Program-made: the position numbers and the translations under genes
In this document: in pieces, positions 1-64,000 of the stretch
Numbering within the stretch: position 1 is the stretch's first letter
How the letters are laid out: the number at the start of each line of letters is the position of its first letter
Notes under the pieces: model-generated
What the model saw: only the letters and a program-made list of their open reading frames with translations
Databases searched by the model: none
What the model was told of the DNA's origin: nothing
Source: Eledone cirrhosa
Taxonomy: Eukaryota
Direction: 5' to 3'
Length of the DNA stretch: 64,000 nt
Assembly (NCBI GenBank): GCA_964016885.1
Contig: OZ024740.1
Span: 61,070,001-61,134,000, forward strand

Positions 1-1147
1 ATTTTCAAGACTTATTTTGAGATAAAAAATAACATGTGCAATGTTGTGAAATAGTGTACCAATTAACTCTGGTAGTGTTACGAGGTAGCCATAATCAACA
101 ATACGGTGAAATCTTAAAGCTACACATTACTGACTATATTATATGTTAGTCATATTAGCTGCTAACAGTGAGTATCATTTCATAGAACCTGACTCATACT
201 TTACAACTAACATTGAAGCCTTAAGGGAAATGTTAAGCTTGACTCATTTTATTAAGAAAATACACTCATAGCATTCCTACTTTAGCCAGCAAATTAGAAT
301 CTAGTTAGCTATAATAGATTTAATAACTAATATAGAAAATGTCACTGTATTAGCGCTTCAACAAACAAAGGTCAACAAGATGTGTCAAGGAGTGCTTGAA
401 GTTTTATGAAAAATTTAGTATCTCTGATTTCGCTGAATATATATAGTGTCAGTTGAACTAACGAAATGTTGAGAGAAACTTTTCTCTTTATAAGTGACAA
501 GTCAATGAGTATTTTACCAGGGATCATTTAGTGATTCTTTTTTGACTTTTTGTTTTCTAAAAAATAAAAAAAACACTACGTTAGTGTATGGAAATAAGAA
601 TATAAGAACTAAACATTTGTGTCATATGTTTTCTATTTACATGATGGAATTTGTTCCTTAGCCCCATGTCAGCCATAATCTAGCAGACCTATGACCACAA
701 GTGTTATAGTGATGATCATCCCATCAATAAATTAGACATAAGACTACATTATCCAGTGTGTCCTACTTTTTTAAAACAACAGTAGAGTGAAGGTTGATTT
801 GAAGGAGATTTGGTTTCTATTTCTAACAGGCCAAATGACCATGGTAAGGCTATCTCATTGGCCCAAATTAGTTGGATTTGTATTGAAAATTAGTTATCTC
901 TAATAGCATACAAATGATATAATTATATGTCTATATATATTTCTTCAGTGTACTGTGTTTTGCTTTGTTCCTTCCATTTACGTTTTGCATGATTTCTTGG
1001 CTGCATGTTCTTCCTAACAACATCCACTCTACAAAGTATGCTGGCTACGTTTTCATGACAGCAGTATTATCACATTACAGAGTGGACTAGGTGCATTGTA
1101 TAATAGTGTGCTTATATATATATAAATAAATGATGATGATGATGATG

Positions 1148-1180
<33 letters not shown>

Positions 1181-1344
1181 TCATTATCTAACATTGGTTT
1201 TCCTTGCTAGCAAGGGTTGGATAGGTTGTCATAAATAACATCAATAGTCAAGTGGAGCTATTGACCTCTCCGATGAGCTGAGGACACTCATCTCATATAT
1301 GTCCAGGCACTCTATGTATATATGTGTGTGTGCATGTGTGTTGG

Positions 1345-1700
1345 GAGAAAGATAAACTGCAAAGAAAGCATGGGAGGAAGATAGGCTGCCCCAAGGGGAC
1401 CCAACAGAGGGACCAGTCATACAACTCAGCAGCAGCATAGTAAGGCAATTAAGGATATGAAGACAGGCAAAGCAGCTGAACTATCAGGGATTGTTGCAGA
1501 GATTCTGAAAGCATCTGGAATGGTGGGTCAGACTTTAACCACCCATATTGTAAACCAAGTAATACAGAATGGTGTCATACCCAATGACTGGCATAGTAGC
1601 ATCATCGTCAACTGCTACAAGGGTAAAAGAGATGCACTAGACAGAGGAAACTATTGAGGTATCAAGTTGATAGACCAGGTCATGAGAGTCACAGAAAATA
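1345..1700 (+). mobile_element. RTE-clade LINE reverse-transcriptase fragment (degenerate)
   Basis: Translation KTGKAAELSGIVAEILKASG...[35 protein letters not shown] matches the RT N-terminus of the RTE copy at 54524-55651; in-frame stop present. Confidence 0.8.
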
Positions 1701-2088
1701 CATAGCTGTTTAAGGTTAAACATATTCAACTTTAAAGTTAAACACTGACTAAACAATATTAAATATTTGTATGACACTCCTTATTGTAAAAACAGTAGTA
1801 CTATCATGGGCATTTGCATCAGCTTTTTCAAGACTGCATGTGAACTATAAGCCCCCCCCCCCCTCCCCGTCCCTAATACACACATACTTTCAAGCTACAA
1901 GCATCTATCATCAGATTGACTAAGTCTTTGGGTCTGACTGAACATTTAAAATGGAAACACATCAACATATACTTTGGTTGCTTGAGTTTAAGAAAAACTT
2001 TCACTGTACTTTCAGAAATGGGAAATATTTCAACACATGAAAAATAATTTTTTACTAACTAAGTGAAAAATATTGCAGTGTAAGATTT

Positions 2089-2859
2089 CTATGATTGTAC
2101 ATCTATATGTGTTTTCATGTAATAACATAACAGTGAATTTCCACACATTTCACAGTGATATGGTTTATCACTGAGATGAGTTTTTACATGTTCTTTTAGA
2201 TGGGAATTTTGAGAAAAGTCTTTACCACATATTTCACAGTGAAAAGGTTTTTCTCCAGTATGTATTTTAATGTGTTCTTTTAAATGGGAATTTCGAGAAA
2301 AATCCTTTCCACAGATTTCACATTGAAAAGGTTTCTCTCCTGTGTGTATTTTTATGTGTTCTTTAAGATAGGAATTCTGGGAAAAATCTTTGCTACATAT
2401 TTCACAATGATATGGTTTTTCTCCTGTATGTGTTTTAATATGTTCTTTGAGGTGGGAATTTCGAGCAAATTCTCTTTCACATATCTCACAATGGAAAGGT
2501 TTCTCACCAGTGTGGATTCTAATATGTCTTTTTAAAGTTGAATTATCAACAAAATCTTTACCACATATATCACAGTGGAATGGTCTTTCTCCAGTGTGGG
2601 TCCTTATGTGACGGCTTAATAAAGAGTTTCTGGAGAATTCTTTCCTACATAACTCACACTGGAAAGGCTTCTCACCAGCATGTGTTCTTATGTGTTTCCT
2701 CAGATAAGAATTTAAAGCAAAATGTTTTCCACAAAGCTCACAACCAAAAGCTTTCTTTACAACATGTGTTTTTAAATGCATTCTTAAATCCCTTTTCAAA
2801 GTGAAATTTTTACCACAGATTTCACAATGAAATGGTCTTAGAACCAAATTTTGTTGCAT
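2089..2859 (-). CDS. Tandem C2H2 zinc-finger protein, 256 aa, 8 complete fingers plus a degenerate ninth
   Basis: Repeated CxxC-x12-HxxxH units joined by TGEKPF/Y linkers; polypyrimidine tract and AG acceptor at 2988-2987 upstream of the ATG (exon starts at 2986). Confidence 0.93.
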   Translation of the reverse strand: MQQNLVLRPFHCEICGKNFTLKRDLRMHLKTHVVKKAFGCELCGKHFALNSYLRKHIRTHAGEKPFQCELCRKEFSRNSLLSRHIRTHTGERPFHCDICGKDFVDNSTLKRHIRIHTGEKPFHCEICEREFARNSHLKEHIKTHTGEKPYHCEICSKDFSQNSYLKEHIKIHTGEKPFQCEICGKDFSRNSHLKEHIKIHTGEKPFHCEICGKDFSQNSHLKEHVKTHLSDKPYHCEMCGNSLLCYYMKTHIDVQS

Positions 2860-3630
2860 CTTGATTATAGAAGAAAGCTTTTTTTTTAAAAGTTTCTTCA
2901 GTTACAAGTGTCAGTAATTTCAAAAACACTACGAGCAAGTCATCAGCAAGCATTTGTATGAACTGTGTAATCTCCAATTTCAAAGTCTAAAAAAATAAAG
3001 AAATCATTTTAAATGTTAGCATCAAAATTTTCATTCAATTTTACAGAAAAACATACAAGCAAATTACTTCTAAATTATGATTGATCAGGCCCTTTATATA
3101 GTATAAAACTGAGGTGTTTTGTAAGTATAGTTTGATGCATGTAACTAATTCTATATATAGAAGATATGAATAAGTTGCTATGAATCAGTCAAAATTGTAA
3201 TCTTTTCAGATATATAGAATTAGTAATAATTATCAGCAAAAATGTTATCTAAAACAGATTGGGAAAAAATATTCTTCATGATTTACTATAGTTTACTCAG
3301 AATAAAACTATTTAATTGAATATCACTTTTTACTATTATCTATAGAAGTTTACTTAAGTTTTATGTGCAGTACAGATGCTCAAATGAATCAAAGATAAGT
3401 CCTATTGGGCTGAAGTGGTGAGAGCTGATCTCAAATCACTGAGACTCACAGAGATGACAAAAGAATGCGGTGAGTGGAGAGATGCTGTGCTGAAAATAAC
3501 CCATCCAATCCATGCAAGGGTGGAAAAACAGATGTAAAGAAGATAATGATGATGATGATGATTTGTGTTTTGGAATCAGTTACAAATGTCTGTCTTAGTA
3601 AGAAAACATTATTATGGTGCTATAATTATA

Positions 3631-3840
3631 AACACTGATGCAGTAACATAATATAGGACATTGTCCTATTTCCATAATTAGGAACATTGGTACAGTACCA
3701 TAATAAAAGGCACTGTCATGGTGCCATATTTAGGAACATTGATGCAGTAACATAATACAGTGCATTGTCCTATTGCCATAATTAAGAATGTTAGTGCTGT
3801 GTCATAATATAGGGCACTGTCATGTTGATATAATATACTG
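3631..3840. repeat. Minisatellite, about 4 x 52-bp units
   Basis: Units aacactgatgcagtaacataatatagg... / aacattggtacagtaccataataaaagg... repeat about every 52 bp. Confidence 0.75.
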
Positions 3841-5230
3841 ATTTAATATGGTGAAAAAGATTCCTGTGTGAGAGAAAGATACTGGTATAGTAACATGGAA
3901 GTGAGCAGAAAAATTGTGTTGTACAATGCTAGAGAAAAAGTTATAACATATTGAAATGAAAGCCAATAGATGAGTTTTTAGCAGTTAATAACAGAAGGAT
4001 GTTTTAATGTAGTAACAAAGTTGTTAGAAGAAATAATGTAATTGTTATAACGCCACGAGTAATCAGTTTGGTAGAAAGATGTTTGGCAGTAAGGGTGCTT
4101 ACGGATATATCCCATTCTGGACAAAATCAACCAGTGAGACATCCTGTTAGATAGGTGAGCTATTCTTTCCTCCCTTGTACCTCTTCCATTCGAGGTTGAT
4201 AAAAAAGTAGAAGTCAAGTACTGGAGTCAATTCTCCCTCTATATCTCTTTCACACTTCAATTCTTCCACTCTCTATCCTACTCTGGAAGAAATCTGCTGT
4301 ATTCAAGCCTGGAGAGGAGATGGGCTCTGCTAGGTTTTAAAAAATGCCCTATAAATGCTGTATGTCTATATAGTGCCCCCATGACTCCCTCACGAGATAC
4401 GGGACCATGCATGCATCACAAGATAATAAGTTATTGAATTCCTTTGACTAAGAACATATCCAGTTGAATACAATATCACCAGTATATTATAGATATTTAT
4501 TTTATTATGTCCAAAGAGATGAAAGCATGTTGACAGTGGTAAGATTTAAACTCAGAATATAGATGTATGATACTTTATATTATTCTGTAATGCATCAAAT
4601 CTAACACAATTATTTCACAACTCACCCTTAGATAAATTTACTATACATCCTTAGAGAAACTGAATATTGATTGGTTGAAAGGAGGAAATGTTAATCCATA
4701 GCCTGATAAGCTGTCCTTCAGTCTACTACAATTATAAATGGCTAAGAGTTTTCCATGGTTGATATGACTATTTTAAAAAAGATGGAAGCTAATAAATTAG
4801 AATGACAGTGTGGTATGTAAAGATCTGCAGGGAATTTGACGTACCAAAACATTTTGATTGTTATGATAGTGAAACTAGTGAGTTCTTGGGAGCAGACACT
4901 GTTTTAGTAGTGATAAAAGTAACAAAAGCTAGATCACAGCATATGAGAAGGCTGGATTTATGGACAACACAACTATGATATAAATTAGGACACAACATGA
5001 AAATATATAGTAAGTTACAGTATCACAGACCTGTAAAATATGTCCAGCAGGGCAATTCTTATATTACTCTTGCTCATATGTTCCAGCCATAGTTGTAATT
5101 TTTTTGTGCTAGATACCCTTTCTAGTGCCAACCACTTTTGAGGGTGTACTGGGTGCACCAGCACTACCACTTTACAGAGTGTATGTAGTGTGTGCAGTTT
5201 ATTGAAACTATTATATTGATAACTATTATA

Positions 5231-5308
5231 TCTCCTGGACAGATTAGTGATTAATTTCGCCCTGAGTGTGTTTGTAACAGATAATCCTCGGGCATCATCA
5301 GGGAGAGA
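5231..5308 (-). ncRNA. Degenerate hammerhead ribozyme (inverted copy)
   Basis: Reverse complement of 5627-5708, but CAGA is deleted from stem III and the G closing stem I is changed to C. Confidence 0.65.
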
Positions 5309-5626
5309 ATTTGATTAAATGTGACAAACACCTAATGCTTACAGGCACATAAAAGTGAAAATTTCACCTCATGTGTTGCAAGTCAAAAGTTATAATGCTC
5401 AGTATTTATACTTTGAGCTTGTTAATTGCAGGGTTTCAGTATGAGTTATTAACTCTACCTTTCATTTATATTTCGGCTCCCTTTCTAGGTGAGCTTATAA
5501 GTTGTGTGTATTGGACTGTTATTTCTGGCCAATCCACTCACACCACTTTTGACTAGCAACGCATGAGGTGAAATTTTCACTTTTATGTGCCTGTAAGCAT
5601 TAGGTGTTTGTCACATTTAATCAGAT

Positions 5627-5708
5627 TCTCTCGCTGATGATGCCCGAGGATTATCTGTTACAAACACACTCAGGGCGAAACAGATTAATCACTAATCTGT
5701 CCAGGAGA
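5627..5708 (+). ncRNA. Type I hammerhead ribozyme
   Basis: CUGAUGA 5634-5640; stem II GCCC/GGGC; GAAA 5677-5680; 8-bp stem III ACAGAUUA/UAAUCUGU; GUC cleavage triplet 5699-5701; stem I UCUCUCG/CAGGAGA with one mismatch. Confidence 0.8.
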
Positions 5709-6379
5709 TATAATAGTTATCGAGGCGGTCTGTATATATTTTTACCTTTCTGTCTGTTTCATGGTTAAATATTTCAAACAAATGTGGTTCTTTAACCCTC
5801 ATAATATTAGACACACGATTTACTGTGTTTATTACTGCATATATTATTATAATGCTCAGTATTTATACTTTGAGCTTGTTAATTACAGGGTTTCAGTATG
5901 AGTTATTAACTCTACCTTTCATTTATAAAAATAAATACATAGATATAGGCATGGCTATGTGGCACAGGCATTTTGCAACCACATAGTTTCGGGTTCAGTT
6001 ATACAACATGGCACTCAGGGCAAATGTTTTCTAATATAGCTTCAAGTTGACCAATGCCTTGTGAAGGAAATTTGGTAGGCAGAAACTATGTGGAAGCCCA
6101 TTGTGTATATTTATGAATATATGTGTGAATGCATGTACATATATCTGTTTGTGAATATTCACTGCCTTGTAATAAAAAAGTTTGACAAAATAAGAACTTC
6201 CAAGAAAGAGTCACAAGCACATTGGGAAAGTCATGCTGCAAATAAAACCAAAATATAAAAATATCTGTTTCAACAAATTTCACATCAACAATCTTGCAAA
6301 ACAAATACAAAAATGAAATTTTATAAGTACTGTTACCACCAATTATTAATCCTCATTGTCATTGTTGCCATCATCATTA

Positions 6380-6710
6380 GTAGTTTAGTAGTGAGTCATG
6401 GGCACTGAATGTAGAGGATATGCAAAGGTTAGGAAGAAATGAATTGAGCATGCTCTGTTGGATGTGCAATGTACATAATTGATGAAGCACAGATGAGTTG
6501 CGAGAAAAAAAATGGGCATAAGAGGAATCCAATGTAGTGTGCAGGAGAAAAGATTGCATTGGTACAGGCATGTAATGTGCATGGATAATGATCATTGGGT
6601 GAAAAAGATGCCAAGAGTTCCAAGTGGAAAAAAAGCCATGGAAGAAGAAAATCACCTGGGAACAGGTGATGAAAGGTGATCTCAGAATGTTGAACCTAAC
6701 AAAGGAGATC
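6380..6710 (+). mobile_element. Degenerate RTE LINE 3' coding fragment
   Basis: Frameshifted similarity to the RTE C-terminus (LERNE..ML.WMC, VQE.RL.WY) seen at 53534-54067. Confidence 0.6.
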
Positions 6711-8356
6711 TTCTTATTCCTGAGAGGGTCGTGGGGGAAGACTCCTTAAACACTCCCTCCAGCGTGTCCTGTCAGAAGCAACCATCTCCATCTAATCCAG
6801 CTGGATCCCCAAGCTTGACCAGCCAAGCTCATTGATGTAATCTAACCATCTTGCTTGGAGTTTACCTCTGGGTCTCTTGCTGGTTGGTTTTGCCCGTAAA
6901 ATCTGTCCAGCGATTCTTTCCTGAGACATTCTAACCACATTCTAACAAAGGAGATGACAAAGATAAAAAAACCAAGTGGAGAGATGCTGTATTGGAGAAG
7001 ACCTATCTAATCCATATGAGCATGGAAGAAAAGAAACACGTTAGAAAAACAGATATGTTACAGTATAATAATCCATATTGCACTTTTATCACTGATCAGC
7101 ATGTTTTATTTTTCTACTCTGTGTAAACCATGTTCTCTTAGTTAGATTACAATAGATTAATTAGATCCACTCCACAAATATTAAGACTACTTGTAGATGT
7201 TTAACCCTGACTCACTCGATTATTCTTCTGGCAGTTAAGATCTTTCCTACAATAAACTGGTTTTTCCGATATATACCTTAATTTCTACATATATAGAGCT
7301 CAGCAACAATTGCTTGTAGAATATTAATGCTATCGCTATAAGGGTGATCCATCTGTAATTTTTAGCCAAGCCTAACTCACATTTCTCAGGAAATGGGGGA
7401 ATACAAACTTCAGTCCACTTTTCAATTGGGTTTTGATTGCATACATCATTATAAAAGGAGCATCTGACCAAATAAATAATTTACAGCAATGTTTTGCAAT
7501 TACTGATGTCATTAGAGAGAGACATATGCTTTTTGCAGGACATTGCTGGAGAGCTAAGCAAGAAGTCATTAGTGATGTACTCCTATGAGCATCATAACAT
7601 GGATATGCACAGGTCAGCTGTTCAGGAAAAACTTTCCTTAAGAAGCTTTGTATTGATATGTGATGTTACCCTGCTGATCTCCAGAATGTTATGCAGGATC
7701 AAGATGGTTGATATGATAACAAATATGAGAAAGCTTGACAGGTGATGATGAATTAGATCCACACAATCTTTCTACCTACAAAACCTTCCACAATTTATTT
7801 CACAATAATAAACATTTTTTTTTTTTCCATGTTATTTCTTTCCCAAATTATTTTCAAACTTGAGATTGTCTTTGAAACATTTGGATACAATTTTCCAATA
7901 TAATGACAACAGTCAATTAACCCTTTCGTTAGTGTTCTTCTAAGACACTGCTTATGATTTTCAAATAATTTTGAAAATAATCAAAAGTTTGGAGAGATTG
8001 AGTAATATAACTTACTTCTTATTATTAACTCTTTACATCCTGTAATGTTTTAGTAGAAAATATTTACATCTAAATTCAAATGTTTATAGTGTCTTTATGA
8101 ATGGACAGGTCATTGTGAACAGTATCAGAATGAAGACTTCAATATTTGATGGGATACAGTCATAGTACTATTTTATATTTTTCAGAAATGTCTTGCAAAC
8201 AGGGTTGAATTAAACACATGCTTAGGGCATCAAGAGAAGAAGGACACTATTTTATTCAAATTAAATGTATTTGTCATTCTCCAAAATGCAGACTATATGT
8301 ATATATGGTGCGAGGGATGATATATACACACACACATACACACATACATATATATA

Positions 8357-8620
8357 TCATCATCATCGTTTAACGTCATCTTCCACGCTAAAATGGGTTG
8401 GACGGATTTGTCTCACTTGAGGCAAGATTGGTTGGGTGACCATGTCTTGCTCATACAGAACTGTTTCTGGCAGGTTTTTTACAGTTGGATGCCCTTCCTA
8501 ACACCCACCACATTTACAGTGTGGAATGGGAGCCTTTTTACCGTGTCTCCTACACGACCACTATACAGTGTGGACTGGGTGCTTTTTGTTGTGTCACCTA
8601 CATGACCACTTTACAGTGGA
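8357..8620 (-). mobile_element. SINE copy with (GAT)n tail; one of many copies in the window
   Basis: Shared motif ggatgcccttcctaacacc and catcatcatc tail; related copies near 9618, 10412, 36786, 41960, 42300, 52817 and 53303. Confidence 0.7.
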
Positions 8621-9869
8621 CGGAAGTAGGAGGATGGAATGGGTGGGGTGTATATTGGGTTAAGAGGTGCCTACTGACTGTATATATATATATATACTCT
8701 TTGAAAGGATTTAATCTAACCCCACTTGCTAATGTGGTTTCATATGGTACTTGATGCTAAGAATTAAGCTAGTGTTTGGAGCAAAATTTAACAAAAGTTC
8801 TTACATAAAATTATGATGGATGGTTTTTTGATAAATATCATATAAAGATTATAACATAATTCTAAATACTGTATGTCAGATAGAAAGAAACAAAACAGAG
8901 GATGGTCACAGCTAGAATGATTGTGATTCTGTCTGTTCAGTCATGGATAAAACTAGTGCTAAACAACAATTGGCAATTCTCATCCACTTGATGCTATGCA
9001 GAATAGTATTAATAAGTAGCCCAATGAATCCTTATGACTTATGAAAGCAGTAACACTGTGCGCGTGTGCGTGTGTGCGTGTGCGCGCGCGTGTGTGTGTG
9101 TGTTTGCATGTACAAACACACATGTTGTACAAACACACATGTACTTTTTCACCTTCAGCATTTCTCTCTTGGTTATAACACTTTCTACAAGTCAAACAAC
9201 ACAGGACACATAATTATACTGGGAGTCATTAAGTTATCACATTTCACTGGAACTGGTTATAAAGTGAGATATGAAGTAAAAAGAAAGTCATTTCCCTTCA
9301 GCCAGAGGAAGTATAACAATTGCTAAGGGAAATGCTGCTGCTGCTGAAGGTGGTCTTCATAATTATGATAGTAGTAGTAGTAGCAGTGATGAACATCATG
9401 TTGTTAGTGATAATAATGGTGAAAATAGTGATGGCGTTAGCAGCAGTAATGATTATGATGTTGATATTTATGAATACATTAAGTGGCATTAAGAATCAGG
9501 GAGTGTATTGGATGAGAGTAGACACCAATACACACATCTCTCTCTCTCTCTCCATATATATATATTCAAAATAGGGCGAAAGCTTCTAATTCAAATTATA
9601 TATATATATATATATATATCATCATCATCATCATTTAATATCTGCTTTCCCAACTAGCAAGAGTTGGACAGGTCTACATAGACCAAATCGGTACTGAAGT
9701 GGGGCTACTGACCTCCCAGACAGGCCGAGGGGTCTGTATCCTACTTACGTACAGTCATATCCAGTACAGAGAAACGTTGTGTCTTTTGACACAAACTGAA
9801 GGGTCCTCTTAACCCCTTCTTTGGCAAGCTTTCTACAGCTGGATGCCCTCCCTAACACACATATATATA

Positions 9870-10400
9870 TGATGGCTGTAACTCAATTTTGAGTAATGCC
9901 ATCACTTGATACTTAAATATGAGTGTCACAGATGTGGCTTTTTAGTTCTGCTCGGGACTTGCCTGTGGCCAGCAATACCATGCATCACAAAAAATGTCAC
10001 ATATCAAGCAATGCCTGTGCTTGAAGCTTTTTTAGGTGAGGAAGGCTTTGCACGAGGCCAATACCACTCTCTGAACATCAAATGCATTTACCCAAAAGAA
10101 GAACTGATTTACATCATTCGATGCAAATGAAGTCACAGGTTTTATATCAGAGTGACCTTCTCCTAGAGAGATTTCTCAATGAAGACTAGGGGTCTCTCGC
10201 ACCACAAAAAAAAGAAGCTTTATTGGATGGCCGTTGACTCTCCTGAATTCCTCCACCCGCCGACGGGTTTTGTTTTTCATCCCGCAGGGTGTCCAAAATG
10301 ACCCTCCTCACCAAGCAAGCTTGGTGGGGTTGCTAGTTTAGTCGCCAATGACCCAACCATGCACAGGTTGTACTGGGTTACACGTTACCAGTAGTGCTGG
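9870..10400 (-). mobile_element. Older copy of the ~550-600 bp non-coding repeat also at 16485 and 17406
   Basis: Colinear similarity (aagcaatgcctgtgc..gaagcttt; ccctcctcaccaag...tttagtcgccaa). Confidence 0.7.
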
Positions 10401-11168
10401 TATACATATATATCATCATCATTCTCACCATTTAACGTCCACTTTTCCATGGTGGCATGGGTTAGACAAGTTATCCTGTTGTGAGCAATACTTGGTCAGG
10501 TGACCATGTCTTGCTCATACAGAACTGATTTTGGCTTGGTTTCTACAGCTGAATGCCCTTTCTAGTGCCAACCTCATTTACAGTGAGTAATAGGTGCTTT
10601 TTGTCATGACACCTATACTACCATTTTACAGTGAGGACAGGTTACTCTTTTTCTATGTTGCCATCATGACCACTTTACAGTGTGGGCTGGAGCCTCCACT
10701 GGATGTATACTTCAGTTTGGGGGATGTATGGGAGTGGGTGGGGTGGTACATGCTATATATATGCTTCAGTTATGGCCTGTGCTTGTGGGAATTCGGGTCT
10801 TCTGTATTACTGCATATATATATATATATAAATTGAATTAGAAGCTATCGCTTTATTCTAACTGCAGAAAATAGTATAATGTCAGGGCATATAACCCACA
10901 ATAATGGAAAACAATGGGTATCAGCATAGGTGTGAATTCATTTTCCATGTGTTTTGACTAGATACACAAGAGCTTTCCTCCCGTGAAAAATATATTTTGT
11001 TTTCTATTTCTTTTAGTTCTTATTCTTATCAACCTTTCTATTTCTTCATCAATCTTTTAACCTATCTTCCAATGAAGGACTAACATCCAAAATGTTAAGA
11101 CTCAATAACAAGCATTAAACTAAGATATATCATCATTGTACTGTATTGCTCTCCTGTGTTATTTTCTG

Positions 11169-11226
<58 letters not shown>

Positions 11227-13394
11227 TGCAGACATGGCTTAGTGGTAAAGAAGTTCACTTTACAGTCATGAGGCCCTGTGTTTGGTCACACTGCATGGCA
11301 TCTTCAACAAGAGCCTTTATACATAACCTCAGGTTGACCCAGACCTTTTGAGTGAAATAGAGAACCAGTAGGGAAGCCTGTCACCCTTTTGTGTTTGTTT
11401 TTCATGAGAGCATGGGTTGGGCAGGTTGTCACAACAGAAGACTACATCATGCCCATATGTTTCATTTTAGTATGGTTTCTATGGCTGGATGCTCTATATA
11501 CATATCAAAACCTCACCAACACCAATGTCATTGTTCCTGCTCCTCTCACCTTGTTTGTACCTAAACTTATTCAACTGGATTTTTTCCATTTATTTTCAAC
11601 ATCTACTTTCTTCACCTGTGACCTGACCTGGTCTTGCAACTAGCTTTAATCATACAGTACTTCTTCCCAACTCACCCCTCCAACCCTTTCATTTTCTCAT
11701 TTACATTCTTACTGTCTATAGTGATAACACACACTTTTGATCATGCAGAACATGTGTTCGTAACTTAGATTTCATTATTTGTGATGGATTACATACACCT
11801 TAGCTGTTGGATTTAACTACAAGCAGTATCTTACATCATCCTTATTCAAGATGACTGGAAAGAGGCTGTCATGTGACAGTAACGTGAATAGGAGTGATAA
11901 AGGGATCTCATTGGATGTTAAGCTTATTGTTTGACAAACCTTTGCTATGGGAAAAAAAGACAAAACAGTAAAGCCTGCAACGTGGGAACATTACACTAAA
12001 GATAAAATTAGTTTAAGTGACTTCACAGCTTTTTGTTAACTGTTCAGATATTATTTTTTCATAGATTTCATGATGTGTAATGATTCCTGAGAGTATGGAT
12101 TGACATCAGACAGTGATTTAAGTGAATGTTAAAAATTTGTAAGATGATTTGTAGGAAAAGAAGGAGAAAAATATTTCACTGAACTGTACCAAGATATGAT
12201 GCACTGTACATTTTCTTCACCCCTCAAGTAAATGATGATGATGATAAACTATAAGCAGAATACAGTAACTCCCATTGCAGCAGCTCCTTTCATCATCATC
12301 ATTTTATGTCTTCTTATCCATGCTTGTATAGTTTGGGTGGGTCTTTTCCAGCACATCATCCCTCCACTCATTACGTTCCTTTATCACCTCCTTTGAAAGC
12401 TTCAGGGTTTTGAGATCAGCTCTCACCATCTCCACCCATCTCTACAGTAGTTTCCTTTCACTGTAATTTCTTGACACTTCTTCAACCAGCGATCATCATC
12501 CATATGCATCACATGTCCTATCAGCACAGTTTTCTCTCTTGTATTTTAAAATCAGTGTTCACAACATATCTTCCTAGGTCTACTTCTTCTACAAGTCCCA
12601 TTGAAATTTCTCTATCATTATCATTAGTCCATTTTTTCATGTTGGAATAGGTTAATGTTTTGGACAGGTTGTCACAGACCAAATCAATACTTAATCAGAG
12701 CCATTATCCTCCCAGACGGGTTGAGAGCAACCTTTCATTTACATATGTTCTAGGTTGAGCATAGTTTCTGTGGTTTGATGCCCTTCTTATCACCAACAGA
12801 GGGTACTAGCTGCATTTTATCAACACCAGGGAGGTTGCCATGTCCTTGACACAACCAAAGTTCTTGACTTGATTGAAGAGCACTCTCTACCTTAGGTTAT
12901 TGTTACTAGCTGAATGTCACCCACTTCACAGAATACACTGAGTGCATTTTATAGTGGCATCAGCGCATGTCCCAAGGCAGGTGTGTCAGGATTGAGAACA
13001 GCAGGAAAGGGAATTAAGATGGATTTCAAGTATGATGTCATAGATGTATGACAATTGTATGACAATTGGGGTAGGATGAGGGTATGAGTAATATGGGAGA
13101 GAGTGGTGGGGTACAGCGATAATAAAAATAGCTATTAAAGAATATGAAATAGGCCAAAAGTCACATATGCTATATTGTTGTGACACAGAGAATGTGTTAA
13201 ATAGTGGCAAGGAGAAGAGAAATAAGGGTGTAGCAGATACTGTAGCAAAGATGAAGGAAACAGTGGATTAAGTAAGGGTAAATTGGCATCTTTCTTTTAT
13301 ATGCATAGGTGAGTCATTTCTAGTACCACATGTCACCAGTTATCACAGTCCTTTGTTATCTTTGTCATAAGGTTCAGCTTCCTAAGATCAGTCT

Positions 13395-13580
13395 TGGATT
13401 GGCAGTATCGGTAGAGGGTCGGACGCCATGTTTTGCAGCATAGAGTTACGGACCTTACGGTCTGAGTTCAAATGCCACCGAGGTTAACTTTCTTTCATCC
13501 TTACGGGGTCGATAAAATAAAGTACCAGTAATACACTGGGATAATTGCTGGCCTTGTGCCAAAGATAGAAACAATTATAT
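13395..13580 (+). mobile_element. tRNA-derived SINE
   Basis: B-box-like gagttcaaat and body ctttcatccttacggggtcgataaaataaagtaccag, also near 31800, 34200(-), 47900(-) and 48600. Confidence 0.7.
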
Positions 13581-14270
13581 CATCTCATGTCTTCCTAGGT
13601 CTACCACTTCAAAGATCCCATCCACTGAGATCACCCTGGATTTCTATTACCAGTTGTCATTTTCCATATATATCACATGTCCATACCAGCACAGTCTTCT
13701 CCCTTGCATGCTGCATCTGATTCCTTATATCACACCACGTTCTTCTCATAGCTTGATTATGCTATGCTGTTTATGCACACTAATATTACATATCCACTAA
13801 AGTATACTCAATTTCTTTCAAGCCTTCACAGGACTTCTGCAGTCAAGTCTCATGAAATACTGCTATGTAACATCGCAGTTCACATGCAAAAATCATAGTC
13901 TACCCTTCACATCGAGAGAGAAGCCCTTTGTTATCAACAGAGTTATTAGCTTCCTAAACTTCTTATAGCCCATTCTTACATTAACTACTACATTTTCAAA
14001 GCACCCTAACCAACTGCTGATTAGGTCATCTCAGTAACACAAGTTGTGAACAACTTCTAGGGAGCCCCATGGGCAATTGAAGGAATCTATTTCACGTGCT
14101 TTTAGTGCTTACTTCTCCTGTGTATCTGTCGCATATAAAGTCTACCTTTAGTCCCATTACATCTTTTCTGCATCTATATTTTACGCTGTGTGCACTTTAT
14201 AGAAATTCTGCCCATCCCTTTTCAGCCTATCGAGCAAGGTCATATCTCTGGTAGTATTAGATGGCATCAA
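13580..14270 (-). mobile_element. Degenerate RTE LINE 3' coding fragment
   Basis: Similar to the region encoding [11 protein letters not shown] and RLRWYGHV in the RTE copies at 53.5 kb and 63.2 kb. Confidence 0.6.
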
Positions 14271-16031
14271 CATGATTTTACGTCCGCTTTCCCATGCTTA
14301 TATATATAGAGAGAGAACATTACATGAAGTGTTGAAGAAGATAACAGAAAATCCCCTATCTGATCTTGATAGCACTCCTAGATATTTGTTATTTTACTCG
14401 CTTTACATTCCTTTAACAGGGAGGAGTAGTTATCTTAAGGAAAAAATCATTCATTTACAAATTCCTAAGTATTATTTGAAATGAGTTTCAGCATCTAAGC
14501 CAGATAATGTACATAAAATAATTATTTTCATTTCGCACCCATCCCTATCTGCGGCAAATTATTACTTTATTGAAACTAACATCGCTCAAATATATTTGGT
14601 ATTGAGAGAAGTATGCTGGAGGAGATTACCACTCACTCTTACCAAAAATAGTATTTTCTTTTGACTAAACACAAGGTATTTTACGGAAGAGACAAGATGA
14701 AAATTGGTGGCGTTCATACAATTATACACTAAAAAATTAAGTTTATCCAAACATTTCGACGAAAGAAACTTTAAACTACTTAAATATTATAATAAAGTCC
14801 CACATTTATTTGACCACGATACTTGATTATTTCAATAAATACCTAACAGAGCAACAAGGCAAGTGAATCGAAATACCTTTAAACATGTATTGAAACATTC
14901 CGTGATGATCCGTAATGTAATAAAATAAAAATACAAAAAATATATTAGTTTCATTGGCATATTTTCTCTAATAACGATTTCTAACATTATCTGTATATCA
15001 CAATGAATGGGTATATTTTTATTTGATTTTGTTTAATTCTTAAACACAAACATTATCGCTGGAACTGCGAGATATGTCCCAAGTCACATTGGTCATCGTC
15101 CAAAGCCCGACTTCTTAATGCAGCACATCTAAACCCCTTACACACAAAATGAAGGCTCCCTCCACATCTATCCTTACATCTACATCAACTGGAATCAATT
15201 AACTTCGACGACTAGATTGATGGAAAGATTAATAAATAACACCATAAACAACGTTAGCATCTAAAAAAACAAAACAACAATAGATGAAATCTGCCAAAGT
15301 TTGACAACTGTTTTGTTTTGAAAATATGTTTCGCACATAATATACATTGGTTTTGAAAGATTGTTTGTACAAAAGGTATTACAATCTTGGTTTCCCGGTA
15401 AGAAATTTATTGGGAAACAGAAATTGAAAAATTCCGACAAGATTTTTTAAATAACAAGTTTTAAAATATCGATTTTTGTAGAAAGAAATCGCGATAAAAA
15501 AAATTCATGGTTCCGAAGTGGGGGTTCATTTAAGCTTCTGCTTGGATTTACAAAATGTTGAATGTGGACAAATTCGAGGGTGGAGCCCAGATAAAGTTAT
15601 CGACTCGGGAAATCTATACCAACTCATATTAGATTTTTTTAAAAAAGCCCACGTAAAATAATATTTATTTTAACAACATAAACCATGTCTAAAAAAATGA
15701 CAAATCTTGTTAGTTATGTTAAAAACATTAGAAATTCTACGGAGGTTGTCAAAAGAAAAATGATTATTTCAACTGTCACAAGTTGTGAACGGTAAAGGAA
15801 CACAGAACGATAGAAACCAAAACCTCACACTGGATAAGACGAATATTGTAATAAATCGTTCACGTAACAGACATCTTCATAGAAACAAAGCGTGACTCAG
15901 ACGCAGGGAATTCCATACCATTTAATCGGAGATGTCATATCTTTCCAAGTTTTGTAGAGAAAATGTCCAATAATAAGTAAACATATCTTAATATACAAAG
16001 CATTATTATAATCAGAATACTGTAACCTTAC

Positions 16032-16130
16032 CTTAGCGTGACGATAATTTTCCGCAGATACATTGAAGTTAGCGGGGAAACTTGCGATAAATAATTACAA
16101 TAGTTGTGGAAGGCGCTATGGCTAAGTATG
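16032..16130 (-). other. Putative untranslated first exon / promoter of the zinc-finger gene
   Basis: Strong donor AAG|GTAAGG at 16032/16031 within a locally CpG-retaining, repeat-poor region (about 14.5-16.2 kb). The link to the 2986 acceptor and the 5' end are inferred. Confidence 0.4.
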
Positions 16131-16484
16131 GATAGCTAATGGTGACATAAACTATCAGCAAACATTTCAAATAGAAAGTGCTTTCTTTAAAATATTCCAA
16201 GATTATTATCAAATATATATATTTGTTTCAGTGGGAATAATTATCTAATTAAATTCCTCACATTTCATTAGAACCAAAAAACAAAAACAAAAAAAAAAAC
16301 ACTGAAAATTATATTTTGAATAAATTTTTCATAATTAAAAGTATTTAAAGAAAATAGCAGATTTTTAGTCAAAAGATTCCACGCATACATATACACATGC
16401 ATACTCACACTCATACTCACATACACATGCATACATACACACATACATACATGCATACATACATACAAACATACATACAAACAA

Positions 16485-17040
16485 ACATGGTGGCTGCCAA
16501 CTCGTTTTCGAGTACGGCCACTACTTTATATCCATGTAGGAGAACCCCCACCGATGCGCTGAACGAGTGTGACTCTCTAGTCCAGCCAGCAACTTGAAAA
16601 CTCTGGTACAAACACTACACTTGTGACAATTATTGACACATAGTGCTGGGCCCATGGTACCCTGTGACGACAAGTGCAGAGAGATCTCCAGATATAAAGC
16701 AATGCCTGTGCCATGAAGCTTTTATAGTGAGCAAAGGCACTGCACAAAGCCAGTCGCACTCTCTTAACCAAGATGATATTTACCAAAAAGAAGGACAAGT
16801 CAACATCATTGGATACCATCAGGGTTGCAGGTGTTATATCAGAGTTTTCCTTCTCCTAGAATTCTGCCTTGACAAAGGCTAAGGGGTCATCTCTCCCGGT
16901 GATTTTGGATGGCCATTGACTCTTAAGAGCTCCTTTGCCTTTTGACAGGTTTTGTTTTTAGTCCTGCAGGATGTCCAAAGTCACCCTCCTCACCAAGAAA
17001 CCTTGGTGGGTTGCCAGTTTAGTCGCCAACGACCCGACCA
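16485..17040 (-). mobile_element. ~550-bp non-coding repeat, copy 1 of a tandem pair
   Basis: Nearly identical to 17406-17959; flanked by (TACA)n. Confidence 0.8.
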
Positions 17041-17354
17041 AACATACACATACACATACATACATACATATATATATACATATACATACATACATACACA
17101 TACACACATACATACATACATATATATATACACATACATACATACATAGATACACACATATACATACATACATATATATATATATACATACATACATATA
17201 TATACATACATACATACATACATATATACATACACATACATACATACATATATACACATACATATACACACATACATATATACATACATATACATACATA
17301 CATACACATATACATATACATACATACATATATACACATACATACATACATACA

Positions 17355-17386
<32 letters not shown>

Positions 17387-17405
17387 CATATACATATATA
17401 TACAT
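17041..17405. repeat. Compound (TACA/TA/CA)n microsatellite
   Basis: Directly visible. Confidence 0.95.
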
Positions 17406-18015
17406 ACATGGTGGCTGCCAACTCGTTTTCGAGTACGGCCACTACTTTATATCCATGTAGGAGAACCCCTACCGATGCGCTGAACGAGTGTGACTTTTTA
17501 GTCCAGCCTGCGACTTGAAAACTCTGGTACAAACACTACACTTGTGACAATTATTGACACATAGTGCTGGGCCCATGGTACCATGTGACGACAAGTGCAG
17601 AGAGATCTCCAGATATAAAGCAATGCCTGTGCCATGAAGCTTTTATAGTGAGCAAAGGCACTGCACAAAGCCAGTCCCACTCTCTTAACCAAGATGATAT
17701 TTACCAAAAAGAAGAACAAGTCAACATCATTGGATACCATCAGGGTTGCAGGTGTTATATCAGAGTTTTCCTTCTAGAATTCTGCCTTGACAAAAGCTAA
17801 GGGGTCATCTCTCCCGGTGATTTTGGATGGCCATTGACTCTTAAGAGCTCCTTTGCCCTTTGACAGGTTTTGTTTTTAGTCCTGCAGGATGTCCAAAGTC
17901 ACCCTCCTCACCAAGAAACCTTGGTGGGGTTGCCAGTTTAGTCGCCAACGACCCGACCATGAGACAGATTGTACTGGCATACATGTTACCAGTAGCACCA
18001 ACTGGTGACCTGACA
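17406..18015 (-). mobile_element. ~600-bp non-coding repeat, copy 2 of the tandem pair
   Basis: Nearly identical to 16485-17040 and extends about 55 bp further, as does the 9870 copy. Confidence 0.8.
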
Positions 18016-18039
18016 TTCATACATACATACATCCATACA

Positions 18040-18815
18040 TACATCTTGCCACCAGGAAGGTGGCCGGTCAAGAAAATATACTCGAAATTAAGAGAAAGAG
18101 ATAACATACATACATACATACATACTAGGAAAGATAGCCCTGACAATAAACACATTAAAAGTTACAGCAATGTGGAAGACATATACATACATAATATGAA
18201 AAACTACTGATGGAATATTCCAGTCAAAATCCCAATAAAACCAAACATAACAGACCAGATATAATGATATGGAACAGGGAAAAGAAGGCATGCAGACTAG
18301 TAAAGATCAGCTGCCCTGCAGATGCCAATATAATATTAAAGATCAGTGAAAAGGAGAATATATATACAAAACTAATGAGAGATCTGCAGATACTCCACCC
18401 TGACTATACCTTCAGATTTATGCCTGTGATTATTGGGGAACTGGGATATGTTAGTAAGTGCCTCAGTACAAATCTTGAAAAGCTGGGCTTCACAGGAACA
18501 GAAAGAACACAACTAGTTAGGAAATTACAAGTACAATCCATTAATGGAACAGTAAAAATATGTAAAACATTCCCAAAATTCTGCATCTAATAACTGCATA
18601 TACACATGTACATATACAAAGAATATGCACATGCACACATGTAGCTCAAAACATACACATCTACACATACAACAACATCCATACCTGCACTCACATGCAC
18701 ATATACAGAGATGCATACATATTTACTTAGTTGGTGTTCTGTAAATTCCAATCAGAGAGTCTTGTATCTATGTTAGAAAGCAACTCTCTATTGGTAAAAA
18801 TTTATAAAATTATAA
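18040..18815 (+). mobile_element. R4/Dong-like non-LTR retrotransposon 3' end (restriction-like endonuclease and 3'UTR)
   Basis: HNRPDIMIW...KISCPAD...EKENIY...PVIIGELG, a PD-(D/E)xK restriction-like endonuclease pattern. Confidence 0.75.
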
Positions 18816-19145
18816 AACCAGAAGAACATAAATCTTTTCTTTGTTGATGACCAGAAATTGTATGGGCCAAATATTAAGCACATAAAAAAACAATTCAACT
18901 CCCTCATTACCAAATTTTCTACAGATATTGGAATGAAATTTGGTGAGACCAAATGTGAATTTTGTTGTGGCTATCCTAACACCAACATTTGGCCCGCTGA
19001 ACTGGTCATTGCAAGAACTGAGCAAGGTGGATTTAAGGACTCACAAGGAGCTAAGTGTTATTGGAAACTTTAACATCAATGGTGATGTGGATAGGCTATA
19101 CTTCTCATACAAGAAGGGTGACTGGGGCCTAAAATCCATATTAGC
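18816..19145 (+). mobile_element. R4/Dong-like RT fragment, internally deleted and frameshifted
   Basis: FVDDQKLY, DIGMKFGETKC and DVDRLYFSYKKGDWGLKSI motifs. Confidence 0.7.
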
Positions 19146-19224
19146 ATTCCCTGTTTGTTTTTTTAATCACATACATACATGCATACACACATACATACCT
19201 ACATACATACATGGAATAGAATAG

Positions 19225-19540
19225 AAGGCACTTTCGTTGGTACGACGACGAGTGTTCCAGTTGATACTATCAACGGAACAGCCTACTCGTGAAATTAATG
19301 TGCAAGTGGCTGAGCATTCCACGAACACTCGTACCCCTAACGTAGTTCTCAGGGAGATTCGGTGTGACACAGAATTTGACAAGGCTGTCCCTTCCAATTA
19401 CAGGTACAACACATTTTTGCCAGCTGAGTGAACTGGAGCAACGTGAAATAAAATGTTTTGCTGAAGGACACAACTCACCACCGAGAATCGAAATCCCGAC
19501 CTCACGATAGAATTCCCTAACCACAAAGCCACGCACCTTG
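19225..19540 (-). mobile_element. tRNA-derived CORE-like SINE
   Basis: Colinear with 48040-48362 (-) and 34390-34690 (+); tRNA-like head and tttatttcacgttgctccag body. Confidence 0.75.
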
Positions 19541-19617
<77 letters not shown>

Positions 19618-19774
19618 TACATACATACATACAAGAGAAGGAGGATATATATGGACTATTGATGAGGAATTTGCAGATCCAGTATCCAAAAATTTACACC
19701 TGAAGATGTCACTGGATTCGACGGCCGGCCCCTGTCTATATATAGAGGCAGGCGAGCAGTGTGGCAACACACTA

Positions 19775-20382
19775 CTTATGAAGCATTTCACCCCAGCACA
19801 TAAATATAGTAAAATTTTAATAGAAATACCATTAAAATTTCTTACTCTACGACTCCTAACCTTGCACATAACATCACAGCTTCAAATTTAGCTAAATTAC
19901 CTAGCCGTAGGAACACGTGCAACCCTGTAGCTAGTACTAACTGTAATTGTAGGAATAGGGTTGACTACCCCCTATCCGGGAAATGCTTCTCTAGTAACAT
20001 TGTCTACAAATGTAAGGTTGAAACACCCACGTCCCGTAGGGCCTACATAGGGTTAACCGCCAATAGATTCAAGCAGTGTTTTTACGTGCATACCCATTCT
20101 TTTCCTTACCCTTTAAGAATGAATATGACGTCACTTTCAGCTTATATCTGGAGTCTAAAAGACAACCACACCCAATATAAGTTACACTGGGAGATCCTAG
20201 CTAAAGCTAGATCGTATAACGGAAATAAAAGACCATGTGACCTCTGCGCCGCTGAGGCCCTGGAAATACTCTACGCCAAAGACCACATCTTAAACAAAAA
20301 ATCTGAGGCAATTTCGGCTTGTAAACATAAATTGCACAAAACTTTCCTGTATTACAGCCCCACATTATACCCTAACGGATAG
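19775..20382 (+). mobile_element. Penelope-like element C-terminal region with GIY-YIG endonuclease (frameshifted)
   Basis: KHFTPAHKYSKI/NRNTIKISYS..PN, then CNCRN...PLSGKC..NIVYKC...AYIGLT..RFK...LSAYIWSLK...CDLC..E...LNKKSE...CKH. Confidence 0.8.
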
Positions 20383-21274
20383 TACGAACTATACGCGGAT
20401 ATTTTATGTCTTCATGTGGTAGCTAAGTATATGTTACGTTTATACCATTACTTATTTGTATAGGTAAGTATATATTACCTGTATGTTTTGTGAAGGTATG
20501 TATACTTTCTCGTACATATATTTGCTTGTATATGTTATGGCGTATATATTATACATACTGGTACATATGCATGAGGTTACGTGTATACGTGAGTTTCGCG
20601 TCTGTGTGAGTATGCGGGTTCGTACGTATGTAGGGTGTATGTATATGTGTACTTTGTGTTTTGGTTGACATACGTCTGCGAACATATGTGTTTTTACATG
20701 TAGGTATGTGTGCGCACGCGATATATACGTATTTATTTATATACGTTTATTTAATTATATGTATACACGCACACACATATATATATATATTTTTTTATAT
20801 ATAATTTTATGTGTATTTGGTGTATACGTTCGTATGTGTGCGGGTACAGGCGTTGCGTGGGTTTTTTTGTGTACGTGCTTGTATTTACCCTGGCGAGTGT
20901 TTTCGCGTATGCTTGTGTATGTACGTATATGGATGCGGGCATGTATATATTTAATTTTTGTTGATTTCAATTACCTCTGTAATTTATTTACATTATTCTT
21001 AACTCTGAAGCCGAGAATAATTCGGTTTGCTAAATAGAATTTTAGTCTACGACTTCAGTTATACCATTTACGTGGTTTTGTCTTTGCGTGCAATTGTTCT
21101 CAATATTCCACATAATGTTGTATTATCTTCGTTTTTTCCGTTCATTGACAGAGAACGTCTCCATGAATCACCTAATAGAATATTAGTTTACGACTTCATT
21201 TATGCCATAAACGTGTTTTTGTCTTTGCGTGTAATTGTTTTTAAAAGATTACATTTATATATATATATAAATAT

Positions 21275-21392
21275 ATATTTATTAAAATAACAGATTAAAG
21301 TTTAAGCAAAGAATCGCTGCTTTCACCCTTAACGTTAAGGGTGAAAGCAGCGATTCTTTGCTTAAACTTTAATCTGTTATTTTAATAAATAT
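21275..21392. repeat. Perfect 118-bp palindrome
   Basis: Arms match base for base around the centre AACGTT (21331-21336) with no spacer. Confidence 0.95.
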
Positions 21393-21553
21393 TTGCTCTA
21401 CGGTTCTTATATATTTGATATATATTTATCCTTATCGAGCCCTCTTTGGATTTTAGTCTTCAAATTTATTATTATTACTATATATATATTTTTTTCTTCC
21501 TAATAATCATCTTTTTCTCCCTGTTTTCATATATATATATATATATATATATA

Positions 21554-22282
21554 TGACGGAATACTCCTATATTTTACCGGCGAAGATTCGAAACCGAATC
21601 TGACGTTTCTTGCATCTGAGACCACCCATTATAGGAGATTTCCCACCGTTGTCCTGTCAAGTCAACGATGATAAACGTAAATACCACGTGACCTCTGATC
21701 CCACCTGCCTAGGAGACGATATCCACATGGCTGATTATAAATCAACCTCATATACACATCCTTCTAACTTTAGCACTATTATAAATACAAGGAGTTAAGG
21801 AATCTAGAAGCAGAGAGACCGAAGCAAGCAGTCCGTGTTAAGCTTAACGATGTAGCAGACCGTTCACTCTATCTCTCTCCTGGCCCTTACTGACTTCCAC
21901 CTTACTGGTCAAAGACACAGCCAGGCAGCCAGCAGCATCCTTGAGAAGAAGAATATATTCTAAGAATAGGCACACACACACACACACACACACAGAAAGT
22001 TCATATTGTTTACATTCTATGCTCACCCTATTCTTCCTGTCATATTGTATCTGTAAGATACAACACAACTTTTACTATATCGTTTTCTGTGATACATGCA
22101 TTTGCGCTAACTCGTAGAAGTTAGTCAACTAAATAATGTAGGAGTAATTCATGTCATAAATATTATTACTCGATGTTCAAAGTGAATATTGTTGTTATAA
22201 AATAAACGTTGTTAACAACTCAATCATGACATTATTCTTTTCATCAAAACATCCATCAAAAGAATACCACTTATCCACTACA
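21554..22282 (+). mobile_element. Probable solo LTR
   Basis: Starts TG, ends CA, TATAAATA near 21780, AATAAA at 22201, CpG-retaining, flanked by microsatellites. Confidence 0.45.
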
Positions 22283-22596
22283 CACACACACATATATATA
22301 TTATAAAGTGAAATGACAGGAGGCCAAATATGTTGAATTTCCTAATTTTTTTATTACAACACTATGCACATTTCAGTGGCCAGGTTGCATAAGAACCCAG
22401 TAAGCACACACCCTAGCTACACCACTGAGGCCAACGAGTCCCACACGTGCTAATGTCCATGTTTTGGGGGATTTCCATTGAGGAGGCTTATTTGCCCTTT
22501 TATTTAGTTTATTTTCTCTAATGTCGAAATTCGATGAAGCCTCAAACTTTCGCATAAATTTCAAATTTCGCTCATCGTTTCTAAAACACACACACG

Positions 22597-22636
<40 letters not shown>

Positions 22637-22722
22637 AAAACTAGGCGACTATATTTAGTATGCATATCTTCTCCAACTTTTTTCGTCTTAAAAAAATGGT
22701 TTGTCTCTTATAAATCATCGAT

Positions 22723-22794
<72 letters not shown>

Positions 22795-22809
22795 GGATAA
22801 CAAGATGTA

Positions 22810-22852
<43 letters not shown>

Positions 22853-22854
<2 letters not shown>

Positions 22855-24434
22855 CCTTAGCAACCCCACTGAAGATGCTCTTCAGAAGCTCCTTGGCTAG
22901 CGGTGTACTACCCAGGGAGCTGAAAGAAGGCACAATATGCCCTATCCATAAAGGAGGTAGTAGAGCGGAGGCCAAGAACTATAGGCCAGTCTCCCTGACG
23001 TCGCATATCAGTAAGGTCATGGAGCGAGTCGTCAGAAAGAAACTAATCACTTTCCTCGAGGAAAATGACCGCCTGACTAGCACGCAACATGGCTTCCGCC
23101 CAGGAAGAAGCTGCCTTACACAGCTGCTACATCACTACGACTGGGTACTGAGACAACTACTAGACAGCTCACATGTGGACGTGATATATCTTGACTTTGC
23201 GAAGGCCTTTGACAAGGTCGACCACGGAATGATGTGTCACAAACTACACGGACTCGGCATAACTGGAAAAGTAGGTGAGTGGCTGCATGGCTTCCTAAGG
23301 GACAGAAGCCAGGCAGTCGCAGCAAATGGGGCCCTCTCGAGGGAAACACCAATAACAAGTGGGGTGCCCCAGGGGACAGTCCTGGGACCACTACTGTTTT
23401 TGGTGGCTCTCTCGGACATGCCCTCTGTGGTGCATGCAACAACATCCCTCACTAGCTATGCTGATGACACTAAGGTAGCACAGGCAATCAAAAACCCGGC
23501 TGACGCTGCCCTTTTACAGCAGGATCTGGATGCCATATACAAATGGGCGGAAGAAAACAACAAGCAGTTTAATGCTGGCAAATTCCAAGTCCTACAATAC
23601 AAACCTGCAAACACAAATATAGTGGAACACAGCTACACAGGACCAGGTGGGACCGATATCCCCGTGTCAAAATCGATACGAGACCTGGGCATAGACATGA
23701 GCGATGATGCATCTTTTTCTTCACACATCATGAAGGTGGCAACAATGTGCAGACGACTCGCTGGCCGGATCTTGAGGACTTTCCGGACAAGAGATCGAGA
23801 CACCATGTTGACACTGTGGAGGACTTTTGTCCTAAGCCGCCTGGACTACTGCTCCCAGTTGTGGTCACCCCATAGTGTCAGACTAACCACGGAGCTTGAG
23901 GCAATCCAGCGAAGCTACACCAAGAGGATTGCCAAGATGAGGGAGACAAGCTACTGGGAGTGGCTAAAGGAACTGAACCTCTACTCCTTGGAGCGAAGAC
24001 GGGAGAGATACGCAGTGATCTACATGTGGAAAATCCTGGAGGGACTAGCACCAAACTTTGGCATTGGGAGCTGGACCAACCGTCGAACAGGACGTCACTG
24101 TGTGGTGCCAAAGGTCCCGTCTTCCACATCTAGAATAAGGAGCAGGTATTGCAATAGCCTGGGATTCAAGGGCCCTCAACTCTTCAACAGGCTGCCGAGC
24201 CGATCTGAGAGACTTGCATGACGTGGAGGTGGATGTCTTTAAGAAACATCTCGACACCTTGTTATCCAGGATCCCGGATGAGCCCACAGCAAGACACGAG
24301 GGAAACCTAAGGGCAGCAGCAACGAACTCCCTCTTACACCAGTGGCCAACCTATACAGGCTGGAGATAAAATGCGTAGCAACAAGGGCGGTGCCCCAGCA
24401 TGGCCTCAGCCGGATGGCTGAAACAGGTAAAAGA

Positions 24435-24436
<2 letters not shown>
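22853..24436 (+). mobile_element. 5'-truncated CR1/L2-group LINE (RT ORF 22875-24221, frameshift near the C-terminus, 3'UTR)
   Basis: [35 protein letters not shown] and YADD motifs; tail IPDEP...NSLLHQ in another frame; inserted in (TA)n. Confidence 0.92.
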
Positions 24437-24491
<55 letters not shown>

Positions 24492-24620
24492 GGATAACAA
24501 AATATCGTTATAGGTAATCAAGTGTTCAGCAATTTTTAGACAACTTAATCAGTGAAACAATTGTTAGACTGTAAATAAAACCCTTTTTTGTACTGTTGAC
24601 CATGTTATTCTTCACTCTTT

Positions 24621-24660
<40 letters not shown>

Positions 24661-25422
24661 CTAAGGTGTGTGCTGCTCGGGTCAGCCTTTAGTCCCCCCC
24701 CAAAAAAAAACATACTTATTGCTCAGTGACTCCATCAAAGTTATATATGTATATACACACTTCAACAGCATTCTAATAAATATTGCCTCTACAGGTAATC
24801 AAAGTGTGTATATATTTTGGGGGAACATCCTCTATATTTTAACAAGTCTGTTTACAATTATAATGTTATGAGAGGTTATTGGAGATGTTTCCCGGTACTC
24901 CTTGCGACGCTGCTGTATTTGCTCTGTTGGTGGCTCGGTTGTCCATCCCATCCTTTATATTTTCTTTAATATTGCAACATTAAAGGAATATATCCTTCTG
25001 AAAGAATTACGAGCATTTTACAATGTTATTTAAGCATTTGTAATGTTATTTATGTATATATTTAAAACATATTTGCTAAAAAAAAGAAATTAAAAACATG
25101 ATTATATATAGTCAATAAAAAATCAGTATATTAAAAAAAAAAAGATGTTATGCTGCAGCATTAAAAGAACGCTGATAGCCTATAGCAGACCCAAAAGTGC
25201 CGTCCGGGGTGGACCGCTGTCCTCACCCGCTCTAGCTACGCTACTGGTTGGTCTAATGGTAGTATAACTGCCCAGCAAGCATGAAGGTTTCGGTTCAAGT
25301 CCCACAGCTGCTAATTTCTATTTTTTTCATTAAGGAGTTTATATGCTGTATTATTTAGATTATTTACTCTAACTTTCTCAAAGGGGTCAAAATCTCGTTA
25401 GAAAGGGCATCCATCTGTAGAA

Positions 25423-25692
25423 TGTGGTTAGAAAAAGCTATCTCAATTACCGCTTTTCATAGGTGCCGCTAAATCCCATTGCTGGTTTCTCCTCTTCCAC
25501 GTGCGTCCAACTCATTAACACCGGGAGCTGCCAAAACTCGCGTCCACACCGTTCCTGGTCACCACTAGAGAGAAGCCGATCTGCTGGCCCTTCCGGTCGA
25601 GCACCCTTCCGGCCAAGCACCCTTCCGGTCAAGCACTCTTCCGGTCGAGCACTCCCCAGCTTCCGGCCACCGCACGCCACACCATACCCACA
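25423..25692 (-). repeat. 3' LTR (270 bp)
   Basis: TGTGG...CCACA termini; matches 29364-29617. Confidence 0.92.
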
Positions 25693-28600
25693 CGCCCCCC
25701 TGATCTCAAGGATCAATTTCCCTCTCGTCCTTCTGCATATGAAAGTCTGCTGTCCAGGTTGGTGGTTTGCGACTTCTTTGCGATCTCCGCAGTGTTGGGG
25801 CAGCACTTTGGGTTTCCTCTCCCTCGGAGTCCGTTAACACAGTGATTCTATGGACATCCAGGACATGACGTGGTACTCCGTCCACGGACACATTGTTCTG
25901 GGAATTTACGGCCGTCACCGTTCCCCTTCCCCATTGAGATGTGCAACGTGCATCTGGGGCTTAACCCAGACTTCTTCGCCCACCTGCACGAATGCACTCT
26001 CTCTCCCCACTGACCGTTGTGGTGGCATGCACGGGTGCCGCCACTCGTATCTGAATACTGCTCTGTGTGGCACCGATTCCTCGACTTATCCCACCCGAGG
26101 GGACATGTTGTACCAGAACACTGCCTCCATTGGTGAGATATGGCCCCGCTCGCTATTGCCTTGATCGTCCGGTAGTGTCGCTCCACAATTCCATTCCCGC
26201 TCGGCCTGTGCGCTGCTCTGAAGAAACGGTCCATCTTCCATCCATCGAGCATCTCCCTCAGCGCCTCCGAGCAGAACGCTGCGCTGTTGTCCATCAACAG
26301 TTCGTCCACAGGGCCCCGCTCCAAGAACACCTCTCTCAACGTGATTTCCTCGGCCGTTCCAGTCTTCATCTCCCTCCATATCGCCATCCGTCCCGGTCCA
26401 CAGTCGACCATCGAGAGGTACGTTCCCTGTCGGTAGTGCGTTACATCCACCGCCAATCGCTTCCAGTCGCGATCCACCGGGAGGCTTCCCGTTTCGTGCA
26501 CACCCGGGGCGGGATCAATGGACTGACATCGGACGCAGCCTCTAACCACCCTTTGAACACTGTCTGTTAACGTCCGAGTCGATTCTCCTGGCTAGGAACA
26601 GGCTCCTATCCAGTCCCATGTGGTACATGTCATGCAACCGTTTCAGATCCGACACACGGCAGCTATCTCATCCTCTACCTCCTCCGGCGCTTCCATCCAG
26701 GCTTTCTTCACCCTAGTTAAGACGTCCGCCCTATTTTTCTATGAGGGCACGAAAACTACGCTCAGCCTCAGGTCGAACTCGGTGGCCAGCTCTCCTAAAG
26801 TTCCCAGGCGGCGCTTTATCAGCATCTCCGCTGCCCCTCTCGTTCGCACTCTCTTCTCACTGGTGAGCACTGATCTCACCCATCCGAGTACAGTAGCCGA
26901 GTCAGTGCGTATCTCGGTGGTGTGCAGTCCCCACCCCAAGGCGAGGTTCACACCTCTCAACACCGGTGTCCAGCTCGATGTGGTTGCAGTCGTCCTTCTT
27001 CCTAAGCCAGGCTGCATCCTCGACCTCAACACCTCCTATCTCCAACGTGACACCCAGCGCTATGCTGCTGGCATCGCACCATACGGTCCCGCTCTGCGAT
27101 TTGGGAACGTACCAGCGTCCCCGCACTGGGTCGTCGGCCTTCACCCTCCCCACGATCTCCTGCACCATGACCACCGTCCTCTCTCCCACTCTGTCACTCC
27201 AAGTCACCCCTCCCGCTCGTCTCTTGACATAGCTGCATGCCGTCCGGAGCCACCCAGCAATCGGGTAGTGACCCACCAACTTTCCACACACCGAGAAAAG
27301 CTCCCGCCTACTCATACTTGGGCCCAGTTCTGGAACTTCATTTCCCCTCTGGAATACCAAGACGCCCGTCATGTCTCGCTGTAGCCTAAGTCCCAGCGCG
27401 GCTCCTCCCTCCAACGCTTCTGGCGGCTTCGCAGCCAGTCCATACCCCTGTAAATGGCTCGTGACCTCCGCCGCCGACACCACAGACTCGTCCACTAGGA
27501 TGTCGTCAATGTAGGTGTTAGTGGCCCACTTCATCTTGTCGGCCTTTCCCAGAATGGTCTTGAGGACCGCCGCCATGATCTTCGGTGTGGGGCTCAGCCC
27601 GAAACCGAGCCTGGTCAGGCAATATGTCCGGCCCTTATACCTGACCAGCTGATACTGCCAGAGCTTCTCATCTATATGCAATTGCAAGTATGCCGACTTT
27701 AGATCTACGATTGCTGAACCCCCGTCATGCGTCTCCACCCACGCAGGGTTTCCCCACAGACACCCGTGACCTCGCCACCCGTGTTGCATGACACGTGCTC
27801 GTTCAGCTCCCGAAAGTCCAGCACCGGCCTCACCTTGTTCTTCGTGGGTTGTGCAACCGCCATTAACGGCAATACTCCGTACTTCACCTCCTCTTTCCAG
27901 GGAAGCAGTATGCCCTCCTCAATCCATCTCTCTACCTCTCGCTCGAACTCGCTCCCAATGTTTCCCTTCAATGTGTGTTGATAGCAGCCCACTTTGGTCT
28001 TCAGTATTGGTGGTTCTCCCTTCCAGTACCACTCAACAACCCATCGCTGCCCATCGAACACGGCCTTGAAGTCTTTGTCCTGCACAGTGTAAGCGGGGTA
28101 TTTCTCCTCGTGGGCCTTCTGGTTCTCTTGTCGCGTACTCAGCGCATACCGATGCAGCGCCGCCAAACGACACACCGACGTTGTTCACTGTGACGCTTCC
28201 TAGACGGCCAATTGCGTCCATGCCCATAACCACACCGATCCCATCCACCACGTTGTCAACTACGATAGCAGAAAGCCTTATTTTCCTTCCCCGTACCACT
28301 ATCTCCACCTCGTTGCGACCTCGGCATTCAATTTTCCTGCTGTCGACTGCCCTTACGCTGCTCTTCCCTCTCCACCTCTGAGCCACCCCCGCGGTCACCA
28401 GTGTCGTCGTACAGCCCGTGTCCACGAGGGCTCGCTGTGGCTTTCCCCTCACGAAGACTTCCACCACGGGCAGCGCCTCTACTCGTAAGGGGAAACTACC
28501 GGCGCAGTAGTTCTCCTTGGATCGTTTCCCTCGTCGCAGTTAGTAGCGATGTGGCCTGGTCGCTTACACCGGTAGCATATTATTTCCGGCCTTGACTCTC

Positions 28601-29363
28601 TACAGTCTCTAGCCATGTGCGGGCCCTGGCACCTAAAACAGCGACCTCTAAACGTTCACGGGCGACCGCGTTCCGTGGTTGCCTCCCTTTCACCATTTCG
28701 CTGCCAGCTGTCTTGAGCCTCTGTAGTTGCTATCGCCGCGACACTCTTCTTGGCATCTTCTGCTATGATCCGGGCTTGTTCCACCAGTGAACACATTTCC
28801 ATTTCTTTGTAACCCGGGACTTGCTGCAGTTTCACCGCTATGTCGTCTGGAAATCCATTTATGAACGCCAACCGCACCGTGCGTTCGCATTCCACCTGAT
28901 ATCCAGCCAACATGGCCAATCGCCGTATTTCCGCTGCGAAAATGTCAACGCGTTCACCGTTCCATCTAATTCTTGCCAGCTTAGCAAAAGCGGCTAACGG
29001 TCCCTCTGCGAACGCTTCCATCATGCGCCTCGCAATCTTTTACGCATCTCTTTGGCTGTGTTTATCCAACTCAAGGAAGAGTACCAACGCGTCCCTCTCG
29101 AGCTACAGTGCCATGAGGCCAGCCACATCTATCTTCTGTAAGCTTGCGACCAGCCGGACTTTTCACAGCCAAGCGACAACATCGCCTTCACCGGTAAATG
29201 CCCTAATCGCTTCGCTCGTTCGTAGTCTCGTCGCCATATCCTAATTTGTCTTGCGGTACGTGATAAAAAAAAAAACAACAGACTCCTCTCTGTTTTTCCA
29301 GTAGCTTTTTTTTTTTTTTTTTTTTTTTTCAATCAGATCTCAGTTTCCAGTGCCGAAATAGCT

Positions 29364-29617
29364 TGTGGTTAGAAAAATCTATCTCACTTACCGCTTTTCA
29401 TAGGCGCCGCTAAATCCCATTGCTGGTTTCTCCTCTTCCACGTGCGTCCAACTCATTAACACCGGGAGCTGCCAAAACTCGCGTCCACACCGTTCCTGGT
29501 CACCACTAGAGAGAGGCCGATCTGCTGGCCCTTCCGGTCGAGCACCCTTCCGGCCAAGCACTCTTCCGGTCGAGCACTCCCCAGCTTCCGGCCACTGCAC
29601 GCCACACCATACCCACA
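29364..29617 (-). repeat. 5' LTR (254 bp)
   Basis: Differs from the 3' LTR by about 5 substitutions and one 16-bp repeat unit. Confidence 0.92.
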
Positions 29618-30006
29618 GAATCAAACCAAAATCAGTTCTGTATGAGCAGGACACGGTCACCTGACCTGGCATTTCTCACGACAGGATAACTCGTCTAACC
29701 TATGCTAGCGTGGAAAAATGGACGTTAAACGGCGATGATGATGATAATACACACGCACACACATCATCATCATCATCATTTCCCCGCAACTGGTGCAGCC
29801 AGTCATTGGGGTGCCACTCTAGACATTTTTGCAATCAGTTGTCGCCATTGGTCTCTATTCTTCGTCATGCGTAGAAGGGTATCTGTGTTGTGATCAGTCA
29901 AGCCTCTAAAGTTGTCGGACCAAGATTTTCTTTGTCTGCCCCTTCTTCACCCTTCCTCGACTGTGCCCTGAAGAATGGTTTTGGAAAAGTTGTGGCAGGA
30001 TATATG

Positions 30007-30222
30007 TGTCGAGACACTGCATCCTTTAAAACTTCCATGCTTCCCGAGATTCGCCAACACTACACTTAATGTTCCCCCTCCATACATATACACACATGTA
30101 TATCTTGACTCATACACTATTCACTTCCCTGACATTTGTATATTATTCTATGTACTATACATGTACCTTTGACGAGTTGTAGTGCACCTGAGCACTTTAC
30201 ACAATAATTTCATTATTATTAT
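30007..30222 (+). mobile_element. 3'-terminal fragment of the CR1-group family found at 49.6-52.8 kb
   Basis: Matches 52651-52819, including gacgagttgtagtgcacctgagcactttacacaataatttc(att)n. Confidence 0.85.
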
Positions 30223-30589
30223 TTTATACCAGGCAAGCTTCTGTCTTTTCACTATCACAAGGAGTGGTTCCTGTCTGCCAGCATGTTTGTGACTTGTTAC
30301 CTAACAAAGCTGTACGGGATGTGTAGCAACCTTCTGAAGCACTTGGTTTGAATGACTGGATTTTTCGTTCCATGTCCAATTCTCACACCCATACAAAAGT
30401 CACCAAGGACTTGTACAGTTTGAGCTTCACTGGAAAACTGATGGAGTTCCATATGACGTTCAGCTTTCCCATAGCAAAAGTGGCCATACAGGGTTACTAA
30501 GTTCTCTAAGAACACATCTTTTAATAGCTCTAACTTTCTTCTAACTTGTTCTAAATATCGTTTCTTTTCAGATAAATGATGACAAACAT

Positions 30590-31255
30590 CAAGCAAATGA
30601 AAAGAACCGGTGTAATAATTGCCTTAAAGACAGAACATAGTGATTCAGAGATTGCTCGCTTCCTGAAAATTGCTTGGTCATTTGTTGTCAAAGTTTGCAA
30701 AAAGCTGGAAGCCGTGGGGGGGGGGGGGGGGTATTATACAGCAGTAACCAAACGTAAAACGCCGTCAATGATTCTAATACCATCAGAACAGCCAGGGTTT
30801 TGAGACCTTGGGTAGAGAAGGAAGACTATACACCTACCAACAAGATTATGCGCCGTTTGACAAGGCCAATCCGACCCAAGGATAAATAAATGAATTACAA
30901 TCTCCACAATCACGTCAGCCCAAACAGCTCTCCAGACCTGAATCCACCGAACTACTACATATGGGGTGTAGTGGAAAAGGAAATGAATGAACTCTCCCAT
31001 AGCACTACAAAATATTTGAAGTTTGCAATAACTAGCACAATGTCTAAAACAGATAGAGATTATGCGATTCGGAGATGTCAATGTTTCAGATCTCGTTTGT
31101 TTTGAAGCTGTCATCAATACTAACGATACTATTGAGTAGATGCGTCAAAGTCTCAAAGTTATTCATACCAATTTTTTCTCAGATAAAGTTCTTTCATGAT
31201 ATGCACCAATTTAATAAGAAACGCATATGTCCTTAAAGAACTAAGCAGCCCTGTA
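30590..31255 (+). mobile_element. Tc1/mariner-superfamily transposon relic, internally deleted
   Basis: HTH-like SDSEIARFLK; SPNSSPDLNPPNYYIWGVVE motif; terminus ...CCCTG-TA. Confidence 0.7.
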
Positions 31256-32610
31256 CATGTGTATGTATAATTCAAAATCTGAGCACACACAGCATGAACA
31301 GACAATGGAACAATACGGAGATATACCTGTCTCGCAATATGATTTCAGTGTCTTACGGTTAATATCATTCCCTCCAGCGCACATGGGAATGCAACACATA
31401 AGACCAGACGACAAAATACGGTAAATTGAACAGAGTAAGTCTGTTCAACTAAATTCACTTGTAAAAGGTAAAAAGTGTGTGGACGTACAACCTAGGATGC
31501 TTCTACAGGACTAGAACCGTTTCATTCGAAGGAAATCATCACCTTACTTACTGAACCCGGGACTCATTTACACACACACACACATTTATATCACTGGGCA
31601 TTCGTTATACAATTCCTTATGCTGAAACTTGTAACTTTTAATACCAAACATATATTCAAAAGTCTGCAGGACAATTCTTTTATCCAGTGATGGAGTTAGT
31701 TTTATAGAAGAATTCTTTACAGCTTCGTAAACTATTAGAGGCATTATTATCGACCCCGTAAGGATGAAAGGCAAAGCTAACCTCGATGGGATTTCCGAGT
31801 TCAAATCCATCCGAGGTTTGCATTGCCTTTCATCCTTACGGGGTCGATAAAATAAAGTACCAGTAATGCACTGGGGTCGGATTAATAGACTTTTCCATCC
31901 CCTTTAAATTGCTGGCTTTGTACCTAAAGTAGAAACAATTATTATAATACTGGAACCTTTTACACTGAACATCTACGGTGACACTACAACCAACGAAGAA
32001 GAGCAGTATATAATACAACTACCATCAAAGTTCACAGTATACAAGATAAACCTAACCTTTTTAGAATTTCACTATTTCTATCATCTTATTCTTAATCCAT
32101 AATTTTATTCACTATAAACTTCCTTTTATTTTATAAAAATTGGCTGAAATTTACATGAAATCCAACCAAGGGGAAATACTAGCCATGCCTTTAAAGAAGA
32201 GTTACCTCCCTGTGAAACCACTAAAATTTATAATCCTGCATCACTTTTTCATTTCCTTTTGCTCTTTGTGGCCCATGTAGCGACGAGATATATCCATTCT
32301 GCATGGTGCCTGCCAGGTTTTAATCCACAGACCTCAACTAGCTTTCATTCATGAGACCTCGTTGGTCTCTTCGTGAATATGTAGCAAGTGACCAAGAAAC
32401 TAACCATCTTCCACTATCGTGATGTTATCCTGTTGATTACTCATATGGGTCTTTTTCTTGACCTTTTTATTCGTCATGTGGTCACGCTATGAAATCTTCA
32501 GTATGGCCTTTAGACAATGTCTATGGAAGACAGCAATTTTGTAGATTCTACAGACCTTTTTCCATGTTTCACAATCATACCGTATATAAGTTGAGAAATA
32601 TGTGATAAAG

Positions 32611-32654
<44 letters not shown>

Positions 32655-34699
32655 GATGGTTAAATGGGGGGAGGGGGTCGGCATTATGAACTTCCATCTC
32701 CAATTAATCCAGTTGGATCTCCAGGCGAAACCAGCCAAGCTCATGGATGCTATCCAATTATCTTGTTCAGAGTCTACCCCTGGGTCTCCATAGAATTTGC
32801 CAATTTTTACGAACTTCAAAATTCTATGTAAATGAAGTGCTAAAATATTTTCACTTTGCAGGTGAACATTACACCGGTTTCACTTTCTACAAGAAATTCG
32901 TTTTTCATGTGTTTATAAATGAATATGGCCTTTAAAACGGTCGGGAATTGTTTAAAAAAATCATTACGTAATGGAGTTCTGAATTAAAAACTACTCTAAA
33001 CAACAATTAAAACATTTTAAATATCAAAATATTAAAACTTCATAAATATATTCTCCACTCATGATTATTTCAAAACCCTGCCATCTAAATGTTATGTCAA
33101 TTAGCTGCCTTCACTTATATACGGGATTTGGATTTTTGCCTATCTCTCAGACATAAAATAGGGATTGCTTATATTCAAGTATATATGGTAAGTCATTGTT
33201 GTCACAATTGATATATCTATAGGCTGAGCTTTGAGTTATGGCTGACAGGAGTTTGACCATCCAACTTGAACATGTCATTGGAAGCAACAAGAGTAAGACC
33301 CCCTTCGGTCACGATTGACCACAGCATTTGTACCTAGAAAGTTCTCCTCTGAGGTACATGTTTAGGCAAGGTTATTTGTGGAAGATCAGCAGTCACCCAT
33401 ACATACCAGTCTCCCCTCTCCATGCCACCGATGTTGTCCAAGGGAAAGGCAAATGCCAACACAGCTTGGCACCAGTGATGTCACAGCTCATTTCTACAGC
33501 TAAGTAAACTGGAGCAAGCAACGTGAAATAAAGTGTCTTGTTCAAGAACACAATGCAAATCTCGGTCCGAGAATCGAACTCACAACCTCGTAATTGTAAG
33601 ACCGACGCTCTAACCACTAAGCCATGCACCTTCACTGTTAGTTAACCTACTTTCTGTACAAATCAGCAATTGTTTTACATTCTTGCTTTAGCCTTAGTTC
33701 TTTGAGAAAGCATTATCATGATTTTTGTCAAGTTTGTATATTTATCCTTTCTTTAGGTTTAATGGGCAAATATTTTTTCAAGGATTTTTATGCATCACCC
33801 AGTGTTGGGGTACACACATTTGGCAGAGAATCAAAGTTCAAAAGGTTAACACTGCATGGTTGGTGTGACTGATAGTTTAATTCTCAATGTCCTGTACCAC
33901 ATGAAACCACATTAGTAAGACATTCTTGAAAAACCCAAAACAGCACTATAACTGAATCACATTAAGATTTAAAGCCCTTACTCTATTATTGCAAAGTTTA
34001 ATAATAATTTGTCCATTAATAAGACACTATAAACATTTCAATTAACAAACCCATTTAAAAAATATTTTCATTACAGAATATTGAAAGCAGAATCTAGTGG
34101 CAGCATAGCATATTTTCTTTTCACCAATACTATATCAAGAAATAGCAAGTAGTTACATTCCTTTCCTAATAATTGTTTCTACTTTTGGCACAAGGCCAGC
34201 AATCACTCCAGTGAATTACTGTTGCTTCATTTTATTGACCCCATAAGGATGAGAGGAAAAGTTGACCTCGGCAGGATCAGACTGTAAAGGGCTGGAAATC
34301 TATGCTGCAAAGCATGGCGTCTGACCCTCTACCGATTCTGTCAATTCACTGCCTATAATAATAATAATAGCAAACATCTACATGGAGTAGTGAAAGCACG
34401 AGGCTTAGTGGGTAGGGTGTTTGGCTTATGATCGTAAAATCTTGAGTTTGATTCCTTGACTGGGTAGCACATTATGACCTTGAGCAAGAAGCTTTATTTC
34501 ACATTGCTCAAGTTCACTCAACTGGGAAAAATAAGTTGTACCTATAATTTAAAAGATCAGTCTTGTGTCACACTGAATTTCCCCAAGAACTATGTTAAGG
34601 GTGCACATATATGCAGAATGCTCATCCACTTAGACAAATTTTATGAGCAGGCAGTTCTGTTGATTGAATCAACTGGAAACGACGATAGATGTCCAACAT

Positions 34700-34868
34700 T
34701 AAGTACTTCAATGACTCAGTTCGAGATAGAACAACACTGAAACCAGCAGCTTGGTTAAGATATGTGGATGATACTCTTCTGACAACACCAAGAGAATGTT
34801 TAAGCTTTTGTAATGAACTCACTACATACATCAATCCTGTTTACTTTGAGGTTAGAGAAACCACAATG

Positions 34869-34870
<2 letters not shown>
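34700..34870 (+). mobile_element. Penelope-like RT fragment
   Basis: KPAAWLRYVDDT...F...L..INP motif. Confidence 0.6.
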
Positions 34871-34899
<29 letters not shown>

Positions 34900-35070
34900 C
34901 ATATATGTGTATAATTGAAACACAAATAAATATATTAAGAATGAAACGGGCAATAAATACATAGACAGTGTATATCTTATATATGCACATGCATGTGTTC
35001 ACACACACACACACACAAACCCAAAGAACAAGAAACCCAGATCAATTATGTTAAAATTTTAAAATTTCTG

Positions 35071-35076
35071 TTTATT
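35071..35076 (-). promoter_or_regulatory. Candidate GNS polyadenylation signal AATAAA
   Basis: About 790 nt after the stop codon, followed by GT/T-rich sequence on the minus strand. Confidence 0.45.
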
Positions 35077-35863
35077 TCAAAAAAGAAAAGAAAATTATAT
35101 ATATATATTATATAAAACTTAGGCACACACACATGTATGTGATTGCATCAGCTTATATAATGTTTTGGGGCAGAATTATAAATTGATGTAAAAAAAATAT
35201 TGAAAAATACTTACCATGCAAGACTATAATTATCATCATTGGTTTAAATTGCATTATTTCTATGAGAATATTCTCAAAATTACAACATCGCAGCTTTATA
35301 AAATGCAAGAAATACAGAGAAATATTTTTCAAAAGTATACAAATTATTATTTTTTTTTTTATTGTTGCAGTTGTTAAAATTACTTTGCTTCATGATAGTA
35401 TCACAGTCACTGAGGAAAGTTCTCAGCCAAAACATTTCATTAATCAGGAGTATGTTGGGTGAAATTATGGATTCATCATTAACATTGGTTTTATGTTCAT
35501 ATGTCTACATTGTCATGGATTATACAGGCATCTCTCCATTCTACATGTATCCCATGAGGTGATTGAAATATATTATGATTTAGATGATATTTTAAAAGGA
35601 TTATTATTTTATACATTTTTTTCTACTTTTATTATTTGTTTTTGTAATATATTTTGATTGAAGAGTTTTCAACTGAATAATGCTTATTCTTAAAATAATA
35701 AAAAAAAAAGCATTAAACTTTACAGAAAAAATCATTAAAAAAAATAGATATCTCTATGTATGTGTTTGTGTATGCGTGTTATACAGATGTTTTAAAAAGT
35801 GTACTTTAAAAAAGAATCTTTGAAGCATTCATTACATTGCTAGTTCATTTCTCTAAAGAAGGG

Positions 35864-36010
35864 CTAGTCCACTTGACAAGAAGGACCAGAACACAAAGAT
35901 AATGTGGCCAAAGTTTGGCTGAGTTGTAACACAATTTTAGGGTCAGCACTCTTGGCAATGTTGGTAATTTCTGCAGCATCCTTCCCAAGGTCATACATTT
36001 CAATGAAATG
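35864..36010 (-). CDS. GNS: GNS last coding exon HFIEMYDL...CSGPSCQVD*
   Basis: AG acceptor; TAG stop at 35866-35864. Confidence 0.9.
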   Translation of the reverse strand, partial: HFIEMYDLGKDAAEITNIAKSADPKIVLQLSQTLATLSLCSGPSCQVD

Positions 36011-39000
36011 CTGAAAACAAAATAAAAAGATGAAATAAATTATTGTTTTGTTTTTACTCTTACACGAAGCTACAAATTTATAGGTAGTGTGGGATGTAGA
36101 TAATTACTGTCTACTTCTAAGCACATGACTGGTACTTAATTTAGTCAACTCCAAAGCAATGATAAACAAGGCCAAGTCTGGTAGGATTTTAACTTAGAAT
36201 GTAAAGATGAGAAATATTTATAAAGATTGAAACTGAATTTGTGCATTTGGCTATCCAGAAGTTCTATGGCTATCCATCTAGTTCTATGTCACTTCCCCAC
36301 AATATTAATTTTTTTTTTTTTTTTTACAAAACTTTATTTGGTTATATTCCATAATTATATAAATTGTAAATAATTGAGCTCTCTAATATGATTGGTTATC
36401 ATTTTGTTGTAAATATGATTTTAAACAGATAATATGCACATGTATAAAGCAAATGATGTGCTTGTAACTGTCTAAAGTGTGTGACGTGAACAATCTGGTG
36501 TGTTGATTTTTGTGGATTATCAATGTATGCAGTGAGTACTTTGCCTGAGATGCTAGGAAGACACTTGGAAAGAAATGGAAACAAAACTGAAGGAAAAGGA
36601 AAAGAACACAAACAACAACAACAATTTCTTTCATTGGACACAAGAGCCCAAAATATTGGAGACAGTACAAAGACGAAATACAAAGGAAAATAAACATGGA
36701 AGTTATACGAAGTGAAAGAGATAAAAAATAACAATAAAGATACATTAATGGATACCAGTAGCAATAACAATATATAACAGCAAATCATCATCACCATCAA
36801 CGTTTAATGTCCATCTTCCACGCTAGCATGGGTTAGACGAGATTGTCGCACTTGAGGCAAGATTGGTCGGGTGACCGTGTCTCGCTCATATAGAACTGTA
36901 TCTGGCAGGTTTTCTACAGCTGGATGCCCTTCCTAATACCAACCACAAAATAACAAATCAACTTGAACCACATTCCTGACAATAACATCTGTTAATTCCT
37001 TTACCTGGCTTTCCACTGAATGTAATTAGGAGTCATGGAGTTAAAATGGTTGCTTTCTTAACTCTTGATATTCTGTACCACATGAAACAACATTAGCTAG
37101 ACATTCTTGAAAAGTACAAAACAGTTCTATGATGGAATCACATTAAAAAGTAAAGTCTTTACTTGAGTTTATTGCTAGTTTCCACAAGGAAGGATATTAG
37201 AAATATTTAAATTAACAAACCATTACAGGATGTTAAGGGCTAATGTCAGTATACATAGCAAGTGAGAAGTGTCAACCAACTAAATACTTCAATAATAAGT
37301 TAATCATTACCTCGTTATCATTAAATTCACAATACTTGAAATTATGCTTTGAATTGATATTCCTGATACAGCCATATGTGTTGTTCCATGCATCTTCACA
37401 AACACAGTTGACATCGCAGTTCTGAAAAATAAATTACAAAACAATATAGCTAAAAAAGAAAAAAATTAGGGTTGTGGACTTGGGAAGTATATAGGGAACT
37501 ACTAAACAGGCTTTACCAATGAGTGAACATCTGCATAGGCTCTCAAACTGATAGAAATAGCACCCTAGAAATAGCACCTGCTATACTATCTTAGAAAAGG
37601 AAATATTGGATAATGTAGTCCAACTTACCCCTAAAATGACAGGATAGTCATGGCTCAATCACAGCTGGTCTGGGGCCTGTTAGAAATAGCTGTCAAATCA
37701 TCCTCAAATCACACCCTACAACATTAATCCTTTTTATACCAAACTGCCTGAAACTATCCTTGATTCTATGATACAAAACTATTTTAAAATGTTTATCATC
37801 ATCATCATCGTATAATATCCATTTTCCACACTAGCATGGGTTATCATCATCATCGTTTAATGTCCATCTTTCACGTTAACATGAGTAGGATGGCTAGTTT
37901 ATATTTATCTAAAAACTTTCCATCATAATTTTATGTAAGAAAATTTTCTTATGTTTTGTTTCACACACCAGCTTAAAAATGAGAAAGTTAACTATATTAC
38001 TAAATCCCTTGAAATTCTTGATTATTTTTCAAGATCGGACATTGGTGGCCTGTCAGAGGAAGTAGTGCCGTGGGGAGGGGTGGCTGTTGCAGCGTGTGTT
38101 GCTGCCCATTGTCCACAGGAATGCTTTTGCGGTCTTGTCTGTGGGGTGCAGCTCCTTTACTGCCACACCCTAGGCCCAGAGCCCCCCCCCCCCATTCTTC
38201 TGTGACACTAGTGCTATTCCCTCGCTTTTCAGTTTTTTTGTGTTTTTCTCTTTATATTTTCCTATTTTACATTCCATTCTTCTCAATCTAAATTTTCTTT
38301 TTTTATTAAACAGGTAAGGACGCTAAAACACCTTAGAAAAATGACCAAGAAGCAGCCAGCAATTTGCTTTGGGATATTTAAATTATCACTTCTATATTTA
38401 AGATGGTATACACAATTTCTACAATGTGATAGAAATTGCAAATAGTTTAGTTGATACCACATGCTTAGTTGATGTTTCAAATTTTGTTACCAGAACCACA
38501 AAGTATACATGTCTAATTTCACAAATGTTCCAGTGAAATAACTGCAAATAGGTTGCATGGGTAGGTAAAACTCAATATTGTAAACACCAGGAGTATTGTG
38601 AAATTAGTAAGTGTTTAGTTAGCCTGTAGTGTGATGGGAAGCCACTCCAATGCTTAGACTGACAAATTTTCCAATCATCTCATGAATGCCATGCTACCGA
38701 ATCTGGATCTTTTGCTTACAGACTTCTAATGGTGGTTAGAGCGTAACAGCCTAGCACATGTGAAATTCGTCCCATCATTATTGGCTCTAGAGAAACTATC
38801 AAATATAAGGAAATATCTGGTACTTACTGACATCCCTTGGTTCTTGTATTGAGGACAGTCTTTTACTTCTTCACGGAACTCTCCTCTGTGCTCAATCAAA
38901 AAATTGTTCCGAAATGTGGGTTCTGTTTTATTGATTAACAATGGCAGTAAAGATTTCCCATCAAATTTTCCAGGCTCTTTGATCCCCGCCAATGATAAGA

Positions 39001-42000
39001 ATGTTGGAGCAAAATCAATATTCAACACAAGTTCCTGGTTTAAAGAAAAAAAAAAAAGAAATAAAACCAAAGTGAAAATACTTATTTGAGCTCTCATGTT
39101 ATTTTACTAAAGAAAGGAGGCACATGTCTTAGTGGTTAGAGCATTGGCCTTGCAATCGAAAGGTTGTGAGTTCAATTCTCAGACCGGGTGATGTGTTGTT
39201 TCCTTGAGCAAGACACTTTATTTCACATTGCTCCAGTTTACTCAGCTGTAGAAATGAGATGAGAGGATTGGAGGTGCCACGAAAAAAAAAAAAAAAGCAC
39301 CCAGCACTCACTGTAAATGAGGTTGGTGTTAGGAAGTGCAACCAGCTGTAGAAATCAAGCCAGAATCAGTTCCCGTCCCACTCTTGCAAGCAGGGAAAAG
39401 CGGACATAAAATGATGATGATGAAACAATAAATCATCTGAAAAATGAATAAAACTTTTCAGTTGGAGAAACAAATATAAATTGCATTTGTTTGCCTTCCA
39501 CATGTTTGAGATATCTTTGTGAGATTTTGGTGTCAATAACTTAACCAATCTCTCAGCCACTACACTATATCTCACCTATTATATAATTAACTATTAAATT
39601 AACTTTACACTAAAAAAAAAAAAAAAAAAATTATAAATAGGATAAGAGAGTATTGATTATAAATAGTCGTGAAAGTTCAGGTTTACAGGAAAAATAGTGA
39701 AAAGGAATTTGTGGATTTCCAAAGGAAAAAAAATATACAAACTAGAAAATGATCTCTTAAATAGATATAAAAATTTAGGCATAGAACTCAATATTACACA
39801 GTAAGTAGAACATCTTCAAAACACAGTAGGTTTGCACTTTTTAAACAGGATTGATTGATTACCTTGAAGTGTTTCTAATAACTAAAGTTAGTGAATTTGC
39901 ATTATCAAGTAGTGTGTGTTGACCAAACTAACAATAACAAAAAAATCACGGAAAAGGTAGCAGTGTAGTGGAGTTTTATGCCTAAATTATACTTACATCA
40001 CGGGTTTGATTTGGCTTTATACCAGGACCCCTGACCAAAAATGGGACTCTGTTGTCAAAATCATACAATTGCCTTTTGTCATATGGAAGAGAGAACTGAC
40101 CTGAAATGGATAAGAGAAAGTTATGTTAATGTATCAAATTACATACTTCATATAAATACATCTTGATTACAAACATCATATATGCTAGAAGACTCGGTCT
40201 CATAGGTCACATATGGTGAAGAGATCAGGTAGAGGCATTACAATAGTTACTGCTATGGGAAACCACACATGGTAGAAGAACAAGAGGTCAGCCTCATGCT
40301 ATTTTATGGGTGTGTAAAGATATGAATCATAGAAAGAATGAACTCGCAGAAGCCATGCTGGATAGAGACAAATGGAGAGGTATAATTATCAATGCTGTCT
40401 GAGGAATCTCAACATGATGATGATGATATAATACTTTCATAAACATTCACAATATACATAGAAGACATAGTAAAGAAAAGAAATCTATGCACAAACATAG
40501 AGCAATCACAAGTACCACATTGGGCTATCAGAATGAATTTACAATGATCTACAAATAGGAACCATGCCACTCCTATAAAACTACACACTATTCAACAGTA
40601 CCCTTTTGTTACCAAACAGTCAGAAACCACTCATGTTTATTTTGAAGTGTTTATATTTATCTATAGCCCTTTCATCATAATTTTATATAAGAGCCTTTGT
40701 TAAGTTATTCTAAACAGTAGTTTAAAAAAAAAAATTAAAAGTTTGGTTATATTACAGAATACCTCCAAATTCTTCTTCTTTGCCTACTAATTCCTTGGAG
40801 GGTCATGGGGGCAGAGTCCTCAAGCATGCCTTCCAGCATGTCTTGTCAGAAGCAACTGTCTCCAATTGATCCACCTGTATTTCAAATGAGACCAAATGTG
40901 CTCATGGATGTTATCCAACCATCTTGCTCAGGATCTACTCCTGAATCTTCTGCTGGTTGGTTTTGCATGTAAAATCTGTCCAGTAATTCTTTCCTGAGAC
41001 ATTCTAACTCCATGTTGATAGTATCAGAGCTGTGCTCTCTCAATTCGGAGAAATAGTGGCTCTACCTGAAGCGACTCCTTGATCTCCGAGCTAGGCACAC
41101 CAAATTCTTGATTTTCAAAAGGATTCGAAAATTATAGGCAGTATCTTTCATAAAATATATGGTAACAAAAGGGTTAATAGGTGGCAACACATTACATCAC
41201 TTACCTAAGTGGTAGCCATTATCTGATGTAAAGAATATGTATGTATTGTTGAGGAGTTCAGTTGAAATCAGCTGTTTGACAATATTATCAACAAGATCAT
41301 CAACAGACAGGAGTGTTCTCAATCTAAAAAAAACCCATAAATTTTTGTCATAAATAAATAAAGGCAATATAAGGATATATAATGGCTGTGAGATCAATGT
41401 ACTGAATTAGTGACTAGTTCAAACTATACAACTATTTTATGTTTATAAACATATAGTCTAGCATCTTTGACATGAATGGTATTTTACTGAATATAATCTA
41501 TTGTCTCTCTGATACTTTCAAATGACAACATGTGTAGAATATGTGCAAGGATCAGAGGAAGAAAGAAAAATTAATTGATTTCAGTTATTAATAAATAATG
41601 GAGGCACATGGCTTAGTGGTTAGAGCATTGGCCTTGCAATCGAAAGGTTGTGAGTTCAATTCTCAGACCGGGTGATGTGTTATTTCCCTGAGCAAGACAC
41701 TTTATTTCACATTGCTCCAGTTTACTCAGCTGTAGAAATGAGATGATAGGGACTGGGGTCCATATCATTCCACTGCAAAGTGGTTGTGGAGGTGCCACGG
41801 CAAAAAAGCACCCAGCACTGATTGTAAATGAAGTTGGTGTTAGGAAGGGCATCCAACTGTAGAAATCAAGTCAGAATTAGTTCCCGTCCCACCCTTGCAA
41901 GCAGGGAAAAAGCGGACGTAAATTGAAATAAAATGAAATTAATGTGGTCGTGTAGGTGTTATGACAAAAAGCACCCACTCCACACTGTGAATGTGGTTGG

Positions 42001-45000
42001 CATTAGGAAGGGCATCCAGCTGTAGAAATATAGCTAGAAGCACTTCTATATGAGCAAGACATGGTCACCTGACCCAACTTGCCTCAAATGGGACAACCCA
42101 TGCTAGCATGGAAAGTGGATGTTAAACGATGATGATGATGAAGGACAATAGGGCAGTAACTCAAGTAGACATATCAGCTTTGTTTTTGGCTGGTTGTTAC
42201 TGAACTGAATACAAGTGCTAACCAACCTCTCTAGCACTTTCATATTGAACTCTGTAACATCCACCTTTTCATGGAAATGGAAAGTATGCTCCGATATTTT
42301 GCTCAACACATGTAGTAAGGTGATTGGCACTAGGAAGGGCATCCAGCCATAGAAACCATGAACATATAAACAAAATGACGTCTGTCTGACCTGTCTAACC
42401 ACAGATCATGACAACCTGTCTGATCTATGCCACCATGGAAGGTGGACATAAATGATGATTATGATAATAATCACACACTAGGATCTGAAGTTGGGTTATC
42501 AAACCAGAAGACATTGTAATAATCTAAATTTGATGGTATTTGAACTTGGTATCAAAGTGTGAAACATTGTAAAATACCCAACCTAGCTTCTTATTCTTGA
42601 CACCAAATGCATGGGTGGGAGAAACAGACTATAACATCCATGAAAGGTTAAGTAAAGAATTGTACATACCGTTGTCTGAATATGTTATCAATTGTTTCAA
42701 TTGTACTGTTTGACATTGGAGAAATTGCTTGCCGGATTAACCAGTGTTTGTCCTGAAATGACATCAAAACATTCTTAATAAAAATCTACACTGAAAAGCT
42801 ACTTTATTACAACTGTTTAGAAAGTAAAAAAAAAATGTTTGCTTTAGTTGACTTATGATGGATGCCATCAACTGAATAGTTAAGAGAAACCTTAAAGTCT
42901 CACTTTGCCAGATGTCATACTTCAGCCTAGTCCCAGATCACATAGAACATTCTATTGTGAAAAGTACTGGCAGGTTAGCATAGCAATCATGGTATATTGC
43001 AGCCTAAGCTGTTTGGATATGTTTAAAGATTTTGATAGTGTCCATAGCAAAACATCAACAGTAGACATTGTCCATGTATAGTAGTTGAGCCTATTGAGGT
43101 TTTAATTATCTTCAAATTCTAGAAGCAATTGTGTTTGTCTAGCTAGATAGGAGAAACTGTAGGTATGTATGTTTAGGAGTGATGCATAAATACCAATAAC
43201 ACACCAAAACACAAATACGACACGTCTCCATCCCACAAAATAGAGGGACAAGGTTAGATGGAAGCTAACAAGTAGATGAATAAAAAAATTAATTAAAATT
43301 TTCCACACTATTAGCATTACCATTTATTTTAGGAGCCCTATTCACACACACTTTTCCTTAGGCTGAATTTGAACCTAGCACCTTATTTCCAATGTAACCA
43401 CAAGCACTAGCCTATAGAAGAATTTTAAAATCAAAGTTGAAATATATAAAATTATTTGTGAACAAAGACAACCCAATCCAGCCCTCTTGTTTCACCCATA
43501 AAACTCCACAAACATTTTACTCAAACCTTTAGACCTTGATTGGGTTGGATTTCCATAAGTTTCAACAATTCATTTTCACAACTGGACCAGTCATTGGTTG
43601 TAAGTGCTGCAAATACCTCAGGTACTGCTTTTCATAGTGTCAAAAATAATTAATGGCAGCCATATTGTGCTACAGTCAGTGCTTGAATTACTCGTAAGAT
43701 TTAAAGCTGGAACTATATTTATTGCTTCTTATTTCTACCCAATACAGATTTAAAGTTGTCACTATATTTACTGCTTCTTACTTCTAACCATTACAGGTTT
43801 TGCTCATGTTGCTGCTCACAAAAAAAAAACAATCTTAATCCTGGTTAGACTTAATCCAGCAACATTAATCCCTTAATACTTACAGTGGAATGTTTATTGA
43901 AAGCTTTATCTCTTGGAGCCTTGAGGTTGCTGAAGTTTTTACTGTATTGAGGTGCTGGGGTAAAAGGACTGTGTGAAGCAGGTGTTGACAGCATCATAAA
44001 AAAAGGGTTACCTTTGTGTTCACTGATAAATTTTACAGCTCGTCTGTTCTAAAACAGAATAAAATCTCAAATTAACATCCTAAGAAGACAAATGAGCCAG
44101 ATGGTTAGATATATAATAAACAGGGAATAAAGTGTAAGGAGTTTCTGAAAATTATATAAACATATATATGTGTTTTAATATATACATACATGTATGTATG
44201 TATATGTGTGAGCATAATAATGTGTGTGAGTGTGGATAATACATATGTACATATAGGTGTGCACACACATACACAAAAGCTCAATGTCTGTTTAGGTTAA
44301 AAAAAAAAAAAAAAAAAAAAATCAAAAAAAAAAAAATCAATTGTGAAGAAACTTAACATTAAGTCAAATAATGAAGCAAAATTTTAAATTTCAAATATTA
44401 AAAATCATAGATAATTTTAAGATTTGTTAATATAAAAGCTATTTTAACAAATGTGGAACCTATTAGTAAAATACACGAGCATGCCTGGGTGCATTAATGT
44501 GAATAATTAAAGATATTTGACATTTTTCATGTGGTCTAAAGATGACCAATCTTTTAATTAAGGATCAGCTATGGGAGAAATTGTGAAATTTCACACCTAA
44601 AAGTGAAAGTATTTTTAACCTAACAGCTTATAACACCTTTTTCAAGACAAAAAAAAAGAGGCAATAATTGTTAAGGAATTTTAAATTAAGTTGGATGATA
44701 TGAGGCAAAACTGTTTAATAGCAATAAACAGAAATTTTACATTAAAAAATAACTGGAAATTATCTATTTTAACCCTTTAGCATTTAAACCGGCTGTATCC
44801 AGCCAGAATTCTCTCAAATAATATCAAAATCTCATAGATTCTATATAATGTGAGATAAAGCCTTTACCACAAAAATACAATAGTAAATATAGAGTAATGT
44901 AAATGCTAAAGGGTTAACAAATATAGAACCTCTTTGTTTTTCATAAAATATTTAATGGAGAATATAGTAATATAGATTTAGTTAATTAATTTGCTTCATA

Positions 45001-48000
45001 AGCAATAAAATGTGAAAGGCCATGACATTATATAAAAATAATAGAGCAGTATCTAATAAAAACAAAACACCCAAACAGGAAAGGAAGAAGAAAAAGAAAG
45101 AAGGATCAAGAAACAAAAGAAAGGGAGATGGAGAGGGACAGTCAGTACACCTCAATCTGAAAGGTGGTTCAGCTCCACTCCACAGACAAAATGGCAAAAG
45201 CATTACTGCAGAGAATGGCCAGAGAAAATTATACAAATGTAAAAAATCTGCTGGTTGGTTCTAAATACACAACAGCTAGTATATATTAATGTGATACTCA
45301 CTATGATATCAGTAAGGTAGTCAACACTGTAGTTACTGCCATGTTTTTCCAGTTTTCCATCAGTAGACAAACTATAATTGTAGTATTTAGAATTGCCCAC
45401 CTAAATAATGAAGAAAAAAAAAATGATCTGTACAGTTTTCAGAGAATATAATACATATCCACAACACCATCATTTATTAAATATTCATTCATCAGCATCT
45501 CTTCAGCCATGTGCCAGCCAGCCAAAGCTGCCTTAAATCTAGGAAAAGTTTCTTAAAGAGCGTCATGCCCCTTGGAACATCAAGCATAAGTAGTGAAAGA
45601 GTCACTCACTGGGAAGAAAAACTTAACCTCCCATCAGGAACAACAATGAAGCTATAGGAAAGCGAGGCACTGTCCCCTGGAGCAGATACAAACTATGCAG
45701 TGTGGAAATGCCTAAACAGACTGAGATCTGGTGTCAGATGTCTAAAAGTCACTCTTACAAAATGGGGATATTTAAAGGATAGAGACATTGTGTGTGACTG
45801 TGGCATCGAACCACAGATAACGCAGCACCTCCTGATATGGCCCCTGCTGGAACACCCATGCCGGCATTGAACTTGGCAGAGTTTAATGAAAAAGGACAGC
45901 AAGCTTTGTAACTGACACTCTTGTGGACACAAGAAGAAGCACTATTTAATGTCCATTTTACACACTAACATGTGCTAGATGTTTATTATATATGGTTGAT
46001 AATTTTAATTTTGTATATTAACTTTTCGTTTTGATTGTATATTTTTGTGTATTATATTTACACGGTTCCTAGCAAATATTAATTGATTATATATATATAT
46101 ATATATACTTCTATCTGATATAAAAGTAATAAAAATGTTTTATGGAGTTAGTATATGAAACTAAAATCACCTTTACTATAACTGCCATCACATTCATAAT
46201 AACTATCAAAACTGACTATAATACCACTATAGTAACCTTGATTAAAATTACCACCACCACTTCAATTTTGTATCTGTCTGTGTGTTTTTTAATCATTCCC
46301 AGAGCACCTATTATTATGGAGATTGTTTCTGTTTTCATAATCCACATCTTTATATTTGGATACTTTTGTACAGCCACCGGAAATAACATCTGTGAAATAT
46401 ACAGCGCCATCTACCTGTTAGCTAGCTACCTCAACGTAAAACAAAAGAACCCTTAAAACCTACCCAGAATAAACGCCTACACAGCGGCTAAACATCAAAC
46501 GATTATTTCTGTATAAATAGAGTGGTTCCAAACACTTCAGCAGTCGACTTTTGGCAGAGTGAGCTAGCGCATCGTTGTTCCTTGCCTCTGCCACGCTTTG
46601 TCACTCACACACGCCTTGTACCTCGTATCGTCGCTTCATGTGAAAATAAATAGCTGATCGAATTTACATCTCGCCTTGCTTCGTCCTTTCAACTTGTGCT
46701 TTCGTCTGTCCATCCTCAACAGTTCTTTTAAGGGCTATATGCGACAACAGTCCTTTTAAGGGCTATCTTCAGATCTGATCAGACCGTATGCGATAACAGT
46801 CCTTCTAAGGGCTATTCTCGGATCTGATCAGAAGTAGTGACCAGACTGACTAACCATGTCGCTACGCTTTTTCCATTTCCTTGATAGATGTATTGTCATC
46901 TGTGAAGATAAATACTTCAATTAGAAGTCTTTTTTTCCTCATGGTCTGTGACTATAATATTGGCTTTGATATCTCTCTCTGTGCATATTGGCATATCACA
47001 GAGTACGGTTCGTTTATCACTGGTGTGTGTTTGTTATTATTATTATTATTATTATCATCATTGTCATCATTTATGCTAGAAACAAATATTATTATCATCA
47101 TAATCAAAGATATGCTAATGAAACAATGCCATGATGAAATCATGTTAGATTTATGAAATAGTCAATAAAATGTAATTTGTTAGCCTGTCATACCAAGCCA
47201 TTCCATGAGGTCCATCCAGGTGGGACATACTTTACACCACCAGCATTCTTCTTGCCATACTGCAATGGAAAAAAAAAAAAAAAAATCAACAAATTATACA
47301 TCAACAACAATTCCAAAAAATTTTGAAGATAAGGAAATATCAGTCAAAGATATAAATATAAAATCAACTACACATCTGAGTGGCTTGATACAGGAAAAAA
47401 CATTATCTACAAAGGTCCAAGTTTAAAGCATCATATCTATCCTGTAGAAATGTTTCATATAGCATACTTCTTTCACAGTAATGTAATTAGTTGAAGACTA
47501 TCGATAGTAGTTGAGAAAATTTGGGTAAATTCTACTTAAAAATGGACACAAGCCATCTTTAAGAGTAATTTACCCATCCAACAATTCACAAATGTATATA
47601 AGGAAAAAAAAAAAAAAGTAAAATGCCAGCAACACATCCATGTAACATGCAACAATGCACTAGTGTAGCAAGTCAACAATGCAGCACATAAGCAATGCAA
47701 CAGTGTAACATTCCAGCAATGCACAAGTGTAAAATGCTAGCAATGATTCACCAAACTCACCACCTTCTAATATGACAACTAAACACTAGAAATATTTCCA
47801 TCCAGGAGAAACATTTCATTAAAGAGAATTTCTTACAAAGGCACAAGGCAAGACAATTTAGTGTATGTGTGGGTGAGGGTACTTTATTAAATTGGTCCAG
47901 TGCTTGAATAGTACTTTATTTTATCAATCCTAGGAGGATGAATAGCAAAGTTGACTCAGTAGAATTAGAACTCAGGATGTAAAGATGCAGAATACAAGCT

Positions 48001-51000
48001 CTGACATTATGGATTCTGCTAATCCACCACTCTATTAACTGGCACTCCGTCGGTTACAACGACGAATGTTCCAATCGATCCGATCAATGAAACAGCCTGC
48101 TTGTGAAATTAACGTGCAAGTGGCTGAGCATTCCACAGGCACGCATACCCTTAAGATTCATCCCTGGGAGATTCAGCGTGACACCGAATGTGACAAGGCT
48201 GGCCCCTCGAATTAGGGTACAACTTATTTTTGCCAGCTGAGTGGACTGGAGTAACATGAAATAAAGTGTCTTGCTCAAGGACACAACACGCCGCCAGGAA
48301 TTGAACACATAACCTTACAGATGTGAGCCGAATACCCTAACCACAAAGCCACATGCCTTCACCACTCTATATTTTATTAATAACAATATCTACCCTCTGT
48401 CAACAACTTCAAAAATAATGAAAGATTACATACATACATTAAATAACTCGAAGTGTATATATATATCACCTCACATATTCAGAAAACATGACACTATGTT
48501 AGAATCATGACTATTTGATATTTAATACTACAACTAATAATGTTTTCTAGCCTTAGCCGGAGGGTTTAATAAATTATTGGTCATTAGAATAGCTCTGTGC
48601 TCTAAGTTCAAAACCCACCGAGTTCAACTTTGCCTTACATCCTTTCCGGTTGATGAAAAATGTACCAGTCTAGTACTGGAGTTGATTCTTCTGCTGTATC
48701 TCTTTCTTACTTCTCTATCACCCTCTCTTTCTCTGGACAAAACTGACTGTGCTCAGACTCAGAGAGGGGATGAGCTCCATCAGGTTTTAAAATGCTCAAG
48801 ACATGCTGTATGTCACTACAGCACCCCTACAACTCCATCTGGAGTTATGGGGCTATACATCAATTATATCAACTCTCCAAATATTCTACTTAACCCTTTA
48901 GCATTTACATTACTCTATATTTACTATTATATTTTCATGGTAACGGTTTTACCTCACATAATATTGAATCTATGAGATTGATATTATTTATTTTGAGAAT
49001 AATACCGTAACATCAGTAGGAGTGGCTGGTTACGGCCAGATGTGAGAAAATTCTGGCTGGATACGGCCAGTTTAAATGCTAAAGGGTGAATCAAGCCCAG
49101 AGCACAAAAGGTACAGTTGACTTTCAACAGAATTTGAACTCGCAACATGAAAGGGTGCAACTAAATACTGAAAATTGTTGAATAACAATGGGATAGTAGG
49201 CAGACTAACAGAAAAGGTAAATTTTGTATGTGGCAGATGTAGAGGGATTTGAACTCAGAACAAATACCTTCTGGCACTTTGTCCAATGCTCCAAAGATTC
49301 TGCCAATCCAACCAACCTAACAATAATAGCAACACTACAACAACAATAACAGTAGCAACAACAATAACAACAGTAAAAACAATAATAAACCAATTACAAA
49401 AAATATTATATCAACATATGCTATCAACCTGAACCAGTGTTCTACATAACCAGATTACAGAGATTGATTTCAATATCCAGAACACCTCAATGTACACACA
49501 AAACAATGAATTCAACAGGTGAGCAAATATATAAACTTTGTAAAACTAGTGTATTGCTGTAGTAACAATAACCAACAAGATGACATGTTTATATATAGAA
49601 GGTATATATATCATCATCATCAACCTTGTAGCCTCTGATAAAGCTAGGCGTGAAAGTCGGATTGCTTTCCGAACACGTCCTGGTCTTCCACCTGATGTCC
49701 GCCCAAAGTTGCGTGCTGCAGCTTCCCTAAACCGCAGCTCGGCAGAACATGAAAGCTTCAGCCTACGAGATGATGGGCAGATATGGAGGTTTGTTAAGGC
49801 TGGCGAATCATGGAAAAGAGACACCAGCTGGTCTGAAAACAGTGTACCCACAACAACTGACAATAAAGAAACTGAAAAAACTCTGGGAAACTAAATCAGA
49901 ACAACCTGCCATCCCCTGCACATAATCATAGACTGGAATCAAAGTACAAACTGTTGTCCTTGAATGCACGTAGTCTATGCAATAAGATTCATCTTTTTGA
50001 CTCCTACGTCAAAAGTATCAACCCGGACTTCATTACAGTCACGGAAACTTGGGCACATCCCTTACTCTGTGATGGGGTTTTCAGCATGACTGGCTACAAC
50101 CTGTTTCGTAAAGACCGTATTAATCGTCGTGGTGGTGGTGTAATGGTCTACGTTCGGTCAAATCTGTCGGCAATTCCTTGTGCTGATTTGAACCAATCAC
50201 AGCAGGAAGTTTTTTTCTGCGATATACGTATGACCATGTCAACACTGCTACTTGGAGTCGTTTACCGTCCCCCAAATTACCATCAGGACACTCAACTTTG
50301 TGATATCCTCAGAGCTGCTGCCAGGAAGACAGCCACTTATGTTTTCATTGCAGGTGACTTCAATCACCCTGAGATTGACTGGGAGACCTTTCGTTGGCTG
50401 CCAAGTGCAAATGACTTCCTTGAGCTGGTGCTGGACTCGAGTTGGTCCCAGGTGGTCACCTCCCCAACGAGAGGTGACAACACTTTGGACCTACTCTTCA
50501 CCACTACTCCTGAAACGGTCATTAGTGTTACTGCTGAGGAACCTTTAGGTGACTCTGATCATGCTATGATCATTGCCAATCTATCCCTCATGGGCAGTAA
50601 CAAGAACCACAACCATCTCCAAACTGCTCACTTTGACTGGAATAGAGCAGACTGGAACTGTTACTGCACCGAGTTGCAACGGCCAAACTGGCTTGAGTTC
50701 TATGACTCTGGAGATGTCAACACTGTACTCCAGAACATCCTGAGCTCAATATGGACAGCATGTGCAGCATCGGTGCCACGTAAGCGGAAAAAACATCCTA
50801 AAAGCGCAATTTGGGAGACTGCAGCAGTCCGTCTTGCCAGAAAAGAACGGCGCAATGCTGAACGTGAGTACAAACTTCATAAATCAGACATTAATAGGAA
50901 GAGGCGAAATAGATCGTCCAACCACCTCAAACAGGTGACAAAAAAGGCAGTGCTTCAATTTGAGCAGCGCATAGCAACCAGCCCTGACAGTAAGGTGTTC

Positions 51001-54000
51001 TGGAAGTATGTTCACTCAAAGCAGAGGCCTCACTCTCCAATTGGTCCTCTTCGCAATCCCCACACAAGCCAGGTTACTGACGACCCCAAGGAATGCGCAG
51101 AGCTCATTGCTGAATGCTATGCAGGCATTTTCACCATTGAAGACCAGAGTGTACCATCTCCACCACCTACGACACCGGACTCTATTACAACCATGGAATT
51201 TACACCTGCAATGCTGCGACGTCACCTAAAAAATAAACGCAACCATGCCTCTCCTGGTCTTGATGGTGTTACGTACCTGCTTCTTAAACGTGGTGGGTAC
51301 TTCCTTCTACGCCAGTTATCACGCTTCTTCCAATTCTGTCTGAACAACAGTGCTACTCCAGAACAGTGGAAAACTGCCAGTGTAATTCCTCTGTTCAAAA
51401 AGGGTGACCGCACATCACCTGTGAACTATCGTCCAGTCAGTCTTACTAGTTGCATCGCCAAACTGATGGAATCCTGTGTCAGAGAAACACTTTGGAACTT
51501 CTGGAGCTCTCACAGTCTTATCCGGCCTTCGCAATTTGGATTTATCCCCAACTCCAGCTGCTGTGATCAACTTATAGAGTTTCTTGAGGACATCACCCGG
51601 ATCACTGATGGCGGCTCATGGGTGGATGTTGTTTACCTTGACTTTGTGAAGGCCTTCAATTCTGTGCCGCACAAAAGGCTTATGGCAAAACTCTCTGCAA
51701 TGGGTGTGAAGGATGATCTTTTTAACTGGTTGAAGTCCTTCATTCTCAGTCGAAGAGAGGTAGTCACGGTTCTGGGACAGCATTCCTCACCATATGAGAT
51801 GTCATCTGGTGTACCTCAGGGATCTGTTCTTGGCCCCCTTTTGTTTGTGGCATATATTAATGACATAGATGCCAACTTAAGGAATGCCACAGTACTAAAG
51901 TACGCAGACGACATCAAGCTGTACCTTGAGATAAAAAGGACAGATCCTGAACACTATAGATCTTGCTTGCAGTCTGACCTGGACACAATGCAACAGTGGA
52001 TCTCAGACTGGCAACTCAAGCTAGCTGTGGACAAGTGCACCACCATGCATTTTGGGAGTAAAAACCCAGCGTCCACATATTCCCTCCACAGCACTAATAT
52101 CAAGAAGTCTTCCTGTGAACGTGACCTGGGCATTACGGTCAGCAGCGATTTGCGTTGGACGAGGCACGTCTCTAAAATTGTCAAGAGGGCCGAGGGTGTC
52201 TTAGCATCACTCAGCAAGACCTTTGTCAGCCGCTCTCCAGATATCTATTTAAGGCTGTATACAGCTATGGTGCGACCACACTTAGAATTTGCATCACCAG
52301 TCTGGAACCCCTATCTTGCTCAGGACATTGACCGCCTGGAAACTGTTCAGAGACGTGCAACCAAGCGAATACCCTCCATCAGGCATCTACCATACTCTGA
52401 TCGCCTTGCTTCCCTGGGCATGGATTCATTGAAGCTCCGACGCCTGGCAACTGACTTGGTAAACACCCACAAAATTGTTAACCATGTTGCCAACAACAAC
52501 CCTGAGTGCCTTTTCGATTTCCATGTGTCTAACACACGTGGACATGCCCACAAAGTAAGAAAACAGCACAGTTCCCATGACTTTCGGAAACATTTTTTCA
52601 CGCTCAGAGTTGCTGAAGCATGGAACAAACTACCTGCATCAGTTGTTAGCTGTCGAGACGCTGCATCCTTTAAGGCCTCCATGCTTCCCGAGATCCGCCA
52701 ACACTACAGCTAACACATACAAACATGTACTTCCCTGGCATTTGTGTATTATTCTATGTACTATATTGACGAGTTGTAGTGCACCTGAGCACTTTACACA
52801 ATAATTTCATTATTATTATCATCAACGTTTAACGTCCGTGTTCCACGCTTGCATGGGTTTGGACGGGGGTAGTCCCACTTGAGGCAAGAGTGATTGTCTT
52901 GCTCGCATAGGACTGTCTGGCAGGTTTTCTACAGTTGGATGCCCTTCCTAACACCAACCACATTTACAGTGTGGGTCTGGGAGGTTTTTTACCGTGTTGC
53001 CTACACGGCCACATTACAGCGTGGACTGTGTGTTTTTTTGTCGTGACACCTACACGATCTCATTTGTTTCGGCCTCGATGGCGCGGCACCAACATAACTT
53101 TACATAGAACGGGGTGGTGTGGATGGGGTGGGGGTGGGGGTGGTGGGACGGGGTGTATTTTGTTAGAGATGCCTACTGGCTGGAGTAGGTTTTACTATAT
53201 ATTTAGGTAAGGCGGGTCTTCTCTGTTACTGAGTACAAATTGATAGAGTTGTAAAATGTTGGATAGAATGATTTGTAATATCTATTTCAGCTCTCTGTGC
53301 TCTCATCATCATCATTGTATAACATCCATTTTCCATGCTAGCATGGGTCATCATCATCACCATTTTACATCCATTCTTCCACACTTAGACGGGTTGTCCT
53401 GTTGTGGACAGTGTCTGGTCGGCTGACCATGCCTTGCTCATACAGGAACTGATTTGGCTTGATTTCTACATCTGGATGCCCTTCCTAACACCAACCTCAT
53501 TTACAGTGAGTGCTGGGTGCTTTTTCGTGGCGCCTACACGTCCACTTTACAGTATGGGCTGGGTGCTTTTTTGCCGTGGCACCTCCACGACCACCTTGCA
53601 GTGGGAGGGTGTGGGGGCATATTGTCTATATGCTTCAGCTTGTACCCATGGGAGGTCTGTATTACTGCGTGACGCCAGAGGTCACAGTCGTGTGTGGAGA
53701 GGTGTAATTGGGTAAGGTCGGCTTTTATCACCTCATCCCAGGTCATCTTGGGTCTCCCCACTCCGCGGTTTCCATCGACTTCTAGTGCTCTGCACCTTTT
53801 TATGCAGCTGTCATCCTTCATACGCATCACATGTCCATACCAACGCAACCGCCTCTCCTGCACACAGCATTTGATTCCTCTTATGCTCAGTCTCTCTCTC
53901 AATTCATTTATGCTTTGTCGGTCGCGTATTTTACTATTACACATCCATCGGAGCATGCAGGCTTCGTTTCTCTCTAATCTACGTAAGTCTTCCACCTTCA

Positions 54001-57000
54001 GTGCCCAGGTCTCACTACCATGTAGCATTGCTGTTCGGATACACGCATCATACAGTCTGCCTTTCATTTTGAGGGAGAAGCCTTTTGCAGCTAGCAGTGG
54101 TAGTAGTTCCCTGAACTTCTTCCATCCCGTTCTTACCCTAGTTATTGTACTTTCTGAACACCCACCTCCGCTGCTAATTCAGTCACCTCGGTAGCAGAAG
54201 CTGTCTACTGTCTCTACAGAGCCCTCCCAGAGATTGGTGGTACTTGTTTCCTGTGGCTGTTTGCTGCTTGCTGTCCCAGTACAGCTGCTGCATGTGAAGC
54301 CTACATTCTTAATTAAGCTTCCCGAGATCCCGCTACATCTCTTGTGTACCCATTGTTTGCATTTGGGGCAGAGAATGGAGTTCCTACCTACACCTTTCTT
54401 ACATACTGAGCAAGGCCATTTCCCTGAGGGGATCTGGGTTCTGTTTTCTCGTCTCCTTACAAGGACCTTAGTCTTTGTCATGTTGACTTTGAGACCCTTT
54501 CTTTCTAGTCTCTGCTTCCAAGTTTAGAATTTCTTCTCTAGTTCTACCATAGATTCAGCTATAAGTGCAAGGTCATCAGCATACAGGAGTTCCCATGGGC
54601 ATCCGGTCTTAAACTCCTCCGTTATTGCCTGCAGGACTATGATGAACAGGAGAGGGCTAAGAACAGAGCCCTGGTGGACACCAACCTGTACGCTAAATTC
54701 CTCGCTATACTCATTGCTAATCCTAACTTTGCTGACTGCTCCCCTATACATGGCTTGTACAGCTTTCACAAGCCATTCATCTACTCCTAATTTTCTAAGA
54801 GCCCACCAGATTACAGCACGTGGAACTCTGTCAAAGGCTTTCTCGAGATCGATGAATGCCAGGTAGAGTGGCTTACTTTTAGCTAGGTACTTTTCCTGTA
54901 ACTGCCTCACAAGGAAGAGGGCATCAGTGGTGCCTCTTCCTGGTACAAACCCAAATTGCATCTCATCTAGTTTCACCCGGTCCCTAATCAACTGTGCTAT
55001 AACTCTTTCTGTTACTTTCATGACCTGGTCCATCAGCTTTATACCTCTATCGAGTGCATCACCTTTACCTTTGTAGCAGTTGACAATGATGCTACTGCAC
55101 CAATCTTTTGGTATGACACCTAGTATTACCTGGTTAACAATACGTGTGGTTATAGTGTGACCTACAGACCCAGATGCCTTCAGCATCTCGGCAGCTATAC
55201 CCGATGGACCGGTTGCCTTACTTACTACGCTGCTGCTGACTTGTACTGCTGGCCCCTCTATAGGGTCTACTTGGGGTAGGGTCTCTTTTTCCCATGCATT
55301 CTCCTCATTTAGTAATCTATCATAAAGACTCTTCCATGCATCTTTCTTCTCAGCACTTGTGAGGGCAAGCTCACCTTTATCATTCCGGATACACTTCTCT
55401 CCAATGACATCACAATTCTCTCTGACACACTGCCTCGCAATCTTGAACACCTCCTGTTTCTGGTCCTCTTGTTGCAAAACATGCTTGAATTTTCTATCCT
55501 CTGCTTCCCTCCTAGCTAAGTATACTTGTCGCCTAGCTTCCCTCTTGGTCTCTATGTAATGTACCCTGCTCCCCCCATTCTTCCATTCTTTCCATGCCTG
55601 TCTCTTGGTCTTAACTGCCTCATCTACCTTATTGTTCCACCACCAAGTCACTCTCCTCCTGCTTGTGGTCTTACTCCAGCCACAGACCTCATCCGTCGCC
55701 TCTAGTAAGTTATTTTTTAGGAACTCCCAGTGCTCTTCTACATTGAATGTCTATCTGTTCTTCTCTACTGTCGTAGGCGTTGAGTAAAATATCTTTAAAT
55801 CTGTTACTGGCTGAGGGGTCTTTCAGCTTCCAGATCTTTCTTATCCAGGTTGGCCTCTGTTTCCAGGTTCGTCTAGTTCTGACCGTGAGGTTGCTGACAA
55901 CTAAGCTATGTTGGGAGGTACATTCCTCACTAGGGAAGGCTTTTATGTTTACGACCGTCCATCTGTCACGTCCTCTGATGAGGATAAAATCTATCTGACT
56001 AGAATGCTCCCCTGATACTGCAAGGTAATGTCACACTGGTGGGATTTGCACTCAAAATTTAAAGGGATAGATATTAGACACTACAAGGTATTTTGACCAG
56101 TGCACAAATGATTCTTCCAGTGATGTGATGATCCATTTGAATATCAATCACTTGACTTAGACATCAGGTGGTTGTCGGGTTTTTTAAAGTTTGTGTTACA
56201 TATCGACATGTCATTGGCGTCGCAGAATTCTAGAAGTCTGAATCCTTCATTTCTTGTGCCAACCCCATGGCCTCCATGGACTCTATTGAAGCCGTCACAG
56301 TGTTTACCTACGTGTCCGTTAAAATCTCTTGCGATGATTAGGAAGTCATTGTCGTTTGTTAGAGCAGTAGTGTGCATTAGGGACTCGTAAAATCTATCCT
56401 TAAGTTCGTCTGGCAACCCCGATTGGGGTGCGTAAGCTGATATTATTGTGGTAATTGTTTTATTCAGGACTAGTTTGAGTTTAATGATTCTTGCATTTAC
56501 CCTGTACACTGAGATTACTTTATCTACCCACTTGTCAGCTAGTAGTATACCTACACCACCCATCCCATCGTCATTTCCCACCCAGAAAAATTTGTAGCAC
56601 TGACTTTTTCCTACAAGGACTTTAGCAGACTCTCCTCTCCATCTAATCTCTTGCACACAGCATACATCAATTTCCTTTCGCTCTAGCATTTCTACGATTT
56701 CTCCTGCTCTTCCTTTCATTGTGCTTACATTGATGGTACCAACTCGGAGTTTTGGGCATTTGTCGACACTCGTAGGGAAGGGTCGATTTTTGCAAGGGTG
56801 TGTGTGTGTGTGTGCTTCTCTCTGGATTGGGGCTTCACATGGGTGCTTGGTAGCTCGCGGATTCATATTCATTTCATCTATTAATTCAGAGTTGCTCCAA
56901 TTTATTCTCAGCTCATCCATACATAATGGTAGGAAAATTCAGGGCTAGAAGAACAGTGGTGGTGGTAATAATGGCAGGGTGTGTTGAGGGCTGGGACGGG

Positions 57001-59620
57001 GGAGGAGAGAGTTAGGTAGTAGTAGAAGAAATGGCATACTGAGGTTTGATTGGTCGAATAGGCTATGGTGGTGTGAAGGGGTAGGTGGGAGGGAAATTGT
57101 GAGGTAGGCAGTGAGGGTCGCCGTCAAGGCTAACAAACTAACCTAGAATACAGCATGGCAAAGTAGCCGATAGAATACAGCAACAATAATAGCCAGTCAT
57201 GGCCTGTAGCCTTTGATGGAAAAATAGACAGATAGAGAGTCAGCATGGTAGGGGAAAATGAGGATAACAAAATAAATGTGTTGTGGTAGCTGAAATACCT
57301 GACAAGATTTGTATGGATGGATGGCTGGAACATAGCTAAATCAACTCTAGTGATTCATTTTAGCCTTTCAGGGTAGATTGTCTTATCTCTTCAATAACTT
57401 CAAGATGAGTGAGGAGGAATGGGTGAAGTGGGAACGGGAGCTTGCTGAGGTCAATTTTGCCTTTCATCTCTTCAAGATCAATAAAAAATGTATTAGTCCA
57501 GTACTGGGATCAAATCTTCTGTAACTCATTTTGACTTCCTCTTTTTTCTGGAAGAAATTGGATGTGTTCAGAGTTCGAAAGGGATGGGCTCTGTCAGATT
57601 TTAAATACACAAGACAAGCTGTATGTCACTATGGCACCTCTACGACCATATCAGGAGTTACAGTTCTATCCATCCATCCAGTTATGGATGTTAGAAGAGA
57701 CAAATTAGTCATACAGGCATTTAGACAATGTCCAGTGGGTTGCTGGACAAGCTAAAAGAAAAAAAAAAGAGACCTGAAAAATGTCACAAAATCCTGAAGT
57801 CAGCTACTGCACAAAGATTGAAATGAAAATGGAATGTCTTAATTGGACTATGAAGACATACCTCTGGCTCTTAGCAGTCAGCAGCTTGTTAATCAGTGCT
57901 GCCCTGGATGCCTGGGCTGGGTTTGAGACCCACTTCACTTTTGGGTGTTAGGGATCCAATATCACAGTAATTATTATCAATACTACCTTTAACCAAATCA
58001 TACCATCATCATAAGATTCATTTAGAGTTTGATAAATGAAAATACAAAAAATAAAAAAATAAACAATTCTATAAAGCAAAATAACTTTCACGTACCTGAT
58101 TCAAGTATTTCCCAGCAAAAAATGTCTTGTAACCATTTTGATTCAGTTTGACTGGAAAGGCTGTTGGTTCAACAAATTTCTGCCAAGCTGCACTGCTGCA
58201 GTTACCAGACAATGAGTTATTCCAAACCATGTGGTTGTGGATATACTGACCAGTTAAAAAACTTGAACGGCTTGGACAGCAGAGGGGACTGGTGACAAAC
58301 TGTAAAAGGTTATGAATACAGGTAAGTAGTAGGGCAACAGTATTAATTTTCAATAGGTACATTCACAATGGCCATAATTATTGTTTATCCTCATGTCAGC
58401 ACTGATAGAGCAGACCTATAATCAAAGGTGTTCCAGTGATGTCCATCCTGTCTTTTTTTTAGACAATGTATCCTATAACTGTATTATCCAACATGTCCTT
58501 CCTTTTTTTTAAGTAGGAGAGTTGGTTGTTATTTCTAGTGGGTTGAGTAATCGTTATATAGTTTTCAAGGCTGTGTTGTGAGTATTTTCCCACTCAGCTG
58601 TGCAAAGTGGGAAAATACATAATATTACAATGCTTATTAGTAGTACACTATTCTACCACATGGTAATTTTCAAATCATCAACTATACATAGTTATAAATA
58701 AATACTACAAGATAGGAGAAACTCACTGTCATTGAGTACGGCTTGGAGAAGATTCGACAACTACAACATGTCAGCAGTGACGCAATAAATTTTGAAAATG
58801 TCTTTAACCCTTTAGCATTTAAACCAGTTGTATCCGGTCAGAATTCTCTAACCTCTTTCTATTCAAACCGGCTGTAACCAGCCACTCATACTGATGTTAA
58901 GGTATTGTTATCAAAATTTCATAGATTCAATATTATGTGAGATTCTTATATGAAGTAAAGCCTTTACCATGAAAATGTAATAGTATATATAGAGTAACAT
59001 AAATGCTAAAGGGTTACAGTTAAGGTAACTTGTTTAATTTCATTTTTTTTTAAATTCTAGCTTTACAGGTATATTTTGAAAATTAAAGTTTTATTTTATT
59101 AAAACTGATAGTTTTATAAATATGTAAGAAAAATAGGAAGTGTTTACCTAAAACTAAAATACATGTATGTGTACAGGTAAGTAACATACCAACAACAAAA
59201 TCATTTTAAACATTAACATTTAACCCTTTAGCATTTAAACTGGCCACACCCGGCCAGAATTCTCTCACCTCTTTCTGTTCAAACCGGCCATAACTGGCCA
59301 CTTATACAGATGTTAAGGTATTGTTCTCAAAATTAATAATATCAAAATCTCATAGTTTTGATATTATGTGAGATAAAGTATTTACTGTGAAAATATAATA
59401 GCATATATAGAATAATGCAAATGCTAAAGGGTTAAATATGTTGAGCTAAAAAGGTTCTCCATCCCTGACTAAGAGAAATGACATGAAGACTGTATTCCGA
59501 CCCATTTTAGAATACATGAACACACACAAATGCAATGAGTACAAGAAGATATCAACTCACCATATTGTTGAATGTAATACCAGCATTACCTATTAATCTC
59601 TTTGTCTTTGCCATTGATGT
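35864..59620 (-). CDS. GNS: N-acetylglucosamine-6-sulfatase; 11 visible coding exons (1365 nt), 5'-incomplete
   Basis: Exons splice in frame with GT-AG boundaries; sulfatase signature CCPSR..LTG, plus [33 protein letters not shown] and CVCEDA.NNTY.C motifs. Confidence 0.93.
37311..37421 (-). CDS. GNS: GNS exon (111 nt) [20 protein letters not shown]...DNE
   Basis: AG/GT boundaries. Confidence 0.92.
38828..39034 (-). CDS. GNS: GNS exon (207 nt) [11 protein letters not shown]...QGMS
   Basis: AG/GTAAGT boundaries. Confidence 0.92.
39119..39423 (+). mobile_element. tRNA-derived SINE, young subfamily (internally deleted copy)
   Basis: Head nearly identical to 41602-41920 and 62800-63130. Confidence 0.8.
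39997..40100 (-). CDS. GNS: GNS exon (104 nt) [30 protein letters not shown]
   Basis: AG/GTAAGT boundaries. Confidence 0.93.
40600..41176. mobile_element. TTAA-type MITE with nested RTE-derived fragment
   Basis: TIRs cccttttgttacca ... tggtaacaaaaggg-TTAA; insert at about 40780-41100 resembles 6718-6940. Confidence 0.6.
41205..41323 (-). CDS. GNS: GNS exon (119 nt) [11 protein letters not shown]...SDNGYHL
   Basis: AG/GTAAGT boundaries. Confidence 0.93.
41602..41920 (+). mobile_element. tRNA-derived SINE, young subfamily
   Basis: A/B-box-like head tggcttagtggttagagc...gagttcaattctc; (AAATG)n-like tail. Confidence 0.8.
42670..42752 (-). CDS. GNS: GNS exon (83 nt) DKHWLIRQA...FRQR
   Basis: AG/GTATGT boundaries; phase fits the next exon. 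Confidence 0.92.
43884..44048 (-). CDS. GNS: GNS exon (165 nt) NRRAVKF...[21 protein letters not shown]...KHST
   Basis: AG/GTAAGT boundaries. Confidence 0.92.
44769..44917. mobile_element. piggyBac-type MITE
   Basis: TTAA-CCCTTTAGCATTT ... AAATGCTAAAGGG-TTAA. Confidence 0.85.
45302..45400 (-). CDS. GNS: GNS exon (99 nt) VGNSKYYNY...DYLTDII
   Basis: AG/GTGAGT boundaries. Confidence 0.92.
45490..45939 (+). mobile_element. LINE 3' end with Cys/His knuckle (RTEX/Ingi-like)
   Basis: NRLRSG...KWG....CDCG..Q...HLL motif and (AAG)n tail. Confidence 0.55.
46368..46750 (+). mobile_element. Possible solo LTR
   Basis: TG...CA ends, TATAAATA near 46512, AATAAA near 46645, CpG-rich within a CpG-poor intron. 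Confidence 0.4.
47194..47259 (-). CDS. GNS: GNS exon (66 nt) [22 protein letters not shown]
   Basis: AG/GT boundaries; VPPGW motif. Confidence 0.9.
48890..49090. mobile_element. piggyBac-type MITE, opposite orientation to the other copies
   Basis: Same TIRs; right target site mutated to TGAA. Confidence 0.8.
49622..52819 (+). mobile_element. CR1-group LINE: ORF1 C-terminal remnant, intact ORF2 and 3'UTR with (ATT)n tail
   Basis: ORF1 stop at 49892-49894; uninterrupted ORF2; tail ataatttcattattattat. Confidence 0.93.
49954..52713 (+). CDS. LINE ORF2: APE endonuclease and reverse transcriptase, 919 aa
   Basis: LNARSL, VTETW, VYRPP, GDFN, LDL and SDH (APE); [22 protein letters not shown] and YADD (RT). 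Confidence 0.93.
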   Translation: MSLNARSLCNKIHLFDSYVKSINPDFITVTETWAHPLLCDGVFSMTGYNLFRKDRINRRGGGVMVYVRSNLSAIPCADLNQSQQEVFFCDIRMTMSTLLLGVVYRPPNYHQDTQLCDILRAAARKTATYVFIAGDFNHPEIDWETFRWLPSANDFLELVLDSSWSQVVTSPTRGDNTLDLLFTTTPETVISVTAEEPLGDSDHAMIIANLSLMGSNKNHNHLQTAHFDWNRADWNCYCTELQRPNWLEFYDSGDVNTVLQNILSSIWTACAASVPRKRKKHPKSAIWETAAVRLARKERRNAEREYKLHKSDINRKRRNRSSNHLKQVTKKAVLQFEQRIATSPDSKVFWKYVHSKQRPHSPIGPLRNPHTSQVTDDPKECAELIAECYAGIFTIEDQSVPSPPPTTPDSITTMEFTPAMLRRHLKNKRNHASPGLDGVTYLLLKRGGYFLLRQLSRFFQFCLNNSATPEQWKTASVIPLFKKGDRTSPVNYRPVSLTSCIAKLMESCVRETLWNFWSSHSLIRPSQFGFIPNSSCCDQLIEFLEDITRITDGGSWVDVVYLDFVKAFNSVPHKRLMAKLSAMGVKDDLFNWLKSFILSRREVVTVLGQHSSPYEMSSGVPQGSVLGPLLFVAYINDIDANLRNATVLKYADDIKLYLEIKRTDPEHYRSCLQSDLDTMQQWISDWQLKLAVDKCTTMHFGSKNPASTYSLHSTNIKKSSCERDLGITVSSDLRWTRHVSKIVKRAEGVLASLSKTFVSRSPDIYLRLYTAMVRPHLEFASPVWNPYLAQDIDRLETVQRRATKRIPSIRHLPYSDRLASLGMDSLKLRRLATDLVNTHKIVNHVANNNPECLFDFHVSNTRGHAHKVRKQHSSHDFRKHFFTLRVAEAWNKLPASVVSCRDAASFKASMLPEIRQHYS
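53156..53236 (-). mobile_element. Isolated 3' terminus of the RTE family at 63196-64000
   Basis: Nearly identical to 63196-63276; hairpin CCTACT-ccagcc-AGTAGG. Confidence 0.8.
53655..56960 (-). mobile_element. Near full-length RTE-clade LINE, frameshifted and interrupted at about 56020-56150
   Basis: APE (CVQEIRW, SAYAPQ, DFNGHVG), RT ([28 protein letters not shown]), PHD-like finger, RLRWYGHV C-terminus. Confidence 0.92.
58096..58299 (-). CDS. GNS: GNS exon (204 nt) with catalytic CCPSR
   Basis: [17 protein letters not shown]...AGKYLNQ; AG/GT boundaries. Confidence 0.95.
58804..59017. mobile_element. piggyBac-type MITE
   Basis: CCCTTTAGCATTT TIRs; TTAA/TTAC flanks. Confidence 0.85.
59220..59435. 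mobile_element. piggyBac-type MITE
   Basis: CCCTTTAGCATTT TIRs; TTAA on both sides. Confidence 0.87.
59561..59620 (-). CDS. GNS: GNS exon (60 nt) [20 protein letters not shown]
   Basis: AG acceptor 59622-59621, donor GTGAGT. Confidence 0.85.
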
Positions 59621-61389
59621 CTAATGAAAGAAAAAAAATGTGATTAGAAAGTTAACTCAATCTGCAAAAAGAGTTGCAATATGTGAATATTATTAAGGTA
59701 GGATGTATCAAATATAAACAGATCCAATGCAATCCCTCATACTTACTCATGTGATAGAGAAGTAGGGTGATATAGTTGATGGTAAGAGGGATTTGATAAT
59801 ACAGTCAGGTCTAAATATCAGAGTAAATATCAAAGAGGTGAGAGGGTTGGATAGGTCTAATGATATCTCACATTATAGGGGTAGTGTGATGTAGTGGATA
59901 GGATAACGGGGTGAGTGACAGAGATGAGAGGGTATCAACAAGGTGGAGGGGGAAGCTAATAGAGAATTAAGAAGAGCATTGGATGATGGATCCAAATGTA
60001 GATATAATATATAGCCTAGCCATCATCATAAGCACTATTTTAACATTCCTTTTACCATGGTTACACAAATAGGTGTGTCTTCTTCAGCACCATGTGTCAG
60101 CAATCATAACAGTCTTGTTATCTCTGTTGTGAGATTCACCACTTTGTTCCAGTTGTCTCAAATCTCCCTGTCAGTCCACTACATCTCTTATGCACTCATT
60201 GTTAACACTGGGGAATTCATACCTACATCATTTCTGCATATTTTAAGTAGAGCCAATGCTTTGGTGGTATCATGATCCTGTCTTCTTTCTTAGTAAAACT
60301 TTAATCTTTGCTAAGTTTACTTTGAGGTCCTTTGATTTCAGTTTTTACTTCTATATCAGGAATTTTTTTCTGTAACTCTTATGTAGATTTAGCTTTTAGA
60401 ATTAGTTCATTAATATATATAAATTCATACAGGCAGCCATTCCTGAAAATTGGGCCTTGGTGGAGACCTTCCTGCATGCTAAATTTATCACTGTACTCCT
60501 TACTAACTTCCACCTAGCTTGCATGGCCTTCATAAGCCATTAATCTACCTATAGTTTCTTTCTTAAGCAAACACCAGACTACATAATGTGGAACGCTGTC
60601 AAAGGCTTTCCTCAGATCAATAAATGCTAGATACAGAAGAGTCTCTTACTTTCTGCTGCCACCTTAACTAGATATATGAAAATTGAATTATATATTTATA
60701 TAAGTAAGAATGGAATATAACTGGAGATGATAGCAATGATTATTATTATTTACCATCAGGTTAGCCCTTGACTGTTCTTTTCGGGCATATCTAAGACTAG
60801 GGTGGTGAATTAGCAAACTCCCTAAAGCAGCGTTTAGAATGCTTTGTTGTATTTATTCCAGCTCTGTCTAATTTCAGTTCAAATCCTGATATGGTCTACT
60901 TTGTGGGGTTAATAAAGTACCCATGCAAAACATGGATCAATTCTTTTCCCCCCCTCTTCTATGGAAGAAATCAGCTGCAGTCAAACCTGGAGAGGGGTGT
61001 GTTCTGCCAAGATTCAATGTTCAAATCATGCCACATGTTATAATGGTATCCCTATGACTCCATCAGATGTTGATGGCTTAAAAAAAGGAAGGATATCTCA
61101 GACAAGATTATCTAATGTATCGTCCTCCTTTTTAAAGATGATAGAGCATGATTTCTATGGACATTTAGTGACTTATTTCTAGCAGCTAAAGTAATCATGT
61201 TGATTTGAGGTTCCCACTTGGATTAGTTTATAGTGAAAGCAATGATAAATGATTATGGTGCAGCAGGTAATGATAATAAATATCAGCGGTAGCTGGTGGT
61301 TTAACCCTGCAATGGACTGGCATCCAGTCTAGGAGGGAGTCTTGTAGTCTTACTTGCTTAACGCCAAGGAAACCGAGATAAGCACTGGC

Positions 61390-61618
61390 TTAACCCTTTA
61401 GCATTTAAACTGGCCATATCCGGCCAGAATTTTCTCACCTATTTCTGTTCAAACCGGCCATAACCAGCTGCTCATACTTTTGTTAAGGTATTGTTCTCGA
61501 AATAAATAATATCAAAACCTCATGGATTTGATATTGTGTGAAGTAATTATGTGAAATAAAGTGTTTACAGTGAAAATACAATAATAAATATAGAGTAATG
61601 TAGATGCTAAAGGGTTAA
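61390..61618. mobile_element. piggyBac-type MITE
   Basis: Same TIRs; TTAA on both sides. Confidence 0.87.
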
Positions 61619-62289
61619 TGAGCCTTTGGGCTTGGGACAAACTTTAGACTTTTTTTTAGAATGTCAACAAGTGAAGTTGTAAGAGAGAAAGTACACAATG
61701 TGATGTGTGATAATGTTTCACTGCATATTGGTCAATCCCTGAAGTGGCCTTGTTCTACTTTACTGACACATTGAGACTGATCAACTGTGATTATCTATGT
61801 CTGACTGTGAATTAGTGGAATAAAGGAGGTGTGTATGTGTGTGCTTATCTGTGATGGATGGTGATGGGGAGAGTTGACAGGGATAAAGAGACATAATGCC
61901 TGTACATGTAAAGATAAACACAAACATACAATATAAGGAGCAAAGTAAAATAAATATTAAAGAGAAAAAAATAGTATAATAGAGAGAAACTCATTAGAGT
62001 TGTATTTTAGCTGCTGTCAGCTTTGATGGAGTACATCTATAAACAAAGGCATTCCAGCTGTGGCCATCTCATCTGTCTTTATCAGACAACATTATGCAAT
62101 GTGTCCTCAGCAGCATAGTTATCGATTATAAGATAATTATATTTTGTGTACATTGAGCAGTAGCTGGGAAGTCATGACAACAATTTTATCATCCCACATC
62201 CAATTTGAAATATAAGAATTAAGGTTCATATTATTATTGCTGTCTTCTTAGTATTACAACCTTAGAACGTCTCACAATATTTTGAATTT

Positions 62290-62570
62290 AGATGATAACT
62301 ATACATGTAAATGGAGTTTCACTGAAGCAGGTGGAGAAGTTCAAGTATCTCGGGGCTGTGTTCATGAGTGATGGAAGGCAGGAGGCTGAGTTAAGTGCAA
62401 GAATTGCAGGAGCTGGTGCAGTAATGCACCAGCTTCAGCATTCAGTAATCAGAAAAAGTGGGGTAGGCATAAAAGCCAGTATTTGGTATTTGTGTCAACC
62501 CTTATCTATGATTATGAATTTTGGGTAATGACTGAAAAAATGTGATTGTGAATACAAGTGGCTGAAATAA
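62290..62570 (+). mobile_element. RTE-type LINE fragment
   Basis: LKQVEKFKYLG...ELSARI motif. Confidence 0.65.
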
Positions 62571-62799
62571 CAAAACAAACGGCACAGTACATGGACGAAA
62601 TATATAGATTTATGCTTGAAATAGCAGGAAGAGAGTCTTAACGTTTCTGACTTCTGACACTAGCCCTTCATCAAAAGATAAAGTTAGAAATAGAAGATAA
62701 ATAGAAAGTAAAGAGTGATTAGAAGGAACAAGGCAAATGAGAAAAAAAAAATTGGGGAGTAAAAAAACAAGTGTGCATTTAGTCGGATATATTCATTTC

Positions 62800-63130
62800 A
62801 TTCATTCATTTCATTTTACGTCCGCTTTTTCCCTGCTTGCAAGGGTGGGACGAGAACTGATGCTGACTTGATTTCTACAGCTGGATGCCCTTCCTAACAC
62901 CAACCTCATTTACAGTGAGTGCTGGGTGCTTTTTTGCCGTGGCACCTGCACGACCACTTTGCAGTGGAATGATAGGGACCCCAGTCCCTATCATCTCATT
63001 TCTACAGCTGAGTAAACTGGAGCAATGTGAAATAAAGTGTCTTGCTCAAGGAAACAACACATCACCCGGTCTGAGAATTGAACTCACAACCTTTCGATTG
63101 CAAGGCCAATGCTCTAACCACTAAGCCATG
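62800..63130 (-). mobile_element. tRNA-derived SINE, young subfamily
   Basis: Reverse complement of 41602-41920 with few differences. Confidence 0.82.
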
Positions 63131-63195
63131 TTTACAAACAAACAAACCGAGCATTATAATAAATGTTCGGTAAACCGATATGTGCATATATATAT

Positions 63196-64000
63196 GTATT
63201 TTGTTAGAGATGCCTACTGGCTGGAGTAGGTTTTACTATATATTTAGGTAAGGCAGGTCTTCTCTGTTACTGAGTACCGCCAAAGGTCTCGGTCCAGTGA
63301 CATTGTCTTGGAGAGGTGTAAGTGTGTGATGTCGGAGTTTATCAGCTCGTCCCAGGTTTTTCTAGGTCTGCCTATTCCGTGACTACCGTCTATCTTTATT
63401 GCCCTGCACTTTGTTATACAGCTATCGACTTTCATGCGCATCACGTGTCCATACCAACGTAGCCTTCTCTCGAGTAAACAACATCTGATCCCTCTTATCT
63501 CTAATTTTTTCCTTAGTTCGTTTATGCTTTGCCGTTCACGTATATTACTGTTACACATCCAGCGGAGCATGCAAGCTTCGTTCCTCTCTAGTCTGCGTAT
63601 ATCCTCTGCACACAATGCCCAGGTCTCACTGCCATGCAGCATTGCTGTTCGTATGCAGGCATCGTACAACCTGCCTTTCATTTTTAGGGAGAACCCTTTA
63701 GCAGCTAATAGTGGTATAAGCTCTCTGAACTTTTTCCAACCAGTTCTGACTCTAGCTACAGTACTTTCAGAGCACCCTCCCCCACTGCTGATTTTATCGC
63801 CCAGGTAACGGAAGCTGTCCACTATTTCTATAGAACCCTCTGCGCAATTGAAAGAGCTAGTATTTTGTGGGCACTTGCTGCTACTTATTGCACCAGAACA
63901 CCGGCCACATGTAAAATCTATGTTCTTAGTTAGCTTACCTGTGATCCCACTACATCTTTTATGCACCCATACTTTGCATTTAGGACATAAAATGGAGTTT
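63196..64000 (-). mobile_element. RTE-clade LINE 3' part (ORF open to the window edge, stop at 63244)
   Basis: HKRC...CGRC, FRYLGD and RLRWYGHV motifs; short hairpin 3'UTR. Confidence 0.9.

Follow-up and report, generated by a model that had tools for sequence, protein, structure and literature searches.

Between 5218 and 5927 lies a member of a multi-copy repeat family whose 457-nt unit is non-coding and contains a type I hammerhead motif. The repeat is probably a non-autonomous Penelope-like element (PLE) of the non-LTR retrozyme type; a PLE reverse transcriptase (RT) and GIY-YIG endonuclease, acting in trans, would have inserted this copy into a (TA)n tract. All positions are those of the window, the 64-kb stretch of Eledone cirrhosa DNA that was analysed. 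We observed the unit, the ribozyme motif, a multi-copy family, cyclic colinearity in divergent copies and 3' ends beside TA tracts. The features of the locus are collected in Table 1.

Table 1. Features of the element locus, with window positions and strand
Position	Strand	Feature	Basis or remark
5200..5217	.	AT-rich sequence of the left junction; an imperfect 15-nt duplication has its first copy here	Period 15 over 5200-5231
5218..5390	-	Inverted arm, copy of 5545-5721; its hammerhead is broken (stem III lacks 4 nt; a core-adjacent pair is altered)	
5390..5846	+	457-nt non-coding unit	
5604..5622	+	Segment complementary to hammerhead loop II (5649-5667)	16/19 paired, ungapped
5627..5708	+	Type I hammerhead, stem I to stem I	Motif, descriptor, family variation
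5847..5927	+	Unit start repeated over 81 nt; the insertion ends here on its 3' side, as other copies do	
5924..5947	.	Decayed (TA)n tract	19/24 positions in register

The first 81 nt of the unit recur at a spacing of 457 nt with one mismatch (5390-5470 versus 5847-5927), giving a more-than-unit length of 538 nt, or 1.18 units. The initial annotation had started this tandem one base late, at 5391/5848, because T5390 is common to the inverted arm. The inverted 5' arm that it described was confirmed: 5218-5390 aligned to 5545-5721 over 177 columns with 95.5% identity (E 6e-78). The two differ by four substitutions and a 4-nt deletion (5680-5683), which takes away the start of stem III in the inverted copy. 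The reported lack of an ORF also held, as the longest ATG-started frame has 53 codons even when the unit is circularised. No ORF of at least 100 aa is present at the element locus, so the locus is not an autonomous PLE, and there is no coding frame 3' of 5927 or 5470. The unit has 35.4% GC and no further copies in the 64-kb window. The circular fold of the whole unit was better than 60 of 60 shuffles (z -2.9), and this held on either strand.

The decayed (TA)n tract is the probable target site. We found no target-site duplication (TSD) longer than 5 nt, the longest word common to both flanks being 5 nt. At the left junction, the 15-nt duplication extends into the beginning of the inverted arm; slippage or microhomology may account for it. 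Immediately 3' of the TA tract lies a SINE-like repeat (5948-6160, multi-copy at 6017-6100), which we take to be an octopus SINE. Within the unit, 5471-5498 forms a small hairpin that also has an AG/GTGAG splice-donor-like motif; compared by eye in five divergent copies, its stem is kept and its loop is variable.

The ribozyme ascribed to the unit was located as a type I hammerhead motif on the + strand, with its core at 5634-5701. Stem I pairs 5627-5633 with 5702-5708, and stem II pairs 5642-5648 with 5669-5676 (7 bp, one bulge, 20-nt loop). Stem III has 8 bp (5680-5687/5693-5700). The core consists of CUGAUGA (5634-5640) followed by one extra U, and of GAAA (5677-5680); the predicted cut is after C5701, at a GUC site. 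Across family variants the stem III arms are kept while the stem III loop varies, and the G at 5703 that completes stem I is present in 99-100% of family contig depth. The hammerhead of the inverted copy is broken in stem III, leaving a single complete forward motif at the locus. Two consecutive units each with a complete hammerhead, which define an 'active' copy in excerpts of 10.64898/2026.07.22.740005, are absent here, and the locus is a dispersed, monomer-type copy.

To describe the family, we matched public sequences to 5471-6100 at 85% likeness, using three contig runs from one sample and RAD reads (X5) from another individual. The contig runs, of 16-17 million records each, gave 1344, 1296 and 1180 matched contigs, and 929 RAD reads matched; both counts include hits to the flanking SINE. 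Four of the seven sequence runs listed have part of the unit, and none is recorded as RNA. Most matches were less than 95% alike, 947 of the 1344 contigs in the first contig run among them. Summed depth was 7,000-17,000 over the ribozyme and 27,000-46,000 at 5849-5890, values that are not copy numbers, and 2.5-3.9 at the flank (5954-5974). One contig matching the locus exactly had a depth of 17.7. These matches point to a multi-copy, diverged family of roughly hundreds to thousands of copies, in order of magnitude only. The initial annotation had held that a single-copy unit would count against it, and the unit is not single-copy.

Divergent pieces cover the whole cycle: 5527-5620 (8 differences), 5616-5729 (11), 5675-5766 (9), 5740-5849 (12) and 5794-5913 (12). 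The cycle is closed by joints from 5924/5927 back to 5471/5499, also with divergent letters. Therefore, the more-than-unit structure is not private to this locus, and the copies that are colinear round the 457-nt cycle have no room for an ORF. This colinearity was pieced together from short pieces, and among the listed pieces none spans the whole unit; beyond those listed there are a further 83 variant rows, 592 loose ends and 3849 pieces. Among the listed family pieces, a tandem array carrying two ribozymes on one strand did not appear. The multi-copy family and its cyclic colinearity bear out the proposal of a non-autonomous PLE-type element copied for more than one unit.

The initial annotation had raised the question whether the start points of copies are circularly permuted. 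The visible 3' ends of family copies are common near 5927 rather than randomly permuted. Beyond 5927, 11-15 contigs in each contig run carry on in (TA)n register. A different flank follows 5927 in 70 X5 reads, which may all come from one locus. PLE insertions may end in a 30-40 bp tail; here depth falls between 5890 and 5932, although ends cannot be located from contig depth. X5 reads over 5928-5938 were left uncounted, as 90 reads have unrelated sequence before 5913. Pile-ups of X5 read ends at 5881/5884 were considered as element ends and rejected; they lie at an AATT site and would be restriction ends of the RAD library.

Strand-switch joints make up 7 of the 13 joints listed, each at different points and none at the locus's own junction. 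Each is supported by one contig or 3 reads, and the joints at 85% likeness are single contigs or 3-4 reads. In each of the three contig runs, a form with an 88-nt deletion (5730-5819) reached a depth of 224-274, and 4 reads also have it. It would give a unit of about 369 nt and appears to have been amplified.

According to excerpts of the PLE and retrozyme literature, the architecture of the locus matches the published anatomy of these elements, which agrees with the Penelope-like insertion footprint seen by the initial annotation. Excerpts of PMC8557442 describe a partial tandem, an inverted 5' copy and a (TA)n bias in PLEs. We propose that a master locus would be transcribed for more than one unit and that a PLE RT and endonuclease acting in trans would nick a TA tract. 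Target-primed reverse transcription would then begin near 5927, copy 538 nt and stop. A second priming on RNA of the same lineage would add 5721-5545 in the opposite orientation. Both arms have letters absent from most family copies, at 5585, 5613, 5703 and 5721. Therefore, barring later conversion, the arms point to one template lineage, and that lineage would already have had the stem I mismatch.

The template may have been either a ribozyme-made circle or an uncleaved linear tandem transcript. The footprint fits both, and for this insertion we lean slightly towards the linear transcript. On a linear template the two pieces would span 840 nt (1.84 units, with 125 nt missing). On a circular template, priming on the already copied stretch, or a second molecule, would be required. 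A circular template is proposed for more-than-unit PLE copies in excerpts of PMC4209133. For an anole PLE, excerpts of PMC11167929 describe reverse transcription from fixed internal sites with both target strands extended, and report that ribozyme cleavage was unneeded in vitro.

Several observations count against the reading of a trans-copied, non-autonomous PLE. One is that the outer end of the inverted arm lies at 5721 and not at the 3' end of the element, 5927. The family pieces show no tandem array and no full-unit piece, depth is low at 5555-5596 (12-516), and there are odd loose ends. In addition, neither a TSD longer than 5 nt nor a partner PLE was found. Part of this evidence would fit another explanation, in which the repeat is no more than the pLTR (terminal repeat) belonging to an autonomous family of Penelope-like elements, the locus is a 5'-truncated, rearranged insertion, and the 457-nt cycle is a minor deletion derivative. 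The distance of 226 nt between the ribozyme and the 3' end is what a 3' pLTR would show. Depth peaks near that end, with a dip at 5555-5596, and upstream of 5604 and 5627 some of the loose ends do not look like the unit. Most PLE hammerheads are single motifs in truncated copies, according to excerpts of PMC4209133. However, divergent copies are colinear through the depth dip, as seen in the piece 5527-5620 and in loose ends behind 5527 and before 5600 that track the unit when compared by eye. The absence of a coding frame after 5927 or 5470 also argues against a terminal repeat, and copies with the cyclic link would be non-autonomous even given an autonomous parent. We consider the terminal-repeat explanation unlikely. 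In many copies the upstream sequence may differ from that of the unit and could be an autonomous PLE, and an autonomous parent possibly supplies many of the copies.

A local duplication, fold-back inversion or satellite-type unequal exchange acting on an old repeat would need no RNA intermediate. Such DNA-level events would fit the slippage duplication at the left junction and arms that are only about 2% apart (5 substitutions in 254 positions), and satellite-like local amplification of retrozymes is proposed in excerpts of 10.64898/2026.07.22.740005. However, the unit-to-unit links recur in divergent copies, and other copies have a common 3' end at TA tracts and inversions of their own, all of which is typical of target-primed insertion; a purely DNA-level origin is thus improbable in our judgement. 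Chance resemblance or misassembly has been largely refuted and now carries almost no weight. Rfam gave 0 hits in the 64 kb at the gathering threshold, the hammerhead included, and 6 weak unrelated hits but no hammerhead at E up to 10, and the folding z-score of 5615-5725 alone is weak (-0.93). Against this, a generic hammerhead descriptor matched once in the window and in only 1 of 300 dinucleotide-shuffled windows, and the stems are kept amid family variation. An assembly artefact is also hard to reconcile with a contig identical to 5525-5642 and with the substitutions and indel that separate the arms.

The hammerhead of the unit is predicted to be open to blocking by its own upstream sequence. 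Over 5598-5715, a fold with 5604-5622 paired to loop II reached -31.5 kcal/mol, versus -23.7 kcal/mol with the hammerhead stems enforced. Shuffled loops paired equally well with 5604-5622 in 82 of 5000 and 18 of 2000 trials; the pairing was noticed post hoc, so these trials lend it modest support. The family contigs of high depth start exactly at 5604 (three listed pieces), and a common A-to-G change at 5613 preserves a G-U pair with loop II. We predict that 5604-5622 forms a blocking helix or a partial pseudoknot. A shorter pairing of this segment could instead be an activating stem I-II pseudoknot, a structure found in about 40% of the hammerheads examined in excerpts of PMC3088659. Excerpts of PMC7229834 report ribozyme blocking in plant retrozymes and viroids and in some of the mussel circles. 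A bolder reading, which we hold to be doubtful, is that octopods have a circular-RNA retrozyme family of high copy number in which the hammerhead is monomer-competent but is turned off by a conserved antisense helix upstream of it. In that case, the pairing of 5604-5622 with loop II would act as an intrinsic lock by which circles or multimers stay uncut and available for Penelope-type reverse transcription, and it would offer a testable answer to how metazoan retrozyme circles escape self-cutting.

The repeat likely belongs to the class of non-LTR retrozymes and PLE derivatives. The comparisons that follow draw on excerpts of the cited papers. Retrozymes are treated as non-autonomous PLE derivatives linked to PLE pLTRs, with dispersed monomers counted, in 10.64898/2026.07.22.740005, and the class is already described in corals, mussels, axolotl/amphibians and others (PMC7229834, 10.64898/2026.07.22.740005). 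The octopod element resembles the metazoan non-LTR retrozymes of these two papers in its non-coding, low-GC unit, its type I hammerhead, its many copies of dispersed monomer type, and the presence of PLEs in the same genome. Unit length is 350-390 bp in mussels and 51-972 bp in 10.64898/2026.07.22.740005; 457 nt exceeds the 170-400 nt of PMC7229834. The locus has one same-strand ribozyme only, and circles of the octopod element are a prediction. Its stem III of 8 bp makes monomer folding possible, in contrast to the usual 1-2 bp. The self-pairing block predicted here has counterparts in plant retrozymes, viroids and some mussel circles, but not in most metazoan retrozymes (PMC7229834).

The pseudo-LTRs of EN+ PLEs (Neptune, Penelope/Poseidon) and derivatives such as MRC1 share the partial tandem and the inverted adjacent copy (PMC8557442, PMC4209133, PMC3846280, PMC11167929). 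Further features in common are a (TA)n target, a common 3' end and a hammerhead close to that end in which helix II is long and position 9 is followed by an extra nucleotide; in PLEs a TSD is often not discernible. The extra nucleotide (9/10.1) and the long helix II are features of PLE hammerheads in PMC4209133, and non-autonomous pLTR-forming elements are described among PLEs (PMC8557442, PMC3846280). Unlike these pseudo-LTR elements, the octopod element has no RT-EN ORF. Inverted copies of PLEs usually flank the whole unit, whereas the octopod arm matches an internal segment (outer end 5721, element end 5927). The long helix III is like that of fungal and protist PLE hammerheads and not like the metazoan minimal ones. 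Plant LTR retrozymes (PMC4918200) are likewise non-autonomous and hammerhead-bearing, with a ribozyme predicted to be blocked in unit-length RNA. However, they have type III hammerheads, LTRs, PBS/PPT, 4-bp TSDs and more than 55% GC, whereas the octopod element has a type I hammerhead, 35% GC and no TSD that we found.

The octopod family adds to a known class of ribozyme-bearing non-autonomous PLE/retrozyme elements. Among the literature listed by our searches, no title or abstract opening concerned an octopod hammerhead family, which Repbase, Dfam, subscription papers or supplements may already contain. In a short space, the locus records both copying beyond one unit and inversion; alone it changes no model. 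Many copies of the family, taken together, could help to settle whether PLE machinery uses circles or uncleaved linear tandems as its template.

Two Penelope relics had been named in the window as candidate helpers. The GIY-YIG relic stood: 19816-20331 has 45% identity over 172 aa to P0001, a protein with an RT end and a GIY-YIG domain. Pfam gave no family for the relic and only a sub-threshold unrelated hit for P0001. We take both to be PLE-type from their motifs, compared with the Zn finger described in PLEs, and the CxC/CxxxxxxC linker of the relic presumably indicates the Neptune type. The Zn finger (linker) of PLE GIY-YIG proteins is described in excerpts of PMC8557442. The RT relic was not confirmed: at 34689-34868 there is a 60-aa frame with a WLRYVDD RT-like motif that ends at a (GT)n tract, and a protein search brought up one candidate but no hit at E up to 10. 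Comparison of the unit with the flanks of both relics gave no significant sequence in common (best 25 nt, E 0.034), and their role as helpers of the unit was set aside as unsupported. Penelope elements are abundant in coleoid genomes, according to excerpts of PMC8967140.

The GIY-YIG relic belongs to a PLE-type region (19813-21240) that continues 3' into a long stretch of non-coding sequence, where a separate 66-nt direct repeat lies (21033-21098/21174-21239, 88%). By eye, a degenerate CTGAAG-plus-hairpin near 21003-21035 may be a decayed hammerhead. Translations revealed an uninterrupted 945-aa LINE-type endonuclease-RT frame at 49876-52713 (+), other LINE relics at 22854-24221 (+) and 53534-56938 (-), and an LTR-retrotransposon-like region at 25400-29600 with 270-nt direct repeats (25423-25692/29364-29617). 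The window also holds an exon of an N-acetylglucosamine-6-sulfatase-like gene (38828-39037, -), with 89% identity to the Octopus vulgaris protein and 83% to the Argonauta protein, the two named among eight hits, which points to an octopod host. A 270-aa frame with tandem C2H2 zinc fingers (84-nt period) lies 2.3 kb from the element, at 2089-2901 (-).

A metagenome pattern scan for hammerhead-like cores returned seven loci, with likeness to the unit of at most 17-19 nt. None of the seven matched P0001, and by eye their long ORFs are prokaryotic or phage-like in appearance. Three of the cores have the same CUGAUGA-U-GCCC form: L002:1202-1245(-), L003:93-149(-) and L004:833-868(+). These three lie in a prokaryote- or phage-like context, and L002 has 186-nt terminal repeats.

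Follow-up and report, generated by a model that had tools for sequence, protein, structure and literature searches.

Introduction

Metazoan non-LTR retrozymes, known from coral, mussel and axolotl, are ORF-less tandem repeats of low GC content with a type I hammerhead in each unit, dispersed as monomers and dimers, and Penelope-like elements have been proposed as their mobilisers (PMC7229834; 10.64898/2026.07.22.740005). The repeat presented here lies in a window of 64,000 nucleotides of the Eledone cirrhosa genome, i.e. the whole stretch of DNA that was analysed, and it resembles these elements in composition, organisation and type of motif. As in the mussel retrozymes, its hammerheads are devoid of the usual loop-loop nucleotides (PMC7229834; 10.64898/2026.07.22.740005). 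In contrast, the units found here are 457-529 nt long compared with 170-400 nt, and their loop II of 27-35 nt is predicted to pair with a long upstream strand, a feature of which there is no mention in the parts of these two sources on which we draw. Furthermore, expression, circles and cleavage have been shown for the metazoan non-LTR retrozymes, whereas cleavage of the elements described here is a prediction from their sequence.

The other relevant precedent is that of the pseudoknotted hammerheads (Perreault et al. 2011, PMC3088659), in which a Watson-Crick helix joins the sides of stem I and stem II. According to the text of that study, approximately 40% of hammerheads use such a pseudoknot, without which the construct under study did not cleave fast; very short stems II, of 1-2 bp, occur, and the helix can be established ahead of the other parts of the motif. 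The predicted helix between the upstream strand and loop II, hereafter called helix P, shares this connectivity, its early formation and its association with a short stem II. It differs from the examples in that text by its length (16-21 bp as opposed to 4-6 bp, i.e. about three times longer), its internal loops, its taut return linker of 5-10 nt and its occurrence in an animal repeat.

Hammerheads are also present in the pLTRs of Penelope-like elements. They share with ours the type I order and an extra base before stem II, and the insertions of those elements have a comparable fold-back and tail anatomy and TA targets (PMC8557442). However, helix III is minimal or absent in the metazoan pLTR motifs, for which activity as dimers is assumed, whereas stem III comprises 5-8 bp across all families described here and no ORF is attached to the unit (PMC8557442). 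As a stable helix III and cleavage as a monomer characterise most invertebrate type I motifs according to a review (PMC7761336), stem III is not the novelty. In the giant squid genome, 235 Rfam hammerhead matches have been reported (PMC6962438). The literature that we searched, whose figures and supplements lay outside the search and may bear on the matter, yielded no octopus retrozyme, no animal repeat with a long loop II pseudoknot and no natural hammerhead with A instead of U at core position 4.

The class of element is known, and a single copy such as that of the window is ordinary; the new part is the architecture that involves helix P. Our overall interpretation, which we consider probable, is that we are dealing with a type I hammerhead that belongs to a unit of 457 nt, likely a retrozyme propagated by a Penelope-type enzyme at TA-rich sites, that it is held by a predicted brace of 16-21 bp, and that the window copy is impaired.

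A hammerhead motif in the window

The elements CUGAnGA, GAAA and NUH are present in type I order around three stems (Table 1), and the segment is predicted to be a type I hammerhead, a self-cutting motif in which the cut is expected after C5701. A previous sequence-only reading had placed CUGAUGA, an extra U, GCCC/GGGC, GAAA, stem III and GUC in this segment, and direct reading finds them all where it had placed them. Stem III has 8 bp if the A-U pair of the core is counted, and it is closed by a loop of 5 nt; its probability is 0.96-1.00 in every fold computed. That reading had also extended stem II by GAG/CUC. Its GCCC/GGGC part stands, but we dropped the extension as a family feature since it is specific to this copy, position 5647 being T in 14 of 19 relatives and A in the other 5. 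A scrambled-order (type SGC) reading was dropped as well, as the order in the window copy is canonical (PMC10085705).

Table 1. Features of the repeat locus and of the predicted hammerhead, in window positions
Feature	Position	Strand	Basis or remark
Putative retrozyme monomer, 457 nt, 35% GC, ORF-less	5390-5846	+	Direct-repeat spacing 457; genomic copies collinear with tandemly repeated units
Start of second unit, 81-nt repeat of 5390-5470, 99%	5847-5927	+	Ends at fixed 3' end E2, Penelope-type tail
Inverted 5'-truncated arm, copy of 5545-5721	5218-5390	-	169/177 identical
Second hammerhead copy, broken	5231-5308	-	First stem I pair lost, 4 nt deleted at GAAA/stem III boundary
Helix P 5' strand (8+3+5 bp), predicted	5604-5622	+	Fold of 5598-5715; family tests
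Stem I 5' strand	5627-5633	+	Read from sequence
Core CUGAUGA (5634-5640) plus one inserted U5641	5634-5641	+	Read from sequence
Stem II (4 bp: GCCC 5642-5645 with GGGC 5673-5676) and 27-nt loop II	5642-5676	+	
Helix P 3' strand, within loop II, predicted	5649-5667	+	Covers most of loop II
Return linker, 5 nt, between helix P 3' strand and stem II	5668-5672	+	
GAAA (5677-5680), stem III (5680-5687 with 5693-5700), GUC (5699-5701)	5677-5701	+	
Stem I 3' strand	5702-5708	+	Carries rare A5703

The pattern made of the core plus GCCC matches twice in the window, where 0.09 matches are expected, and the second match is the inverted copy. Genome-wide, the stem III pattern has 124 exact matches, and its reversed control has none. 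Rfam, to which the sequence-only reading had looked for confirmation, returned no hammerhead match for the motif even at E values up to 10, nor for three sister-family loci at E up to 1. The length of loop II is the likely reason why Rfam misses this hammerhead. Rfam matches of microRNA and snoRNA-like type were discarded as chance matches of the microsatellite type.

As for the remainder of the window, it harbours a C2H2 zinc-finger exon on the minus strand (2089-2990, with a likely splice acceptor near 2990), a 52-bp tandem array of about four copies (3614-3824), and reverse transcriptase ORFs, one of which codes for 945 aa with an endonuclease domain, together with a DUF7047 ORF in a GC-rich stretch (22854-24221, 49876-52713, 54524-56938 and 26902-27918). 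ARAGORN detected no tRNA head within the window.

The repeat unit and its genomic copies

The sequence-only reading had proposed that the motif may mark an undescribed ribozyme-bearing repeat family of cephalopods. A multi-copy family does exist, but it belongs to a known class of elements. Three things had been overlooked: the unit of 457 nt, an inverted arm and the long helix with the upstream strand, the last being the unusual part. No ORF of at least 120 aa is present across 5390-5927. Genome searches revealed dispersed copies of the unit, and a second exact pattern for the family gave 212 genomic matches versus 0 in the control, and a looser superfamily pattern 987 versus 44. Copies run upstream by up to 735 nt, collinear with a tandem, into the previous unit, and they reach no shared ORF.

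For statistics on the arms of these insertions, 53 of 90 loci were used, after removal of 22 duplicates, 5 loci of another subfamily and 10 of one larger duplicated block. These loci had been selected for their resemblance to portions of the unit, and the following counts therefore do not represent a random sample. Among 95 arms, 40 stop near 5394 (site E1) and 40 at 5471 (site E2), i.e. 80 of 95 at two fixed sites, and a TA-type repeat adjoins 66 of those 80. Fold-backs are found at 34 of the 53 loci, and 24 of these 34 have outer arms that end at different sites, one at E1 and one at E2. An arm longer than 470 nt is present at 24 of the 53 loci. The cut site is read through by 61 of the 95 arms, and 5' ends are not enriched there, with only 1 of the 95 lying at that position. 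Most genomic copies have one hammerhead per arm. Pairs of hammerheads in tandem nevertheless occur, at spacings of 474-475, 484-495 and 503-529 nt (L057 and L110 for the 474-475-nt spacing; L145, L186 and others), the window locus itself having no such pair. We conclude that the unit is likely a dispersed non-LTR retrozyme inserted in the Penelope fashion.

Some additional observations pertain to the ends of the copies. An element of 130-200 nt often sits in the internal TAT-repeat (E1) site of the unit, where copies end (L016, L017, L066 and L084). A TTCGGCTCC-like motif is located at 5472-5481, directly 3' of E2, and it is found in all families, including B, D and E, despite low similarity elsewhere. 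The motif bears a loose likeness to a Pol III B box, or it may be an enzyme recognition site. Lastly, a larger block duplicated on several contigs (L009, L011-L014, L016, L020, L021, L023, L026 and L029) carries a three-armed copy of the family and, 680-840 nt from it, a family D-like motif with the core CUGAUCA, in which G8 is changed and C3 is not.

Sister families

The searches also retrieved related families, whose units are 474-529 nt long. The expectation that genomic copies would preserve the core and show covariation in the stems was borne out, as the core and stems I-III are kept and covary across families of different sequence. In a 42-row cross-family alignment, whose rows were preselected for a significant helix P and in which MAFFT misregistered family E, 96.6% of the cells of stem I are paired, with two-sided changes in 5 of its 7 pairs, and 94.3% of those of stem III, with two-sided changes in 5 of its 8 pairs. 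Of 181 units, 177 have retained core residue G5, 180 A6 and 178 A9, counts that are bounded by a unit filter allowing one core mismatch only. Core position 7 and the insert before stem II (0-3 nt) differ by family, and families D and E have a reduced stem II of 2-3 bp.

Family E (L172, L185, L186, L190, L195 and others) has the core CAGAnGA, with A at position 4, and keeps the stems and helix P. The CAGAnGA pattern gave 348 matches versus 5 in the control, and 89 of 100 among the matches listed carry A by hand count. Judging from these matches, this sister family, with its A at position 4 of the core, has multiplied into hundreds of copies.

Helix P

Folding of 5598-5715 yields a z-score of -2.93, with none of 200 shuffled sequences as stable; three relatives folded likewise give only -0.8 to -1.4. 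The predicted helix P has 16 bp in the window copy and 16-21 bp in sister families of different sequence. We considered 190 distinct units, of which 9 labelled 'other' were removed as false matches. In 135 of the remaining 181 units, at least one of which (L137) is a further false match, the duplex between the upstream strand and loop II beats 95% of shuffles; family labels are leaky in this test and some of the failures are 5'-truncated copies. The downstream-flank control reaches this level in 11 of the 181 units only, and pairing of loop II with a strand downstream of stem I was dropped as a candidate.

In 13 representatives, the predicted duplex comprises 17-21 pairs (18 in the window copy if two fringe pairs are counted). 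The mean energy of self-pairing in this set is -17.8 kcal/mol versus -9.3 kcal/mol for cross-group duplexes (sd 3.2, n=126), some of the latter being as strong as self-pairing (minimum -18.4). At its distal end, helix P reads GUGUUUG/CAAACAC for the group that includes the window copy, and family E has GUGAAAG/CUUUCAC instead, i.e. three two-sided changes in register. Template switching could produce such complementarity. However, the changes keep G-U pairs and the internal loops are retained, which points instead to constraint and selection on helix P at the RNA level. The covariation of helix P rests on roughly five or six lineages. Within family E, in an alignment of rows preselected for a significant helix P, there is almost no two-sided change, and part of it comes from one false-match row. 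The upstream strand-loop II helix predicted beside the hammerhead is a new feature, unusually long and kept in related families.

Helix P crosses stems I and II, which makes the structure a pseudoknot if all of them coexist. It ends 0-4 nt from both stems in most of the 13 representatives, and in family E it abuts them with no spacer; its distal 8-9 bp are its strongest part. The return linker is 8-10 nt long in most families, but it measures 5 nt in the subfamily of the window copy and 6 nt in some members of family E. By a crude A-form estimate, 8-11 linker nt would be needed to span 20-23 nt of straight helix, so that the geometry fits at 8-10 nt and is strained at 5-6 nt (7-9 or more needed, again a crude estimate). 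As 5-6 nt are below what a straight helix needs, helix P must bend or fray in those cases.

The strain of the shortest linkers raises the possibility, which we deem unlikely, that helix P is a lock. A unit could then not close its own stem II, and its half made of GAAA, stem III and the cleavage strand would dock on the P loop of a neighbouring unit in a type II-like order across the tandem, such that cutting would be confined to multimers and would spare monomer circles. Fraying is indeed improbable given the strength of the distal base pairs, the swapped order corresponds to a pseudoknotted type II layout described in PMC3088659, tandem hammerhead pairs exist, and the text of PMC7229834 states that some unknown mechanism must keep the circles of metazoans blocked. 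Nevertheless, the 8-10-nt linkers of most families just suffice in cis, bending is possible at the internal loops, and there is just one hammerhead per arm in most genomic copies.

In nested and circular folds, computed with a program that cannot represent pseudoknots, helix P has a probability of 0.92-1.00 and stems I and II are near zero. Taken at face value, these figures would agree with helix P being only a structural or inhibitory stem, which would stabilise circles or hold the RNA in an off state and would have to open for a conventional monomeric hammerhead to act; blocking by complementary sequences is known for plant retrozyme and viroid circles (PMC7229834). We find this quite unlikely. 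The program is blind to the very structure at stake, and helix P is local and the first to form, so that, if it did nothing but block, there would be no opportunity for cutting. The placement of its ends next to stems I and II in most families also speaks against a mere block, and a stem II of 2-3 bp is unlikely to form unaided.

The order of the sequence implies that helix P is complete before GAAA is transcribed, and the fold kept by selection must therefore probably form with helix P present. Based on these models, we favour a brace acting in cis over both the exchange of strands between units and a plain off state: helix P likely braces the hammerhead for cutting, and possibly locks it.

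Relationship with Penelope-like elements

Insertions of Penelope-like elements are characterised by partial tandems, inverted copies and a tail (PMC8557442). The family described here displays 5' truncation, partial tandems, inverted arms, a tail at one end and microsatellite targets. The stagger between E1 and E2 is about 77 nt, compared with 30-40 bp for Penelope-like insertions in the text of the same source (PMC8557442).

This shared anatomy could mean that the unit, instead of being a retrozyme in its own right, represents the truncated pLTR, or terminal repeat, of an autonomous Penelope-like element. The extra base that precedes stem II, a typical trait of Penelope hammerheads (PMC4209133), and the relationship of frog retrozymes to pLTRs (10.64898/2026.07.22.740005) go in the same direction. 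Nevertheless, we hold this origin to be very improbable: the upstream extensions of the copies, up to 735 nt, lead into the previous unit and not into an ORF, Penelope fragments are found near only 4 of 120 loci, and the three visible junctions place such fragments beyond a microsatellite or on the other strand.

A very young and abundant Penelope-like family is present in the genome (L241-L260), with approximately 96% protein identity among the top copies and frames of up to 719 aa, in which a reverse transcriptase and, at the C-terminus, a GIY-YIG domain were recognised by eye. Its hammerhead, detected at 3 of 20 loci, is minimal and unlike that of the unit, which also argues against a pLTR origin. 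No homology was found between the unit and this family beyond one locus that holds both and one 23-nt match. In the sampled loci, with 1.5-kb flanks and for one Penelope family, no ORF combining reverse transcriptase and GIY-YIG is flanked by the repeat. As no sequence link between the unit and an autonomous Penelope was found, we infer the mobiliser from insertion anatomy only, which makes a Penelope-type enzyme the likely candidate for the independent retrozyme that we propose.

State of the window copy

Stem I had been described in the sequence-only reading as having one A-C mismatch. Both strands and the mismatch, C5632-A5703, are found by direct reading, but the lowest-energy fold of 5620-5715 lacks the catalytic stem I: stems II and III form, and the core CUG (5634-5636) pairs with CAG (5702-5704). 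In a model without pseudoknots, the first stem I pair, G5633-C5702, has a probability of 0.00 in the window copy versus 0.68-0.96 in most copies with an intact stem I, and the probability of this pair exceeds 0.5 in 78 of 135 units. An A at 5703 is present in 2 of 59 units with an identical 5' strand, most relatives having G.

Both arms of the window insertion have A5703 and several other minority letters in common. The template probably already had A5703, or the arms have been homogenised. Fold prediction for an RNA spanning both arms pairs 77 of the 82 bases of the motif with the inverted arm. The window copy is thus probably impaired: A5703 would misregister stem I, the inverted arm could mask the motif by pairing with it, and cutting would be poor or nil. 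As A5703 is shared by both arms and family E has spread with a changed core, copying may not depend on efficient cutting.

The zinc-finger exon mentioned above suggests a possible host context. If the insertion lies in an intron of that gene, the host pre-mRNA contains the broken hammerhead in sense orientation and the better one in antisense. It would also contain a 173-bp hairpin, which could be edited.

Discussion

In the mechanism that we propose, a multimeric transcript would fold in order, starting with helix P. The loop of helix P would hold CUGAnGA together with one strand each of stems I and II, and GAAA, the stem III hairpin and the cleavage strand, which are made later, would dock on this loop. 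Helix P would thereby stand in for the usual contact between loop I and loop II, and it would make up for the shortness of stem II (2-4 bp). Cuts after GUC would free unit-length RNA, which might be circularised. A Penelope reverse transcriptase/endonuclease would then prime at two TA-like sites and copy round the unit, giving rise to two-armed insertions of 1-1.6 units.

About a thousand motifs in this genome are predicted to share a hammerhead with a brace between stems I and II that is two helical turns long. As Rfam misses such long-brace hammerheads, counts of animal hammerheads may be underestimates. The families also constitute a natural series, differing in the sequence of the brace, the length of the linker (5-10 nt), stem II (2-4 bp) and the residue at position 4 (U or A), for relating folding order to cleavage. 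Moreover, if helix P restricts cutting to multimers, it bears on the question, already raised in the field, of how retrozyme circles persist. Should the lock prove true, retrozymes would cut as multimers and their circles would stay intact, which would represent a new way to gate a hammerhead.
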